Shown: positions 1-64,000, counted from the first letter of the stretch. The stretch is 64,000 nt of DNA from Fuerstiella sp. (GCA_029247265.1 JAQWLN010000100.1:5122-69121); one strand, 5' to 3'. Notes: generated by a model not told the origin, from the sequence alone. Numbers and translations are program-made.

Positions 1-297
1 GTGCGTTTGCTGAACCAGCACTTCTTCATAGCGTCCGTCGACGGTCCTTCCAGGAACTCGCAGCTTTAACATCGCCATCAGGTAACGAAACGCCGGCCCG
101 TCGGTGATGGAACGGGACATGCGGCAACCCGTACCGCCATCGCCGATACCAAACAAGTGAGCATGAATATCAAGCGTGGGAGATCGTTGCACCTCGTCTG
201 CGTCAGTCACATTCGCAAATGAAGGCATTAACCATGGCGACGCCGTGCTGGCCAGGAATGTTCGTCGACTCCAAAGATTCCTCATCATATTCCTCAT
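1..297 (-). CDS. Tat-exported amidohydrolase-family protein, N-terminal part (runs off the window start)
   Basis: Hand translation of the minus strand from ATG 297 (in-frame ATGs also at 300, 288, 285 and 228): MRNMMRNLWSRRTFLASTASPWLMPSFANVTDADEVQRSPTLDIHAHLFGIGDGGTGCRMS... It has a twin-arginine motif (SRRTFL) and a DxHxH metal-binding motif. Not in the ORF track. Confidence 0.75.
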   Translation of the reverse strand, partial: MRNMMRNLWSRRTFLASTASPWLMPSFANVTDADEVQRSPTLDIHAHLFGIGDGGTGCRMSRSITDGPAFRYLMAMLKLRVPGRTVDGRYEEVLVQQTH

Positions 298-316
298 CAT
301 ATTCCTCACTATTTAA

Positions 317-332
317 GTAAGTGTGCACTTAC
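317..332. promoter_or_regulatory. Putative TetR operator GTAAGTG-TG-CACTTAC upstream of the amidohydrolase gene
   Basis: Perfect 7-bp inverted repeat with a 2-bp spacer; the same arms recur at 963-978. Confidence 0.75.
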
Positions 333-349
333 ATATAGGGCAAAAAAAC

Positions 350-943
350 TCACGAATCGTTACTGTTCATCAGACACTCCGCTACGTCTTCAAACATTTT
401 CTCTCGTTGACGTTTTGGCAGCAGCTTCAGCTCTCGAATGATGTTTGACATAGTAGCTAACCCCAGCAGTCCCCATGCAGCCGATTCGGCTGACAATATT
501 GCCTCTGAATGCCCTGGGTTGCGACCGGCATCGACGTGGTGGCACACAAGTTTGTGGAACCGCCTGTACATGCCCGTCAGAGCAGATTGGATCTCCGGGT
601 CGTCAGTTTCGGTCAGGGCAGCAAAGACGATTCGATAAAATCCCGAATCACCCTGATGAATCGTTTCGTATCTGACGATCCGCTGCATGGCCTGCTCAGG
701 AGTCTGACTGTCCTCCAGAAGCTGACTCCATACGACAGACCTTGCCTGAAAAATCTCATCGATAGCTGCCAGGAACATGGCTTTCTTGTTCGGCCACAAT
801 CGGTACAGAATGTTTTCCCGAACACGACATCGCCCAGCCAGTTCGGCGGTCGTTGCACGCCGGTAGCCAAGCTCGCTGAATACCTGACAGACGATTGGTA
901 TCAGCTTCCGGGTTTGCTCTTCAATCTGGCTGGGCCGTGGCAT
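350..943 (-). CDS. TetR/AcrR family transcriptional regulator
   Basis: N-terminal HTH VFSELGYRRATTAELAGRCRVRENILYRLWPNKKAMF; 197 aa, all-helical. Confidence 0.92.
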   Translation of the reverse strand: MPRPSQIEEQTRKLIPIVCQVFSELGYRRATTAELAGRCRVRENILYRLWPNKKAMFLAAIDEIFQARSVVWSQLLEDSQTPEQAMQRIVRYETIHQGDSGFYRIVFAALTETDDPEIQSALTGMYRRFHKLVCHHVDAGRNPGHSEAILSAESAAWGLLGLATMSNIIRELKLLPKRQREKMFEDVAECLMNSNDS

Positions 944-962
944 TCGAATTTGCCTCAGAGGT

Positions 963-1006
963 GTAAGTGTTCACTTACTATACTAGAAGCAGGCCGAGAG
1001 TGTCAA
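963..1006 (-). promoter_or_regulatory. Sigma70-like promoter of tetR (TTGACA-N18-TATAGT) overlapped by operator GTAAGTG-NN-CACTTAC
   Basis: Minus strand: TTGACA at 1006-1001 and TATAGT at 982-977; palindrome at 963-978, 20 bp upstream of the tetR ATG. Confidence 0.7.
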
Positions 1007-1129
1007 CATTGTCGGAGGCAGTTCAGACGACAGTGGGTTTCCGGCCGCCAACTAAGTCGACATTTGTTGCAGCCAGCAGGCCGAGCAGCACAAAACGCAG
1101 CTAAACGCCATGCTGTCTTCGAACGGCCT

Positions 1130-2632
1130 CTATTTCTTCAGGCCGTGGCTTGGATTGTCGCGTCCATCGAAGTATTTGTCGCGAATCCATTTGGGCTGCC
1201 ATTTATCCAGTGTGCGGTTGCTGTTGCTGTATTCGGGGATCTTCGGCTTCGGGTTCTTGACGCTGAGCGGATCCCTGTCTCCGACTCGGGTTCGCCACGA
1301 CTCCATCAACGCCGTCAGGCGTTCAACTTCCGATGCATGTGCCGCATCATCAGCCAGATTGTTCATCTCATGCGGATCTGACTTCAGATCGAACAGAAGC
1401 TGATGATTGATTTGCGGGTAGATGTGCAGTTTCCATCGGCCATCGTTGATAGCGCGCTGATTATCCTGAAACGGCAGGAAGATTGAATCCCGCACTTTGT
1501 TGCTGGTGCCCTGCATGATTGGCGTCAGATCGCGGGAATCGACATCCGGCGGCGGTTTGATGCCGGCAAAGCTGCAAACCGTGGCATACGTATCGTGAAC
1601 GTATGTGAATGCGTCACTTGATTGCCCCTGTGGTATGCCTGGCCCGCTCAGAATCAGCGGGCACTGCATACTCTGCTCATAAATGTTCTGCTTGCCCAGC
1701 AGACCATGGCTTCCCATAGCCAGCCCGTGGTCAGCGGTGTAGACGACATACGTGTTTTCTGCGTGAGGGCTGTCTTTCAGCGCCTGCAGAACGCGTCCCA
1801 CCTGTTCATCCAGATGAGTGACCAGGCCGTAGTATTCGCACAGCTGATCGCCGACAATTTCCGGTGTTCGTGGCCACGGTGCCAGCCCTTCATCACGTCC
1901 CATCGTTGCCTGAGGAGCATTCATGAATGGGTGCTGCGGCAGAAAGTTCTTTGGCAACGGCGGACGTTGGTCATAGTAGATCTTCCGATACGCCTCCGGC
2001 GGATTGCGGGGATCATGCGGAGCTGTGAACGCCACGTACAGAAAGAATGGATTGTCAGCATCAGCGGCCCGGATATAGTCGACAGCTTCATCTGCGAAGA
2101 CAGAACTGGAAAATCCACCCGCGGGACGCTTTGCACTCAGCTCGCCGTCAACAAGATCCTGTACTTCGAAATCGGCATGATTGGCCATGCCACCCATGTA
2201 GACCGACCGACCGGACGAAAATGCCCGGCGCAGTGTCGCCTTGCCGTTGTGCCATTTGCCGACAATGAACGTGCGATAGTCACCTTCCGATTCCAGCACG
2301 GCAGGCAGCAGCGGCAACTGCTTCCAGTCAGATGCGACTTTTTCGGATGGAATGTTCATCCAGTGTCGCCCGGTCATCAGCATCGCCCGACTGGCGACAC
2401 ACACGGCACCGCTGAAGGATCCAGCGCAATAGTTTTTTCGAAAACTGAATCCAGCAGCTGCAAGTTGATCCATGTTCGGAGTCTGAATATGTGGATTCCC
2501 GTGAGCCCCAATCGTGTCGGCTCGTTGGTCGTCCGCAAACAGAAAGATGATGTTCGGCCTGGCATCCGCCGCCTTCATTACGTTCTGCGACGCCAGAAAT
2601 ATCGTGATCAGAAGGAGTGTCGCGTGTTTCAT
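1130..2632 (-). CDS. Sulfatase (choline-sulfatase/arylsulfatase-like), secreted
   Basis: Signal peptide MKHATLLL...; RPNIIFLFADDQ; formylglycine motif variant CVASRAMLMTG; GKWH; ADHG. Start moved from 3004 to ATG 2632. Confidence 0.92.
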   Translation of the reverse strand: MKHATLLLITIFLASQNVMKAADARPNIIFLFADDQRADTIGAHGNPHIQTPNMDQLAAAGFSFRKNYCAGSFSGAVCVASRAMLMTGRHWMNIPSEKVASDWKQLPLLPAVLESEGDYRTFIVGKWHNGKATLRRAFSSGRSVYMGGMANHADFEVQDLVDGELSAKRPAGGFSSSVFADEAVDYIRAADADNPFFLYVAFTAPHDPRNPPEAYRKIYYDQRPPLPKNFLPQHPFMNAPQATMGRDEGLAPWPRTPEIVGDQLCEYYGLVTHLDEQVGRVLQALKDSPHAENTYVVYTADHGLAMGSHGLLGKQNIYEQSMQCPLILSGPGIPQGQSSDAFTYVHDTYATVCSFAGIKPPPDVDSRDLTPIMQGTSNKVRDSIFLPFQDNQRAINDGRWKLHIYPQINHQLLFDLKSDPHEMNNLADDAAHASEVERLTALMESWRTRVGDRDPLSVKNPKPKIPEYSNSNRTLDKWQPKWIRDKYFDGRDNPSHGLKK

Positions 2633-3043
2633 GATCGGGCCGTGCTCGATAGTGGAATTCGGAATAAAACAAGTTACATTTTGACCTACACGGTACTGGC
2701 TCGTGGCAGCAATGAAACTGCAACCGAAAACCGACGTTCGCGGCCACAAGTCAGCGTAAAACGCTGTAGCAAGAGTAAAATAGTCCGGTCGATGCTGAGA
2801 GTTTTCAGATAGTGGTGACCGTGACAGCTGAGATTCCCCAGCCCCGATCGTCCGCGAACATAAAAGATTCCGGGCCGAGTCTCCGTCACAGCACGAGACG
2901 GGGCCAGCAGCATGCTGGTGGTCGCAAGTACATATGAAGTTTTGTCTGTTCACACTTTTCACTCTGAAAAACGATGAGCGAAAGCGCTGCGTGTGTGGAA
3001 TCAAAGACGGCCCGTGAACTGGCGGAAAACACTACCGGCTCTG

Positions 3044-4531
3044 TTATTTGGCGTACGCCGGCCGCCATGGTGTTTTCCCGTCTTTCGGCTGCAGAAACTG
3101 TGCGTCAACGGATTGATACCATGTGTGCAGGCGACCTCGCATCTGTTCGACTCGTTCCGGCATCGCGGCTGCAAGGTCGTTGGCTTCGCCGATGTCGGAT
3201 GCCAGGTTGTAAAGGTGGACCTGACCATCTTCGTAACGTTCTATCAGTTTGAAGTCACCTTCCCGAATGGCGCCACCGGGAATACCGCCCTGGTTGCTGT
3301 AGTGCGGATAATGCCAGAACAGCGACTTGCGAGACAGAGTTTTGCCCTCAAGTGCCGGACGAATGTCGATACCGTCAATGTCGTGTTTCACATTCACGCC
3401 CGCTGCGGTTGCGACCGTTGGGAACAGGTCTATCGAGCAGATCGGTTCGGCACATACAGCTCCCGCCTTTGTGACACCCGGGTATCTCACAATCCACGGT
3501 TCACGAATACCACCTTCGTAGACCCAGCCCTTACCGCCTCGCAGTGGCAGGTTGCTGGTGGGTGAGCCCTCGGACGTGGACAGTCCTCCGTTGTCTGATG
3601 TCAGCAGCACCACGGTGTTGTCTGCGACTCCTGATGCTTCCAGTTGGTTCAAAACCTTGCCGACGGCCTGGTCCATGGCTTCAACCATCGCTGCATAGAC
3701 AGCGTGCTTCTGCAGAATTCGGACTTTGCGCGGCTTGTCGCCGAAGATCTGTTCTTCATCTGCAAACTCTGCACCTGCGATGCCCTCGGCCTTCTTCTTG
3801 TATTTCTCCACCAGATCAGGTCGACCCATCAGCGGCGTGTGGACGGAATAGAACGCCAGGTACGCCAGGAAGGGTTTGTCTTTGTTGGCCTCAATGAAGC
3901 CGGCCGTTTCACGGGCCAGGCGAGCCGGCAGATGTTCGCCGGCCGGACTTTCGACCTTGATCTGTGGATTTTCAAACGGCGCGAAATACCTTTTGCCCGA
4001 ATAAGGACCACCTCGATGGTACCCACCGATATTCACATCGAAACCCCGATTCTGCGGATAGTATTCCTCGCTGCTGCCGAGATGACATTTGCCGGCAAAG
4101 AACGTGGCATACCCTTTGTCTTTAAGTGCCTGAGCGATCGTAATTTCGTCCAGAGGCATGTTGTCGTTCAACGGGGCTGGACGGAATTTCCCACCTCTCT
4201 TGCCGGAAAAGAAATTCGTGGCCCGCACGCGTGTTGGGTATTTACCCGTCACCAGGCTGTACCGAGTTGGTGAACAGACGGGATTGGCCGCATACCCGTC
4301 TGTGAATCGTAGACCGGTTGCCGCCAGTCCATCGATGTTGGGCGTTTCGTAGAAGCAGTTGGGGTTATTGGCCCCGATATCCATGTAGCCCAGGTCATCG
4401 ACCAGAATCACAACAATGTTCGGCGTGTTTGCTGAACGACTCCCAGCTGCGCCAGCCAGAGGACCAAATGAATTCACGATCACTGCCAAAGCAAATAGTC
4501 GTGAAATGAATTGCCACTTCATGATGTTCAT
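3044..4531 (-). CDS. Sulfatase (arylsulfatase A-like), secreted
   Basis: PNIVVILVDDLG; CSPTRYSLVTG; TSDNGG; RGGKGWVYEGGIR; signal peptide. Start is 4531 or 4522. Confidence 0.95.
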   Translation of the reverse strand: MNIMKWQFISRLFALAVIVNSFGPLAGAAGSRSANTPNIVVILVDDLGYMDIGANNPNCFYETPNIDGLAATGLRFTDGYAANPVCSPTRYSLVTGKYPTRVRATNFFSGKRGGKFRPAPLNDNMPLDEITIAQALKDKGYATFFAGKCHLGSSEEYYPQNRGFDVNIGGYHRGGPYSGKRYFAPFENPQIKVESPAGEHLPARLARETAGFIEANKDKPFLAYLAFYSVHTPLMGRPDLVEKYKKKAEGIAGAEFADEEQIFGDKPRKVRILQKHAVYAAMVEAMDQAVGKVLNQLEASGVADNTVVLLTSDNGGLSTSEGSPTSNLPLRGGKGWVYEGGIREPWIVRYPGVTKAGAVCAEPICSIDLFPTVATAAGVNVKHDIDGIDIRPALEGKTLSRKSLFWHYPHYSNQGGIPGGAIREGDFKLIERYEDGQVHLYNLASDIGEANDLAAAMPERVEQMRGRLHTWYQSVDAQFLQPKDGKTPWRPAYAK

Positions 4532-5078
4532 GTTTTGATCCTGTCCTGTCTGAGCGACGACAAACACCTTTTCTGCTCGGAGCGCCCTGATGTGGAAACG
4601 CTGCGAAAATAAATAAAATCCTGATTGGTTCCACGTCGTGGTGAGTGCGAGTGACCCCCTTCTGAATTCCCGAATTCAGGCGTCTGTCATTATGCGCACG
4701 GTCCTGAAGATTGTCAGCCTGCACGGATATGTGTCCTGTGATATGCCCGTTTTCGCTGCATCGCAACAGTTTCAAGTGGTCGGTCGTGGCTGACGCGATG
4801 GCGAACATCGTATCTGCGGCCCATGATGCGGGACTTAACGACTGACTCCGCCCATAACGGCAACGGGATTGTTTCAATCGGTGTAATCGGAAAACTGTCG
4901 TCAGTGAGAAATGTTTACCGGACTGTCTGGACCTGAACCTTTCGGCGACAAAATTGAAGAGTAGGCATTGATCTGACAGCCAAATCCGGCATGTACCCCA
5001 TGGGTGGGTAATAGTTCGGCGAACTAACGAAGCACGATGTACCTACCCTTACCGATTCGAGATATTGGAGAATTGTCC

Positions 5079-5534
5079 ATGAGAAGTGTTCTTTCACTGT
5101 TGGCCGTAGCTGTCATGAGCGGTGTTGTTGCACCTCAGTCTGTCGAAGCTGGCCTGTTCGGTCATTTCAAACGATCCAGTTGCGACTCATGTGCTCCTGA
5201 AGCGACCTGTGCAGCTCCATCCTGTTGTGCACCAGTGGCCGCAACATGCTGTGCACCTGTTGCTCCAACCTGCTGTGCCCCCGCACCTGTCTGCTGCGAA
5301 CCAGAGCCTTGCTGTGACCCCTGCGGCAAGCGTCGCTGCCGTCTGTTTTCCGGTCGTCTGTTGAGAAAGTTGCGACATAAGAAGGCCTGCTGCCCGGATC
5401 CATGCTGCGAGCCAGCACCGGTATCATGCTGTGCACCAGCTGCTCCATCATGCTGTGCTCCAGCTGCACCATCATGTTGTGCTCCTGTAGCCGCATCATG
5501 TGCTGCTCCTGCACCAGCACCACCAGCAGAGTAA
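5079..5534 (+). CDS. Secreted Cys/Pro/Ala-rich repeat protein (CCAP repeats)
   Basis: RBS GGAG at 5067-5070; signal peptide ending VEA; ~26 Cys, mostly as CC pairs in (S/T)CCAP units; followed by a terminator. Confidence 0.85.
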   Translation: MRSVLSLLAVAVMSGVVAPQSVEAGLFGHFKRSSCDSCAPEATCAAPSCCAPVAATCCAPVAPTCCAPAPVCCEPEPCCDPCGKRRCRLFSGRLLRKLRHKKACCPDPCCEPAPVSCCAPAAPSCCAPAAPSCCAPVAASCAAPAPAPPAE

Positions 5535-5575
5535 TCGCGACATGTAAATTGGCATCCGCGACATACTGAAGAATC

Positions 5576-5605
5576 AAAGGCCGGTGACATTCGTCACCGG
5601 CCTTT
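5576..5605. terminator. Intrinsic terminator, probably bidirectional
   Basis: AAAGGCCGGTGAC-ATTC-GTCACCGGCCTTT: perfect 13-bp stem with A-run and T-run ends, between convergent genes. Confidence 0.85.
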
Positions 5606-5731
5606 CTTCGTGCGCGAGCTGAAACGAAGGGACATTGTGTTTATTTGAAAACGCTGAACGTCCGCTGCTTACGTTGCTCGCTGATTCGGGAGAGCGTCCG
5701 AGCTTTGAAGACTCAATGGTGGTCGCCAGGC

Positions 5732-6190
5732 CTATTGTTCCAGGTAAGGCTTGAGTCCTTTAGCCAGCAGGTCCGTCCAGCCGGAATGCAGCGAATCGAC
5801 CTGCTTCTGGCTGACATGTCCCGACAGGGGGTCTGTCATCGTCAGCAGTGTGCCGTCTCCATCATCGGCCAGGCGAAATGAGAGCATCGATGTTGCCGGA
5901 CCACCCCATTGTGGAGTGCAGAATCCAACCACATCAAGGGATTTTTCGACATCAAAGGCCAACACCGTATACCACAGCAGTCCGCCACCTTCGGTCTCTT
6001 CGTACATACGCCCACCGGGTTTCAGTTCAAGCGTCACAATCGAATCCGTGCCCAACATGTGAAAGTCCGGAAGCCACCATGCATTCAGCTGATCCGTCAA
6101 ACCGCGCCAGACCCGATCCTTCGATGACTGAATCGAAACACTTACCTCGTAGCTGGTGACGCCGGCTTCGGTAATAGACACTTGAGGCAT
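5732..6190 (-). CDS. SRPBCC/AHSA1 (START-like) domain protein
   Basis: SVSIQSSKDRVWRGLTDQLNAWW...LELKPGGRMYE...GWTDLL; downstream of an ArsR gene, a common pairing. Confidence 0.85.
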   Translation of the reverse strand: MPQVSITEAGVTSYEVSVSIQSSKDRVWRGLTDQLNAWWLPDFHMLGTDSIVTLELKPGGRMYEETEGGGLLWYTVLAFDVEKSLDVVGFCTPQWGGPATSMLSFRLADDGDGTLLTMTDPLSGHVSQKQVDSLHSGWTDLLAKGLKPYLEQ

Positions 6191-6240
6191 GTTGTTCTCG
6201 TTTCTCGGATTGTGACGACCGCGATCAGGCTGCTGCTCAT

Positions 6241-6602
6241 CTACGGTTCGGCAGGTGTCGGACTTGTGATATCAGCTTCGACGACTTCTCTGAGCCGGTC
6301 CAGTGAACTCGCCATCCGCTGAGCATGCGCCTGCACCCAGGGCCGGCACACAGTTTGAAGAGGTTTGTTGTTCAGGATGTTCCAGCGCTGCCGACCTCGT
6401 CTCTGCACAGAAACCAGGTTGGCTGCAGTGAGTACATCCAGATGCTTCATCACCGCCGTCCGGCACAGCTGTGGAAACAATTCCACAAGCTCACCGGTCA
6501 TCAGCGCCTGCCTGGCCAGTTCTTCCACCATCCGACGACGGACTCCGTCAGACAGCGCTTTCCAAACCAGATCTTTCTGCTGCTCGCTTAACGTGTTGCC
6601 AT
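6241..6602 (-). CDS. ArsR/SmtB family regulator (5' end has a probable 1-nt frameshift)
   Basis: The frame of ORF 6241-6531 extends upstream as ...LSEQQKDLVWKALSDGVRRRMVEEL...TGELVELFPQLCRTAVMKHLDVLTAANLV. The nearest upstream ATG (6602) is one nt out of frame. Confidence 0.75.
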
Positions 6603-6773
6603 ATGGTGATATGTTGTGACGGACGTGTCAAAACGGACTGATGGGAAACGGACGGCATGCGCGCATTCCGAGTGAGTGGTGGTAAGCTGACTGCGTCTTC
6701 CTTGTCTGTTAATCTGCAAAGGTCGACTGAAAACAGTTCTGTGGCCCGGCTTTCGCTTGTCGGTGCCCGACGA

Positions 6774-8930
6774 ATGAAACATTTTTCAATTACTGTGGTT
6801 ACATCAATGCTCCTTAATACACCAGAACGTATCGCTGTTGCAGGCGTGCGCAGACTTTCCGCCGCTCACTCTGTGTTGGCAATCCTGCTGGTCTGTCAGA
6901 CAGCAGCTTCGGCAGACGACATCTGGGATGTTGTCGTTTACGGCGGCACCAGCGCCGCGGTAACCACTGCAGTTCAATGTAAAGCGATGGGTAAGTCCGC
7001 AGTGATCGTCTGTCCGGACAGACACCTGGGCGGACTGACATCCGGCGGGCTCGGGTGGACGGATTCAGGAAACAAAGACGCCATCGGTGGGCTGAGTCGC
7101 GATTTCTACCACCGTGTCTGGAAACACTATCAGAAGCCGGAATCATGGAAGTGGGAAGACCAGGCGAAATTCGGCAATCGTAATCAGAGTCCTCCAGGCA
7201 AGTCCGGCAGTGGTGGATCGGCAATGTGGGTCTTCGAACCGCACGTTGCCGAACACATTTTTGAGCAGATGATTTCCGAAGCAAATATACCCGTGTACCG
7301 CGACGAATGGCTGGACCGCAGGCCTGGCACAGGTGTCAATGTCACCGATGGTCGCATCAACTCCATCACGATGCTCAGCGGCAGAACGTTTCTCGGACGG
7401 ATGTTCGTGGATGCAACTTACGAAGGTGACTTGCTGGCCGTCGCCGGGGTTGATTATCACGTTGGCCGCGAAGCGAACTCCGTCTACGACGAAGAATGGA
7501 ACGGAATTCAGGTGGGCGTGCTGCATCACAGTCATTGGTTTAAAACACCAGTGGATCCCTACCGAATCGTCGGCGATTCGTCGAGCGGTCTGCTGCCCGG
7601 GATCAGCAACGAATTGCCAGGCACCCGAGGTGACGGTGACCATCGTGTGCAGGCCTATTGTTTCCGGATGTGCCTGACGAATGTTGACGACAACCGCATA
7701 CCGTTTGTGAAACCGGAAGGATACGACGCATCGCAATACGAATTACTGCTGCGAGTCTTCGATGGTGGCTGGCGACAGATGTTTAACAAATTTGATCCCA
7801 TGCCCAACCATAAGACAGACACAAATAATCACGGTCCGTTCAGCACCGACTACATCGGCAGAAACTATGATTACCCGGAGGGCAGCTACGAACGCCGCCG
7901 CGAAATCATTCGTGAACACGAAGTTTATCAGCGGGGGCTGATGTACTTCATGGCGAATAATTCATCAGTTCCTGCGGACGTTCGCGCAGCGATGTCAAAG
8001 TGGGGTCTGTCAAAGGATGAGTTCAAAGACAACGCCGGCTGGCCTCACCAGATTTATGTGCGTGAAGCACGTCGCATGATTGGTAAATACGTCATGACAG
8101 AACATGACTGCCTGGACCGCGTGGAAACACCGGGTTCCGTTGGTATGGGGTCGTATACGCTGGATTCTCACAACGTGCAGCGCTATGTCACGCCGGACGG
8201 TCTCGTGCAGAACGAGGGTGACATCGGAGTGCATGCGCCACGGCCATACGAAATTTCTTACGGCTCTATCGTGCCAAAGAAGGGGCAGTGTGAGAATCTT
8301 CTGGTGCCGGTCTGTGTGTCATCCAGCCATATTGCTTTCGGGTCGATTCGCATGGAGCCTGTCTTTATGGTTCTGGGGCAGTCTGCTGCTACGGCCGCCT
8401 GCCTGTCGCTGGACAGAAATATCGCGGTCCAGGATCTGCCTTATAGTCAATTGAAGACGCGTCTGCTGGCAGATGGTCAGGTGCTCGAGATGGAAGACTC
8501 GTACGTGAATTCGTCTCGAAAAATGAAGGGAACAGTTGTCGATGACCATTCGGCGACGTTCATTGGAAACTGGCAGGGCTCAGCTGCAAACAAGCCATTT
8601 GTCGACAGTGGTTATCGACACAACGGCAACACAGAGCAGGGGCAGAAGTCTGCTCTGTTTGAAGCAAAACTGAAGCCGGGCCGGTACGAAGTACGGCTGT
8701 CGTATCCGCCCAACAGCAATCGAGCGGAAAACGTTCCTGTGACCGTCATTCACGCCACGGGCTCGAAGAGCATCCGAATCAATCAGCGAGAAAAACCCCC
8801 GATTGACGGAATCTTCGTCAGCCTTGGTCAGTTTTCATTTCATGACGTTGCCAAAGTGGAAGTCGGCACGGCAGACACCAACGGCCATGTCATCGTCGAC
8901 TCGGTACAGTTTCTGCCTGCAGGCAGGTGA
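6774..8930 (+). CDS. Secreted FAD-dependent oxidoreductase (FAD_oxidored type) with a C-terminal golvesin/xanthan-lyase-type beta-sandwich domain
   Basis: DVVVYGGTSAAVTTA; HLGGLTSGGLG; FVDATYEGDL; YVREARRMIG; SHIAFGSIRMEPVFM; C-terminal VVDDHSATFIGNW...GHVIVDSVQF. Start uncertain (6774 or 6807). Confidence 0.88.
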   Translation: MKHFSITVVTSMLLNTPERIAVAGVRRLSAAHSVLAILLVCQTAASADDIWDVVVYGGTSAAVTTAVQCKAMGKSAVIVCPDRHLGGLTSGGLGWTDSGNKDAIGGLSRDFYHRVWKHYQKPESWKWEDQAKFGNRNQSPPGKSGSGGSAMWVFEPHVAEHIFEQMISEANIPVYRDEWLDRRPGTGVNVTDGRINSITMLSGRTFLGRMFVDATYEGDLLAVAGVDYHVGREANSVYDEEWNGIQVGVLHHSHWFKTPVDPYRIVGDSSSGLLPGISNELPGTRGDGDHRVQAYCFRMCLTNVDDNRIPFVKPEGYDASQYELLLRVFDGGWRQMFNKFDPMPNHKTDTNNHGPFSTDYIGRNYDYPEGSYERRREIIREHEVYQRGLMYFMANNSSVPADVRAAMSKWGLSKDEFKDNAGWPHQIYVREARRMIGKYVMTEHDCLDRVETPGSVGMGSYTLDSHNVQRYVTPDGLVQNEGDIGVHAPRPYEISYGSIVPKKGQCENLLVPVCVSSSHIAFGSIRMEPVFMVLGQSAATAACLSLDRNIAVQDLPYSQLKTRLLADGQVLEMEDSYVNSSRKMKGTVVDDHSATFIGNWQGSAANKPFVDSGYRHNGNTEQGQKSALFEAKLKPGRYEVRLSYPPNSNRAENVPVTVIHATGSKSIRINQREKPPIDGIFVSLGQFSFHDVAKVEVGTADTNGHVIVDSVQFLPAGR

Positions 8931-9140
8931 GCAACTCGTCCGCCGCACGGAATCCGCATTTCAGTACGGTGCAGGAACAACACCGAAATCAGGGTCGGAA
9001 GTCAGGGCGCGGGGCCGAGCACAGGTCGCTGTTGACGAGATTTCGGGACTTGGAGAGAATTCTCGCCCACATGGATGTGACGTCTGCTGCACTGACGTCC
9101 AGTTCCCGAACGAATTGCACCTCCCGGCAGGACGCCTGGA

Positions 9141-10655
9141 ATGAACGACACGACCTTAAGTCTGCAGCAACTGCTGCCCGAGGCTCAGTTTGTCAACTGT
9201 CGTGACATCGCTATTTCGCGTGTTTCAACGGACAGCCGCAGAATCCATCGCGGAGACGTGTTTGTCGCTGTTACCGGAAACACATACGACGGCCACGGCT
9301 TTATCGATGAAGCCATCGCCAGGGGAGCAGTCGCGATTGTCGTCCAGCGATTCATTAGCAACAGCAGCATTCCTCAGTGCATTGTGAATTGTACGGCGAC
9401 TGCACACGCATTGACATCAATGGCTCTGGCTGTTGGTCAGCAGCAGTCGACGACTGTCGCGGGAATCACCGGAACCAATGGCAAGACAACGACGTCGTGG
9501 ATGCTGCGTTCAATTCTGGAATCGGCCGGCCATCGCACTGGCCTGATCGGCACGATCTGTACGAGCGATGGAGTCGATTCCACGTCATCGATGCTGACAA
9601 CACCCTCGGCGGGAGTCCTTGCCGACCACTTTCGTCGAATGAGTCTTGCCCGGACTTCTCACTGTGCGCTGGAGATCAGCAGTCACGCTCTGGTACAGAA
9701 ACGGTGTGCCGGCATTCACTTGTCTGCTGCGGCGATTACAAATGTGACTCAGGACCATTTTGATTATCACGGGACTCAGGACGCCTACGAGGCGGCAAAG
9801 GCCGACATCACCAGCCTGTTATATCCCGAGGCACCACTGCTTCTGAATGCAGACGATCCTGGCTGCCAGAGCATCATGAAACGTCTCGATCGTGACACGC
9901 GCATTGTGACCTACGGAAACGACAACCCTGCGGCGGAATTGCGTTCGACGGTGTTGAGGAAAACGCATCGTTCTCAGCGTGTGCGATTGAGTCTGGCTCA
10001 GGGTGACGCAGAATTTCGGTTGAGACTCATTGGTCGACACAATGTCTCGAACTGTCTGGCGGCGGCCGGAATTGCGGAGCAGTTGGGAATCAGTCTTTCA
10101 CATATCGTGGATGGACTGCAGGCACTTCACGCCGTTCCCGGGCGTGTCGAACGCATTGATGAAGGCCAGCCGTTCCAGGTTCTGGTGGATTATGCTCACA
10201 CTCCCGACGCATTGGCACAGTGTCTCGACGCGGTTCGTGATTTTGTGCCGGGCCGACTCATCTGTGTGTTCGGAGCTGGAGGAGAACGTGATCGCAGCAA
10301 ACGGCCTTTGATGGCCCATGCAGCGATGGCCGCGGACGTTGCTATCGTCACATCCGACAATCCTCGCAGTGAAGATCCCGGCCAGATCATCACAGACATC
10401 ACCGCTGGATTCTCTGCAGACGCTGTTTACGTGTCAGAAACCGATCGCCAGCAAGCGATCTCGGTGGCGCTGGAACAGGCTGAACCTGGCGACGTGGTTG
10501 TCGTTGCCGGCCGAGGGCATGAACGAACACAGGAATCGGCCGGCGCAAAGCTGTCATTTGACGACCGCGAAGTGGTCCGTCAATTGTTGCGTGCAGCGGA
10601 CTGCTCGGTTGTAGACAATTTGCAGCCGCGATTCTCGATTCAGAGGTCGGCATGA
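9141..10655 (+). CDS. murE: UDP-N-acetylmuramoyl-dipeptide--meso-DAP ligase
   Basis: GITGTNGKTTT; EISSH; DHFDYH; VDYAHTPDAL; CVFGAGG-RD--KRP; SDNPRSEDP (DNPR, the DAP-specificity motif). Confidence 0.93.
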   Translation: MNDTTLSLQQLLPEAQFVNCRDIAISRVSTDSRRIHRGDVFVAVTGNTYDGHGFIDEAIARGAVAIVVQRFISNSSIPQCIVNCTATAHALTSMALAVGQQQSTTVAGITGTNGKTTTSWMLRSILESAGHRTGLIGTICTSDGVDSTSSMLTTPSAGVLADHFRRMSLARTSHCALEISSHALVQKRCAGIHLSAAAITNVTQDHFDYHGTQDAYEAAKADITSLLYPEAPLLLNADDPGCQSIMKRLDRDTRIVTYGNDNPAAELRSTVLRKTHRSQRVRLSLAQGDAEFRLRLIGRHNVSNCLAAAGIAEQLGISLSHIVDGLQALHAVPGRVERIDEGQPFQVLVDYAHTPDALAQCLDAVRDFVPGRLICVFGAGGERDRSKRPLMAHAAMAADVAIVTSDNPRSEDPGQIITDITAGFSADAVYVSETDRQQAISVALEQAEPGDVVVVAGRGHERTQESAGAKLSFDDREVVRQLLRAADCSVVDNLQPRFSIQRSA

Positions 10656-10878
10656 ATCGTCAGAGCAATATTCCCGATGCTGCCGGTAATCCGTGCGGGC
10701 ACCTCCGGCAAAGGTCTGTGCGTGTCACCGACTTTGATGAATTTGGACTTATTCGTGCGGGCAGCCCACGTCGATGTCACAGTCAGCATCAGTTTGCCAT
10801 TATCGGCAATAATTGCCGCAAAGGCATTCACGGAAGAAATGCCGAGGCTCAGCGATGCGGAAAAGGCTGACTTGAACA

Positions 10879-12276
10879 ATGCATCCGCTAACTGTCAAAC
10901 ACGTTTGCGAAATTGTTGACGGAACGATCTGTGGTGAGGTCAACGTCGCAGCCACTGCGGATGGGTGCGTCATCGACAGTCGGCACGTGCAGCAGGGTGA
11001 TGTATTCATTGCGCTGTCAGGCACGCAGACCCACGGAGTCGAGTACTGTGCAGCGGCGCTGCGCGATGGAGCCGTGGTTGTCATTGTGGAAGAGTCTGTG
11101 GCAGACGCATGTCTCACACCACACATCAGCGTCGCAGATGCTGAGCTGGCGCTCGCACAACTCGGCTGGCAAAATCGTCAGTACAGCGATGCGCTGGTGG
11201 TTGCGGTCACAGGCAGCGTGGGTAAAACAACCGCACGTCGCATGATTGCCGCCATGCTCGAATCCGTGCACACGGGAATTCAGAGTCCCCGCAATTTCAA
11301 TAATCATCTGGGAGTGCCAATCAGCCTGCTGGAACTTCAGAGTGGTGACGAATTTGCAGTGATTGAAGTGGGTTCATCCGCGCCGGGAGAAGTGGAAATG
11401 CTGGCGTCGGTCGCTCGACCCGATTTTGCCGTCGTCACGACCGTGAGCCCTGCCCACCTTGATGAACTGACATCGCTGAAGGCCGTGCAGCAGGAAAAGC
11501 AGGCGCTGGTCGAATCGCTTTCAACAGACGGCGTGGCCTTCCTGAATATTGATGATCCACTTGTCGCTGAGATGCAGAAATCAGCGTCCGGGCGTGTTGT
11601 GACCTTCGGCACAGCAGAGTGGGCTGAGGTCCGTGCAACTGCCGTCGTGACGTCCGATGAGTCGCTTAGGCTGACGGTGGACGGAGACGAGTACACTGTG
11701 CGAGCCTGTGGCCGTCATAATGTGACAAACGTACTGGCAGCGATCGCCATCGGCCTGGAAGTAGGCATCGCCCCCGAGCAGATCAATGCCGGACTGGCGA
11801 CGTATGAGCCGGAAGCAGGCCGCTGCTGTCTGTTGCAGATTGGTGCCTGGACCGTTATCGACGATACCTACAACGCCAGTCCGGCCGCCGTCAACGCTGC
11901 CATTCGGACGGCCGAAGATTTCCAGCATTGCCGCCATCGCGTGCTGGTGCTGAACGACATGCTGGACCTTGGTGACCAGGCGGCCGACCTGCACTATGGA
12001 ATGGGTGCGGCGCTGGCAGCGTCAACGCTCGATCATATTGCAGTCACCGGAAACTTTGCGGGCGACGTTGTCGATGGTTTCCTTGCGTCCGGCGGGGCAC
12101 TGAATCGAATTTCCTGCTTTGCCAGCCTGACAACGCTGACAGCCATGCTTGACTGCCTGCTGTGCGACAACGACCTTGTGCTTGTCAAAGGCTCACGCGC
12201 CACCCGCATGGAGCAGGTCGTCGAATCACTCAGGCAACTGGCGCTCACGGATGTTGCGGAACGTCGGGCCGCCTAG
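10879..12276 (+). CDS. murF: UDP-N-acetylmuramoyl-tripeptide--D-Ala-D-Ala ligase
   Basis: AVTGSVGKTT; NFNNHLGVP; DDTYNASP; VKGSR; directly after murE. Confidence 0.9.
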   Translation: MHPLTVKHVCEIVDGTICGEVNVAATADGCVIDSRHVQQGDVFIALSGTQTHGVEYCAAALRDGAVVVIVEESVADACLTPHISVADAELALAQLGWQNRQYSDALVVAVTGSVGKTTARRMIAAMLESVHTGIQSPRNFNNHLGVPISLLELQSGDEFAVIEVGSSAPGEVEMLASVARPDFAVVTTVSPAHLDELTSLKAVQQEKQALVESLSTDGVAFLNIDDPLVAEMQKSASGRVVTFGTAEWAEVRATAVVTSDESLRLTVDGDEYTVRACGRHNVTNVLAAIAIGLEVGIAPEQINAGLATYEPEAGRCCLLQIGAWTVIDDTYNASPAAVNAAIRTAEDFQHCRHRVLVLNDMLDLGDQAADLHYGMGAALAASTLDHIAVTGNFAGDVVDGFLASGGALNRISCFASLTTLTAMLDCLLCDNDLVLVKGSRATRMEQVVESLRQLALTDVAERRAA

Positions 12277-12352
12277 CGTCTCTTGTTGCGCGTCGGAATG
12301 AACGCACCCTGCCGGACTCGAATCTCTCGCGGGGCAGAACTCTTCTGTCGTT

Positions 12353-13387
12353 TCAATTGTCGGCCAGTTCCCGGTTCAGCACGTCGACCATCATCCGCAA
12401 CCTGCCGACGGCACGTCGATTGAACGTAAACGACAGTCGCGGAAGTTCTTTCAGATGCACATCGTCGGCTTCCAGTTTGTGAGGTTGGGCCTTTTCAATG
12501 CGTCCGGATTCCACAACGTCCTGAAACTCATCATTAAGCCGTTCGATCAGCTCATTGGATGGATCGCGGTGCAGTCTGAGTACAAGCCGATCGCGGACAA
12601 ATCGCATGCTGTTGTACACGCTGTAAAATCCCAGAACTTCGTCGATGGCTTCTTCGACGTCGTCCGTGACCTTGAACAGGCTCATGTCACTGGGCGAGAT
12701 CATTCCTTTTTCGAGCAGTTCCGTTTTGATGTAGTTCAGCCAGCCTGACCAGTACGTGCCGCCTGGCCGGTCCAGAAAGACCATGGGCATCAGGTCACGT
12801 TTTCCCGTCTGGACCAGCGTCAGTGTTTCGAACGCTTCATCCTGAGTTCCGAATCCTCCCGGACAGGAAACGACAGCATGGACTTCCTTTACGAATAACA
12901 GCTTGCGCGTGAAGAAGTATTTCAGGTTGACCAGTTTGTCGTCACCTTCGATAACAGGATTCGCTTGCTGTTCGAACGGCAGCAGGATGTTCAGCCCCAT
13001 TGCCATTTCACGACCGGACCCGGCATGAGCGGCCTCCATAATTCCGCCACCGGCGCCGGTGACCACCATCCAGCCTTCTTCGGCGATGCGTTTACCAAAC
13101 AGTTCTGCCTGTTGCCACTCGGGAGATTCGGGGGCCGTTCGCGCCGACCCGAACACGGTGACTTTTCTGTTACGTCGATAGGGCGTAAACACCTTAAACG
13201 CGTAACGCAGTTCTCGCAGGGCGCGGCTGAGAATCTTCAGGTCGCCGCGAGTTGCTCCGTCGGCCGCCAGCTTGTCCGCCGTTGCTTTGATTTCCTGAAT
13301 CAGTTCAGAATGTTTGCGAAGTTCCGAAACATGTTCGATCACTTCCAATTCTGAATCACGCGGATGGGTGAGATGCTTTTTCGCCAT
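12353..13387 (-). CDS. LOG family nucleotide 5'-monophosphate phosphoribohydrolase (TIGR00730-like, long type)
   Basis: VTVFGSART; [10 protein letters not shown]; KYFFTRK; PGGFGTQDE motif; RBS GGAGG before ATG 13387. Confidence 0.9.
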
Positions 13388-13498
13388 TTGCTCATTGCCT
13401 CCGTGCGAACACATTCGCCAGAACTGACGTCAGGATTCACCAGCGACGCCAACGTGTGCGGGGCGCCGAATCAGGTATGGCGCGGGTGTGCCGCTCCT

Positions 13499-13864
13499 TC
13501 AGCCATCAATCGCCTGCATGGCTTCGCTGCGAGTATCGTAGATGGCCCAAATCGTATCCAGAGCTGTAATCTTCAAAAGTTCACGAGCCATGTCGTTGGC
13601 GCCACACAGAACCAGTTCGCCGCCACGACGCTTCAGGAACTTATGACATCGCAGCAGCAATGCCAGAAATACGGAACCGAAGTAGCCCACGTCCTTCAGG
13701 TCCACAATCACAAGCGGAACTTCCTGGGTCGCCAGTGGGTCCATAATGACGTCAGCCGCCTGTTCAACAAGGTCCCAGTTGAGTGACTCGACCGATTTTG
13801 CCGGGACCACGACGACAACGTTGCCATGCCATTCGATTTCGAAACTGTCCAGAACTTCTGACAC
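13499..13864 (-). CDS. STAS-domain anti-sigma factor antagonist
   Basis: [37 protein letters not shown]...LLKITALD. Confidence 0.9.
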
Positions 13865-14073
13865 GAATCACCTCGCAACAATAGAATTTTGTGAGCGAAA
13901 GGATGCTATCAGAGACACCGCCCTACAGCCAACCATGGTCGATGCCAGTATATCGGAGCATTTTGCGGGTACCGCGGCGTGTCGTGTGACAAACAGCGTT
14001 CGTCAACATCCACTTCCGGCGAGCGGTTTCAATAACAACGTTCTGACAGCTGATTGGCGCGAAATAGCTGACG

Positions 14074-17043
14074 TCAGATGTCGTCGCGATACACAGTGAC
14101 GGACTCGGACACCACCAGCGGTTCCTGCATCTGGAGGTATCGAACTTTGGCCTTAACGACTCCGTTGCGCACCGGGCGAGCCCCGGTCATCTTGATCTGG
14201 AAGGTCTGTTTCCGGCCTGGTTCAATTTGTACAATGACGTTGTACTGCACCAGATTTCCGGCAAGAAGTTTTGCCTGAACTTCTGAACTCCCAGCGCCGA
14301 CGACCTGGATTTCTTCCGGAACATCAATCGTCAGTTCAACGTCCGTTGCATCGGCAGTTCCGCGGTTATCAATCGTGACGGTGAATCCGAACGTTTCTCC
14401 CATCGCGACTGGCCCGTCCAGTTGGGTGATGTCAGCACTGACATTGTGCAGGTCTTCGACGACCGTTGTGGACACGTAGTCATCACTGCGGAAGCCTGCG
14501 TTTTCCAGGATCGTGACCGTACTTTCGCGGGACCCCGCAGAGGTCGGCATCAATTCGATTCTCAACAGTTTCTGGCGGCTGGCGCTGATCCGATCAATGG
14601 TCCATGTCACGATTTGGCTCTGTTTGTCGTACAGACCACCATTGTCAGCACTGATGAACCGCATGCCGTCAGGCACCTGTTCGACCACTTTGGCGTCGAT
14701 GGCATCAAAGTTGGTTTCGTTGGTCACAACATTTTCGTACACCCCAGCGCGGCCAACGTAGCGTCGTTTGGGCCCGCGTCGAACAATCTGCAATTGAGCA
14801 CCGACGACGCTTGTCTGCCACGTCGCCTGTTCGCTGGTCGTACCAATCGCGGTTAACTCCGCTTTTGTCTGATGTTCACCAGGCTCTCCTGCAACAACCG
14901 CCAGAATAATTTCCCGCTGCTCGCCGGGTCTCATGGATTGAATCTCGTATTCAAGATCTCGCCCCTGTGGATGACTGAAGCCGCCGCCATTTGGCAAAAC
15001 AGTGCGGAGAAACACGTCCCGAGCTTCTCCGGTGCCATCATTGGTGATGACATATCGGTAGGTGACTTCTTCACCCAGTTTCACTTCTTCAGGGCCTGTC
15101 ATCTGCAGACGCAGCCGCGGGGCAGTCACGACCGTCGTCGCCTGAACACGTGACTTGAACTTTACGGATGCCACACCATCCAGCGTGCCTTCTCCGGTGG
15201 GAGTCACCTGGACTTTGATCTCTTCTGTGTCGCCAGGTCTGATTGCGTCAAAGTGCCAGATGAGCTTGCCAGTGGAACGATCAAAATCCGGCTGCGGTCG
15301 CGCACCGTTGACTTCCACACCGCTGGTAACTTCGTCTTCGACGATGACCTCAAATGCAGTGGCATCACCTTCGTTGCGAACAAAGATGCTGTAGTCCAGC
15401 GGTGAGCCCACAGATGCGTTTTGTGGAGCTGTTTTCTGCAGCACAAGATTCGGGCGCATCACACCTGAGACGACGCGAATGTCTGTATTCGAGCTTTGTC
15501 GCGGAATCTGGCGAATCCCGTCGCGGGTGGAACGTCCACCTGGCGTCCCCGCGGGTGGCTGAGCGTTGAACGTGCGAGAACCTGGTTCTGACAGTCCGGG
15601 AGACGTCAACGGCGGAGTTTCTTCGAACTGCCGCGGAAACGGACGCACGTCGAGAGAATCTGCGGGACGGTCGACAGGCAGATCAAGAGTCGTGTCCCGT
15701 GATTGAGGGGGACGATTGTTCGGAAATCTGTTGTCGGTATCAGAGTATGCTTGGTCTGGTTGGGGATACGACGGTTCCGGCAATGCCAGCGGAGATGTGG
15801 CGGGCAGGTCCGGCACTGTCTGCAACCCGCCTGTGGACGGCAGATCTTCGGCAAAGGGCAAAGCCGTGTCGTCTGGTGCTGTTCCCAATGGCGTTGAATT
15901 CACGGGTATGGAGTTCGAGGACTCCATATTTTCGTCAGGGTCGACTGTAAACGCAGGCGCGGAAATTGTTGCCGGCTCACGCGGTGTTGGCACCAGGTCC
16001 GAAGTAAAGGGCTGACCGCTGTTTTCAGTTTCAATGGGTTCCGGTCGAGTTGCTTCAGGAAGCCCGGGAAACGGATCGTTTTGCTGGCCGGTCGCAGCAG
16101 CCGGTTCCGGCTGACCGCCGAATGGCAGATTCTCCGCGGGCAGATTCTCCGAGGGCAGGTCAAATACCGGCGCCCCGTTGCTTAACGAACGCGGTTGTTC
16201 GTCCATTGCTGCGGGCGTTAGCTGAGGTTCCTCGGAACCAAAGAATTCGGCAGTGCCAGCTGGCTGTGTCGTCACATTCTGCGGCAATGTGGCCGTTTGC
16301 GCCGGCTCTGTTTTGGTTGTCGAGTTTTCTTCTTCGCCAAAGAACAGAAATGGCTCCGTTTTCCTGGGGGGCGCTGCAGCCTTGTCCTCAATCGGCTGGC
16401 TGGTCGCTGCAGCTACGCTGCCAGGTGTCTCCTGAGCATCGGCAGCATTTCCGAACAGTGGAAATGTATCTTCTTCGGCGACATTTGGTGTTGGCCGTAG
16501 GGCCATTGGTTGGGCATGAGATTCCAGTGCCAGCGAAGGCGCAGCGGATGTCGCGTCTCTTGTGAACTCTGGTTCCTCCACAAACCCCACAGGTTCGACC
16601 GTGGCCTGATTGCTGCCGTTAAAATCAGCCGCCACGGCTGACGTGACCTGCTGCTCCCGTGCGAAAGGGTTGCCTTCCAGCGATATCTGCTCGGAGCGGA
16701 CAGTTGTGTCGACGGGCGGCGTGAAATCCTGCGGTGGCACGGGCTCGCTGTGAAAGTGTCCGTCGGCAGAAGCGAACGATTCCCCAAACGGTGGTTCTGT
16801 GACGTTGAACCCCGGTGTCTCGGCGTTGGAGCTTTCCATCGCCAGGTCGAATTCCGACTTTGTCGTGGCAGCCGTCAGGGACTCTTCGCCGGATTGGATA
16901 ACCAGATTCCTTAAGGCTGCATCAGTAGACGTGTCGACGCCGGAACCCGGGCGCGACAGTCGGTTCTGAACCTCGAGTGTGACCAGGCTGCCGATGCCAA
17001 TTACGCCGACAACCGAAACGGTTTTCCAGAATGAAGCCTGCAT
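14074..17043 (-). CDS. Membrane-anchored DUF11 (conserved-repeat, OmcB-like) protein with a long P/E/T-rich linker
   Basis: N-terminal hydrophobic segment, ~500-aa low-complexity region, then four Ig-like repeats (LVLQKTAP...VG...Y...V.N.G; LRLQMTGP...; LQIVRRGP...; ...GPVAMGETFGFTVTIDNRG). Confidence 0.85.
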   Translation of the reverse strand: MQASFWKTVSVVGVIGIGSLVTLEVQNRLSRPGSGVDTSTDAALRNLVIQSGEESLTAATTKSEFDLAMESSNAETPGFNVTEPPFGESFASADGHFHSEPVPPQDFTPPVDTTVRSEQISLEGNPFAREQQVTSAVAADFNGSNQATVEPVGFVEEPEFTRDATSAAPSLALESHAQPMALRPTPNVAEEDTFPLFGNAADAQETPGSVAAATSQPIEDKAAAPPRKTEPFLFFGEEENSTTKTEPAQTATLPQNVTTQPAGTAEFFGSEEPQLTPAAMDEQPRSLSNGAPVFDLPSENLPAENLPFGGQPEPAAATGQQNDPFPGLPEATRPEPIETENSGQPFTSDLVPTPREPATISAPAFTVDPDENMESSNSIPVNSTPLGTAPDDTALPFAEDLPSTGGLQTVPDLPATSPLALPEPSYPQPDQAYSDTDNRFPNNRPPQSRDTTLDLPVDRPADSLDVRPFPRQFEETPPLTSPGLSEPGSRTFNAQPPAGTPGGRSTRDGIRQIPRQSSNTDIRVVSGVMRPNLVLQKTAPQNASVGSPLDYSIFVRNEGDATAFEVIVEDEVTSGVEVNGARPQPDFDRSTGKLIWHFDAIRPGDTEEIKVQVTPTGEGTLDGVASVKFKSRVQATTVVTAPRLRLQMTGPEEVKLGEEVTYRYVITNDGTGEARDVFLRTVLPNGGGFSHPQGRDLEYEIQSMRPGEQREIILAVVAGEPGEHQTKAELTAIGTTSEQATWQTSVVGAQLQIVRRGPKRRYVGRAGVYENVVTNETNFDAIDAKVVEQVPDGMRFISADNGGLYDKQSQIVTWTIDRISASRQKLLRIELMPTSAGSRESTVTILENAGFRSDDYVSTTVVEDLHNVSADITQLDGPVAMGETFGFTVTIDNRGTADATDVELTIDVPEEIQVVGAGSSEVQAKLLAGNLVQYNVIVQIEPGRKQTFQIKMTGARPVRNGVVKAKVRYLQMQEPLVVSESVTVYRDDI

Positions 17044-17497
17044 GGGAATCCTTCCCCTGCCATAAAAATGATGGCGCGACGCCCCCATCAGACATCGCCA
17101 AACGTCCGTGTACCTGCTGCACTTCTACCAGATATGCAAAATCACTGAAAGATGTGTTTGGGCAGACGAAAACGGGAGTTTCGGCGAAATCTGCAGCCTG
17201 AGCGGGCACTGGCAAGTTCACTGCACAGTCGTGGCAAGCATCACGTCGAGATGTGTGTGAGAACAACAGCCGCGTTCTGAATAAGTCGGACCTCATCAAA
17301 GACAAGCGCATAATACGAGCACGCAGCGCCAGCATGTGATCGGGGCGCCCCGTGCCTCGTCGGAGCCACAGGTCGCAGGCCGAAAACGTCTTGTGCGGCC
17401 ACGAATCAGAGAAATACGCAATAGCGGCAATCTTGACATTTCTGTTTGCCAGAGTCCCTCGGTCAGGACCTCAAACCAGAGTCGATTCCTGCCCCGA

Positions 17498-17616
17498 CGG
17501 TCGTGAGTTACGACCACCACGTAGCTGGTTGAAGCGACGTAACTGGCGGTATCGGGCACCAGAGCCGTCACGGTATAGGTTCTTCCGGTCCCGGTTCCTT
17601 CCCGCTCAGACCGTAG
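17498..17616 (-). pseudogene. C-terminal relic of a secreted protein (LRxER-G-G-GR-Y...V.V.HD module)
   Basis: Hand translation LRSEREGTGTGRTYTVTALVPDTASYVASTSYVVVVTHDRR resembles the LRAERxGxGxGRxY...VxVPHD terminal module of large secreted proteins. No N-terminal part is present. Confidence 0.5.
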
Positions 17617-17682
17617 TGCAGGAGTTCCCGCGAAACGATTCGTGGCAACGTTGCAACCAAAAGGACTGGTGACATCCGTGGG

Positions 17683-17889
17683 GCAAATCCGAAGTCCGCT
17701 GAAACCCGGGCACGTCTCTGGACGTAGCTAACTGAGGAACTAACGGCTCAGGGTGATCCTCGCATCCTGGGCAATGGGCAGATCCTGGACTTCTATCCTG
17801 ACGGCCGCATTGATCGTCAGCAACAGTTATACGAGAAACCGGAATTTGATCCGGTGCAACTGTTCGAAGACAAGTTCGGGAGTGAGTGA
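17683..17889 (+). pseudogene. C-terminal relic of a sulfatase (N-sulfoglucosamine sulfohydrolase-like)
   Basis: ANPKSAETRARLWT*LTEELTAQGDPRILGNGQILDFYPDGRIDRQQQLYEKPEFDPVQLFEDKFGSE*, with an in-frame TAG at 17725-17727. The xGDPRxLGxG tail is typical of such sulfatases. Confidence 0.55.
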
Positions 17890-17990
17890 AATACTTTCGC
17901 CGTCAATTACGATCGAAAGGGTGTGCAGGCCACTCTGTGTGCATATACTGAATCAGCATTCGGAGTCATGATTCTTGTAGCTGTGGCAGA

Positions 17991-19373
17991 ATGAGCAACA
18001 GATCCACTCAGCAGGCGGGCCGGCATTTGCAGCGTCGCGTTTCCAGGCGGCGAGTGCTTGAGGTCGGTTCGTCCACAGCGTTCGGCCTGACGCTGACGGA
18101 TATGCTGGCCGCGTCGGCATCCCGGTCAAGTCAATCTCAAACACCCCGATTCGGTCAGGCGAAGTCTGTCGTCGTCATCTTCCTGTGGGGCGGTCCCGGT
18201 CAGCAGGATCTGTGGGATCCCAAGCCCGATGCTCCGTCGGCGATTCGCAGTGAATTTCAGCCGATATCGACCAGCGTGCCAGGCACTCAGATCACCGAAC
18301 AGTTGCCGAAGCTGGCGCTGCAGGCAGAACGGTACACGATCGTTCGGTCGATGACTCATCGCGACTTCGAACATGGATCGGCAGCGTACACAGCGTTGAC
18401 CGGTTACCCGCATCCGCTGCCCGGCACGAATACAACGGCGCGGCCGGATGATTTCCCCACGTATGGTTCTCTGATCAGTCGACTGACTCCCACACGTCGT
18501 CCGGTTCCGGATTTCGTGGTGTTGGGGCCCGTGATGCATCAGGGCGCTCGACCACCACTGGCCGGCCAGAATGCCGGATTTCTGGGCCCCGGATTCGACG
18601 CGCTGCGAGTTCCCGACGATCCTGCCGGAAGTTCGTTTCGCGTGGACAGCGTGACTCTTCCGGAGGGAGTTGGGCAAAGCCGTCTGTCCGGCCGCCAGAG
18701 TTTGCTGTCATCCATCGATCCGGCGGAACGGACCGTAGGGAATCGTCACCTGGTCGGATTGGACGATCTGTATGCTCGCGCCTTCGGATTGCTTGGTTCG
18801 TCTGCAACTCGCCGAGCATTCAACCTGACAGACGAATCAGCGCTGCTGCGAGACTCATACACACGCACGCGTTTCGGTCAGACGCTGTTGATGGCGCGGC
18901 GTCTGGTTGAGGCCAATATTCCGCTGATCACCGTCAACTGGTCGAAGCTGAATGCCGACCAGTGGGACACGCATGCCAACAATTATTCGCGGTTGCGCAA
19001 AATGCTGCCACCCTTTGATCAGGCGCTGGCGACATTTCTTGAGGACCTCGACACGCGCGGTCTGCTGGATTCCACTCTGGTGTTGTGTCTTGGCGAATTC
19101 GGCCGCACGCCAGTGGTCAACAAAGGCGCCGGTCGGGATCATTGGCCCGATTGCTATTCGCTGTTGCTGGCGGGTGGAGGAGTTGCAGCCGGGCGAACGT
19201 ACGGGGCATCGAATCGCACGGCCGAATACCCGATTGCGAATCATGTGGCGCCCTGGGATATTGCCGCCACGATGTTTCACCTGAAGGGTATCGACCCACA
19301 CTCCCACATCAAAAATCGACAGGGACAACCGCTGCCTGTCTCTCGCGGTGAAGTCGTATCCGGATTGCTGTAG
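17991..19373 (+). CDS. DUF1501 domain protein (Tat-like N-terminus)
   Basis: SRRRVL; FLWGGPGQQDLWDPKP; WDTH; GEFGRTP; GRDHW. Confidence 0.93.
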   Translation: MSNRSTQQAGRHLQRRVSRRRVLEVGSSTAFGLTLTDMLAASASRSSQSQTPRFGQAKSVVVIFLWGGPGQQDLWDPKPDAPSAIRSEFQPISTSVPGTQITEQLPKLALQAERYTIVRSMTHRDFEHGSAAYTALTGYPHPLPGTNTTARPDDFPTYGSLISRLTPTRRPVPDFVVLGPVMHQGARPPLAGQNAGFLGPGFDALRVPDDPAGSSFRVDSVTLPEGVGQSRLSGRQSLLSSIDPAERTVGNRHLVGLDDLYARAFGLLGSSATRRAFNLTDESALLRDSYTRTRFGQTLLMARRLVEANIPLITVNWSKLNADQWDTHANNYSRLRKMLPPFDQALATFLEDLDTRGLLDSTLVLCLGEFGRTPVVNKGAGRDHWPDCYSLLLAGGGVAAGRTYGASNRTAEYPIANHVAPWDIAATMFHLKGIDPHSHIKNRQGQPLPVSRGEVVSGLL

Positions 19374-19393
19374 ATGACGAAAGAGAACGATTT

Positions 19394-21757
19394 ATGAGCG
19401 ACGGAATCGCCGACCGATCTGCATCTGCACCCGTCTGTCGTGTCATCTTTGCAGGACCTGCCGTTTTGCGGCACCTGTGGCTGGTCATGCTGGCCGTCTG
19501 TGCCTCGATCCATGCCGACGACTGGCCTCAGTGGCGCGGTTCGAACCGGAATGCGGTGTCCCCCGAAACAGGTCTGATCCGTTCATGGTCCGACGGACCT
19601 CCTGTTGTCAACTGGCGCGCTGCAGGAATCGGCGAGGGGTATTCCAGCGTGGTTGTTGCCCACGGCCTTGTCTTCACAACGGGCCGAATCGACGGCGACG
19701 TCTATTGTTTCGCATTCGACCTGGAAACGGGCAAAAGACAATGGGCCAGCAAAGTCGGAACGACAACTCGCAACGTTATGGCAACGCCGACGGTTGGTGA
19801 CGAGTTCGTTTACGCCGTCGATCCGGACGGCGAGCTGATCTGCCTGCAGAGGTCGAATGGACAGATCGTCTGGCAGCGCAATTTCACTGAGGACTTTGGT
19901 GGCAGGTTGATGTCCGGCCGCGGCTACGGCGAGTCGCCGCTCATCGACGGAGACAGGCTGATCTGCACGCCCGGAGGTGCTGACGCAATGATCGTCGCCC
20001 TTGATCGAAGGACCGGCGACGTCATCTGGAAGTCCAGGATCCCCGACATCGGCGAGAAAGGCAGTGACGGGGCCGCATTTTCTTCCATCGTGGTTTCTCA
20101 GGCTGCAGGTGTACGGCAATACGTGCAGCTTGTCGGAAGGGGATTGATTGGTGTTGAAGCCGATACGGGCCGTTTTCTCTGGGGCTACAACGACATTTCG
20201 AATGGAACGGCCAATATTCCCACACCGGTTATCCGTGACGACCATGTATTTTCTGCCAATGGGTATCACTCCGGCGGTGTGCTGTTAAAGATTGAACCTG
20301 ATGAATCGGAAACCGGAGTCACTGCCCGCGAAGTATATCGGCTGAAGGGCAACAAATTTCAGAACCATCACGGTGGCTTCGTACTGATCGGTGACCATAT
20401 ATTCGGAGGTCACGGCAGCAACAACGGTTTGCCAACCTGCATCGAATTCAAGACCGGAAAAATCGCATGGAAACAGCGAGGCCCGGGAACCGGTTCTGCT
20501 TCGGTCGTCGCGGCTGACGGCCATCTGTACTTTCACTATCAGGACGGCGTCGTCGCACTGATCGAAGCGAATTCAGACGAGTATCAGCTGAAGGGAACAT
20601 TCGAGTTGCCCAGCGCCGGGGGCGACAGCTGGTCTCATCCGGTGATCGCTGACGGAAAACTGTTTCTTCGCGAGCAGGCAGAACTGTCAGCCTACGATTT
20701 ACGAGGCTCTGCGACCGATGTCTCGCAACCTGCATTGATGACGGCTCCACCGGAATTCGCCGATCTGGTTCAACTGGGAATGTCTGTCGAACTGATCGAC
20801 ACGAAGAACGTCGGGAAACGGCTGCGCATGTATCAATTCGCGATAGACGATCGTGACGTGCCACTTCCCGTCCTGACTTTGACGAACCGGCACATCAATG
20901 CAGACGGCGCGGTAAACGAAGTGATCATCAAGGCACTGACTCAACTGAAATCAGTGTTTGCACTGGATGTCGCGGGCACGCGCATCGCTGTTTCCGGGAT
21001 CGGCCAGGCGGCGACCCTGAGGCAACTTATCGGCATCAATCTGGAGGTGTGCCCCAAAGTCGATGACGCGGCTGTCGAACCACTCCATCAGGCAGAACGC
21101 CTGCGTGTCGTGATAGCAGCGGGAACCGACATCGGGCCAGCAGGCCTGGCACACCTGGCTCAATTGCCGAAGCTTGTCGCGATCGACCTGGAGGTGTGTG
21201 ACAACGTCTCAGACACGTCCTGCGATGTACTGGCCGGAATGGAGCAACTGCGGGCACTTGTTCTGAAGAAGACAGGGTTTGAACCCAATCGCATTTCGGC
21301 TGCAGGACTGGAAAAGCTGGCCGGCCTGCGAAACCTGAAACTGCTGGATCTTTACGGAAACTCAATCAATGACCAGACGACAAAATATCTGCAGGCCTTT
21401 GAGAACCTGCGCGATCTTGATCTGAGTCTGACGGCGATCACTGACAAAGGCCTGCAGTCCCTGACGACCCTGAAAAAACTCACGCACCTGCGTTTGCTGT
21501 ATTCTGAAGGTTTTGCCGGACCAAAGATCACAAACGCGGGCCTGTCGCCAATTTCAAAACTGGGGCAGCTCAGCCATCTGAACATTGTCGGCGCTAAAGT
21601 CAGTGATGACGGGGTTGCCGATTTGATACATCTTCGAAGGCTCAAGCACCTGACGCTGATCGGCTCAGGGATTTCCGTCGATGGCTTGATCCGACTCCGA
21701 AAATCACTGCCGGACTGTGCGGTTGTCTCTGAGCGTTCGTCGACAGAAATTCCGTAG
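19394..21757 (+). CDS. PQQ-like beta-propeller protein fused to C-terminal leucine-rich repeats
   Basis: DDWPQWRGSNRN; GEGYSS; ESPLIDGDRL; SWSHPVIADGKLFLR; then repeats such as LRNLKLLDLYGNSIND, LRDLDLSLTAITDKGL and LSHLNIVGAKVSDDGV. Confidence 0.88.
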   Translation: MSDGIADRSASAPVCRVIFAGPAVLRHLWLVMLAVCASIHADDWPQWRGSNRNAVSPETGLIRSWSDGPPVVNWRAAGIGEGYSSVVVAHGLVFTTGRIDGDVYCFAFDLETGKRQWASKVGTTTRNVMATPTVGDEFVYAVDPDGELICLQRSNGQIVWQRNFTEDFGGRLMSGRGYGESPLIDGDRLICTPGGADAMIVALDRRTGDVIWKSRIPDIGEKGSDGAAFSSIVVSQAAGVRQYVQLVGRGLIGVEADTGRFLWGYNDISNGTANIPTPVIRDDHVFSANGYHSGGVLLKIEPDESETGVTAREVYRLKGNKFQNHHGGFVLIGDHIFGGHGSNNGLPTCIEFKTGKIAWKQRGPGTGSASVVAADGHLYFHYQDGVVALIEANSDEYQLKGTFELPSAGGDSWSHPVIADGKLFLREQAELSAYDLRGSATDVSQPALMTAPPEFADLVQLGMSVELIDTKNVGKRLRMYQFAIDDRDVPLPVLTLTNRHINADGAVNEVIIKALTQLKSVFALDVAGTRIAVSGIGQAATLRQLIGINLEVCPKVDDAAVEPLHQAERLRVVIAAGTDIGPAGLAHLAQLPKLVAIDLEVCDNVSDTSCDVLAGMEQLRALVLKKTGFEPNRISAAGLEKLAGLRNLKLLDLYGNSINDQTTKYLQAFENLRDLDLSLTAITDKGLQSLTTLKKLTHLRLLYSEGFAGPKITNAGLSPISKLGQLSHLNIVGAKVSDDGVADLIHLRRLKHLTLIGSGISVDGLIRLRKSLPDCAVVSERSSTEIP

Positions 21758-21789
21758 CGCGGCTGGCTGCAGATTGATTCGGTATTCAA

Positions 21790-23367
21790 TCACCCGTTCT
21801 GTGTGCCGGGCTTCCTGCCGTGGACCGATTTCAGCTCATTCACTTTGCTGATGATGTGCTGGCCACCTTCTGTGCTGCCTGTTCCCGTAAGCGTAATCCC
21901 GGTGCCGCAGTGATAGGCCAGGTTGAAATTGTGGAAATCGCGAAACGCGACTTCCACCCGCACCGGTGGTTGCCCTTCCACGTCGACGAAAAAGACTTTC
22001 GCTTCGTCCAGATTGTCGGACATGCGAATGCGCCCCTGAACGGTGATCTGTGTTCCTTCGACTTTGATCCAGCTGGCAAACGCCCGTTCCTGGTACGGTT
22101 TGAAGTCTGATCCGTTCAGGCCCGGCAATGGTTCCTCTGAGTTGGCGAACGTGTCGACGTCGATGCCAAACTTTTCCAGCAGCGATATATGCAGGCGTCC
22201 GAGTTGCTGATTTTCTGAGTAGCGAACGTAGCGACCGGTTTTCAGCATGCCTTTGCCGCCGGCAAGGATGATTGGGATGCGCGTGACCGTATGGTTGTCG
22301 CTGTGTCCCATGCCGGAACCGTACAGCACGACGGTATTGTCCAACAGCGTGCCGTTGCCCTCGCGGCGAGACTTCAAGCGAGTGAGCAGCGAATCGAATT
22401 TTTCCATGTGCCACAGGCTGATCTTCAGCAGCGATTCCAGGTTGGTACGGCTGAAGTTGCGGAAGAAATGCGACAGATAATGATGCTGTTCAGTGACACC
22501 CAGGAAGTCGAAGATCATGCGACTGTTGCTGTTGCCCAGCATGTAAGTCACGCAGCGAGTGGAGTCGGTCCACAACGCCAGTTCGATCATATCAAGCATC
22601 GATTCGACCTGCTGGTCGAGATTTGCTGCGTTGGCGGGACGGGCAAATCTGCTGACGTCAACGCTGGGTTCTGCCTGCTGCATGTTCTGCAGACGTTTCT
22701 CTGATTCTCGTACGACACTGAGATATTCATCCAGCGTCTGCCGATCCTCGCTGCCGGCTGTGCGGGACAGAGACCGAGCGTCTTCGAGAACTCGGTCCAG
22801 GATGCTGGACATCCGCCGACGATGAGCCGGGCTGGCCAGCGGATTTCGGAAGAGTCGGTCAAAGATCAGCTGCGGATCGCTTTCCCGGGGGATCGGCGCA
22901 CCGTTTTCGTCATAGGAAATATAACTGCAGCCGATCTGATTCGGGAACAGACCTTCCGTCGTCAACTCCAGCGATCGATGTGGCGTGTCACCTTTGATGC
23001 GATCGGCGATCAACTGATCCATCGACGCCGCCTTTGTGTTGGCGTGATGTCCGGACAGAAATCGTCGCGTGGAATTCGCGTGCGACGAGAATCCGAAGTC
23101 ACCCATGTTGTCCAGAATCAGCACGTCGTTCCGGTGCTTTTGAAACGGCTGCATCAGGGGCGACATGCGAAAATCGTGTTCCGATCCACCACTGATGTTC
23201 CACGACGGCGGATGAACGCCGTTGGGCTTAAACAGCGTCAGGAACCGTTTGGGGGCAGCATCCGGCTCAGTCGCCTTCGCCGGAGATTCCATCAGATTCA
23301 AGAACGGCAGGGGCAACAGGGCTCCCGCTCCGCGAAGCATCGTTCGTCGCTGGATCCTGGTCGTCAT
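21790..23367 (-). CDS. DUF1552 (HXXSHH) protein with a ~100-aa C-terminal extension
   Basis: RRTMLRGAGALLPLPFL; FKPNGV; ESDPQLIFDRLF; QHHYLSH; LLDNTVVLYGSGM. Confidence 0.9.
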   Translation of the reverse strand: MTTRIQRRTMLRGAGALLPLPFLNLMESPAKATEPDAAPKRFLTLFKPNGVHPPSWNISGGSEHDFRMSPLMQPFQKHRNDVLILDNMGDFGFSSHANSTRRFLSGHHANTKAASMDQLIADRIKGDTPHRSLELTTEGLFPNQIGCSYISYDENGAPIPRESDPQLIFDRLFRNPLASPAHRRRMSSILDRVLEDARSLSRTAGSEDRQTLDEYLSVVRESEKRLQNMQQAEPSVDVSRFARPANAANLDQQVESMLDMIELALWTDSTRCVTYMLGNSNSRMIFDFLGVTEQHHYLSHFFRNFSRTNLESLLKISLWHMEKFDSLLTRLKSRREGNGTLLDNTVVLYGSGMGHSDNHTVTRIPIILAGGKGMLKTGRYVRYSENQQLGRLHISLLEKFGIDVDTFANSEEPLPGLNGSDFKPYQERAFASWIKVEGTQITVQGRIRMSDNLDEAKVFFVDVEGQPPVRVEVAFRDFHNFNLAYHCGTGITLTGTGSTEGGQHIISKVNELKSVHGRKPGTQNG

Positions 23368-23488
23368 GGTAGTTTCCCGAGTGGTTCGCTACAGCGTATT
23401 ACGCTGGTTTGTGGCCGCGGTGAACGTGTTTCCTGTTGTGATGGTCGCTTTCCCACGAGCCTCACGATGACGATTGTTGCCATTCTCT

Positions 23489-25441
23489 CTAGTTGTCTGC
23501 GGACAATATCGTTTCCCGAAATGCGACGCTGTTGGCGATCGCATGAATCAGATCTCGCCAGGTGCCATTGGTTTCGCTCATCTGTTTCACGATCAAATTG
23601 ACAGTGGGACGATCATGTATCTTAAGTCGGCGGCAGAGTGCGTACGACATCGTTTTTTCCACAATATTGCGAAGCACGGATTCGCGCTGGCTGGTGCTCA
23701 GGATCTGTTTTAATTCTGTGATATCAGCAAATGATTCGCCTGACGGCAAACGCCCGCTGGTATCGATCTGTGACGTTGCATCTGAAGACAGCTCATTACG
23801 TTTACGCCGTTTGGGTGCGCGATAGTTCGCGCTGCGTACGTACTGACCACCGTTATCGAAATCCTGCAATGCGAAACCCAGCGGGTCAATTCTGTCGTGG
23901 CAAACGGCACAACTGGGATTGCTGCGGTGCTGCTCGAATCTCTGGCGGAAAGTCAGGTGTTCATCGCTGTTATTCGGTGGAACCTGGCCAACGTCCGCCG
24001 GTGGTTCAGGAAGTTCCTGACCGAGAATCCGTTCCAGTATCCACGTACCGCGTTGGATGGGGCCCTTATTCATTGCCAGCACGCCGGGCATGGTAAGAAT
24101 TCCGCCTCGTTCGACGGCGTGTTCGAGTTTGATTTTCTGGTTCGGCACAATCTCAACTTCAATGCCTTTCTGCTTGACGTATTTTGTCATCTGTGCGGCG
24201 TCGCCGCGATACAGTCTGGACGTGTGGGGACTGATGAAGGCGGTTTGAGAATTAATCAGTTCAAGCAACGGCCGGTCTTCCGTGAACAGATAATGCATGA
24301 AATCAATTGGCTGCGACTTGAGCGCGACCATCTGCGGCACATTGTCAGACACGTGCTCGATTTCGTTCAGAGCCAGCCACTGAACGGCAAAATCATCTGC
24401 CAGGTTTCGGGATTTTGGCGACGCCAGCATTCGATCGATCTGTGTCGCATATACGTTCGGGTCTGCCAGCGTCTTATCTGCCGCCAATGACATCAGTTGG
24501 TCGTCGGGCATGTCGGCCCACAGAAAGTATGACAGCCGTTCTGCCAGCTCGAACGCGTCGACGGACTGTCGTTTGCCATGCTGCCCGGAAACGAGCAATC
24601 CGCGATAGATAAATGCGGGCGACATCAGCACCGTCTTCATTTCGAATTTCAGTGCAGTCAGCAGCTCGGCTCCGTTCCTTTCGCGCACCTTAGAGACGAC
24701 CTGTTCGACATCGGCTTCCGGAACGGTCCGCCGCCATGCGCGCATAAGAAACAGGCGGAGCAGGCGCTCTGCCTGTTCACTGGTCATTTCGGTAACACTT
24801 TCTGAGCCTGTGAATTTCTCAAGCTGCGTACTGCGTTCCCGCAGGAACAACTGTTCCAGCGCGGCGTCGGCCAGAAAGGAATACTGGTCCCAGATGATGG
24901 TTGTCAGCGGGTTCTGGTGAGTGTCATTCTGGAATCCGCTTCCGCCTGGCGGGTCCGTCGGCAGAAGCTTGAGCACCATTGACCGCTCTGCGATCGTCTG
25001 TTCGGCCTCGATGATCGCCACCTGCAGATCGAATCCAAAAAGCGATCGCAGCGTGTTGCGATATTCATTTGCAGACAGTCGCCGTGACTGAAAGACGGCC
25101 GGTTGAACTTCGACATTGTCAACGAAGTTCTGATACCACTCGAAAAATCGATTCCGTTCTTCGTCGTCAGGCTGCACCTGGTCCTGGGGCGGCATTGTTC
25201 CGGCCCGAAGATGTCGCACCACCGATTCCCATGTTTCGAATGCGGTGTCGATATCTTCCGTCGTGCTTATTTTCGAAAAGTCGACATCGCCGTTTGCCTC
25301 TTCCCCACCGTGACACTTAACGCAGTATTTGCTCAGCAGCGGTTTGACGTGGACATCGAAGTCGGCACCAGCCACCGCGAACGGGTAGCTGATCGCGATA
25401 CAGACCAGGAATGCGACCGAAATATCTCTGGAAGAAAACAT
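23489..25441 (-). CDS. DUF1592/DUF1588/DUF1587/DUF1595/DUF1585 protein with c-type heme motifs
   Basis: CVKCH; RRLSANEYRNTLRSL; ELAERLSYFLW..MPD; RGTWILERILG; CAVCH..IDPLGFALQDFD. Confidence 0.92.
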   Translation of the reverse strand: MFSSRDISVAFLVCIAISYPFAVAGADFDVHVKPLLSKYCVKCHGGEEANGDVDFSKISTTEDIDTAFETWESVVRHLRAGTMPPQDQVQPDDEERNRFFEWYQNFVDNVEVQPAVFQSRRLSANEYRNTLRSLFGFDLQVAIIEAEQTIAERSMVLKLLPTDPPGGSGFQNDTHQNPLTTIIWDQYSFLADAALEQLFLRERSTQLEKFTGSESVTEMTSEQAERLLRLFLMRAWRRTVPEADVEQVVSKVRERNGAELLTALKFEMKTVLMSPAFIYRGLLVSGQHGKRQSVDAFELAERLSYFLWADMPDDQLMSLAADKTLADPNVYATQIDRMLASPKSRNLADDFAVQWLALNEIEHVSDNVPQMVALKSQPIDFMHYLFTEDRPLLELINSQTAFISPHTSRLYRGDAAQMTKYVKQKGIEVEIVPNQKIKLEHAVERGGILTMPGVLAMNKGPIQRGTWILERILGQELPEPPADVGQVPPNNSDEHLTFRQRFEQHRSNPSCAVCHDRIDPLGFALQDFDNGGQYVRSANYRAPKRRKRNELSSDATSQIDTSGRLPSGESFADITELKQILSTSQRESVLRNIVEKTMSYALCRRLKIHDRPTVNLIVKQMSETNGTWRDLIHAIANSVAFRETILSADN

Positions 25442-25594
25442 ACACCTGACTTCGTTGTTGGACGTATTCGCCCAAATATAACGTCGAAGTCCATGCGTTC
25501 CGAGAGCCAGCCCGAAAACATGTGCGGACGGGCTGCTTTCCAGCACCCCGCCATGCGAACTCAGCGTGGCAGTGCCTTGCCGAATTCGTCTTTG

Positions 25595-26956
25595 TCAGTT
25601 TCTGGTTGCATCCACTTCCGGCGCGCCTGATTCCAGAGCTTCCTGCACAGCTTCCTGTGCGGACTCCATAGAGGCCAGTGCCGCGTCCTCGACATTGGCG
25701 ACGGCCAGTTCGGCTGGTTCAGACGATGGTTGCTCAACACCTTCAATGCCGACGCGAAGAATTTGCTTCAATGCATAGGCGAGAATGGCGGCTCCGACAC
25801 TGAAGACGGCTCCCATTTTGGCAGCAGCCTGCAACGATGGATCCACGAAGGCCTGGCCACATACAAACAGGGCAACGGTCAGACCAAGTCCGGCCACAGC
25901 ACTGGTGACGACCAGGTGGCCCCTGTTCATGCCAGCCGGCAGCGGGAATCCAAGCTTCTCTGCAAATACCGAAAAGCCTGTGATGCCAATGATTTTTCCA
26001 ACAAGCAGTGCTGCAACAATGATCCAGCTAAGCCCGTTGATTTCTCCGAAGGAAACGCCAGCGTTGACAAGGGCAAAGAAGAACAGGCCGAAATCCACAA
26101 ACAGCTTTAAGCTGTGTTCAAAGTTTTCCAGCGGACTGTGTACGTGTCCTTCGGAATGATCGTCGTCATCGATGTACAGTCCAAGGTCCTGTTTCGGTCC
26201 GGGAAGGAACGGAACGACAAACACCAGTGCCAGGGCAGGGTGCAGGTGAGCGCTGTAGAGGCCCCACCAACAGAGTGCTCCGCCGCCAAAAATGTAAGGC
26301 ACCCAGTTCATCACTTTGGCACGTCGAAGCCCAAAGGCCAGCCCCATGCCTGGAACACACCAGATCAGATTGGACCAGACGGTCGGGTGAGCCGGATCGG
26401 GATATCCGATCGCGATGATTCCCAGACCGATCGCGTCATCCGCCACAGCCAGCAGAAGAAGAAAACTGACAGCCGGATGCCGCGCTCCGAATAGAAATTT
26501 AATGACCAGCCAGGCCAGGGCGATATCTGTTGCTGTGGGTACCCCCCAACCGTTCCTCCATGATACATTTCCAAACACCGCGTTGAGTCCCAGGAACACT
26601 CCGATCGGCCCAACGACACCGCCAATCGTTCCAAACAGCGGATTGATGGCCTTGGATACCGGATTCAATGCTCCATTGGGCAGACAGGCTTCCGTGATCT
26701 CCTTGGCGGCGATGCCAAAGAACAACGCCATGAATATGTCATTGATCAGAAAGTGCAGTGTCAGATAGTGGTCCCAGCCGGAATGGTGCGCACCGCCGGC
26801 AGCGTGCTGGCTGAAGATTGTCGCGAGCTGATGAAGGGGCGTGTTGACCAGAGCCTGATAGCTGTCAGGCGCTACGTTGGCCCAAAACATTGCACAAATC
26901 ACCCCCACGATGAGGGGGATGCTGAATTCCGAAAGTCGTTCAATCGTCTTTTTCAT
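25595..26956 (-). CDS. nhaA: Na+/H+ antiporter NhaA
   Basis: INDIFMALFF; GWGVPTATDIA; FLLLLAVADDAIG; GKIIGI; GLGLTVALF. Confidence 0.92.
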   Translation of the reverse strand: MKKTIERLSEFSIPLIVGVICAMFWANVAPDSYQALVNTPLHQLATIFSQHAAGGAHHSGWDHYLTLHFLINDIFMALFFGIAAKEITEACLPNGALNPVSKAINPLFGTIGGVVGPIGVFLGLNAVFGNVSWRNGWGVPTATDIALAWLVIKFLFGARHPAVSFLLLLAVADDAIGLGIIAIGYPDPAHPTVWSNLIWCVPGMGLAFGLRRAKVMNWVPYIFGGGALCWWGLYSAHLHPALALVFVVPFLPGPKQDLGLYIDDDDHSEGHVHSPLENFEHSLKLFVDFGLFFFALVNAGVSFGEINGLSWIIVAALLVGKIIGITGFSVFAEKLGFPLPAGMNRGHLVVTSAVAGLGLTVALFVCGQAFVDPSLQAAAKMGAVFSVGAAILAYALKQILRVGIEGVEQPSSEPAELAVANVEDAALASMESAQEAVQEALESGAPEVDATRN

Positions 26957-27752
26957 GGGTTAACTCATGAGTTCTGAAGCGAAGGTTGCCCGGCGATATC
27001 GAAGTCTGGTCGCCGAATTTGCTTCGCATGTCGCCCAGCGCGGTCCCTGGGCAACGATCTTCGCCGTGTAGTTCGATTGTGCAGATTGTGAGCCGAGTAA
27101 TTTGTACGTTCATTGACTCGATCGGCGAAAATCGTCCTTTGCTGCAGACAGAAAGATGGTGCTCAAGGACGAGAATCCAGATCGGGTCCTTGAAGGCCTG
27201 ACGGATCCTGACGGGCTAATACCAGGTCCTTCTAATCAGGGGAATCCCGGTCTGTTACTTCATGGCCTGCATCTGGTGCCTCAATCACAGGATCCACGCG
27301 TTTTCGGCAACAATGACCGTCACCTGTCGTGGCTGCTCGAACCGAGCACAGGGAGCGATCATTGATTCTTGCTTGTGGAGTCCTGCCGGGCGGAATGGCG
27401 ATACTCTTCAGGCCGGTTTAGATACGAACTCCGGGTCTCTAATTCTCGTTTTTGACCACGGAATCGTGGCGGGCATGGCGAGAAACTCGGGTTCGAAGGC
27501 TGACTGGCCTTAATGCGCAGCGAATTGCGGGTTACGGCGTTGATTGTCCGGTTTAAAGTCGTTAAATTGCTCGACTTGGTTGCTGCTCGTGCCGATGAAA
27601 CAGAGCATTTCTCAATGTTTTGCTGGTGTTTCGGCGCCCCCTCCATCATGTTCAACGATGGAATCTGTGGTTTTGTTCTGCGCAGCCAGCCCTGAAAATT
27701 AACATTTGTATGGACATCGTCTCTTAAAGACGGTCAGCAAGGTGATTCAGCG

Positions 27753-28268
27753 ATGCCAATGCTCGCAAAAACATGGATGGCAAAGTCGGAGCAAAAGGAA
27801 GACCTGTGCGATTGGTACACTCTGGACGGTGAAGGCCAGATCGTCGGTCGAATTGCCAGCCAGATTGCAACTGTCCTGATGGGCAAGCACAAAGCAACTT
27901 ACACGCCTCACGTGGATTGCGGTGGTGCTGTGGTTGTGACCAATGTCGAAAAAATTGCATTTACGGGCAACGAAATGCAGCATCCGGACGTGCCGTATTT
28001 CTCTACAAAGATGGCTGCAAAGACGTACGACAGCTACAGCGGCTACCCCAGCGGTCGTCGTGTACGTTCGGCTGTTAATGTCTGGCAGACGGCTCCGGAT
28101 CGGATTCTTCGCGAAGCAGTTCGGCGGATGTTGCCCAAGAGCAAGCTGGGACGACAGATGCTGAAGAAGCTGAAGTTGTTTGTGGGTCCGGAACACACTC
28201 ACCAGGCCCAGCAATGCCTGCCGTTTCCGGAACACCTGCTTCCGAAAAAGAACAGAAAGGTCGACTGA
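27753..28268 (+). CDS. rplM: 50S ribosomal protein L13
   Basis: WYTLDGEGQIVGRIASQIATVLMGKHKATYTPHVDCG; AVRRMLPKSKLGRQMLKKLKLF; HQAQQ. Confidence 0.98.
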   Translation: MPMLAKTWMAKSEQKEDLCDWYTLDGEGQIVGRIASQIATVLMGKHKATYTPHVDCGGAVVVTNVEKIAFTGNEMQHPDVPYFSTKMAAKTYDSYSGYPSGRRVRSAVNVWQTAPDRILREAVRRMLPKSKLGRQMLKKLKLFVGPEHTHQAQQCLPFPEHLLPKKNRKVD

Positions 28269-28365
28269 TCACGGCCCTGCCGTGAAAGCCTGACCAGATT
28301 CGCCGTGACAAGCGGCACTATATTATATTCCCGACCATCACTTTCGTTGACAGCAAACGGTCACT

Positions 28366-28992
28366 ATGAGTACAGACGAAACGCCAAACGAAGAGGTTTC
28401 TGAAGCCGCACCTGCCCCTGAAGCTGCGGCAGAAACGCAGGAGCCTGTAGTGGAAACACCAGAGGTCGCTGCTCCGGAACCGGAAGTTCCTGAGACTGAA
28501 GTTCCATCATCGGAGTTACCGGAACTGACGATTGGTTCGGGCGCCGCTGCAGAAAACTATGTTGATCCCGACTATGTGCCTGCCATGCGAGGCAAAGTGG
28601 ATCGGTTTGGCGTGGCGATGGGAACCGGCCGTCGCAAGACGTCGGTGGCTCGAGTCCGCATCAAAGAAGGTTCCGGCAAGGTTACGATCAACGGAAAACC
28701 GCTGGGTGAGTACTTTTGCGTCGAACGCGATCGTGGAATGATCCTGGCTCCGCTTCAGCTTGTTGGAAAAGCGGAAAACGTCGACGTGATCGTGCGAGTC
28801 AACGGAGGCGGCACTACTGGTCAGACGGGGGCGATTGTACTGGGTATTGGTCGAGCCCTTCAGGGCCTCGTACCGGAATCACATCACGAGCTGTCGGCTT
28901 CCGGGTTCCTGACACGTGACAGTCGAATGGTTGAACGTAAAAAATACGGTCTTCGCAAAGCTCGCCGAAGCTTCCAGTTCTCAAAACGATAA
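28366..28992 (+). CDS. rpsI: 30S ribosomal protein S9 with an acidic N-terminal extension
   Basis: GTGRRKTSVARV; GGGTTGQTGAI; GFLTRDSRMVERKKYGLRKARRSFQFSKR. Confidence 0.98.
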   Translation: MSTDETPNEEVSEAAPAPEAAAETQEPVVETPEVAAPEPEVPETEVPSSELPELTIGSGAAAENYVDPDYVPAMRGKVDRFGVAMGTGRRKTSVARVRIKEGSGKVTINGKPLGEYFCVERDRGMILAPLQLVGKAENVDVIVRVNGGGTTGQTGAIVLGIGRALQGLVPESHHELSASGFLTRDSRMVERKKYGLRKARRSFQFSKR

Positions 28993-29034
28993 GTCGCTAT
29001 CAGACCTCAAATCTGAAAATTGGATCCAAATTCG

Positions 29035-29071
29035 ATCCCTGCCAGGACATTCTATGGCAGGGATTTTTTTT
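29035..29071 (+). terminator. Rho-independent terminator of rplM-rpsI
   Basis: ATCCCTGCCA-GGACATTCTA-TGGCAGGGAT followed by a T-run. Confidence 0.85.
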
Positions 29072-29158
29072 CACCCGGACGATTGCGCCAGATCGCACTA
29101 TCGACGCTGTAACAGGTCGCCTGGGGTGTGAGTTGCCAAACTTCTGGAGAAGAAAGCC

Positions 29159-30571
29159 ATGCCGGACGCATACAGTTCGCTGATTCTTCCCGACGTGCGG
29201 CAAATGGTCCGCGAAGACGATCGTCATGGCCTGACGGAATTCTGCAAAGTTCTGCACCCTGTCGTTGTCGTCGACATTCTTGAAGAACTTGACCCACGTG
29301 ATGTCTGGGTCGTACTCGATAACACCGACCTGCGGCTTCGTGTTGAAATCTTTGAGTACATTGCGCTGCCGCGACAGATCGAGATGGTCGCCCAGCTGGA
29401 TAAGCGGCGACTTTCGGAACTGCTGGAAGAAATGTCTCCGGACGACCGCGTCGACCTGCTTTCAAGGATGCCTCACGATCGTGTCGAAGATCTGTTGCCG
29501 CTGATTGCCCAGGCGGAACGAAATGACATTCGCCGACTGCTGTCTTACGATGAAGACAGCGCCGGGGCGATCATGACAACTGAATATGCTTCACTTCCCG
29601 CGAACATCACAGTGAACGATGCTCTGCAGCAGCTTCGTCAGCAGGCGCCCGACAGCGAAACGATTTATTACATCTACATCCTGAACACCGCTCGGAGACT
29701 TGAGGGACTGATCTCGCTGCGAGAGCTGATACTGGCCAAAACCGAGTCAGTGCTGTCCGACATCATGGAGCGGGATGTGATCCGCATGCGTGTGAATGAG
29801 GACCGCGAAGACGTGGCTCAGGAGCTCGCGAGATACAACTTCATCGCCATGCCGATTGTCGATGACGATGACCGACTGGTTGGAATCGTGACCCACGATG
29901 ATGCGATCGACGTGGTCCAGGAAGAGGCAACGGAAGACGCCTACCGACAGGGTGCCGTTGAGCCGTTGCGTGACGACTACGAGGACACACCGTTGCTGAC
30001 GATTCTGTGGAAACGCGGGGTCTGGTTGCTGGTGTTGTCGGTGGTCGCCCTGATGACAGCTGCCGTTGCCGGACATTACGAGCAGACGACTGCAGACGGC
30101 GGATCGCGAGCGGGTGATGCTCCATCCGGATTGACTCCGGCATTGATCTTTCTGTTTATCCCGCTGGTCATGGCCAGCGGCGGCAACGCAGGATCTCAAT
30201 CGGCCACACTGTTTATTCGCATGTTTGCTCTGCAGCCGGCGGATGCCGCGGTACCTGGAACCGGGTTTCACGTCAACCGGCAGCTGATTCTGCGAGAGTT
30301 TTACGTTGCCGCGTCGCTGGGCACCCTGCTTGCAACGATGGACTTTCTATTTGTGTGGCTCTGGTTCGACAAGGGCATCGATCGGTCTCTGGTGGTCGGC
30401 CTGACGGTGTTCCTGATCGTCGTTCTGGGAACAACTGCCGGCACCATGCTGCCGATTTTGTTCCGTCGACTGGGAATGGACCCGGCAATCATGTCAAATC
30501 CGTTAATCGCAGCCATCGTCGATGTCATGGGAGTTGTCATATTCTATGAAGTGGCGATCTGGCTGCTGTGA
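29159..30571 (+). CDS. mgtE: Magnesium transporter MgtE
   Basis: MgtE N-domain, CBS pair (SAGAIMTTEY; LVGIVTHDDAID), GGNAGSQ, DPAIMSNPLI..IVDV. Confidence 0.96.
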   Translation: MPDAYSSLILPDVRQMVREDDRHGLTEFCKVLHPVVVVDILEELDPRDVWVVLDNTDLRLRVEIFEYIALPRQIEMVAQLDKRRLSELLEEMSPDDRVDLLSRMPHDRVEDLLPLIAQAERNDIRRLLSYDEDSAGAIMTTEYASLPANITVNDALQQLRQQAPDSETIYYIYILNTARRLEGLISLRELILAKTESVLSDIMERDVIRMRVNEDREDVAQELARYNFIAMPIVDDDDRLVGIVTHDDAIDVVQEEATEDAYRQGAVEPLRDDYEDTPLLTILWKRGVWLLVLSVVALMTAAVAGHYEQTTADGGSRAGDAPSGLTPALIFLFIPLVMASGGNAGSQSATLFIRMFALQPADAAVPGTGFHVNRQLILREFYVAASLGTLLATMDFLFVWLWFDKGIDRSLVVGLTVFLIVVLGTTAGTMLPILFRRLGMDPAIMSNPLIAAIVDVMGVVIFYEVAIWLL

Positions 30572-30742
30572 CATAACCTGCCGACTTGTACATACTGATC
30601 ACAGCAGGTTTCGACAGACGGGTATACGGCGAACGAGCTGGAGAGCAGGAGTACAGGCTCCTCTCTGCCGGCCCGCAAACGGATCCGGGAACAGGCCTTG
30701 AAGAGCCAGGCTCCAGGATCATGAAACGTGAAGGAAGACGAC

Positions 30743-33001
30743 TTGACGTTCCTCAACCAGGCTCTTGCCTTCGGTGCTGTGGCATTTCTGATCCCGCTGA
30801 TCATCCACATCCTGAATCGCAGCAGGTTTCGCACCGTTGAATGGGGTGCGATGCACCTGCTGGAATCGGTGATCAAGGTCAATCACAAACGGTTTCACCT
30901 GGAGCAACTGATTCTGCTTTTGGTTCGATGTGCCATACCAGTGCTGCTGGCGTTGTGCCTGGCTCGTCCCGTTCTCACCGGATCGCGGTTACTGGAAGGC
31001 GATGCTCCCGTTTCGGTCGTCGTGCTGCTGGATAACAGCTACTCGATGGACGTGGTTGGCCGGACAGGTTCTCGATTTGAGAACGCGATTGACGCCGCGT
31101 GTGCGATTATCGGCGCGACCAGTCGAGGATCTGAAGTCGCCGTAATTCAAACGGGAGGGCGGCCCACTCCGTTGTTTGATCAGCCGGTGTTTGATCCGGA
31201 AGCGGTGGTCAGAAGGTTGAAGCAGCTGCAGGCCGGCTATGGGGCCAGCGATATGCAGTCAGCACTGGACGAAGCATTGACAACGTTGTCCGACATGTCG
31301 AACTCTCGACGAGAGCTGATTGTTATCAGTGATTTTCAATCCGCCGACTGGGACGTTGCTGGTACTGACGTCGCGGATTCAATTCGTCAGCAGGCGGATG
31401 CCATGGACATTAAGCCCGTGTTGACACTACTGCCGATCGGTGAATCAGCCAGCGGCAATATCTCCGTTGATTCCCTCGACTTTCCCGCACGCGCATTAGG
31501 AGTTGGTCATCGCCTGGATGTCCGAGCCAACCTGCGAAACCACAGTTCCATCGCACAGGACACTGCTCGAGTAATCATGCGCATTGACGGCGCCGAACAT
31601 CTGGTGTCTCAGGTTGCGCTGACACCGAACGGCAGTACGCAGACATTATTTCCCTGTACCTTTGATTCGCCGGGCTCGCACGTCATGGAAGTCGAAGTCG
31701 TGACCGATGATCCACTGGTGACCGACAATCGTTTCGCCGCTGCCGTTACGGTTTGGGACAGCATCAACGTGCTGCTGGTCGATGGCGATCCCAGTTCTCA
31801 GCCGTTGCAGAGTGAAACAGACTTTCTTTCTGTAGCGCTGACGCCGTACACGTTTGGTCGGGTTCGCCTGTCTGACCTTGTAGAAACGCAGACGGTTACC
31901 GTCAAAGACTTTGGGGAGGATCTGCTGAAAACAGCGCGGGTCGTGGTCCTGGCCAATGTCTCAAAACTTGACGATGCTCAGTTGGAGGCGTTATCCGTTT
32001 TCGTTCATAATGGAGGAGCGCTGCTGGTCTGCGCCGGCAATCGCATTGACCTGAACTGGTATCGCGAACATATGTTTTCCGGCGGAACAGGACTACTTCC
32101 ACTGGCTTTTGGTTCGCCGCGCGGACAGATCGACGACAAGGGAAAGAGTGCTCGTGTCGTCGCGCAGCATTTTGATCATCCCGCACTGGAGTTTTTTAAC
32201 GAAGCAGCGAATGGTGATTTGTCGACAGCAGAAATTCGTCAGTGGTATGAGCTCGTGGATGAATCATCCGACGGTGATGACGTGAAAGGCAATCCCGGTC
32301 ATGAGAGGGACGTCATTGTGATGGCTCGGCTGGACACGGGCGATCCACTGCTGGTGGAACGCCGTCTTGGTGATGGAGTCGTTGTGCAGATGTCGACGGC
32401 CTGCGATGCAGACTGGTCTGACGTGCCAATGCGTCCATTCTTTGTGCCGCTGGTTCAGCAGCTGATCACGACCATGGCTTCGCAAATATCGCCGCCAAGA
32501 AATATCGCCACGGGTGAACCGGCCGTGGCTTTATTCGCACACGCTGCCATTTCTTCTGTACCCAACAACAACGTTTCTGCCTCTGAGGCGGCCATTGAAG
32601 ACGCGGACGGCAGCGATGGCGCGACGTTGTCAGTTGTTACACCTGACGGTTCCCGCCAAACATTGTCGTCCCTGCCTCAGGGGACAATGCGACTCGCACG
32701 TTTTGATGGCACGCAGCGGCCGGGCATTTACACCATGACCACCCCTTCGTCTGATGCGATTCATTTTGTGGCGGAAACTTCCCGCAGTGAATCTGAACTG
32801 GACGTTCTGGATGATCCGCGGCTGACCACACTCGGCAAAAACATGGGAGCCGAAGTCGTGAAATCACCTGCTCAGTATCTGGACCGGGATCGACTGCGTC
32901 GACATGGTCAGGAGATCTGGCGGTACGTGCTGACGGCCCTGCTGGCATTCATGTTCCTGGAACTTGTGTTGCAACAGCGCTTCGCGAGGGTCCGGACATG
33001 A
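30743..33001 (+). CDS. BatA-domain/vWA membrane protein
   Basis: Probable TTG start (LTFLNQ...IPLIIHILNR...WGAMHLL...LLLVRC: BatA double-TM); MIDAS DNSYSM; IVISDFQ; Ig-like and GATase-like regions; C-terminal TM. Confidence 0.9.
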   Translation: MTFLNQALAFGAVAFLIPLIIHILNRSRFRTVEWGAMHLLESVIKVNHKRFHLEQLILLLVRCAIPVLLALCLARPVLTGSRLLEGDAPVSVVVLLDNSYSMDVVGRTGSRFENAIDAACAIIGATSRGSEVAVIQTGGRPTPLFDQPVFDPEAVVRRLKQLQAGYGASDMQSALDEALTTLSDMSNSRRELIVISDFQSADWDVAGTDVADSIRQQADAMDIKPVLTLLPIGESASGNISVDSLDFPARALGVGHRLDVRANLRNHSSIAQDTARVIMRIDGAEHLVSQVALTPNGSTQTLFPCTFDSPGSHVMEVEVVTDDPLVTDNRFAAAVTVWDSINVLLVDGDPSSQPLQSETDFLSVALTPYTFGRVRLSDLVETQTVTVKDFGEDLLKTARVVVLANVSKLDDAQLEALSVFVHNGGALLVCAGNRIDLNWYREHMFSGGTGLLPLAFGSPRGQIDDKGKSARVVAQHFDHPALEFFNEAANGDLSTAEIRQWYELVDESSDGDDVKGNPGHERDVIVMARLDTGDPLLVERRLGDGVVVQMSTACDADWSDVPMRPFFVPLVQQLITTMASQISPPRNIATGEPAVALFAHAAISSVPNNNVSASEAAIEDADGSDGATLSVVTPDGSRQTLSSLPQGTMRLARFDGTQRPGIYTMTTPSSDAIHFVAETSRSESELDVLDDPRLTTLGKNMGAEVVKSPAQYLDRDRLRRHGQEIWRYVLTALLAFMFLELVLQQRFARVRT

Positions 33002-35835
33002 CCAGTCTGCGTTTTGTCGGCGATCTTTCACTGTGGCTGGGGCTGCTTCTGGCCCTGCTGGTCGCGGTTATGTCCTGGCGTTATTACCACCGGGAGAGCT
33101 TTGATCTGCCTGCACGGCTAAGGTGGTTGTTGCCGTTGCTGCGATCCGTTGCATTCTTTCTGGGCGTGATCATTCTGACCGGCCCGGTGCTGCATCATCG
33201 CACCATCATCGGCGAACTTGGGCGAGTGAAAATCTATATGGATGGTTCCAACAGCATGACGATGCTCGACACACATATGTCGACCGGTCGTAAGCTGCTG
33301 GCAGCGGAGCAGTTCGGCTGGCTGAGTGCCGGCAAAGTGGATAACACCTTATTGCTGCTGTCCGACGAGCTTGCCAGCGCACGTGGGGAATTCGTGGAAC
33401 AGTTGACGGCAGCGAAGGGCCATGACTCCAGTGTGGCTGATGAAACGAAGGAGCAGGCCGGTCAGCCTGAGGCCGACTCGGTCGCTGCTGACACAACGCA
33501 GTCAGCAAAGGCTGCTTTCCTTGCCAGGCTCAGGGATGTACAGTCAGGTCTGCCGAAGACTTTTGCACAACGTTTGGCGAATGAGGTCATTCAACCCGTC
33601 GAGGCGATCGATGATGCCGATGTGACAACGACAATCGCGCAGTTAACAGCTCTGGCGGTGACATGTGAGTCCATCGAAGCAGGCGTACGCAGAGCATTTG
33701 ACGGCGCAGTTGCGGAAGTTTTGAATTCCGGCGATGAGTCCATTCGGTCGGCATTGACGATGTTCGATGAAACACCACGGTGGCGCCGCGCGGAACTTGG
33801 CCTTGCCAACTCTGCAGCGGACGTGCTGGCGACACTTCGGGAAACGCACGATGTCGAACTGTTTACTCTGTCCGGCGGTGAAGCTGTTCCCAATCATGCG
33901 TCAGGGCAGGATTCCAGCCTGCCTGCGCAGAAAGAAACCCGGGGCCACGATCGTGATGTGTCGGACGCAGTGCCTTCCCCCTTCGCGTCGCTCACGGACC
34001 TGAGCAGCGGCATTACGTCGACTCAGAAAGCCGTTGCGTCGGCCGACAGCGTGAACGGCGATGCTGCACCACAGCCGCAAACGGCGATCGTGCTGTTCAC
34101 AGACGGTCAGCACAACTCCGGCCCGTCTCCGCTGCAATCAGCCAGAATTCTCGGTCGTCAGGGTGTTACCTTTTACACGGTGTCCATGGGCGCCGCGCAA
34201 CAGGCGGCGGATCTGGCCGTCGTGGGACTGGAACACCCGGAAATGGTGTTCCAGAAGGACGGTGTTCGAGGTGTCATGATCGTCCGTGATCGTATGCCCG
34301 TTGGTGAACCGTATATTGCCAGGATCAGCTACGAAGACGAAGTTCTGTGGCAGCAGCAACTGGTGACTCAGTCTGTCGGCGAAGTTCGCGTCGAATTTGA
34401 ATTTTCCATTGACGAACTGATCGAACGTCTGGGAAGTCAGTTCGTTGCGGACGTGAAACAGCACACGTTGCCGCTGGCGTTCGAAGCATCCATTGCTCCG
34501 CTTCCGGGAGAGTCAGAAACGTCCAACAATCAGCGTACGCTGCGACTGGCCGCCATTACGCAAAGTTACAAAATGCTGATCCTTGACGGACGGCCACGCT
34601 GGGAGACTCGGTATCTTCGGAACGTATTCGAACGCGACCAGCAATGGCATGTCGACACTGTGATTGCGGGCCCGGGTACAGACTCTGCCGTACTGCCTCG
34701 AGGTGATGCGAACGATCAATTACCCACGACTCGCGATCAACTGTTCGAATACGACCTTGTCATATTCGGGGAGGTTTCTGCGGAACTGCTGGCCGATCAC
34801 GAGTATCAGTGGCTGCGCGAGTTCGTCGGGATTCGTGGTGGAGGAATGGTTTTTGTCGATGGCCAGCGTGGCCGACTGCGACAGTTGACCGAACAAAACC
34901 TCGCCACTCTGCTGCCTGTGGAATGGCTTCCCGATGCGATCGCTTCCAAACCGACATCGCTGCAATTGACGAACACGGGCGCTGTGGAAAGTGCTTTGCA
35001 GTTGGCGGTCGACGATCAGCAAAATCGTCGCTTCTGGACAGAGCTGCCACCGCCACACACGCTGGTTACGGTGGCAGCGCTGCCAGGTGCGGAAGTCCTG
35101 GTTGAAGTCAACGTCGATGGACGACAACGGCCCGCCATGGTGACTCGATCATACGGTGCTGGACGTGTTCTTTATCAGGCCTTCGATGAAACATGGCGTT
35201 GGCGCTACAAGGCCGCTGACATTTATCACCAACGGATCTGGAATCAGCTGGCCAGGTTTGTGATGCCGCGGCCGTTTGCCGTCAGTGATAAGTATGTTTC
35301 GGTCGACAGTGGATCCGTCAGTTATGATTTTGGTGAATCCGTCGACATTCGCGTACGGTTGATGGGACTCGACGGAAAGCCGGCAGTCAGGGCGACGGCC
35401 GACGCCCTGGTGTGGCAGGACGGTCAGATCATCTCAACGGTCAGTCTGACGGCAGACCCGGAAGTGCCCGGGATCTACCGCAGCCGCACCGGTGCACTTT
35501 CGGGGGGCGAGTACGAGGTCTCCGTCCGGGCCGCCGGTTACAGTGAATCCGTATTGAAAGCACGCAGTCGGTTCGTGGTGCTGCCTTCGGAATCCGGTGA
35601 AATGGAACAGACGGTTGCTGACGAAAATCTGTTGAAACAGATGGCTGCAGCCTCGGGTGGTAAATATCTTCGCGAAGAACAACTGAGCAGACTGCCTGAA
35701 CTGCTCAGCCCCCTCAGCAGTGGGCGAGTGGTCGAATCTGACACTTTAATCTGGCAAAGCTATTGGTGGTTTGCAGCGGTCGTTATCCTGTTAACTGTGG
35801 AATGGATGCTTCGGAAACGTGCGGGGTTGTTGTGA
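32998..35835 (+). CDS. vWA plus glutamine-amidotransferase-like membrane protein
   Basis: N-terminal TMs; MIDAS DGSNSM; TDL; LFTDGQHN; LILDGRPRWETRYLRN; FDETWRWR; C-terminal TM WWFAAVVILLTVEWMLRKRAGL; ATGA overlap with the upstream gene. Confidence 0.88.
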   Translation: MTSLRFVGDLSLWLGLLLALLVAVMSWRYYHRESFDLPARLRWLLPLLRSVAFFLGVIILTGPVLHHRTIIGELGRVKIYMDGSNSMTMLDTHMSTGRKLLAAEQFGWLSAGKVDNTLLLLSDELASARGEFVEQLTAAKGHDSSVADETKEQAGQPEADSVAADTTQSAKAAFLARLRDVQSGLPKTFAQRLANEVIQPVEAIDDADVTTTIAQLTALAVTCESIEAGVRRAFDGAVAEVLNSGDESIRSALTMFDETPRWRRAELGLANSAADVLATLRETHDVELFTLSGGEAVPNHASGQDSSLPAQKETRGHDRDVSDAVPSPFASLTDLSSGITSTQKAVASADSVNGDAAPQPQTAIVLFTDGQHNSGPSPLQSARILGRQGVTFYTVSMGAAQQAADLAVVGLEHPEMVFQKDGVRGVMIVRDRMPVGEPYIARISYEDEVLWQQQLVTQSVGEVRVEFEFSIDELIERLGSQFVADVKQHTLPLAFEASIAPLPGESETSNNQRTLRLAAITQSYKMLILDGRPRWETRYLRNVFERDQQWHVDTVIAGPGTDSAVLPRGDANDQLPTTRDQLFEYDLVIFGEVSAELLADHEYQWLREFVGIRGGGMVFVDGQRGRLRQLTEQNLATLLPVEWLPDAIASKPTSLQLTNTGAVESALQLAVDDQQNRRFWTELPPPHTLVTVAALPGAEVLVEVNVDGRQRPAMVTRSYGAGRVLYQAFDETWRWRYKAADIYHQRIWNQLARFVMPRPFAVSDKYVSVDSGSVSYDFGESVDIRVRLMGLDGKPAVRATADALVWQDGQIISTVSLTADPEVPGIYRSRTGALSGGEYEVSVRAAGYSESVLKARSRFVVLPSESGEMEQTVADENLLKQMAAASGGKYLREEQLSRLPELLSPLSSGRVVESDTLIWQSYWWFAAVVILLTVEWMLRKRAGLL

Positions 35836-38800
35836 TGAACAATATTCCAATGAGCGTTGGCCTTGATCCGGTCGTGGCCGCTAAGTTGCGACAGTTCGGT
35901 CGTCGGCGATTACGATTGATTGTTGCCAGAGGAATTTGCGCCGGCATTGTCAGCCTGCTGCTGTGTGTGGCACTGGTGGCACTGATCGACTGGTACTGGC
36001 TGCTGAGCGACAATGCGCGCTGGTGTCTGAGCGGTGCCGCCTATCTGACGGTCGTCGCCACGGTGTGGATGACGTGTCTGCGTCGCATGATGCACGTACC
36101 GGCAAACGAAGAAATCGCCACCCAGGTCGAACAGGCCGAACCGGAACTGCGTGAAAATCTGCTGTCGGCCGTGGAACTGGCGTCTGACGATCCGTCCAGT
36201 CTGCACGATTCGCCAGTCTTCCGAAGTCTGCTGCAGGGCAGGGTTGCCGGACAAATGGGGCAGATTCGAGTTCCCAACCTGTTGCCGTTCAGGTTGGTCG
36301 CCAGGTGGGTTGTTGCCGCAACGGTGTTGGTTGTCGTGGCGGCAATGTTGTTGTCGTCCAGCAATCCGCGATTGCGTCAGCTGGCTGCTCGGGCCATGTT
36401 GCCGGGCGCGAATATCGCTCGCGTATCGCGCATCCAGGTGGAAGTGCTGCAACCGACACCACATTCACTGACACTGGCGGAAGACGAAACCGTAGCCGTT
36501 GTTGTTGAAGTGACGGGCGGAAGTGTGGACGACGTGACGCTGGAAACGTTTACACCGAAGCAGGGGGCCGTGCGTCAAGCGATGCGAGGCCGCACCGACA
36601 TTGAATTCGCGTGCAATATTCATGTGGCGGATGAATCGGTGGAGTACCGCATTCTGGCAGGCGATGCAATCACGCGACGGTTTCGAATCGAGTCACGACC
36701 TCGTCCACGTGTGACAGCTTTCCACAAAACATATCAGTACCCGGAATATTCTCAGCTGCCTGAAGAAACCGTCACAGAAACTCACGGCGATCTGCTTGTA
36801 CTGGAAGGCACAACCACGGAGCTGGTGTTAAGACTGGATCAGCAGGTTTCCAAGGCGGAGTTGAGAATTGATGCATCCGGTTCCGACCAGATGCAGACGA
36901 TTCCCCTTGTTCCCGCAGGACAGGCGTTTCAGTCCGACACCGACGAAGGCAGCGCAGACTCTGAAGAGCCAGGGTTGTTCTGGAAAGCAACGGTTCCGGT
37001 TCACGAAGCAGCCATCTACAAGGTCCATCTGGTTTCGAAAGAAACGGGCTTCGAGAATTTCTTCAGCCCGAAGTATGAAATCCGGCCACAGCCGGACCTG
37101 ATTCCGCGAGCAGGATTTGTGGACCAAAAGGAATCGACATTGTTGCTGCCTCCGAATGATATTCTGGCATTACAGGCCATGGCGGAAGACGACCTGCCGC
37201 TGGTCAGTCTTGAGCAACACATATCGGTCAACGGGCGTGAGTGGGAAGCTTTGCCGCTGCAGCCGGAACCGTCCGCAGACGACGGAGGTCGTCACGTGAC
37301 AGCGTCGTGGCAGTGGGATCTGCTGGTACATGAACTGAAAACCGGTGACCAGGTGACCACGAAGCTGGTTGCCACCGATCGCAAGGGCAACGCGGGCGAA
37401 TCCGTTCCGCTGAGGATCATCGTGTCGGCTCCGGAGTTCGATCCCGATCGACATGCCATCATGGAAGTCAAGGTCGGGCTTTTTGATCAGTTGTCCGATT
37501 TTTCCGAACTGCTTGCTGAGCACAAGACGTCGGCATTGGAGGTAATCGAACGACTTCGTCAGCCGGAACGCACTGATGCTGAAAAGGCGCTCGACCGCAC
37601 AACGCTTGTCGATCTGGCATCAAAGCAGCGCGAACACGCCGGCTTGCTGCTGGATGAAATCAGGAATGTCGAACGCCGGATGCCGGCGGGCGCCGATGCC
37701 TCGGATCTCGAATTGACGGGGCAGGTGGTCGCCCGCTTACAGCACGAACATGCCAACGTTCCGGGCTGGCTTTTGAAAGCGCTGCAGCATACCGACGACG
37801 CGAAGGTAATAAAAACCGACCTTGATCAGTTGAAGAAAAACTTTGAACGCACGGCTGATGACGCAAAAAATGTTTCCGGCCATTACCAGCACCTGATGGC
37901 GCACAACTTTCTGTCGTCCGTGGCCTTCGACATGGATGCATTGCTGACACAGCAGCGGCTGGTGGTCGGTAGCCCGACTCAAACATGGGAACGACTTGTC
38001 CGCCAGGAAACGATTGTCACAAATCAACTGCGATTGCTGGAAGGCCTTATTCATGATCATCGGCGGCAATTATCCAGCGGTATCGATGCTCAGATGCGCA
38101 GCCTGCTTGGCTGGTCGGAGTCGTATCGGCAGCGACTCCAGGATTCGATGGAATCCGAAGAGAAACTGAAGGATTTGCAGCGTGCGTCTCAGGACTTTTT
38201 ACGGCAGCTTGAACAGAAGCAGCGGTATGACGTCGTCGATGGAGGTCTGCCCAATCGGCTTATCGGTGCGCGTCGGGACTTCGTCTACCGCAGCGGTAGT
38301 CTGTATCTGCCGGTCTGCGAGATGGCGCGAGCAATGCAGCAGGAAAACAAGATTGCTGCACAGGCAAGTGAGTCGCAGGATTCAGGTGAAAGTCGCAAAC
38401 TGCTTGAGCAGGCCGAACGATTCGTGGCAGAAATCGACCTGAAGCACCGTCACAGCATTAGTCAGCTGCGGACTCGTCGCGAATTGACTCAGACACGTCG
38501 AGATTCGGATTCACAGTACGCCGCCGACTCGGGATTGACTCATCGAGCGGTGACATCCTTACTGAATCAGCATCGTACAGTTGCACCGCAGGATTCCGAA
38601 ATCCCCGACCACCTGCTTGAGATAGCTCCGGCCTATCGCACGCTGGAAGCCGGGCATGAGCTTATCCTTGCGCGTGATGTGTTGAAATCGTTGTTGAACA
38701 TGGAACGCTGGGGTTCACAGCAGATTCATTCTCACATCGATCATCCACGGCAGTGGGACGTCGTTCAAAGCGGGTTTGAGCTGGCTGTACAGCGACTTCG

Positions 38801-41567
38801 AGAAGCTCGCGTTGACAACGAACTGGTCGCGAAACTGGATCAGCTGCGATCGTCGGCCGCCGTACGGGATGCGCAACGTAAGATTACCGCACGTCGCTCG
38901 AAACGAGACGCGATGATCGGAGCGGGTCATGAACTGGTCGAAATACGAGATGATCTGGCGATTGTCGTTGAGGAACTTAAACCGACGATGGCCGAGGCTC
39001 GCGCGATCATCGCGAAATACGCGCCCACGATTCCACAAATGGCTCAGCAGGCTGCGGAGCAGCTCCGCCAGATGGAAGAAGCGACAACAGATGTGGCCGA
39101 TGCTGTGGAACAGCCGGAGTCCTCCGTTACGGAAAGTCCTTTATCCGAACTGCAGCAGCAGCAGGAAACCATCAATCACCAGATCGAAGATCTGTTTGAG
39201 GCGCTTGTGGAAGATGCAAATTCACAGGATCTGCTGGACGACGAACAGCGCGAACGAGCGCGCGACGCTGATGACAGCATCGCCATGATTCAGGAACCGG
39301 CAGAGCGCATGAATCGCGCTCTGGGGCAGGCACAGGAAAGTGACTTCGGCGAACAGCAGGCACAGGAGCTGGCCCAGGCGGCAGAACAGCAGGAACAGAC
39401 TGCTCAGGCGCTGGAAATGGTCGCTGAGCATTTTGAACGTCTGGACGAAGGCGTGGACGTTGCTGAGTCTCGAGCCGAGCTGCGACAGGCGGAACAGGAA
39501 CTTGGGATTGCTCGGCAGATGGATCAGCGGTTTGAGAATGCTGAACAGCTTGCTCAAACAGCCAGCCAGGAAGCAGAGCAGCTGATGGCAGAACTCGAAG
39601 CTGAGCTGGCGCGCAATCCAGCCATGCAGCAGGCATTGTCCGAGATTTCAGAGAGCGCACTCCAGGAAGCTCAGAATGCCCTCGAATTCGCCGCACAGGA
39701 CGACCAGAATCTGCAGAAAGCCAACGAACAATCGGACAGGCAGTTTCAACAGAAGAAGAAGGAACTGGCGGACGATCTGCGGAAGATGGCCGCCGAAGCG
39801 ACCAATCTCTCCAGAGCACTGTTGACGCAAGCCAATCAGTCTGCTGCTCGAGGCAAGACGCCGGAGGCTCAGAAAAAATTCGCGGAAACTCAGCAGAAGC
39901 TCAACGCTGCCGCAGCCAAAGCCAACACGGCTCGTCACGATCAGATGCTGGCCGATCTCGCCGAGACGGCAGAGGAAGCAAAGTCTGCCCTGGCTGAAGC
40001 GACGGAAACTCTGAAACAGGCAAAACAACAATCGGCCACCGGCAAGGACGAAAAAATTCATGCGGACGACAAGGCGCGGGACGCGGCAAAGAAAGATTCC
40101 GAGAAACGTCGTCAGCAGTTTCACGAGCAGCAGAAAAAAGCGGCGCGTGATGTGGCCAAGCGAGCTGACGATGCCAAACGCAAAGCCGACCAGAATGTTA
40201 AAAATGCCGAGAATCAGGTCAAGGCTGCCGATCGTCGAGTGCAGCAGGCGGAGAAGAATCTGAAAGGCAAACCTGAGGACGCAGGGCGGAAGCGAAACCT
40301 CGACCGGGAAGAAACACGCAAGACAGCGGAAGAACAGAAAGTCGCGGCCGCCAAAGAGCTGCAACAGAACGCGGACCAGCTGGCGAAGCAGGCTCGTCAG
40401 AAATCTGACGAAGTTAATGCCAAGCCGCTCCCGGCATTGAACGCGGCCAATCCGGCCACAGAGCTGGCTGAACAGTATGCAGGTGAAGCCATTAAGGTCG
40501 CGGAAGAACTCAATCGCAGGGCCGAGGAAATCGCGGCGCGAACGGACTTCGGCCAGGAACTGACGCCGTCGAAGAATCAGCTGGCGGCTGCGGAGCAACA
40601 ACAACACGAAGTGACTCAGGACGTTCAGCACGCTGCCGAAGATGTTGCTCGTGCGGCTCGTCACGAACGCCGACTCAACAACACGGCTGCAGTTGAACCG
40701 TTGCAGAACGCTGCTCAGAACATTCAACAGGTGGCGAACAACGAATCCACTGGTGCGGAACGGAAACTGGACAGCGCCACCGCCGAAGCCGAACAGGGAG
40801 AAGCTGACGCACAGGGGGACCAGCCGCCGCCCAATGCAGCAGCACTGCAGGCTCAGGAAGCGATCGCGACAGCTGAAACCGCGATTGCCAGGCAGGCTGA
40901 ACAGCTGTCAGGAGTCGTTGAGCCGATGCTGGCCGCCGCAGAAGCCGCAGCGAACGCGCAGTCGGAGCAGGGCAATCAGCCCGCCGGAAGTGAGCAGCGA
41001 CCTCAGGCTGCTGCCAGTGGTGAACAGGCCAATGCTCAGGCAACAACAGATTCGCCGGCGCAGGGGCAGCAACCGCCTGCGGCCGGACAGCCTGCTGGTG
41101 GCCAGCCGACACCCGCTTCATTTACTCCTGAAGAGATGGCTCAGGCACAGCAGTTCGCCCGCACGCTGGATGAACTGGACCGACAGCAGGCCGCTGCTGC
41201 CATGGCAAATGAAGCGCCATCTCAGCAGAGTCAGCCCGGGCAACTGAACCTCGATACGCTCGCTCAGGCGGCTCAGTCGCAGCAGGCGACGATGTCAGCG
41301 CAACGGGCTCAGGCGCAGCAGCAGGCTGCTTTGGCACTCGGCGAAGGAGGAACAGAGTCCGCCGATAATCCTTCGGCCACTGGCGCCCTGGCCGATTTTG
41401 AGGTTGTCGGCATCAACCGTGATGAAAACACGGAATGGGGAAAGTTGCGAGGAAAGTCGGCCGAGGATCTGACCACGGGGAGATCCGAAGCCGTGTCAGA
41501 GGAATATCGTAAGAGCGTGGAAACGTATTTCCGTGTTCTGGCCGAACGAGCCCGGAAGAAGAGGTAA
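35835..41567 (+). CDS. Very large membrane-anchored coiled-coil protein (DUF4175-like)
   Basis: Three N-terminal hydrophobic segments; [10 protein letters not shown]; Ig-like P.YS region; >1000 aa of Q/E/A-rich heptads; C-terminal WGKL...[14 protein letters not shown]; TGATG coupling. Confidence 0.85.
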
Positions 41568-41572
41568 CGCAG

Positions 41573-42751
41573 GTGAACTCGTTTAACCGCGTGCCCATCG
41601 GGCCGCGATCATCAAGACGCCGGGATGTGCACACCTGGTTCGACGCGCCGTCCAACGTATTTATCGTTGTCATGTTAGTGATTCTGTGCTGCTCGTCTGC
41701 CTCTGCGTCAGCGCAGGAAGGCCCTGCCGCAGCACCGGACTCTCCCCCCTCCGTTTTTCAGAAAGATAAAACGGACATCGCCGTGGATAAGGCAATTGCT
41801 TATCTGGTCAGCAAGCAACGCGATGACGGGGCCGTTTTGGATAAAGGGACTGATACAACCATGACCGCGTTGTCCATCATGGCGATGGCCAGCGTCGGCA
41901 TTCAGCCTGGTGACCCCACACCGGAAGGCCAGACCATGCAAAAGGCATTGTCGTTTGTGTTGAGTGATGGCCGTGTTGACGACAAGGGATATTTCGGCAG
42001 CAAGGATGGTTCTCGCATGTACGGCCATGGCATTATCACTCTGATGCTGACCGAGATGCTGGGCATGGGTGGCAGTGAAGAACAGGATCAGCTCATTCAT
42101 GATCGCTGCCAGAAAGCGATCGATGTGATTCTCAGTTCGCAGAAGGAACAAAAGCCAACTCATGCACGCGGTGGCTGGCGATACAACCCGAATGCCCGCG
42201 ATGCCGATTTGTCGGTCTCCGTCTGGCAGGTGATGGCACTCCGATCGGCGAAGAATGACGGATTGCAGGTTCCAGCCAGTGCCATTCGCGATGCTGTGGA
42301 ATACCTCAAACGATCCTACGCCTCTCCACTTGACCGTAATGGTCTGCCGGACAAGAAGGCCAGCGGCTTCTGCTATGAACCTCGTCAGAATAATCCCACA
42401 TTCACTATGACGGCGGCTGGCTTGCTGGCGATGCAGGTGTGCGGCGAATACGAATCGCCGCTGGTGGCCGGCGCCGCTGACTGGCTGCTGGCCCGGCCTC
42501 CGAAGTGGAAGGAACGATTTTGTTCGTACGGCACTTATTACTACGCTCAGGGCATGTATCAGCGCGGCGGCGAACACGCAAAAACGGCTCAGCAGCTTGT
42601 TCAGGAAATGCTGCTTGCGAATCAGGCTGCTGATGGGTCGTGGACCGCTCAGAACAGTTCAGAACGAGGTCACGGCGCGGTGTACGCGACGTCGATGTCC
42701 GTGCTGAGTCTGTCTGTGAAGTATCACTACCTGCCGATTTATCAGAAATAG
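41573..42751 (+). CDS. Prenyltransferase/squalene-oxidase repeat (alpha/alpha barrel) protein, secreted
   Basis: [14 protein letters not shown]; [11 protein letters not shown]; GGWRY...[18 protein letters not shown]; QAADGSW. Confidence 0.9.
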
Positions 42752-42876
42752 GCGCGTTGCACTTATCAGCCCGGCCATTTCCAAAATGCTCGTGGCTGAA
42801 GCACGTCTATGCCATCAGAACTCCCTGATGCCGTACGTACTCTGGTGCGTTTTGCTGTGGACAGCACCGCCCTCCG

Positions 42877-44283
42877 TCACAACAGCAGTTCTTCAATGAC
42901 TCGTGCGTCGTACACGTCAGTCAACCGTTCGTCGCGACCGTTATGATGCCATGTCAGCGTTTCATGATCCATGCCCAGCAGTTGCAGAATCGTAGCGTGC
43001 AGGTTGGCAGTCTGAGTTCTGTTTTCGACGGCTCGGTATCCAAAGTCATCTGTGGCTCCATAATGCTGGCCGCCTTTGATGCCTCCGCCGGCCATCCACA
43101 TGCTGAAGCCATAGGGGTGATGATCACGGCCGAAGGGCGTTTTTGCGTTACGCTGTTCAGCCGCGGGAGTTCGGCCGAATTCACCGCCCCACAGCACCAG
43201 TGTCGAATCCAGCAGGCCTGATCGCTTCAGGTCCGTCATCAGAGCGCCGATGGGCTTATCCGTGCGCTGGCAGCATTTTTTCGTGCCTTCATTATTATTG
43301 GTGTGGGTGTCCCACGGCTGCCCGGCCATGAACAGCGACACAAACCGCACGCCGCGTTCGATCAGCCGACGAGCCATCAGGCAGCGGGTGCCGTAGGACT
43401 TTGTTGTCGGATCATCCAGACCATACATCTTCTGCGTTGCTTCGGTTTCCTGAGACAGGTCGAGTGCATCTGTGGCGGCCAGCTGCATGCGGCCAGCCAG
43501 CTCAAACGTATCGATGCGAGCCTCCAGTTCCAGTTCACCAGGCCGTTGCGCCAGATGCCGATCGTTCAGTTGTCGTAGCAGCCGAGCACGGGCGTCTTCG
43601 ATCGCCCGCGAACGCGGCTGTTTCGGTTGCAGGTTCAGCACCGGACTGCCCTGTTCGTGAAATACGGTGCCCTGGTAGTGTGGCGGCAGCCAGCCACTGG
43701 ACCAGTTCCGCAAGCCGTCCACAGATGGACCACCTGGGTCCGGTAACGCAACAAAAGCCGGCAGGTTACGGTTTTCTGTTCCCAGACCGTAGGCTGTCCA
43801 CGCGCCCAGCGTCGGTCGACCTTCGGTGGTCATTCCCGTCTGAGCCATCCAGATGGCCTGTTCGTGATTTCGATGTTCGCTGAACATCGAACGTATCACC
43901 GCAATGTCGTCCGCGTGCTGCGAAACAAACGGCTGAATCTCAGAAAACTCCAGTCCGCTTTCTCCGCAGCGACGAAACTGAAAAGGAGATCCCATCAGGT
44001 TCTTTGTTCGTTTTTCATCGTCGGCGACTTCGTCAGGCGGAGTCGTTCCGTCGAATCGATTGAGTAACGGTTTCGGATCCAGCAGGTCCATATGGCTGGG
44101 GCCGCCATGCATGTACAGCTGAATGACCGCATTGGCTCGTGGCTGGAAATGTGCGCTGGCTGTCGTTTGCGGCTGGTCAGCAACGATCGCGTCACTCAGT
44201 AATGTCCCCAGCGCCAGGCCGCCAAAGCCGGAACCAAAACGCTGCAGAGATTGTCGTCGTGAAAGAGGTTGAAATGGATTCAT
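42877..44283 (-). CDS. DUF1501 domain protein
   Basis: SRRQSL; YMHGGPSHMDLLDPKP; WDTH; GEFGRTP; GRDHHP. Confidence 0.95.
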   Translation of the reverse strand: MNPFQPLSRRQSLQRFGSGFGGLALGTLLSDAIVADQPQTTASAHFQPRANAVIQLYMHGGPSHMDLLDPKPLLNRFDGTTPPDEVADDEKRTKNLMGSPFQFRRCGESGLEFSEIQPFVSQHADDIAVIRSMFSEHRNHEQAIWMAQTGMTTEGRPTLGAWTAYGLGTENRNLPAFVALPDPGGPSVDGLRNWSSGWLPPHYQGTVFHEQGSPVLNLQPKQPRSRAIEDARARLLRQLNDRHLAQRPGELELEARIDTFELAGRMQLAATDALDLSQETEATQKMYGLDDPTTKSYGTRCLMARRLIERGVRFVSLFMAGQPWDTHTNNNEGTKKCCQRTDKPIGALMTDLKRSGLLDSTLVLWGGEFGRTPAAEQRNAKTPFGRDHHPYGFSMWMAGGGIKGGQHYGATDDFGYRAVENRTQTANLHATILQLLGMDHETLTWHHNGRDERLTDVYDARVIEELLL

Positions 44284-44286
44284 GTG

Positions 44287-46926
44287 TTAATCCAGGTAGA
44301 CAAATTCATTGCTGCTCATCAGCATATGACACAGATCACCGCGTGCTTTTTTCTCCGCTGCTGCCAGCGATTCCGGCTTCCCGCGATCTGCTTCTGCCGT
44401 CTCGCCCTCGTATTGTGCTTTCTGGGTTTCGAAGAACTGTGTCAGCAGATCGTGTTCGTCTTTTGTCGTCGGACGCCCAAATGCTGTGAGTACGGCCCGT
44501 TCGACGGGATCGTCCGACTGCTCAGAAATGACTCGTTCCGCAAATGCCGTGGCCGCGCGAGTGATGGTGTCGCCGTTGAGTAATGCAAGGGCCTGCGTCG
44601 AGACCGTGGACATGCCTCGCTGAGTGCAGTTCACCGACATGGTCGGCTGGTCAAACACCTGCAGCAGCGTTTCGGGAGTCAGTCGCTTGATCTTTATATA
44701 AATGGATCGCCGGTTCTGATCCGCACCTCCCGGCACAATCACCTCGCCGTTCTTCTGCCGTGCCACGGCCTGTGAGACGCCGAACAACTGCGGATTGAGC
44801 GTTCCGGACACCGCCAGAAATGCGTCGCGTACAGCTTCAGCTTCCAGTCGCCGCATTGTTTGTCGCCACAGCAGCCGATTTTCCGGATCGACTTGCTCGC
44901 AGGTCGCTCGATGCTCGGTACTCACTCTTGAGCGTTGTCGCCACGTACTGGATGTCAGAATCAAGCGATGCATATGCTTGACGCTCCAGCCGCTGCGAAC
45001 AAACTCGCTCGCCAGCCAGTCCAGCAGTTCCGGGTGCGAAGGTGGCGAACCGGAGACTCCGAAGTCGTCAGGCGTGTCGACAATACCGGTGCGGAAATGG
45101 TGCATCCAGATGCGGTTCACCATCACTCGCGCTGTCAGCGGATGATTGGGCTGCGTCAGCCAGCGGGCAAAAGCCAGTCGACGGCCGGTCGTCTTTGCTT
45201 CGGTTGACGGAGCCTTCCACTGGAATTTCTGCGGCGTTTGCAGCGTTGAGATCACACCAGGTTCCACCAGTGGTCCGGGCGTCAATGCGTCGCCTCGCAG
45301 CAGGACCGGCGTTGTGATTGCTCCGGGCAGATCGTACAGGGCTCGGACTTCGTCAAACGACTTCCGCCGACCTTCTTCCGCGGTGACTTTCGCGTTCAGG
45401 TCTGCTGTCTGCTTCTTGTAATCTGAGTACTCAGCAAGTGCGGTGTCGAGTTCTTTGGCTTTTGGCCGCAGCGTCTGTTCGAACTTTTCGGCCAGATACA
45501 TCTGCACCTTTGTACGTGTTTCCGCTTTCGCCGCAAATGCCGCTTTGACGTCTTCGCGAATCTGTTCCGGCAAGCCGTTCAGGCGATCGTCAAACAGCCG
45601 AGTCGTGAATGTCGTTTTCAACGCAGCCAGTTCGGATTTCAATTTCTTCAGGTTGACATCGACTTCGGCGTTCCTTTTGGTTGCAGCTTCTTTCTGTTTC
45701 TTCGAAGCGATCGGCAGCCGTCGATTCATTTGCGGCACCCAGGCATCGGGCCGATAGGCCCCCATAAATACCGCCTGCATGCGATAGTAGTCCACCTGAG
45801 TAATGGCATCGAACTTGTGACTGTGACACCGAGCACACTGAACAGTCAGCCCCATCGTGGACGAACAGACAATCTGCAGCGTGTCGAACAGCGTGGGGTA
45901 GAAGTACTGCGAGGCGGCATTCTTGATCGTTTTGAAATCCGGCCGACTCGGATCAGCAGCTGTTCGCAGAAATCCGGTGGCGACGATGCCTTCGACAACT
46001 TCATCCGACAGCTGATCGTCAGACTCAAAGGCAGTCCAGTAGTCAGTCAGTTCATCGCCCGCAATCTGTTCCTGCAGAAAACGATCGTAGGGTTTGTCGC
46101 TGTTGAACGCGCGAATGACATAGTCGCGATATCTCCATGCCAGAGGCAGATCACGGTCTTCGTTAAGAATCCCGGCTGATTCCGTATACCCGGTCACGTC
46201 TAGCCAGTGACGACCCCAGCGTTCTCCATAATGTTCATTGGCCAACAGGTCTTCGATCAGTCGCTCGTAGCGGTCTGAGTCAATACTGTTCGTGAACTCT
46301 TCGACGTCTTCCGGCGACGGGGGCAAGCCCGTTAAGTCAAAAGTTGCGCGGCGCAAAAGCGTTTGACGATCTGCCGCCGGTGCCATAGTTAAGTGGTGTT
46401 CTTCCAATTGCTGCAGCACAAACGCGTCGATAGGATTTTTCACCCGATCTGTCTGCACCACCTGAGGAACGTCCGGGCGAACGGGTGGATGAAATGACCA
46501 ATGCTCGACGACCGTCACATCGTCCGAGCGATCAACGACGGCCGCATTGCTGACGCCGCTGGCCCCCTCATTGATCCATTTGCGGATGAGTCCCTTTTCT
46601 TCCGCCGTTACCTTCTGTCCAACGGGGGGCATTTTTCCGGAACTGATCTTTTCGTACAGCAGGCTGAATTCGGCGGCCCGAATTCGCAGAGCTGCTCCGG
46701 AATCACCGCCCGTCAACAACGATGACGGGCTGGTCAGGTTCAGCCCGGCTTTGGGTTCGACACCTGCATGGCAGCGGATACACCTGGTACGAAAGATGGG
46801 CAGGATATCTTTGTCGAACGTCAGTTCACGTTTTTCATCGTCCGCCCGCACTCCGACCGGACACAACGCGACCAAAAGCAGCGTTGATGTCATCAGTAAT
46901 TTCGATTGAACGAAACCACACCTCAT
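44287..46926 (-). CDS. PSD1/PSCyt2 (DUF1553/DUF1549) protein with a planctomycete cytochrome c domain
   Basis: CIRCH; WSFHPP; [14 protein letters not shown]; [11 protein letters not shown]; [10 protein letters not shown]; [10 protein letters not shown]; HPELLDWLA. Start is 46926 or 46893. Confidence 0.95.
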
Positions 46927-47114
46927 CGAACGATTCCATGGGATCGAGTCGGGACATCGGGCAAGTCTGCATTCTATCGAAAGACAACAGCAGATCGCCA
47001 CTGCATTGTCATTCACGTTGTGCGTTTGGAAGGGAGATCTCCAAACTGATTCAGGTTCCGCAGGTCTCTGCTGCCTGTCTTTGTCGCTGACTCATTTTCA
47101 CGGCGAATGAAAAA

Positions 47115-48831
47115 TCATTCTGTAGTTTGGCGTTTGGCGAACGACACGCCTTTGACGCGCCAGAGTTTCACAGACATTTCGGTGATCTGATTTTTCTCGT
47201 TCCGTGTGAACGTGAACACTCGATTGTCGTGGTTCTGGTGGATGCCTGGCACGAACTCATCCTGGACTGTGGGATCAAGCGGCACCCAACCGAGGTTATT
47301 GACTCGCAACAACAGTTTTCCGTCAGCAACTCGGAAGCGGTACATCGCCGCCAATTCGTCACTGATGTATCGTCCCTCGCATGCCATCAGTTGTGCGGGA
47401 TCCGGTTCAACCAGGTCAACGCTATCCGTCCTGAGCGTCCCGCCGTTCCATCTGCTGGTCAGCGAAAACGGGGACTCGGGTGACGTTCGCGTGAATTCGA
47501 ACCTGGCAGTTTCGTCGAAGAAGCCACCGTCAGGCTGAAATCGGTCGCGGCCCACGGGGATCAGTGGAATGGCATTGTTCAGGTGGTCGATGACCAGCAG
47601 CCTGCCGTTGCGAAACACGATTCTCCAGATACGTCCATCCGCGCGCAGTCGAAAAGCACCAACCTTGTTTCGAAGTTCCGCTTCGTCCACTGCCGTCTCT
47701 TCATCTTCAGATCGACGCGCCGCCTCGTGGTCGACTTTGTTCTGCACCGGTTCAAGATCGTTCGCTAGGTACAGATCAGCGATGCGAGCGTTGATCTGCC
47801 AAGGAGCGATCGTTGAATTGTTGCACAGGCAAATAGCCGTGAACTGCTGATCGGAAACTGCGTCATGGCTGCCACCTATCCTGGCATTCCACCCGTAAAC
47901 TGAATTCTCTTCACGCCGCGATACGTGCCGGTCGGTGTAGCGTCCACCACGTTGCGGTTGCCCAGCAACGTGCCTTCCGTGATGAATTCAGTGAAATACT
48001 TTCCCGTGGACAAGCGGTTGTTACAGAAGTTCTGGTCCCATCGATAGAGGTCGTCGACGCAGGTGTACAACCCACGACCGCCAGGGCCCGCCGATCCTTG
48101 AGTCCACTGATGCCACCGGCCGTTGGTGCGCTGGTAACCGATGGCCCGGCGTTTCACGATTCGCGCCGGGTCCTCCATGATGAAGGTATTGGACATACCA
48201 AGTGGTTCAAACAGATTCTTCTTCGCGAATTCCGCCAGTGTCAGACCGGTGACCCGTTCGACAATAATTCCCATCAGGAAGTAGTCGCCGGTGCTGTAGG
48301 AGAATTGCGAGCCCGGTTCAAATGGCAGCGTCTTTTGTCCCGACAGCAGCGTTAACAGGTCATTCTGCGAACAGGGCGTTTCCGTGGGTTCGGCGTACCA
48401 TTCGGCCAGCTGAGCAATATGCCACTGCGACAGTGGATCATGTGGCGGATTCGAACGGGCGGCTCGAATTCGTGCATCTCCGGCACATAACGGCGCAGGT
48501 CGTCATCCGGTGAGATCTTCCCCTGGTCCAGCAGAATGGCCATGCAGGCACAGGTGAACGATTTCGCAAAGGAACCGATCTCGAAGACTGTTTGCGGCGT
48601 ATTCGCAACCTCGTGATCCAGATTGGCCGAACCGAAGCCCTTGCTGAAAATCAGTTTCCCCTGACTCACGATGCCGATGGCACAGCCGGGCGCATCGGCC
48701 CGATCGTATTCTGCAAACAGGGCGTCCACTTGTGACGAGAGGGCATCGTCAGCGTGAGCCCCTCTTAGGGCTGATAGTGCCAGTCCGAAAATCAAACACC
48801 ATCGTGTGACTGCCTGAACATGGATCCGCAT
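47115..48831 (-). pseudogene. Serine hydrolase (class C beta-lactamase-like) with C-terminal domain, disrupted
   Basis: Three ORF pieces join into one protein: signal peptide, GSFAK (SxxK), PFEPGSQFSYSTGDY, then ...ICLCNN and a C-terminal domain. Lesions: frameshift at ~48420, TAG at 47876-47878, 1-nt deletion at ~47851. Confidence 0.88.
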
Positions 48832-49033
48832 GATACGACCTCGTCCGATTGCCCATTCTGACGCCCGCTCACTGGTTGCATACACAGTGTAGCCAACCGC
48901 TGGTTGCCGACGTTTCGTAAGAACGGACGTGGGCAAATCCGGGTTTATGATCCTGTTTTGATCCCAATTGCAGGAATGAATCTCTAGAATCGTGCGACCA
49001 TCGACTTACATAAAAACCTTCATGAGGTTCATC

Positions 49034-50608
49034 ATGCAAACCTTCCGAGCTGTCTTGTGCCTCCTGTTCCTGCATTGCGCTGTGACTACCAACGGCCTTG
49101 CTGCAACGAATCCAAACATCGTTTTCATCATGGCGGATGATCAGGGCTTCGGTGATGTTTCTGCATTGAATCCGGAATCGAAGATTCCTACTCCTAATAT
49201 TGACCGAATTGCGAACGAGGGGATGATCTTTTCTGATGGACATTCTTCTTCGTCCGTCTGCACACCCACACGATACTCGGTTTTGACCGGTCGATACCAC
49301 TGGCGGACTCATCTTCAAAAAGGTGTCCTGGGTGGCTTTTCCAAACCGTTGATTTCGTCGGGCCGATTAACAGTCGCGTCGCTGCTGAAGCAACATGGCT
49401 ATGCGACTGCCTGTATCGGCAAATGGCATCTTGGCTGGGACTGGCCGCTGAAGGCAGGCGGCACGGCGAATGACGGCGGCGATTTTTCCGGCGGGTTCAA
49501 GGCGGGATGGGATGTTGATTATGCGGGCGAGATTCAGAATGGTCCCTGCGACTTTGGATTCGATTACTTCTTCGGAATCAGTGCGTCGCTGGACATGCCA
49601 CCGTACGTCTACGTCCGCAATCGAACTCCCACCGAGCCGGCGACCGTTGAAAAAGCGTTTCACCGTAAAGGGCCGGCCGCAGCAGCTTTCGAGGCTGTGG
49701 ATGTATTACCCACGATCACCAAAGAAACCGTGCAGTTCATCAACGACAACGCAAAATCAGACAAGCCGTTCTTTGTTTATTTTCCGTTGAATGCGCCGCA
49801 CACGCCGATCGTGCCGACAGGTGAGTGGGAAGGAAAGAGCGGGATCAACAAATACGGCGACTTCACGATGCAGGTCGACTGGACGGTGGGGCAAGTTCTG
49901 AAAGCGATCGACGACAACGAGATTTCCGAAAACACTCTGGTCATTTTTACGACTGACAATGGTTGTTCACCCGCCGCGAAAATCCCGGAACTCGAAGCGG
50001 CCGGGCATGACCAGAATTACATTTACCGTGGTCACAAGGCCGACATCTTTGAAGGTGGCCATCGGGTGCCCTTTGTGGCACGCTGGCCCGGCAAAGTAAA
50101 AGCCGGTTCGCGAACCGATCAACTGGTCGGACAACTTGACTTGCTGGCGACGGCTGCTCAGATTGTTGGAGCGAAGGTTGCTGAAGACGGGGGCGAAGAC
50201 AGCGTGTCGTTTTTGCCCGTGCTGTTGGGGGAAAGCAGCACCGCCGCTCGCCGAGGGCTGCGCACGTCGATCGTTTCGCAATCCATTGGCGGCCAGTTCG
50301 CGATCCGCGACGGCGATTGGAAACTCTGCCTGTGTCCAGGGTCCGGTGGATGGAGCGAACCTCGACCCGGACGGCTGGATATGTCAAAGATGCCGCCGAT
50401 TCAATTGTTCAATCTGGCAGACGACCCCGGCGAAACGAATAACCTTCAGGCTGAACAAGCGGATCAGGTCGCAAAAATGAAAGGCATGCTGAGCAAGGTC
50501 ATCGGCAACGGTCGATCGACGCCTGGTCCTCAGCTGCAGAACGATGCCGAGATCGTAATGATCAAACCCGTACCGAAACCACGGGCGAAATCGAAAAAGA
50601 AAAAATAG
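49034..50608 (+). CDS. Arylsulfatase, secreted
   Basis: PNIVFIMADDQG; CTPTRYSVLTGRY; GKWHLG; TTDNG; RGHKADIFEGGHRVP; RBS GAGG. Confidence 0.95.
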   Translation: MQTFRAVLCLLFLHCAVTTNGLAATNPNIVFIMADDQGFGDVSALNPESKIPTPNIDRIANEGMIFSDGHSSSSVCTPTRYSVLTGRYHWRTHLQKGVLGGFSKPLISSGRLTVASLLKQHGYATACIGKWHLGWDWPLKAGGTANDGGDFSGGFKAGWDVDYAGEIQNGPCDFGFDYFFGISASLDMPPYVYVRNRTPTEPATVEKAFHRKGPAAAAFEAVDVLPTITKETVQFINDNAKSDKPFFVYFPLNAPHTPIVPTGEWEGKSGINKYGDFTMQVDWTVGQVLKAIDDNEISENTLVIFTTDNGCSPAAKIPELEAAGHDQNYIYRGHKADIFEGGHRVPFVARWPGKVKAGSRTDQLVGQLDLLATAAQIVGAKVAEDGGEDSVSFLPVLLGESSTAARRGLRTSIVSQSIGGQFAIRDGDWKLCLCPGSGGWSEPRPGRLDMSKMPPIQLFNLADDPGETNNLQAEQADQVAKMKGMLSKVIGNGRSTPGPQLQNDAEIVMIKPVPKPRAKSKKKK

Positions 50609-50722
50609 TTGTGTACGCTTCCTGTTTTCACTGCGTGGGCTGGATAACGTCCGCCACTGCAATCAGCAGACGAGCAGCCAATGCGCTCCGTGGATACGTG
50701 TGATGGTCTCTCCCAGACCAAC

Positions 50723-50940
50723 GTAGGCCGGCATCCAGGAGCCTCAGCGACGCCGCTCCGACAATACTACGAATGCAGCTGAAGATGCGCTGCAACAGAA
50801 GTCTCGTGCTGGGGCCTTTAACCTGACCTCCGTTGGTTCTACCGGCAGCCTGCTGTGCCTCCGTCGTTCTGTTGCGGGCAAACGGTACCACCCTGGGAAC
50901 AGTGGGTGCCGGAACAGCGCTTCGCTCGGTCACGGCCTAC
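50723..50940. repeat. Inverted pair of GTAG-type REP-like palindromes
   Basis: GTAGGCCGG...CCGAC at 50723-50763 (+) and GTAGGCCGTGACCGAGCGAAGCGCTGTTCCGGC at 50940-50908 (-), between convergent genes. Confidence 0.55.
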
Positions 50941-50986
50941 TGACTTGGCGACGACCTGTCCCATGCGCTGCCAGTTCTTTCTGTCG

Positions 50987-52288
50987 CTAGACCTTCGGCA
51001 GTTGCCACGGATCACGGCGTTCGTAGTCCATCCACGAGTTAGCCTCTTTATCATCGCCGAAGTTCCAGTTTTTCGGATCCCACCTCAGGCTGCGTCCATG
51101 CCAGTAGGCCAGATTTCCTAAATGGCAAACGGTCGCGCTACGAGCGCCGATTTCCACATCTGCCACGGGGCGACTGCGGTCGCGAATGGCGTTCAGCCAG
51201 TCTCGGTGATGTCCCGGCGAGTTGTACAGGTGGACTTCGTCTTCGCCGAGCGGTTCCTTTGTCGCGTCTTCCGGATCGGAACTCAGATGACCCCGGTCGA
51301 TCCGCAGCGTTCCATCTGTGCCATGAAATGTGATACCACTGGGACCACCGTGAAACATCTCAATTCCGTTCTCGTAGATGTACTGTACTCCCGTTCCAGT
51401 CGTAGGATCCTCAGGTGGATTGATTTCCACAGGGCCGGATTCGTCCATGCCAAGTGCCCACTGAGCGATGTCATAGTGGTGAGCTCCGATATCCGTCTGG
51501 CCGCCGCCGGAATACTCGCGATATTGCCGCCACTGTCCCCAGGGTTTTGAAATTCCTCCCCGAGCACTTAGCGCGGAGTTGTACGGTCGCTGAGCCGCAG
51601 GGCCCAGCCACATGTCCCAGTCCAGTCCCGGTTCCAATTCTTCTTCCGGCAGGTCGCACCACTTGCTGGGGCCGCCTACGCCAACGGTGACCTTCTGAAT
51701 CTTTCCAATGCGACCGCTGCGGACGAATTCACAGGCCTTACGAAACGGTCCGAACACACTGCTGCGCTGCTGGCTGCCCGTCTGCAGAACTCGGCCATGT
51801 TTACGAACCGCGTCGATGCATCGTTTGGCTTCCAGAACGGTGAGAGTCAGCGGTTTTTCACAGTACACGTCTTTGCCAGCCTGGCACGCTTCAATGACAG
51901 GGATCGCGTGCCAATGATCCGGCGCAGCGATCAATACGGCGTCGATGTCGTCGCGTTCAATGATGCTTCGAAAATGGTTATACGCGTCACAGCCTGTGTC
52001 GGCTTTTGCCCCGTACTTTTCGGCGACTCGTTTTCTGGCGATTTCGCGACGGGTTGTGTCCACATCGCATACCGCGGTGATCTGTACGTCGTCAAAGCCA
52101 AGCAGCGTATTCATGTGATAGCCGCTGCACATCTTTCCTGTCCCGATCAGACCGACCGAAAGACGTTCACTGGCGGCAGCTCGTCCCGGAGCTCGTCCGA
52201 GCGCAGTAGCCGGAATGATCATGGGCGCCGTCAGGGCAGCGGAAGTCTTCAGAAAGGAACGACGAGAAGTTTGTCTGCTGTGAATCAT
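50987..52288 (-). CDS. Tat-exported Gfo/Idh/MocA family oxidoreductase
   Basis: SRRSFLK; VGLIGTG; APDHWH; DVYCEKP; GSQQRS; WDMWLGPA; IGAHHYD. Confidence 0.95.
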   Translation of the reverse strand: MIHSRQTSRRSFLKTSAALTAPMIIPATALGRAPGRAAASERLSVGLIGTGKMCSGYHMNTLLGFDDVQITAVCDVDTTRREIARKRVAEKYGAKADTGCDAYNHFRSIIERDDIDAVLIAAPDHWHAIPVIEACQAGKDVYCEKPLTLTVLEAKRCIDAVRKHGRVLQTGSQQRSSVFGPFRKACEFVRSGRIGKIQKVTVGVGGPSKWCDLPEEELEPGLDWDMWLGPAAQRPYNSALSARGGISKPWGQWRQYREYSGGGQTDIGAHHYDIAQWALGMDESGPVEINPPEDPTTGTGVQYIYENGIEMFHGGPSGITFHGTDGTLRIDRGHLSSDPEDATKEPLGEDEVHLYNSPGHHRDWLNAIRDRSRPVADVEIGARSATVCHLGNLAYWHGRSLRWDPKNWNFGDDKEANSWMDYERRDPWQLPKV

Positions 52289-52465
52289 ACGGAACTCTCT
52301 CGGGCGGGCGGGGACATGGGGATGCGTACAACGAAACCGTGAAGTTTACCGGCGTTGCCGCGACTTCTTCCTGCGTAGACACATCATGGTATGCGTTTTC
52401 ACAATCGGCAACCCGACGGCACGAACCGTGTGCGGTTTCGTGGCCGGGAAGGTGAAAAAACGTTA

Positions 52466-52593
52466 GAAGTGGTTTCAATACCAGCACGCAGCGCCAGCAA
52501 GTGAGTTGCGACTCTGGTTTTTCCACGCGTCATGTTCACTCACTTACTCGCTCGCGGTTCGTGCTTGTATTCCTGGGTTATTGAAACCACTTC
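52466..52593. repeat. 128-bp REPIN/MITE-like element with perfect 15-bp terminal inverted repeats
   Basis: GAAGTGGTTTCAATA (52466-52480) and TATTGAAACCACTTC (52579-52593); the inner arms share AGCACG and AAGTGAGT. Confidence 0.7.
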
Positions 52594-52659
52594 CAGGCAT
52601 TCTGAGCCACAATGAGCAGTGGTCTTGAGCGTCAACTCAACCTGTCGGACCCCACTGAC

Positions 52660-53640
52660 TTAGAAGTCAATGATGAATCGGGTGCCCATGAGCTCGTAGT
52701 CACCTGAGACGACGGGGGTCATGGCGTTTGTCAGCGTGGTGCGGCGATCATCGATCCGGCCGAAGATGTAGTTGAACTGCAGTCGCGTATTGGCATTCCA
52801 GTACCAGTTCAATGCCAGCGCCAGACTCTCACCAACTCCGCCACGTACGTCGTGGTCACTGAAGTCTGCTTGCGAAAACCGCACCGCCACCTGCCACGCG
52901 CCCCACCCTCTGCCTCGACCTCCATCGCATGTGTCCAGACTGAAGAAATTCTCAAAAGGCCTGACGCGCCCCATGATTCCGATTTTGCGATTCCAGGGAA
53001 TGTGCTCCCCGGTCAGAAAGTACGAAAGGGAAACGTAGCCACCGTGAAACGAGAGGTCGCTGCCGAATCCGTGGTCACGCTGCATCCAGATCTTCATCCA
53101 TTCGCCCGTCAGCTGAAATGCCCCGACATTAATGACCGTTTCAAGGGCACACAGTTGATAAGATTCGGCACCGTCAATCTGCCCCGTGTCGAGCCAGTTA
53201 GACTCGGTTATTGCTTCGGGTTGTGTACGAAACTGAGACTGGTTGTACGGCTCTCTTCCGTCCGGAAACGCCAGCGTTCCAGCCAATGCGAAATGTGCAT
53301 ATCCTCGACCATTCGACAATTCGTCGTACCATGCTGTATTCGCGATGCGCCCGGCGAACTCTGTTTGAGGCTCGTCCCCCACGATGTCATTGGTATCCTG
53401 AATTGGCACCATGTTGAACACGCCCGCCTGCCAGTTCCATGCAAGATCGGGCGTGCCGCCGTAGGATGCTAGGCCAAGTCGCCGATTTTCACGATTTATT
53501 GCATCGACAACGAGAGGTCGCTCCAGAAATGTCATAAAGTTGCTGCTGTCAAGATGATCCAGACCGTACGGACGCTTCTGGTTATCCAGCCAGCCGTGAT
53601 CGGCATGCCCTCGATCTTCTGATTTACGTATGCGGATCAT
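52660..53640 (-). pseudogene. Chimera: pirin N-terminus (19 aa) fused in frame to the C-terminal part of an OprO/OprP-type porin
   Basis: MIRIRKSEDRGHADHGWLD is a pirin/YhhW-type start. NQKRPYGLDHLDSS...FLERP, GGYVSLSYFLTGEH, WGAWQVAVRFS, LALNWYWN and terminal F are Porin_O_P-type. No signal peptide. Confidence 0.85.
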
Positions 53641-54213
53641 CGCTGGTCACTTCCCTGATTTTTCTAAGACTAAGACATACGTTGAATGGTTGGCCGCTAA
53701 ACCATGTGTCGCGGAATCACGACGAGTTCTTACAGGTTTGTTGTCGATCTTACGGAAATGACGTAACAAAGCAGCTGCGACTTCGCTCAGGAGATTGAGA
53801 GGCATCAAGTTTTCCCAATCAGCCTGAGGATAAGACCATGAATCAGTCGCCCCCCAACAAGTCGCAAAATTCAGCACAGCCGAGAGTCGAATCGGAACTG
53901 CAAAAGCTTGGCAAACTGCTTGACGCATTCTTCGCCAACATCGCGATATGACCTGTCAGGTGATATCACGGCGTACGGCCAAAGATTGTGGTGTCGACCG
54001 CAGGATGGAACCACAGTCCCGTCCCGCAACATGATTCACCTCGGGACAATGCTCCCAGGCAACTTACCTGCTCAGCCGCATGACCGAAAACGGATGCGTC
54101 AACTAAGCCGCAGATTGCTCTTCATCATCGCGCCCTTCCCGATGTTTCTCGCATTAAGAGAACAGGCTGTTTTCCTGCTGTACCGCCAGGCATTCCTGGG
54201 TACGATCCATGCG

Positions 54214-56736
54214 ATGAAGAAAGTTCGGCCACCAATATTAGTGACATGGTTAATCTGTTTGTTGACAGCCGTGTTCACAATGGACTCAGCACGCTCGGCA
54301 ACGGCCGATGGCGTTGAGTATTTCGAGAAACACATCCGTCCACTTCTGGCCAAACACTGTTATTCCTGTCACTCATCACGAACAGGGAAACGTGAAGGCG
54401 GTCTGGTGCTGGACACCCGAGCTGGATGGACCGTTGGCGGTGACAGCGGTCCGGCAATCATGCCCGAGAATGTAGACGCCAGCCTGTTAATTCAGGCCGT
54501 GCGGTACAAAGATCCCGCCCGACAGATGCCGCCGGACAGGGCGCTGCCGCAGAAGGCGATCGCACTGCTGGAACATTGGGTGCAAATGGGTGCGCCGGAT
54601 CCTCGCGACAAACCAATGGAGGACATCACGCCGAACACCGACCCGTCGGATCCGATCGCTGGTCGAGAGCACTGGGCGTTTCAACTGCTGTCGCAGGAAA
54701 CACTGCCAGCGGTCAAGACCATCGATTCGCCGAAATCGGCCATCGATACGTTTATCCTGTTACAGCTGGAAAAGGCGAACCTGCAGCCTGCCGCAGATGC
54801 TGATCGAAGGACACTTGTACGGCGAGCCTATCTGCAACTGACCGGACTGCCGCCGACGCCGCAACAGCTGACGGCGTTTCTTGAAGATGACGGACCTGAC
54901 GCGTTCGAGAAGCTGGTTGACCAGCTGCTGGATTCGCCCAGATTCGGGGAACGTTGGGGGCGACACTGGCTGGATCTGGCTCGCTACGCCGATTCCAACG
55001 GACTGGACGAAAACTTTCTGTTTCGCGAAGCATGGCGATATCGCAACTGGGTCATTGATGCGGTGAATGCCGACGTGCCGTTCGACAGATTTCTGCTGGA
55101 ACAAATCGCAGGTGACCTGCTGCCACATGATTCCATTGAACAGCGAGACCGCCAACGCATTGCTGCAGGCTTTCTGGTGATGGGGCCGAAGGTCCTGCTG
55201 GGCAACGATCCGAAAGAACGACGCATGGACGTCGCTGACGAACAGCTCGACACAATCGGCCGGGCGGTGCTGGGGCAGACCCTTGGTTGTGCCCGCTGCC
55301 ACAATCACAAGTTTGATCCAGTTCCCACAGCCGACTACTACGCGCTGGCCGGCATCTTCACGTCAACGCAGGTTATGCAGCGACGTTACATGCTGGGCCA
55401 GCAACGAGGCATGGAACGCCTGGTGGGGCTTGGCGCAGACGGTGATAAGTCCAACGATGCTTATGAAAAGTATTGGCGCGAGCGGCCCAAATTGACAGAA
55501 AAACAGAAGCACGCAAAGTCAGCTCTGGAACTGCTGGAGAAAGGCGACACGGCTGCCTTCGATGAGTTTGTCGCGAAACATAAGGACGCGGTGGCCGAAG
55601 CCGCAGCGGATACGAAGCAGCCCACTGAACAACGTGTCGCAGCGCAAAAGACGCTCGTTGCCGAACTGGATGCGGCGGTGGCCAAACCACCAGCGATTCC
55701 GCCACGGGCGATGATCCCGTCAGACGAAGACAAGCCGGCGGACGAATCCATCCGCCTGGCAGGACAGTTCAATCGCCTGGGCAAACAGGTGCCGCGCGGA
55801 TTTCTGAGTGTGGTCAGCGACGCTGCCGTCGAAATTCCTGAAGGGCAAAGCGGCAGATTGGAACTGGCTCGCTGGCTGACGGATCTTGATACCGGAGCCG
55901 GCCGACTGACCGCGCGAGTACTTGCCAACCGTGTGTGGCACCACCTTATCGGTCGCGGCATCGTCAGGACCGTGGATAACTTCGGACGTACGGGCGAAGC
56001 TCCCAGTCATCCGGAACTGCTTGACCATCTGGCCGCCGCCGTTATCGATTCTGGTTGGTCCATGAAATCTCTGGTGCGAAAAATCGTGCTGACGCGCACG
56101 TTCGCCATGAGCAGTCTTCACGACGAAGCCAGTCATGCGGTGGACCCGGAAAATCGTCTGCTGTGGCGAGCTCACCGTCGTCGTTTGACTCCCGAAGCAT
56201 TAAGAGACTCGATGCTGCTGGCAGCCGGAACGCTGGATGTTACGCCCCTAGATTCCACGGTTTCGTATCTGGGAGATCAGGCCACAGCCGTCGGCGAGAA
56301 CAAGAACCGCAGACGCACGGACTTTCCCTGCCGCAGTGTTTACCTGCCGGTTATTCGTAACGACCTGCCGGAGCTATTCGATGTGTTCGACTTTGCCGAC
56401 CCGCACGCGGCCACCGGCATGCGACCACAGACGATGGTTGCAACGCAGGGGCTATTCATGCTGAACGATGCCCAGGTGATGAACGCGGCCCAGGCCACCG
56501 CTCGGCGAGTGCTGGACAACGAATCTGGTGTAGCCCCCACCGCGAAGATTGATCGTCTGTTTGAACTTGTGTTGAATGAAATACCAACGACAGAAGAACG
56601 AGACGAATTGCTGAGGTTTATCAGCGAAACACGAAAAAGTCTCAATGACGACGACAACGCGGATGCCGATACTCAGGTGTGGTCGATGGTATGTCATGCC
56701 CTGTTCGCATCCAGCCGTTTTCAGATAGTGGAGTAG
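54214..56736 (+). CDS. PSD1/PSCyt2 (DUF1553/DUF1549) protein with a planctomycete cytochrome c domain
   Basis: FEKHIRPLLAKHCYSCH; HWAFQ; LVRRAYLQLTGLPP; [11 protein letters not shown]; CARCHNHKFD; HPELLDHLA. Start moved from 53908 to ATG 54214. Confidence 0.95.
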   Translation: MKKVRPPILVTWLICLLTAVFTMDSARSATADGVEYFEKHIRPLLAKHCYSCHSSRTGKREGGLVLDTRAGWTVGGDSGPAIMPENVDASLLIQAVRYKDPARQMPPDRALPQKAIALLEHWVQMGAPDPRDKPMEDITPNTDPSDPIAGREHWAFQLLSQETLPAVKTIDSPKSAIDTFILLQLEKANLQPAADADRRTLVRRAYLQLTGLPPTPQQLTAFLEDDGPDAFEKLVDQLLDSPRFGERWGRHWLDLARYADSNGLDENFLFREAWRYRNWVIDAVNADVPFDRFLLEQIAGDLLPHDSIEQRDRQRIAAGFLVMGPKVLLGNDPKERRMDVADEQLDTIGRAVLGQTLGCARCHNHKFDPVPTADYYALAGIFTSTQVMQRRYMLGQQRGMERLVGLGADGDKSNDAYEKYWRERPKLTEKQKHAKSALELLEKGDTAAFDEFVAKHKDAVAEAAADTKQPTEQRVAAQKTLVAELDAAVAKPPAIPPRAMIPSDEDKPADESIRLAGQFNRLGKQVPRGFLSVVSDAAVEIPEGQSGRLELARWLTDLDTGAGRLTARVLANRVWHHLIGRGIVRTVDNFGRTGEAPSHPELLDHLAAAVIDSGWSMKSLVRKIVLTRTFAMSSLHDEASHAVDPENRLLWRAHRRRLTPEALRDSMLLAAGTLDVTPLDSTVSYLGDQATAVGENKNRRRTDFPCRSVYLPVIRNDLPELFDVFDFADPHAATGMRPQTMVATQGLFMLNDAQVMNAAQATARRVLDNESGVAPTAKIDRLFELVLNEIPTTEERDELLRFISETRKSLNDDDNADADTQVWSMVCHALFASSRFQIVE

Positions 56737-58155
56737 ATGATGAGGTGCGGTCAATTCATTCCGACAGCCACACGTCGTGACATGTTGCGCGCGAGCGCAG
56801 GCGGTTTCGGTCAGCTGGCCCTGGCGGCGATGGCCGGACAGCGCGCCACAGCAGACACATTACAAGCATACGGTCCTTCGCTGCCGCTGCCTCATATTCC
56901 GGCGCGGGCAAAACGTGTCATTTTTCTGTTCATGTGGGGCGGACCAAGTCACGTCGATATTTTCGATCCAAAGCCTGCATTGAACGCAGAATCCGGCAAG
57001 CCGTTGTCCGGGAAATCTATTGGTATCGATCGTGATCAACTCGGCACGGCGCTGGGGTCACCGTTCAAGTTTGCACAGTACGGCGACAGTGGCGTCTGGA
57101 TGAGCGAACTGTTTCCACATCTGTCCCAACAGGCAGACCGCATGTGCGTCGTTCGGTCAATGCACACCGAAGGCAGTGCGCACGGCGAAGCACTGTTACG
57201 GTTGCATACGGGGCAGGCGAATCTGGTGCGACCCAGTGTCGGAGCATGGGTGAGCTACGGTCTGGGGTGTGAGAGTGACAGCCTGCCTGGGTTCATCACG
57301 ATTTCGCCACCACGTGGACACGGAGGCGTGCAGAACTATGGCAATGCATTCCTGCCGGCTCTGCATCAGGGGACGGCAATCGGATCTGCTGAGACGCCAA
57401 TTGCGCAGGCCGCCGTCTCGAATCTTGTCAACAAGAAGCTGACACCGGATCTGCAACGTAAACAGCTGAGCCTGATCCAGTCACTGAACAAACGGCACCT
57501 GCGCAACACCGTGGAAGACCGGCAGATTGAAGGACTGATCGCCAACTACGAACTGGCTTTTCGTATGCAGTCGACGATGCCTCAGGTCATGAGCCTGGCC
57601 GACGAATCCAAATCAACGCTCGATCTTTACGGTATCGATTCGGAACCGACCGACAACTTCGGACGCCAGTGTCTGCTGGCTCGCAAGTTTGCAGAAAGCG
57701 GTGTCCGTTACATTCAGGTTTCGACAAATTATACCTGGGACCACCATCAGAAAGTGCAGTCCGGGCACATCACGGAATCGGCCAAAGTCGACCGTCCGAT
57801 CGCCGGCCTGCTGGAAGATCTCGCGCGGCGTGGAATGCTGGAAGACACGCTGGTGGTGTGGGGAGCCGAATTCGGTCGTACACCGATGGTCGAAAACGGA
57901 GACGGCCGCAATCATCATCCTCAGGGATTCACGATGTGGCTGGCCGGAGGCGGTGCGCGTGGTGGACTGACGTACGGTTCAACGGACGACTTCGGCTACG
58001 CTCCGGTGGAAAACCCCGTCCACATGCACGACCTGCACGCAACAATGCTGTACGCCCTGGGACTCGACCACGAGCAGCTGACGTACCGTCACGCCGGCCG
58101 CGACTTCCGTCTGACAGATGTCTACGGCAACATCGTGCATGACATCCTGACATAG
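56737..58155 (+). CDS. DUF1501 domain protein
   Basis: TRRDML; FMWGGPSHVDIFDPKP; WDHH; AEFGRTP; GRNHHP; abuts the PSD1 gene. Confidence 0.95.
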   Translation: MMRCGQFIPTATRRDMLRASAGGFGQLALAAMAGQRATADTLQAYGPSLPLPHIPARAKRVIFLFMWGGPSHVDIFDPKPALNAESGKPLSGKSIGIDRDQLGTALGSPFKFAQYGDSGVWMSELFPHLSQQADRMCVVRSMHTEGSAHGEALLRLHTGQANLVRPSVGAWVSYGLGCESDSLPGFITISPPRGHGGVQNYGNAFLPALHQGTAIGSAETPIAQAAVSNLVNKKLTPDLQRKQLSLIQSLNKRHLRNTVEDRQIEGLIANYELAFRMQSTMPQVMSLADESKSTLDLYGIDSEPTDNFGRQCLLARKFAESGVRYIQVSTNYTWDHHQKVQSGHITESAKVDRPIAGLLEDLARRGMLEDTLVVWGAEFGRTPMVENGDGRNHHPQGFTMWLAGGGARGGLTYGSTDDFGYAPVENPVHMHDLHATMLYALGLDHEQLTYRHAGRDFRLTDVYGNIVHDILT

Positions 58156-58183
58156 TCAGTGAGTTCGTCAGCAGTGTCTTGAA

Positions 58184-58247
58184 GTGTGCCACTGGCGTTG
58201 CCAGTGCAATGAGACAAAAGAAAACACTGGCAGAGCCGGTGGCACAC
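58184..58247. repeat. Palindromic doublet (CACTGGC-N3-GCCAGTG type REP-like)
   Basis: GTGTGCCACTGGCGTTGCCAGTG (58184-58206) and CACTGGCAGAGCCGGTGGCACAC (58225-58247) are inverted copies matching at 20/23 positions; each is itself a small palindrome. Confidence 0.7.
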
Positions 58248-58295
58248 ATTGGCATCATGCCAACCAGGCCGCCCATTCTTTCTGAGAGATTTCGC

Positions 58296-58710
58296 ATGAC
58301 TGCAGCATCAGGCGGTGATGGTCGAACCTGGTTCAGGAAAGGGAATGTGGCTATGGGACGCCAGAACTGGAAATTCGCGGTGGAATGCTTCAGCAACGCC
58401 ATTCAGATCAGACCTGATGTGGTGTTGTACCGCCAAACGAAACACCTGTGCTGCCGCAAGCTGCATGGCGACAACAGCACTGGCGCCAAGATGGCGGGTA
58501 TGAGGTTGCTGCCGATACGCAGCAAAGCCAAAAAAGCACTCGAAAGCAAGGACTGGGCAGCACTCGACCAACATGCGGAAGACGACCTCGTAATCAATCC
58601 GTGGGATGGCCCGTTGTTCGCGGCCCCTGGCAAAGCGTGCACGGAACAGGACCGCGGTCAGTTCGCCGCTTACGCATAACGAAAAGTGGCCGAAAGCGGC
58701 ATTGCAGGCT
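58296..58710 (+). pseudogene. Truncated tandem duplicate of the downstream TPR gene
   Basis: 87/116 aa identical to the N-terminus of 58961..60400 by hand alignment; Tyr codon changed to TAA at 58677-58679; same upstream 14-mer. Confidence 0.88.
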
Positions 58711-58960
58711 GACGATTTACTGGCGTTCGTTTAGTCTCGTGGGCAACGCCCGTCGACTAATGCCGCCGGAAACGCGGCTCGCTGGACTCGCGGTCAGGCG
58801 ATTACGAATTCCTGCTCGATGAATCATTGGCTATGGTCGCATTCCTGACTATGCTAAAGTCAACGACCACAGGCAATGACAAATCACATATCGCTCGGGG
58901 AAACCTTGTTGCCGGTACCCCTGATCTATTTGATACAAAAGAACTTCTGAGAGATTTCAA

Positions 58961-60400
58961 ATGAGTGATCCACTAGGCGGCGCTGCCCAGGAATGGTTCA
59001 AAAAGGGCAATGAAGCGATGGGCCGCCAGAACTGGGACTTCGCGGTCGAATGCTTCAGCAACGCCATCAAGATGAAGCCTGACGTCGTACTGTTCCGCCA
59101 GACAAAACACCTGTGCTGTCGCAAGCTGCATGGCGACAACGGGACCGGCGCTAAGATGGCGGGCATGAAGCTGATGGGGATTCGCGGCAAGATCAAGAAA
59201 GCACGCGGCAAGCAGGATTGGGCAACACTGGACCAGCATGCCGAAGACGGCCTGGCTGTCAATCCCTGGGATGGTCAGTTGTTCGCGGATCTGGGAGAAG
59301 CGTGTGCCCAACAGGACCGTGGTGAGATCGCGGCTTACGCCTATCGCAAAGCCGTTGAAAGCGACAAGACGAACGTCGCTTTCAATCGAGGCCTGGGCCA
59401 GGTTCTGCATGAACGTGGTGAATACAAAGAGGCGCGAAATTGCTTCAAACGAATCTACGAAGCAGACCCGACAGATGGGGACGCGCGTTCCATGATGGGT
59501 CGCATCGATGCAGATTCCGTGATGGACCGCGGCGGCTATGAAAAGGCCGGCAGCACTCAGGATGTCAAAGCAGAAAAGCCGACCAATGCCTACGAAGAAG
59601 ACCGCCAGGCGCGACGTGGTGGAAAAGGAAGAAACGAATCAGTAGCTCCTGGCGAATCGGAAGAAATGGACATGCGGGCCGCCATTCGCAAAGAGCCTGA
59701 GAACGTCAATCACTACATGAAGCTGGCAAACTTGCTGCGCACGGATCGTCAGCTGCCGCAGGCAGTTGAACAGCTGGACAAGGCTCTTGAGCTGTCAAAG
59801 AACGACACTTCCATTCTGGAAGAAAAAGAAGATGTGGAATTGGAAATCATGCGAGAACGGTCCGGCGAAGCTGCCGAGCGAGCTCGTAAGAATCCGGATA
59901 AAGAACGTCTGAAAGAAAAGTCAGATGGACTGAAAAAGGAATTAATGACTCGCGAAGTCGAAGTTCTGGCGTCTCGCATCGACCGACACCCGAACGACAT
60001 GAAAATGCGATTTGAACTGGCCGATCGCTATCGGAAGATCAAGCAATTCCCGAAAGCAATTCCGTTGTTCCAGCAGGCGTCTGCCGATACACGGCTAAAA
60101 GAAGATTCACTGGTCATGCTGGGTGAGTGCTTTGTTCGGGCCGGCAAGGCCGACCTCGGCCGACGTCAGTTCATTAAGGCCCTGGAAACTCTGAACGCCA
60201 AGGACAAACCGGATTTCTTCAAACAGGCTCATTACTGGCTTGGTCGTCTTTACGAAAAGGCAGGCAAGAATGAAGAGGCCGAAAACCACTACACCGAAAT
60301 CCTGTCCGTCGATTACGACTTCCGCGACGTGCTGAAACGACTGGAAGAAATCCAGGGCGGCGACGAGTTCGGGGACATTGTCGACGATGATGAAGGCTGA
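58961..60400 (+). CDS. Tetratricopeptide repeat protein
   Basis: Helical repeats (AAYAYRKAVESDKTNVAFNRGLGQVL; AHYWLGRLYEKAG...AENHYTEIL...DFRDVLKRL). Confidence 0.9.
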   Translation: MSDPLGGAAQEWFKKGNEAMGRQNWDFAVECFSNAIKMKPDVVLFRQTKHLCCRKLHGDNGTGAKMAGMKLMGIRGKIKKARGKQDWATLDQHAEDGLAVNPWDGQLFADLGEACAQQDRGEIAAYAYRKAVESDKTNVAFNRGLGQVLHERGEYKEARNCFKRIYEADPTDGDARSMMGRIDADSVMDRGGYEKAGSTQDVKAEKPTNAYEEDRQARRGGKGRNESVAPGESEEMDMRAAIRKEPENVNHYMKLANLLRTDRQLPQAVEQLDKALELSKNDTSILEEKEDVELEIMRERSGEAAERARKNPDKERLKEKSDGLKKELMTREVEVLASRIDRHPNDMKMRFELADRYRKIKQFPKAIPLFQQASADTRLKEDSLVMLGECFVRAGKADLGRRQFIKALETLNAKDKPDFFKQAHYWLGRLYEKAGKNEEAENHYTEILSVDYDFRDVLKRLEEIQGGDEFGDIVDDDEG

Positions 60401-60475
60401 GCTGGATTCGGTTCGCTGATCTATCTGAAACGGCAGCGTCACCTGCTCCTGACCACTTATCCCGGAAACCGATAC

Positions 60476-62593
60476 ATGTCACGAACTGCGTCGCTGCTCG
60501 CGCTGATTTCAATTCTGGCCCTGTCATCTCCGTCGATTGCTGACGGAGAAAAAGACAATCACCCCGAAAACGTACGACAGGTTCCGCGTCCGGGAATCGA
60601 GGTGCCTGCAGATCGGGAAGCGGCGCTGCGGTCCGGACTGAACACACTTCAGCAGAAAATCGGACGGCTGACTCAGTCGAAGGACAGCTTTACGAAGGAG
60701 TTGCTGCCTGATGTCATGATCTTTGAACGAGCCGTGCGTTGCGCTCTGGACTACGACGAATTCTTTTCCCCGAAGGACATCGGAAAAGCTGACCAGCTGT
60801 TAGTCGAAGGCAACTCCCGAGCGGACCAGTTGCTCTCCGGCAAGGCCGACTGGCCAAATCAAAGCGGGCTTGTTGTTCGAGGTTACATCAGCCGCATTGA
60901 TCACACCGTGCAGCCCTATGGGCTGGTCATGCCAACGACATACGCATTCCATCACAGCGTGCCGACTCGCTGTGACCTGTGGTTCCACGGTCGGGGTGAA
61001 ACCCTCAGCGAAGTCAACTTTCTGTGGGACCGTATGAAGAATGCCGGGCGCTACACGCCCGAACACACCATCGTGCTGCATCCCTACGGACGCTACTCCA
61101 ATGCCTTCAAGTTCGCAGGTGAAGTCGATGTCCTGGAAGCATTGGAAGACGTTCAGCGTCGTTACCGCATTGATGAAGATCAGATCAGCGTGCGGGGATT
61201 CAGCATGGGCGGAGCTGCATGCTGGCAATTTGCCGTCCACTACCCTGACCGCTGGTTCGCCGCGAATCCCGGAGCCGGTTTTTCTGAGACTCCTCAGTTT
61301 CTGAAGTTCTTCCAGAAGGAAACGCTGAACCCAACGCCCTGGGAGAAGGCTCTGTGGAATCTCTACGACTGCGACAAGTACGCCGTAAACCTGACTCACT
61401 GTCCGACAATCGCCTACAGCGGCGAAAATGACACCCAGAAACAGGCAGCGGATGTGATGGAATCCGCACTGCTGGAGCACGGCATTCGGATGCGGCACAT
61501 CATCGGAGCCAACATGGGCCACAGCATTGATGGTGTCTCAATGAAAATCATCGATGCAGGAATGAAGGCACTCGCCGCGCGGCGCCGACCAGCGATTCCT
61601 CGAGACATCCATTTCGAGACGCTGACACTCAAGTACAACCGAATGCACTGGCTGACAATTGATGGCCTGCTCGAACACTGGAAGCCTGCTCGCGCCGATA
61701 TCATTCACTGGAAGCTGGACGCGAGTCCCGGGGACAATCCAGTTGAATTGAGAATCGGTACTGAGAACGTATCTGCCTTTACGCTGGATTTTCCAACGGG
61801 GACGTTCCTGCTCGAACAAGCCACAGGCATCGACGCATCTTTGACAGTCTCTGCCACGGTCGTTTCTGCCGAGGACATCTCGGACGACGATTCCTCTGCA
61901 GACACGGACGACGGAAACAGCCGTTGGTTCCGCATAACAACGACACCGTTTTCCGACGGATCTGCGCGACTTCAGGCTCACCGAAATGCAAACGGTAAGT
62001 GGCAAAGCGGACCGCTCGGCAATCAGCTTCGCAAGCGTCAGCATCTACAGGGCCCTATTGACGATGCGTTTATGGATTCCTTCGTTTTCGTCCGCCCGAC
62101 AGGCAAAGCTGCCAACGAAGCAGTCGGCCGCTGGGCCACCGCCGAACTGGATCGTGCCGTCGAACACTGGCGTCGCCACTTCCGTGGTGATGCTCGAGTC
62201 ATCGACGACACGGACGTGACCGACGAACTGATTCAATCGGCAAATCTGGTTCTGTGGGGCGACCCATCGTCCAACAGCGCTATGGCAAGAGTCGCGGGTA
62301 AGCTTCCGATTCAATGGACGGGCAAAAAAGTCAGCATCGGTGATCAAGAATTCGACGCTGCCAATCATGCACCCATTCTGATCTATCCGAACCCGCTGAA
62401 CCCTGACCGCTACGTCGTCTTCAACAGCAGCTTCACGTTTCGTGAATTCGCCTACCTGAACAACGCTCGGCAGGTGCCGATGCTGCCGGACTGGGCTGTC
62501 GTCGACCTCCGCACACCGCCAGGTAACGTCTGGCCGGGCAAGATTGTGGCGGCAGATTTCTTTGACGAGCACTGGCAGCTGAAAAAGAAGTAA
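60476..62593 (+). CDS. Secreted alpha/beta hydrolase (prolyl oligopeptidase/esterase-like)
   Basis: Signal peptide; QPYGL; WFHGRGE; nucleophile elbow GFSMGG; AYSGEND; MGH. Confidence 0.85.
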   Translation: MSRTASLLALISILALSSPSIADGEKDNHPENVRQVPRPGIEVPADREAALRSGLNTLQQKIGRLTQSKDSFTKELLPDVMIFERAVRCALDYDEFFSPKDIGKADQLLVEGNSRADQLLSGKADWPNQSGLVVRGYISRIDHTVQPYGLVMPTTYAFHHSVPTRCDLWFHGRGETLSEVNFLWDRMKNAGRYTPEHTIVLHPYGRYSNAFKFAGEVDVLEALEDVQRRYRIDEDQISVRGFSMGGAACWQFAVHYPDRWFAANPGAGFSETPQFLKFFQKETLNPTPWEKALWNLYDCDKYAVNLTHCPTIAYSGENDTQKQAADVMESALLEHGIRMRHIIGANMGHSIDGVSMKIIDAGMKALAARRRPAIPRDIHFETLTLKYNRMHWLTIDGLLEHWKPARADIIHWKLDASPGDNPVELRIGTENVSAFTLDFPTGTFLLEQATGIDASLTVSATVVSAEDISDDDSSADTDDGNSRWFRITTTPFSDGSARLQAHRNANGKWQSGPLGNQLRKRQHLQGPIDDAFMDSFVFVRPTGKAANEAVGRWATAELDRAVEHWRRHFRGDARVIDDTDVTDELIQSANLVLWGDPSSNSAMARVAGKLPIQWTGKKVSIGDQEFDAANHAPILIYPNPLNPDRYVVFNSSFTFREFAYLNNARQVPMLPDWAVVDLRTPPGNVWPGKIVAADFFDEHWQLKKK

Positions 62594-62607
62594 CGGTCAT
62601 TCAGAGT

Positions 62608-63582
62608 TTACGCGCTCGTGTAATCGGCCAGCTGTTCCAGCAGCGCTTCCAGAATCGGCAGGTCTGTTGCGGGTCTTTCCGGAGCATCGGGATGAGTCAA
62701 ACCGGATGCGATCATGCCCCGCAGGTGCAGAAACTGTGCACACGTGTGTTTATACGCTGGCACTGGCGTTCGAAATGCGAAGAAACCCAGGTACTGCAGC
62801 ACATCGTTCAGCTGATAGAAGTTCAGATCACCGGATTCCCACATCCGGTCTCGCTGCCCAAACAGATCCGGGGCAAAACTGCTGAGACCCAGAAGGTAAT
62901 CGCTGCCGTACATCACCATATCAATGGCAAGGTCATTGCCGGTCAGCACCATGAAGTCCGGCCGTACTTCATTCCGTAAAGCCAGACGCTGCCATTCCAA
63001 ATCACGTCTCAGCGACGAGTGTTTGGCTCCGATGCAGTTGGACAGGTTCATCAGCTCACGATACACATCCAGCGAATAGATTTTTCCGAACGGAAGAAAC
63101 ACAGTGCCCAGTTCGAATCCCACGAATCGGCTGCACCGTTCCGCAATTTGACGGTACGACGCGACAATGTCATCGTCGGCCTGCTGCGTCAATCCGTACG
63201 ACTGAAAGATCACCGGAACGCCGCCGTTCTGTTCGATGTCATTCATCCGCCGCGAGTATTCATCCAGATCGAAACTCGCTCCCGGGGCATCCGCCAGAAA
63301 GGCGCCGGCCACAAACATGCCGCCGGACGTCAGTCTGTTTGTGCGCTGCAGCACTTCCAGTTTCGTCGCATCGTCCAGTAGATTGACGTACCCGGTGTCC
63401 ATATTGACAGCAGGAACCAATCCGGCTTCCAGTGTGCGTTCCACGTGGCCATCAAAGGCCGGCCAGTCAACGGTGCCGTCCGTCGCAAAAGGCAACAGCA
63501 CGGCCGACATGCCGGTAATCTTCCGGTTGCGAAGAACAGGCGGAACTGAGTTTGATGCAATTGTGGACACAGAGTTTCCCAA
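62608..63582 (-). CDS. Dihydrodipicolinate-synthase-family class I aldolase-like protein
   Basis: SAVLLPF...VDW; AVNMDTG; GAKHSS (probable Schiff-base Lys); TGNDL; YLLGLS. Confidence 0.85.
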
Positions 63583-63695
63583 GTGGAACCGGACGATTGC
63601 AGATCTGAGCGCTGACGCAACAGACCCTTGTGCGGGAAGGAAAAATGGAAGACGCGGCCCGACGACACAACCTGGCCTGAAGCACGCAAAGCTAT

Positions 63696-64000
63696 TCAGT
63701 TGGAAGTCGGCTTCTTCCTGCCTGGAGCATACCTGAACGCCGTTAATTTTCCTTCCATCATTTCAGGAACGATAATCAGCTGTTTGTCGACAAGGTAAGC
63801 GTGATCGGCCACACCCTGAGGAAAGTTCATCAGCAGTCGAGCTTTCCCTTTTTTGTTAATGCGAAACAGCTTACCGTTGCGCCAGTCAGTCACGATGTAG
63901 CCTCCCTTGCCGTCGGCCTCGATGCCGTCCAGGTGCCCAACGGGCTCCGGCGTAATTGCAGTCATCTTCTTCGTACGGAGATTGATCTTCTGCAGACGGC
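63696..64000 (-). CDS. Beta-propeller protein (SMP-30/gluconolactonase-like), C-terminal part; runs off the window end
   Basis: [25 protein letters not shown]...GVADHAY...[14 protein letters not shown]. Confidence 0.7.

What the first reader, a model, noticed from the sequence alone, without database searches (positions are those of the whole stretch)
5079..5534. Secreted ~26-Cys CCAP-repeat microprotein with a basic core
Seen: after a signal peptide, the ~127-aa mature chain is roughly 20% Cys. Two blocks of (S/T)CCAP(V/A)A(A/P) repeats flank a strongly basic segment (GKRRCRLFSGRLLRKLRHKK). It is monocistronic, with its own RBS and a strong terminator. Established: planctomycete envelopes were described as Cys- and Pro-rich; vicinal-Cys repeats characterise disulfide-crosslinked structural proteins (keratin-associated proteins, chlamydial OmcA) and metallothioneins. 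Inference: a self-crosslinking envelope, stalk or holdfast protein, or a periplasmic metal sink. The symmetric Cys-basic-Cys layout would suit polymer formation on an anionic surface.
Basis: partly seen in the sequence, partly recalled or inferred. Interest (0 to 1): 0.62.

Follow-up and report, generated by a model that had tools for sequence, protein, structure and literature searches.

The report
Secreted cysteine-doublet repeat protein of planctomycetes
This is a real, well-transcribed gene for a small exported, unfolded protein that is one-fifth cysteine; it belongs to a large, undescribed planctomycete family that most likely forms disulfide-linked envelope material, though nobody has tested what it does.

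Summary
ORF 5079-5534 (+) encodes 151 aa: a Sec signal peptide, then a 127-aa mature chain with 26 Cys (20.5%), 18% Pro and 21% Ala. Ten CC doublets lie in two (S/T)CCAP blocks around GKRRCRLFSGRLLRKLRHKK.

The gene is real. The Cys frame is the only frame open end to end in all homologues, and dN/dS is 0.04-0.20. The RBS and the terminator hairpin are conserved, the hairpin with a compensatory change.

It is transcribed. Seventeen marine metatranscriptome runs hold it, against none for an equal-length neighbouring stretch. In the RNA runs laid, it has the deepest and most complete coverage in 60 kb.

It belongs to an uncurated planctomycete family: 356 clusters at 50% identity, with no Pfam or NCBIfam model. 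The shared layout is signal peptide, GLF, CC(A/E)P heptads or octads, one to five basic or His-rich GLFxxFKK linkers, and often a CGCN or CCGM end. The gene always stands alone, and ten contexts share no partner gene. AlphaFold finds no fold. Cys parity is random, and repeat number varies between strains.

Best reading (about 0.4): a disordered, disulfide-crosslinking envelope or matrix protein, convergent with keratin-associated proteins. Main rival (about 0.25): an exported metal-thiolate binder. The function is untested.

The parts
4868..5078 (+). Conserved upstream region, taken to be promoter and 5' leader. No known RNA family matches it.
   Evidence: Well conserved with L009 and L015 although synonymous sites in the CDS are diverged. 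The only laid contig from a labelled RNA run that reaches upstream of the ATG starts at 5042; a contig in X42, a run of unrecorded type, starts at 4997. Rfam gives no hit in this region.
5068..5073 (+). Ribosome-binding site GGAGAA
   Evidence: Read directly from the sequence. It is invariant in the three-way alignment.
5079..5534 (+). CDS of the 151-aa Cys-doublet repeat protein (P0001), stop codon included
   Evidence: dN/dS is 0.116-0.156 against orthologues. It is the only frame open from end to end in all homologues.
5079..5150 (+). Sec-type signal peptide MRSVLSLLAVAVMSGVVAPQSVEA, with a signal peptidase I site V-E-A|G
   Evidence: An n/h/c-region layout is visible in the sequence. A22, A24, G25, L26 and F27 are invariant or nearly invariant in alignment A1. 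AlphaFold predicts a helix at residues 2-15. There is no lipobox.
5151..5180 (+). Mature N-terminus GLFGHFKRSS, a short copy of the linker motif GLFxxFKK
   Evidence: 119 of 157 family members in which a cleavage motif could be located begin GLF; see also the alignment.
5181..5324 (+). N-terminal Cys block: 5 CC doublets plus 4 single Cys, with an (S/T)CCAPxxx repeat of period 6-8 aa
   Evidence: This is the most constrained part of the protein, with dN/dS 0.05.
5325..5384 (+). Basic core GKRRCRLFSGRLLRKLRHKK (9 K/R and 1 His in 20 aa)
   Evidence: Homologous linkers occur across the family. It is not significantly amphipathic.
5385..5531 (+). C-terminal Cys block: 5 CC doublets plus 1 single Cys, then an Ala/Pro tail. 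The number of repeats varies between strains.
   Evidence: 24-nt tandem repeats. Relatives at 90% identity or more carry 1 to 5 SCCAPAAx units.
5576..5605 (.). Intrinsic terminator hairpin (13-bp stem, ATTC loop) followed by CTTC. It lies between convergent genes, so it probably acts in both directions.
   Evidence: z = -4.7 for the 91-nt stretch 5535-5625. Conserved in L009 and L015 with a compensatory pair change. RNA contigs end at or before 5571.

Best explanation
**What it is.** The gene encodes a small protein that is exported by the Sec pathway and cut by signal peptidase I after VEA. The mature chain begins with GLF. It has no fold of its own.

**How it is built.** Stiff Pro/Ala spacers carry a cysteine doublet every 7-8 residues. 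Short hydrophobic-plus-basic linkers (GLFxxFKK type) interrupt these spacers.

**Proposed mechanism (inferred, not shown).** Outside the cytoplasm the doublets form disulfides, mainly between chains or to other Cys-rich envelope proteins. In an extended chain the two thiols of a doublet point to opposite sides, so each doublet can act as a branching node. The basic linkers would hold the chain on an anionic surface such as lipid A, peptidoglycan or acidic glycans.

**Result.** A covalently netted envelope or matrix layer, working like hair keratin-associated proteins but of independent origin.

**Shown here:** the gene is real, carries an export signal, is under purifying selection and is transcribed; it belongs to a family, has no predicted fold, has no parity constraint on Cys number, and varies in repeat number.

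**Inferred:** the disulfide state, the partners and the location.
For: **Real coding gene.** dN/dS is 0.04-0.20. The Cys frame alone is open in every homologue.

**Export.** The signal peptide and the A-x-A|GLF junction are conserved across the family.

**High, apparently constitutive expression.**
- 17 marine or aquatic metatranscriptome runs hold the gene, against 0 for an equal-length neighbouring stretch.
- In the five RNA runs laid, across 60 kb and several dozen genes, it has the most complete coverage. Depth is 3-8.5 in four of them, the highest in those runs.

**Composition and repeat grammar.** Cys, Pro and Ala make up 60% of the mature chain. The unit (S/T)-C-C-(A/E)-P has a period of 7-8 residues, and Pro follows at CC+2 in 1144 doublets. 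This is the CC-x-P grammar of high-sulfur keratin-associated proteins. NCBI itself names a family member from a cultured strain 'keratin-like protein'.

**No intramolecular fold.**
- AlphaFold mean pLDDT is 53, with only the signal helix predicted.
- Cys count parity is 82 even to 75 odd.
- Repeat number changes between strains at 90% identity or more and by one 24-nt unit in run X5.
All three fit a network former rather than a defined disulfide fold.

**No partner genes.** Ten contexts share no maturase, transporter or metal gene.

**Background from the literature.** Planctomycete walls were proposed to be mainly protein. Cys-rich YTV proteins dominate cell-wall preparations and are linked to wall rigidity (PMC8567305, PMC12673574, PMC10632474).

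**Why proteomics would miss it.** Trypsin yields only one usable peptide, GLFGHFK. The cited cell-wall proteome required at least two peptides of 7 aa or more (PMC8567305 methods).
Against: - There is no direct evidence on the redox state of the cysteines, on location or on partners.
- The basic linkers are no more amphipathic than shuffled sequences, so a membrane-helix anchor is unsupported.
- Some relatives carry His runs (HHHHCHHHHH in L008; His-rich linkers in P0071, P0097 and P0195) or CGC in place of CC (L007, P0025). These features point to metal binding rather than crosslinking.
- The expression evidence comes from assembled contigs of runs that were chosen because they hold this gene. 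It is semi-quantitative and carries no strand information.
- The resemblance to keratin-associated proteins is in composition and motif only. No Pfam keratin model matches.
Confidence: 0.4

Rival explanations
1. Exported metal-thiolate binder: a metallothionein-like sink, buffer or chaperone for Cu(I), Zn, Cd, Hg or As(III) in the periplasm or on the cell surface. The closely spaced thiol pairs would chelate or bridge metal ions. The chain would fold only around the metal.
For: - Cys is 20% of the chain, there is no Trp or Tyr, and no fold is predicted for the apo form.
- There is no parity constraint on Cys number.
- CC is interchangeable with CGC in some members (L007, P0025).
- His-rich linkers or His runs occur in a subset (L008, P0071, P0079, P0097, P0195).
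- From established knowledge: vicinal Cys pairs bind As(III) in ArsD and Hg(II) in MerT and MerA, and the copper storage protein Csp1 is an exported Cys-rich protein.
- An ArsR-family gene lies 700 bp downstream in this window.
Against: - The protein is exported into an oxidising compartment of an aerobic marine bacterium, where 26 thiols are unlikely to stay reduced.
- Rigid Pro-rich spacers are atypical of metallothioneins.
- No metal-related gene recurs in ten contexts.
- The ArsR/SRPBCC pair is convergent, missing from the closest orthologous loci (L009, L015) and deleted in the strain in run X5.
- It is expressed in ordinary seawater metatranscriptomes.
- No metallothionein model in Pfam or NCBIfam matches.
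Confidence: 0.25
2. Secreted bioactive peptide or peptides, for example an antimicrobial or signalling product. The basic GLF-type segments would be the active or processing sites, and the Cys blocks would form stabilising disulfides.
For: - The protein is small, cationic (net charge +4) and secreted.
- The mature N-terminus GLFG and the GLFxxFKK linkers recall cationic peptides (a resemblance recalled from memory; a lead, not a test).
- The modular repeats of linker plus Cys block in P0054, P0027 and P0195 look like polyprotein precursors.
Against: - The linkers are not amphipathic beyond chance: 6% reach p<0.05.
- No immunity, transporter or maturase gene occurs in any of ten contexts.
- Random Cys parity and variable repeat number argue against a defined knotted peptide.
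- The family appears confined to planctomycete-type contigs, wherever a source names an organism, and sits at syntenic chromosomal positions, unlike typical bacteriocin loci.
Confidence: 0.08
3. Extracytoplasmic redox buffer or sacrificial thiol/disulfide reservoir, for example a protectant against oxidants or a substrate or partner of the Dsb system. The vicinal or CxC thiol pairs would cycle between reduced and oxidised states.
For: - There are many closely spaced thiol pairs, including CGC variants. By established chemistry, CxC motifs mimic disulfide isomerase activity.
- Expression is high.
- One relative (L017) has a thioredoxin/AhpC-family gene 2.6 kb upstream.
Against: - No oxidoreductase neighbour recurs across contexts.
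- There is no known precedent for such a protein.
- Vicinal disulfides are strained and rare.
Confidence: 0.07
4. Not a protein-coding gene in this frame: a low-complexity repeat or an antisense gene. A 142-aa ORF is open on the minus strand at 5162-5590.
For: Several other frames are partly open across the repeats. Public gene callers have called an antisense ORF over the Botrimarina homologue.
Against: - Only the Cys frame is open from start to stop in all 14 loci examined.
- dN/dS is 0.04-0.20.
- The signal peptide, the RBS and in-frame indels are conserved.
Confidence: 0.02

Closest known systems
Mammalian high-sulfur and ultra-high-sulfur keratin-associated proteins (KAPs; Pfam Keratin_B2 PF01500 and Keratin_B2_2 PF13885)
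   Same: - Cys is about 20-30% of the chain.
- Cys occurs as CC doublets followed by x-P, in short tandem repeats.
- The proteins have no globular fold.
- Repeat number is polymorphic.
- The presumed role is as a disulfide crosslinker.
- NCBI names one family member 'keratin-like protein'.
   Different: - This protein is bacterial and Sec-exported.
- The repeat period is 7-8 residues (CC-A/E-P-x-P-S/T), not pentads.
- It has GLF-basic linkers.
- No profile match exists, so the likeness is convergent, not homologous.
- There is no keratin partner.
Planctomycete YTV-domain cysteine-rich cell-wall proteins (Hieu 2008, Sagulenko 2017 and Mahajan 2020, as cited in PMC8567305 and PMC12673574)
   Same: - Both are restricted to planctomycetes, secreted and Cys-rich.
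- Both are proposed to stiffen the envelope through disulfides.
- This is the only Cys-rich envelope family with experimental (proteomic) support in the phylum.
   Different: - P0001 has no Tyr at all and no YTV motif, and no Pfam YTV model matches.
- It is much smaller.
- It is built from CC doublets.
- It is nearly invisible to tryptic proteomics.
Chlamydial cysteine-rich outer-membrane complex proteins OmcA (small lipoprotein) and OmcB
   Same: - Both come from the PVC superphylum.
- OmcA is also a small exported protein with a high Cys content.
- The chlamydial proteins form an intermolecular disulfide network that gives envelope rigidity.
   Different: - There is no lipobox, and the cleavage site is of the signal peptidase I type (A-x-A|G).
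- There is no sequence match.
- The architecture is repeat-based and disordered.
Metallothioneins and exported Cys-rich metal stores (bacterial SmtA/BmtA, MymT; the copper storage protein Csp1)
   Same: - Small size, Cys-rich, few aromatic residues and disordered without a ligand.
- Some relatives add His runs or CxC motifs.
   Different: - This protein is exported and Pro-rich.
- Nearly all its Cys are CC doublets rather than mixed CxC/CxxC clusters.
- There is no profile match.
- There is no metal-gene neighbourhood.

Membership tests
Uncurated planctomycete CC-P repeat secreted protein family (defined here by profile A1) | Significant profile or sequence similarity over the whole length to many small planctomycete proteins | tested here: met
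   56 hits at E<=0.01 with the single sequence. The profile finds 356 clusters at 50% identity with E<=1e-3 and 91 with E<=1e-10. A second profile search finds 201 hits at E<=1e-6.
Uncurated planctomycete CC-P repeat secreted protein family (defined here by profile A1) | Sec signal peptide ending A-x-A, followed by GLF (or F-x-LL) | tested here: met
   P0001 reads VEA|GLFG. 119 of 157 members in which a cleavage motif could be located start GLF.
Uncurated planctomycete CC-P repeat secreted protein family (defined here by profile A1) | Tandem (S/T)CC(A/E)P repeats of period 7-8, interrupted by one or more basic or His-rich linkers of the GLFxxFKK type | tested here: met
   P0001 has 10 CC doublets, 9 CCxP motifs and one 20-aa basic core.
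Keratin-associated proteins (Pfam PF01500 / PF13885) | Match to the Pfam profile | tested here: not met
   hmmscan against Pfam-A returned 0 families at E<=10.
Keratin-associated proteins (Pfam PF01500 / PF13885) | CC-x-P repeat grammar with about 20% Cys or more | tested here: met
   This is a resemblance in motif only.
Planctomycete YTV-domain proteins | Repeated YTV motif or a Pfam YTV domain | tested here: not met
   The mature chain has no Tyr, and Pfam gives no hit.
Chlamydial OmcA-type small Cys-rich lipoprotein | Lipobox with Cys at +1 (signal peptidase II site) | tested here: not met
   The cleavage region is PQSVEA|GLFG, and the first Cys is 11 residues further on.
Metallothionein (SmtA/BmtA, MymT and other Pfam/NCBIfam models) | Profile match | tested here: not met
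   Searches returned no family at E<=10.
Metallothionein (functional class) | Stoichiometric binding of d10 metals by thiolate clusters | not testable with these tools
   Needs purified protein and ICP-MS or spectroscopy.
RiPP precursor (radical-SAM or other maturase-dependent Cys-rich peptides) | Adjacent maturase or transporter genes, and a leader peptide rather than a Sec signal | tested here: not met
   Ten contexts contain no recurrent maturase or ABC transporter. The protein has a Sec-type signal. NCBIfam gives no hit.

The most novel reading that the evidence does not exclude
This family would be a major part of the cystine- and proline-rich, SDS-resistant envelope material reported in planctomycetes in the 1980s.

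It would have escaped every proteome because trypsin leaves only 5-kDa peptides with 11-14 Cys each, plus one 7-mer.

If so, planctomycetes independently evolved a keratin-matrix-like disulfide network. That network would be the counterpart of the chlamydial cysteine-rich outer-membrane complex, and one of its most highly expressed envelope genes would have no annotation at all.
Probability: 0.2. Interest if true: 0.8.

Novelty: new variant of a known kind. Interest (0 to 1): 0.55.

Why it matters
**The open question.** The chemistry of the planctomycete envelope is a long-running problem. It moved from a 'protein wall rich in cystine and proline' to the discovery of peptidoglycan, and the identity of the cystine-rich material is only partly explained by YTV proteins.

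**What this family adds.**
- It is widespread in the phylum, with hundreds of clusters.
- It is strongly transcribed in the sea.
- No family database annotates it.
- Standard tryptic proteomics would miss it almost by design.

**If it is structural.** It would be a bacterial analogue of hair-matrix proteins and a new building block of PVC envelopes.

**If it binds metals.** It would be a new class of exported thiol-rich metal buffer in abundant marine heterotrophs.

**Testability.** Either answer can be tested in a cultured strain: Botrimarina mediterranea carries a family member.

Tried and rejected
- **Amphipathic helix in the basic core.** The helical hydrophobic moment of 187 linkers from 135 proteins was no higher than in shuffles. 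The median was 0.516 against 0.52, and only 6% reached p<0.05. For P0001 itself p = 0.33. AlphaFold predicts no helix there. Rejected as a family feature.
- **ArsR neighbour as regulator (smtA/smtB-like).** The ArsR/SRPBCC pair is convergent. It is absent in the orthologous loci L009 and L015 and deleted in the strain in run X5. Rejected.
- **Conserved operon partners.** None was found in ten contexts.
- **Known RNA element in the long conserved 5' region.** Rfam matched only the terminator hairpin, weakly.
- **Structural comparison.** The model is too poor (pLDDT 53) for a fold search to mean anything, so none was run.
- **PDB sequence search.** Only a chance hit at E = 2.1.
- **Fixed intramolecular disulfide fold.** Cys parity is random and repeat number is variable. 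Rejected.
- **N-block and C-block symmetry.** It holds (5+5 doublets) in P0001, P0003 and P0004, but not in P0005, P0006 and others. It is not a rule.
- **Alignment-based locus search.** It failed because no stretch was conserved enough. The single-protein search worked.
- **Own-genome searches.** The number of paralogues, the Dsb inventory and the taxonomy of the window's own genome could not be determined.
- **Literature.** No paper describing this family was found.

Full report
**1. Observation**

The region 5079-5534 (+) is an ORF of 151 codons. A GGAGAA box lies 8 nt before the ATG. The in-frame ATG at 5037 is not conserved, since L015 has AAG there, so 5079 is the start.

Residues 1-24 (MRSVLSLLAVAVMSGVVAPQSVEA) have the n/h/c layout of a Sec signal with a V-E-A|G signal peptidase I site. 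There is no lipobox.

The mature 127-aa chain has 26 Cys (20.5%), 27 Ala, 23 Pro and no Trp or Tyr. Ten CC doublets fall into two blocks of five. Spacings within the blocks are 8, 8, 7, 6 and 5, 8, 8, 8 residues, either side of GKRRCRLFSGRLLRKLRHKK.

Tandem Repeats Finder reports 24-nt periods in both blocks. No other stop-free stretch in any frame of the 64-kb window has more than two CCxP motifs; this one has nine.

A 13-bp hairpin lies at 5576-5605. The 91-nt stretch around it folds at -38.8 kcal/mol, z = -4.7. It sits between this gene and the convergent SRPBCC gene. It is conserved in the orthologous loci L009 and L015, with a compensatory G-C to A-U change and a longer T run.

**2. It is a real protein-coding gene in the Cys frame**

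Across 14 homologous loci, the Cys frame is the only one open from start to stop in each. Antisense and shifted frames are open only in patches, as expected for GC-rich repeats.

Nei-Gojobori dN/dS:

| Comparison | dN/dS | Note |
|---|---|---|
| window vs L009 | 0.156 | |
| window vs L015 | 0.116 | dS 0.85 |
| other family pairs | 0.04-0.20 | |
| N-terminal Cys block, window vs L015 | 0.05 | most constrained part |

Indels between relatives are in frame and are whole repeat units. Proteins at 90% identity or more carry 1 to 5 SCCAPAAx units. A strain in DNA-like run X5 lacks exactly 24 nt at 5226.

**3. It is transcribed, apparently strongly, as a single-gene unit**

Seventeen metatranscriptome runs from many marine, seawater or aquatic studies hold 31-mers of 5060-5620. 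An equal-length neighbouring stretch, 5700-6260 (the SRPBCC gene), is held by no RNA run.

In four RNA runs from two studies, the assembled contigs cover 5042-5571 and nothing else between 4400 and 6400. The table shows everything that laid on window 1-60000 across the five RNA runs examined.

| Region | Runs with a contig | Depth |
|---|---|---|
| This gene | all five (X25-X29) | 3-8.5 in X25-X28; 2.7 in X29 |
| STAS gene 13499-13864 | X28, X29 | 2; 4.5 |
| DUF11 gene 14074-17088 | X25, X29 | 2.8-3.3; 2 |
| 28.4, 34.5, 41.5 and 44.2 kb | one run each | 2.3-4.7 |

A few chimeric contigs also left fragments of 17-32 nt elsewhere in the window.

Caveats:
- The runs were chosen because they hold this gene.
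- Contig depth is only a rough measure of expression.
- Contigs carry no strand information.

The control and the empty flanks still show that the signal is RNA from this gene and not contaminating DNA.

About 210 nt upstream (about 4868-5078) are well conserved with L009 and L015. They match no Rfam family. Upstream gaps of 270-780 bp recur at all loci.

**4. Family**

- phmmer-type search finds 56 relatives at E<=0.01.
- A 22-sequence profile finds 356 clusters at 50% identity with E<=1e-3, and 91 with E<=1e-10, among 1.84 billion representatives.
- A second profile search finds 201 hits at E<=1e-6.
- Wherever a source names an organism, it is a planctomycete: Fuerstiella, Planctomycetaceae, Pirellulaceae, Pirellulales or Botrimarina. 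The one exception is a 'Chitinophaga' MAG contig. Its protein is nearly identical to one in a Planctomycetaceae MAG, which I read as a binning error.
- The window itself carries planctomycete hallmarks: PSCyt1/PSCyt2/PSD1 plus DUF1501, and several sulfatases.
- No Pfam or NCBIfam model matches at E<=10, and no PDB sequence does.

Shared layout:
- The signal peptide ends A-x-A and is followed by GLF, in 119 of the 157 members where a cleavage motif could be located.
- The repeat unit is (S/T)-C-C-(A/E)-P-x-x(-x). The period is 7 residues (486 spacings) or 8 (218). Pro follows at CC+2 in 1144 doublets.
- There are 0 to 5 (mostly 1 or 2) Pro-free basic or His-rich linkers of the type GLFxxFKKxRR. 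The mature N-terminus (GLFGHFKR) is a short copy of this motif.
- Many members end in ...CGCN, CCN, CCGM, CGCGH or CCH. The clade of the window protein ends in an Ala/Pro tail instead.
- The median Cys content of mature chains is 20.4%, with a maximum of 31.7%.

**5. Context**

| Locus or loci | Flanking genes |
|---|---|
| L009, L015 | sulfatases / esterase |
| L012, L017 | ankyrin or hypothetical / hydantoinase B |
| L014 | DHQ synthase |
| L019 | OmpH-LpxC-LpxA cluster / PEP carboxylase |
| L021 | AIRC / prepilin-type N_methyl protein |
| L023 | Hpt / DUF1598 |
| L024 | Mrp-SufE / CDGSH |
| L026 | seryl-tRNA synthetase / VTT-domain protein |

In all ten contexts the gene stands alone. No maturase, transporter, oxidoreductase or metal gene recurs.

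In the window the downstream ArsR/SRPBCC pair is convergent and is not part of the conserved synteny. A strain in run X5 lacks 5770-8308 altogether.

**6. Structure and sequence logic**

AlphaFold2 with the family alignment gives mean pLDDT 53 and pTM 0.16. Only the signal helix is predicted. The mature chain is best regarded as intrinsically disordered or extended.

Cys number shows no parity preference, 82 even to 75 odd, and repeat number drifts. A fixed intramolecular disulfide fold is therefore unlikely.

I tested the attractive idea that the basic core is a cationic amphipathic helix. It failed: hydrophobic moments equal those of shuffles. The linkers are better described as a short hydrophobic patch (GLF..F/L) followed by a basic cluster.

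**7. Mechanism**

*Crosslinking (about 0.4).* The most economical reading is a Sec-exported, unfolded chain. Its evenly spaced thiol doublets form intermolecular disulfides outside the cytoplasm. Its basic linkers bind an anionic envelope polymer. The result would be a covalent net. In working principle this resembles keratin-associated proteins, the chlamydial cysteine-rich outer-membrane complex and the planctomycete YTV wall proteins. Four observations fit it:
- high apparent expression without any special condition;
- the composition;
- the lack of a predicted fold;
- the lack of partner genes.

The literature on Cys-rich wall proteins in this phylum also fits (PMC8567305, PMC12673574, PMC10632474).

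*Metal binding (about 0.25).* The main rival is an exported metal-thiolate binder. Some relatives have His runs or CGC pairs in place of CC (L008, L007, P0025, P0071, P0097, P0195). That favours metal coordination at least in those members.

*Minor rivals.* A bioactive peptide and a redox buffer remain possible. A non-coding or antisense artefact is excluded.

None of these functions has been tested by anyone, as far as the searchable literature shows.

**8. Why it may have been missed**

In-silico trypsin digestion of the mature chain gives peptides of 52 aa (14 Cys) and 49 aa (11 Cys), a few fragments of 5 residues or fewer, and a single usable 7-mer, GLFGHFK. The published planctomycete envelope proteome required at least two peptides of at least 7 residues after trypsin (PMC8567305 methods).

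Gene callers are also confused by the repeats. Over the Botrimarina homologue an antisense 248-aa ORF is called as well. In several records the N-terminus is over-extended.

**9. Comparison with earlier notes of this scan**

Earlier notes describe sibling Cys-repeat families in other planctomycete genomes and reach the same two candidate functions. I treated them as leads only.

New here:
- the transcript evidence with a control;
- the selection analysis;
- the strain-level repeat polymorphism;
- the definition of the GLF-linker module;
- the negative amphipathicity test;
- the parity test;
- a cultured carrier.

**10. Verdict**

It is a new variant of a known kind (Cys-rich, disulfide-type envelope proteins of PVC bacteria), and it belongs to a family that no database or paper describes.

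Paralogue number and the Dsb inventory of the window's own genome therefore remain unknown.

Noticed in passing
window 5770-8308: A strain in DNA-like run X5 joins 5769 directly to 8309. This removes the SRPBCC gene, the ArsR gene and the 5' two-thirds of the FAD oxidoreductase/golvesin-C gene (2539 bp). X5 depth is zero across the gap.
   Followed up: partly
window 5226-5249: The same X5 strain lacks 24 nt, exactly one CCAPVAxT octad, in the N-terminal Cys block. This is in-frame repeat-number polymorphism.
   Followed up: yes
window 2732-2763 (and L017/L018 6494-6516): A 32-nt element (reverse complement CGTTTTACGCTGACTTGTGGCCGCGAACGTCG) lies upstream of the sulfatase gene. Many contigs in runs X29, X42 and X43 match it alone, each with different flanks and with locally high depth. 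A near copy lies just after the stop codon of the Cys-rich gene in L017. It occurs once in this window and has no Rfam match. It may be a dispersed planctomycete intergenic element.
   Followed up: partly
window 13499-13864 (-) and 14074-17088 (-): A STAS-domain anti-sigma-factor antagonist gene and the large DUF11-type protein gene are the only other parts of window 1-20000 that appear as contigs in the metatranscriptome runs.
   Followed up: partly
L026/L027 6001-6540 (Botrimarina mediterranea CP036349.1 / CP036350.1): A cultured Pirellulales species carries a family member (P0214) with two basic linkers, which NCBI names 'keratin-like protein'. A 248-aa antisense ORF (5707-6453) is also called over it and is probably spurious.
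   Followed up: partly
L008 5593-6246: A distant relative combines CCAP repeats with a GGCGGGCGGCGGGCGGGCG run and HHHHCHHHHH. This looks like a nickel- or zinc-binding His/Cys tract joined to the repeat family.
   Followed up: no
window 6241-6531 (-): The ArsR-like ORF gave no Pfam hit at E<=1e-5 as delimited by the ORF finder.
   Followed up: no
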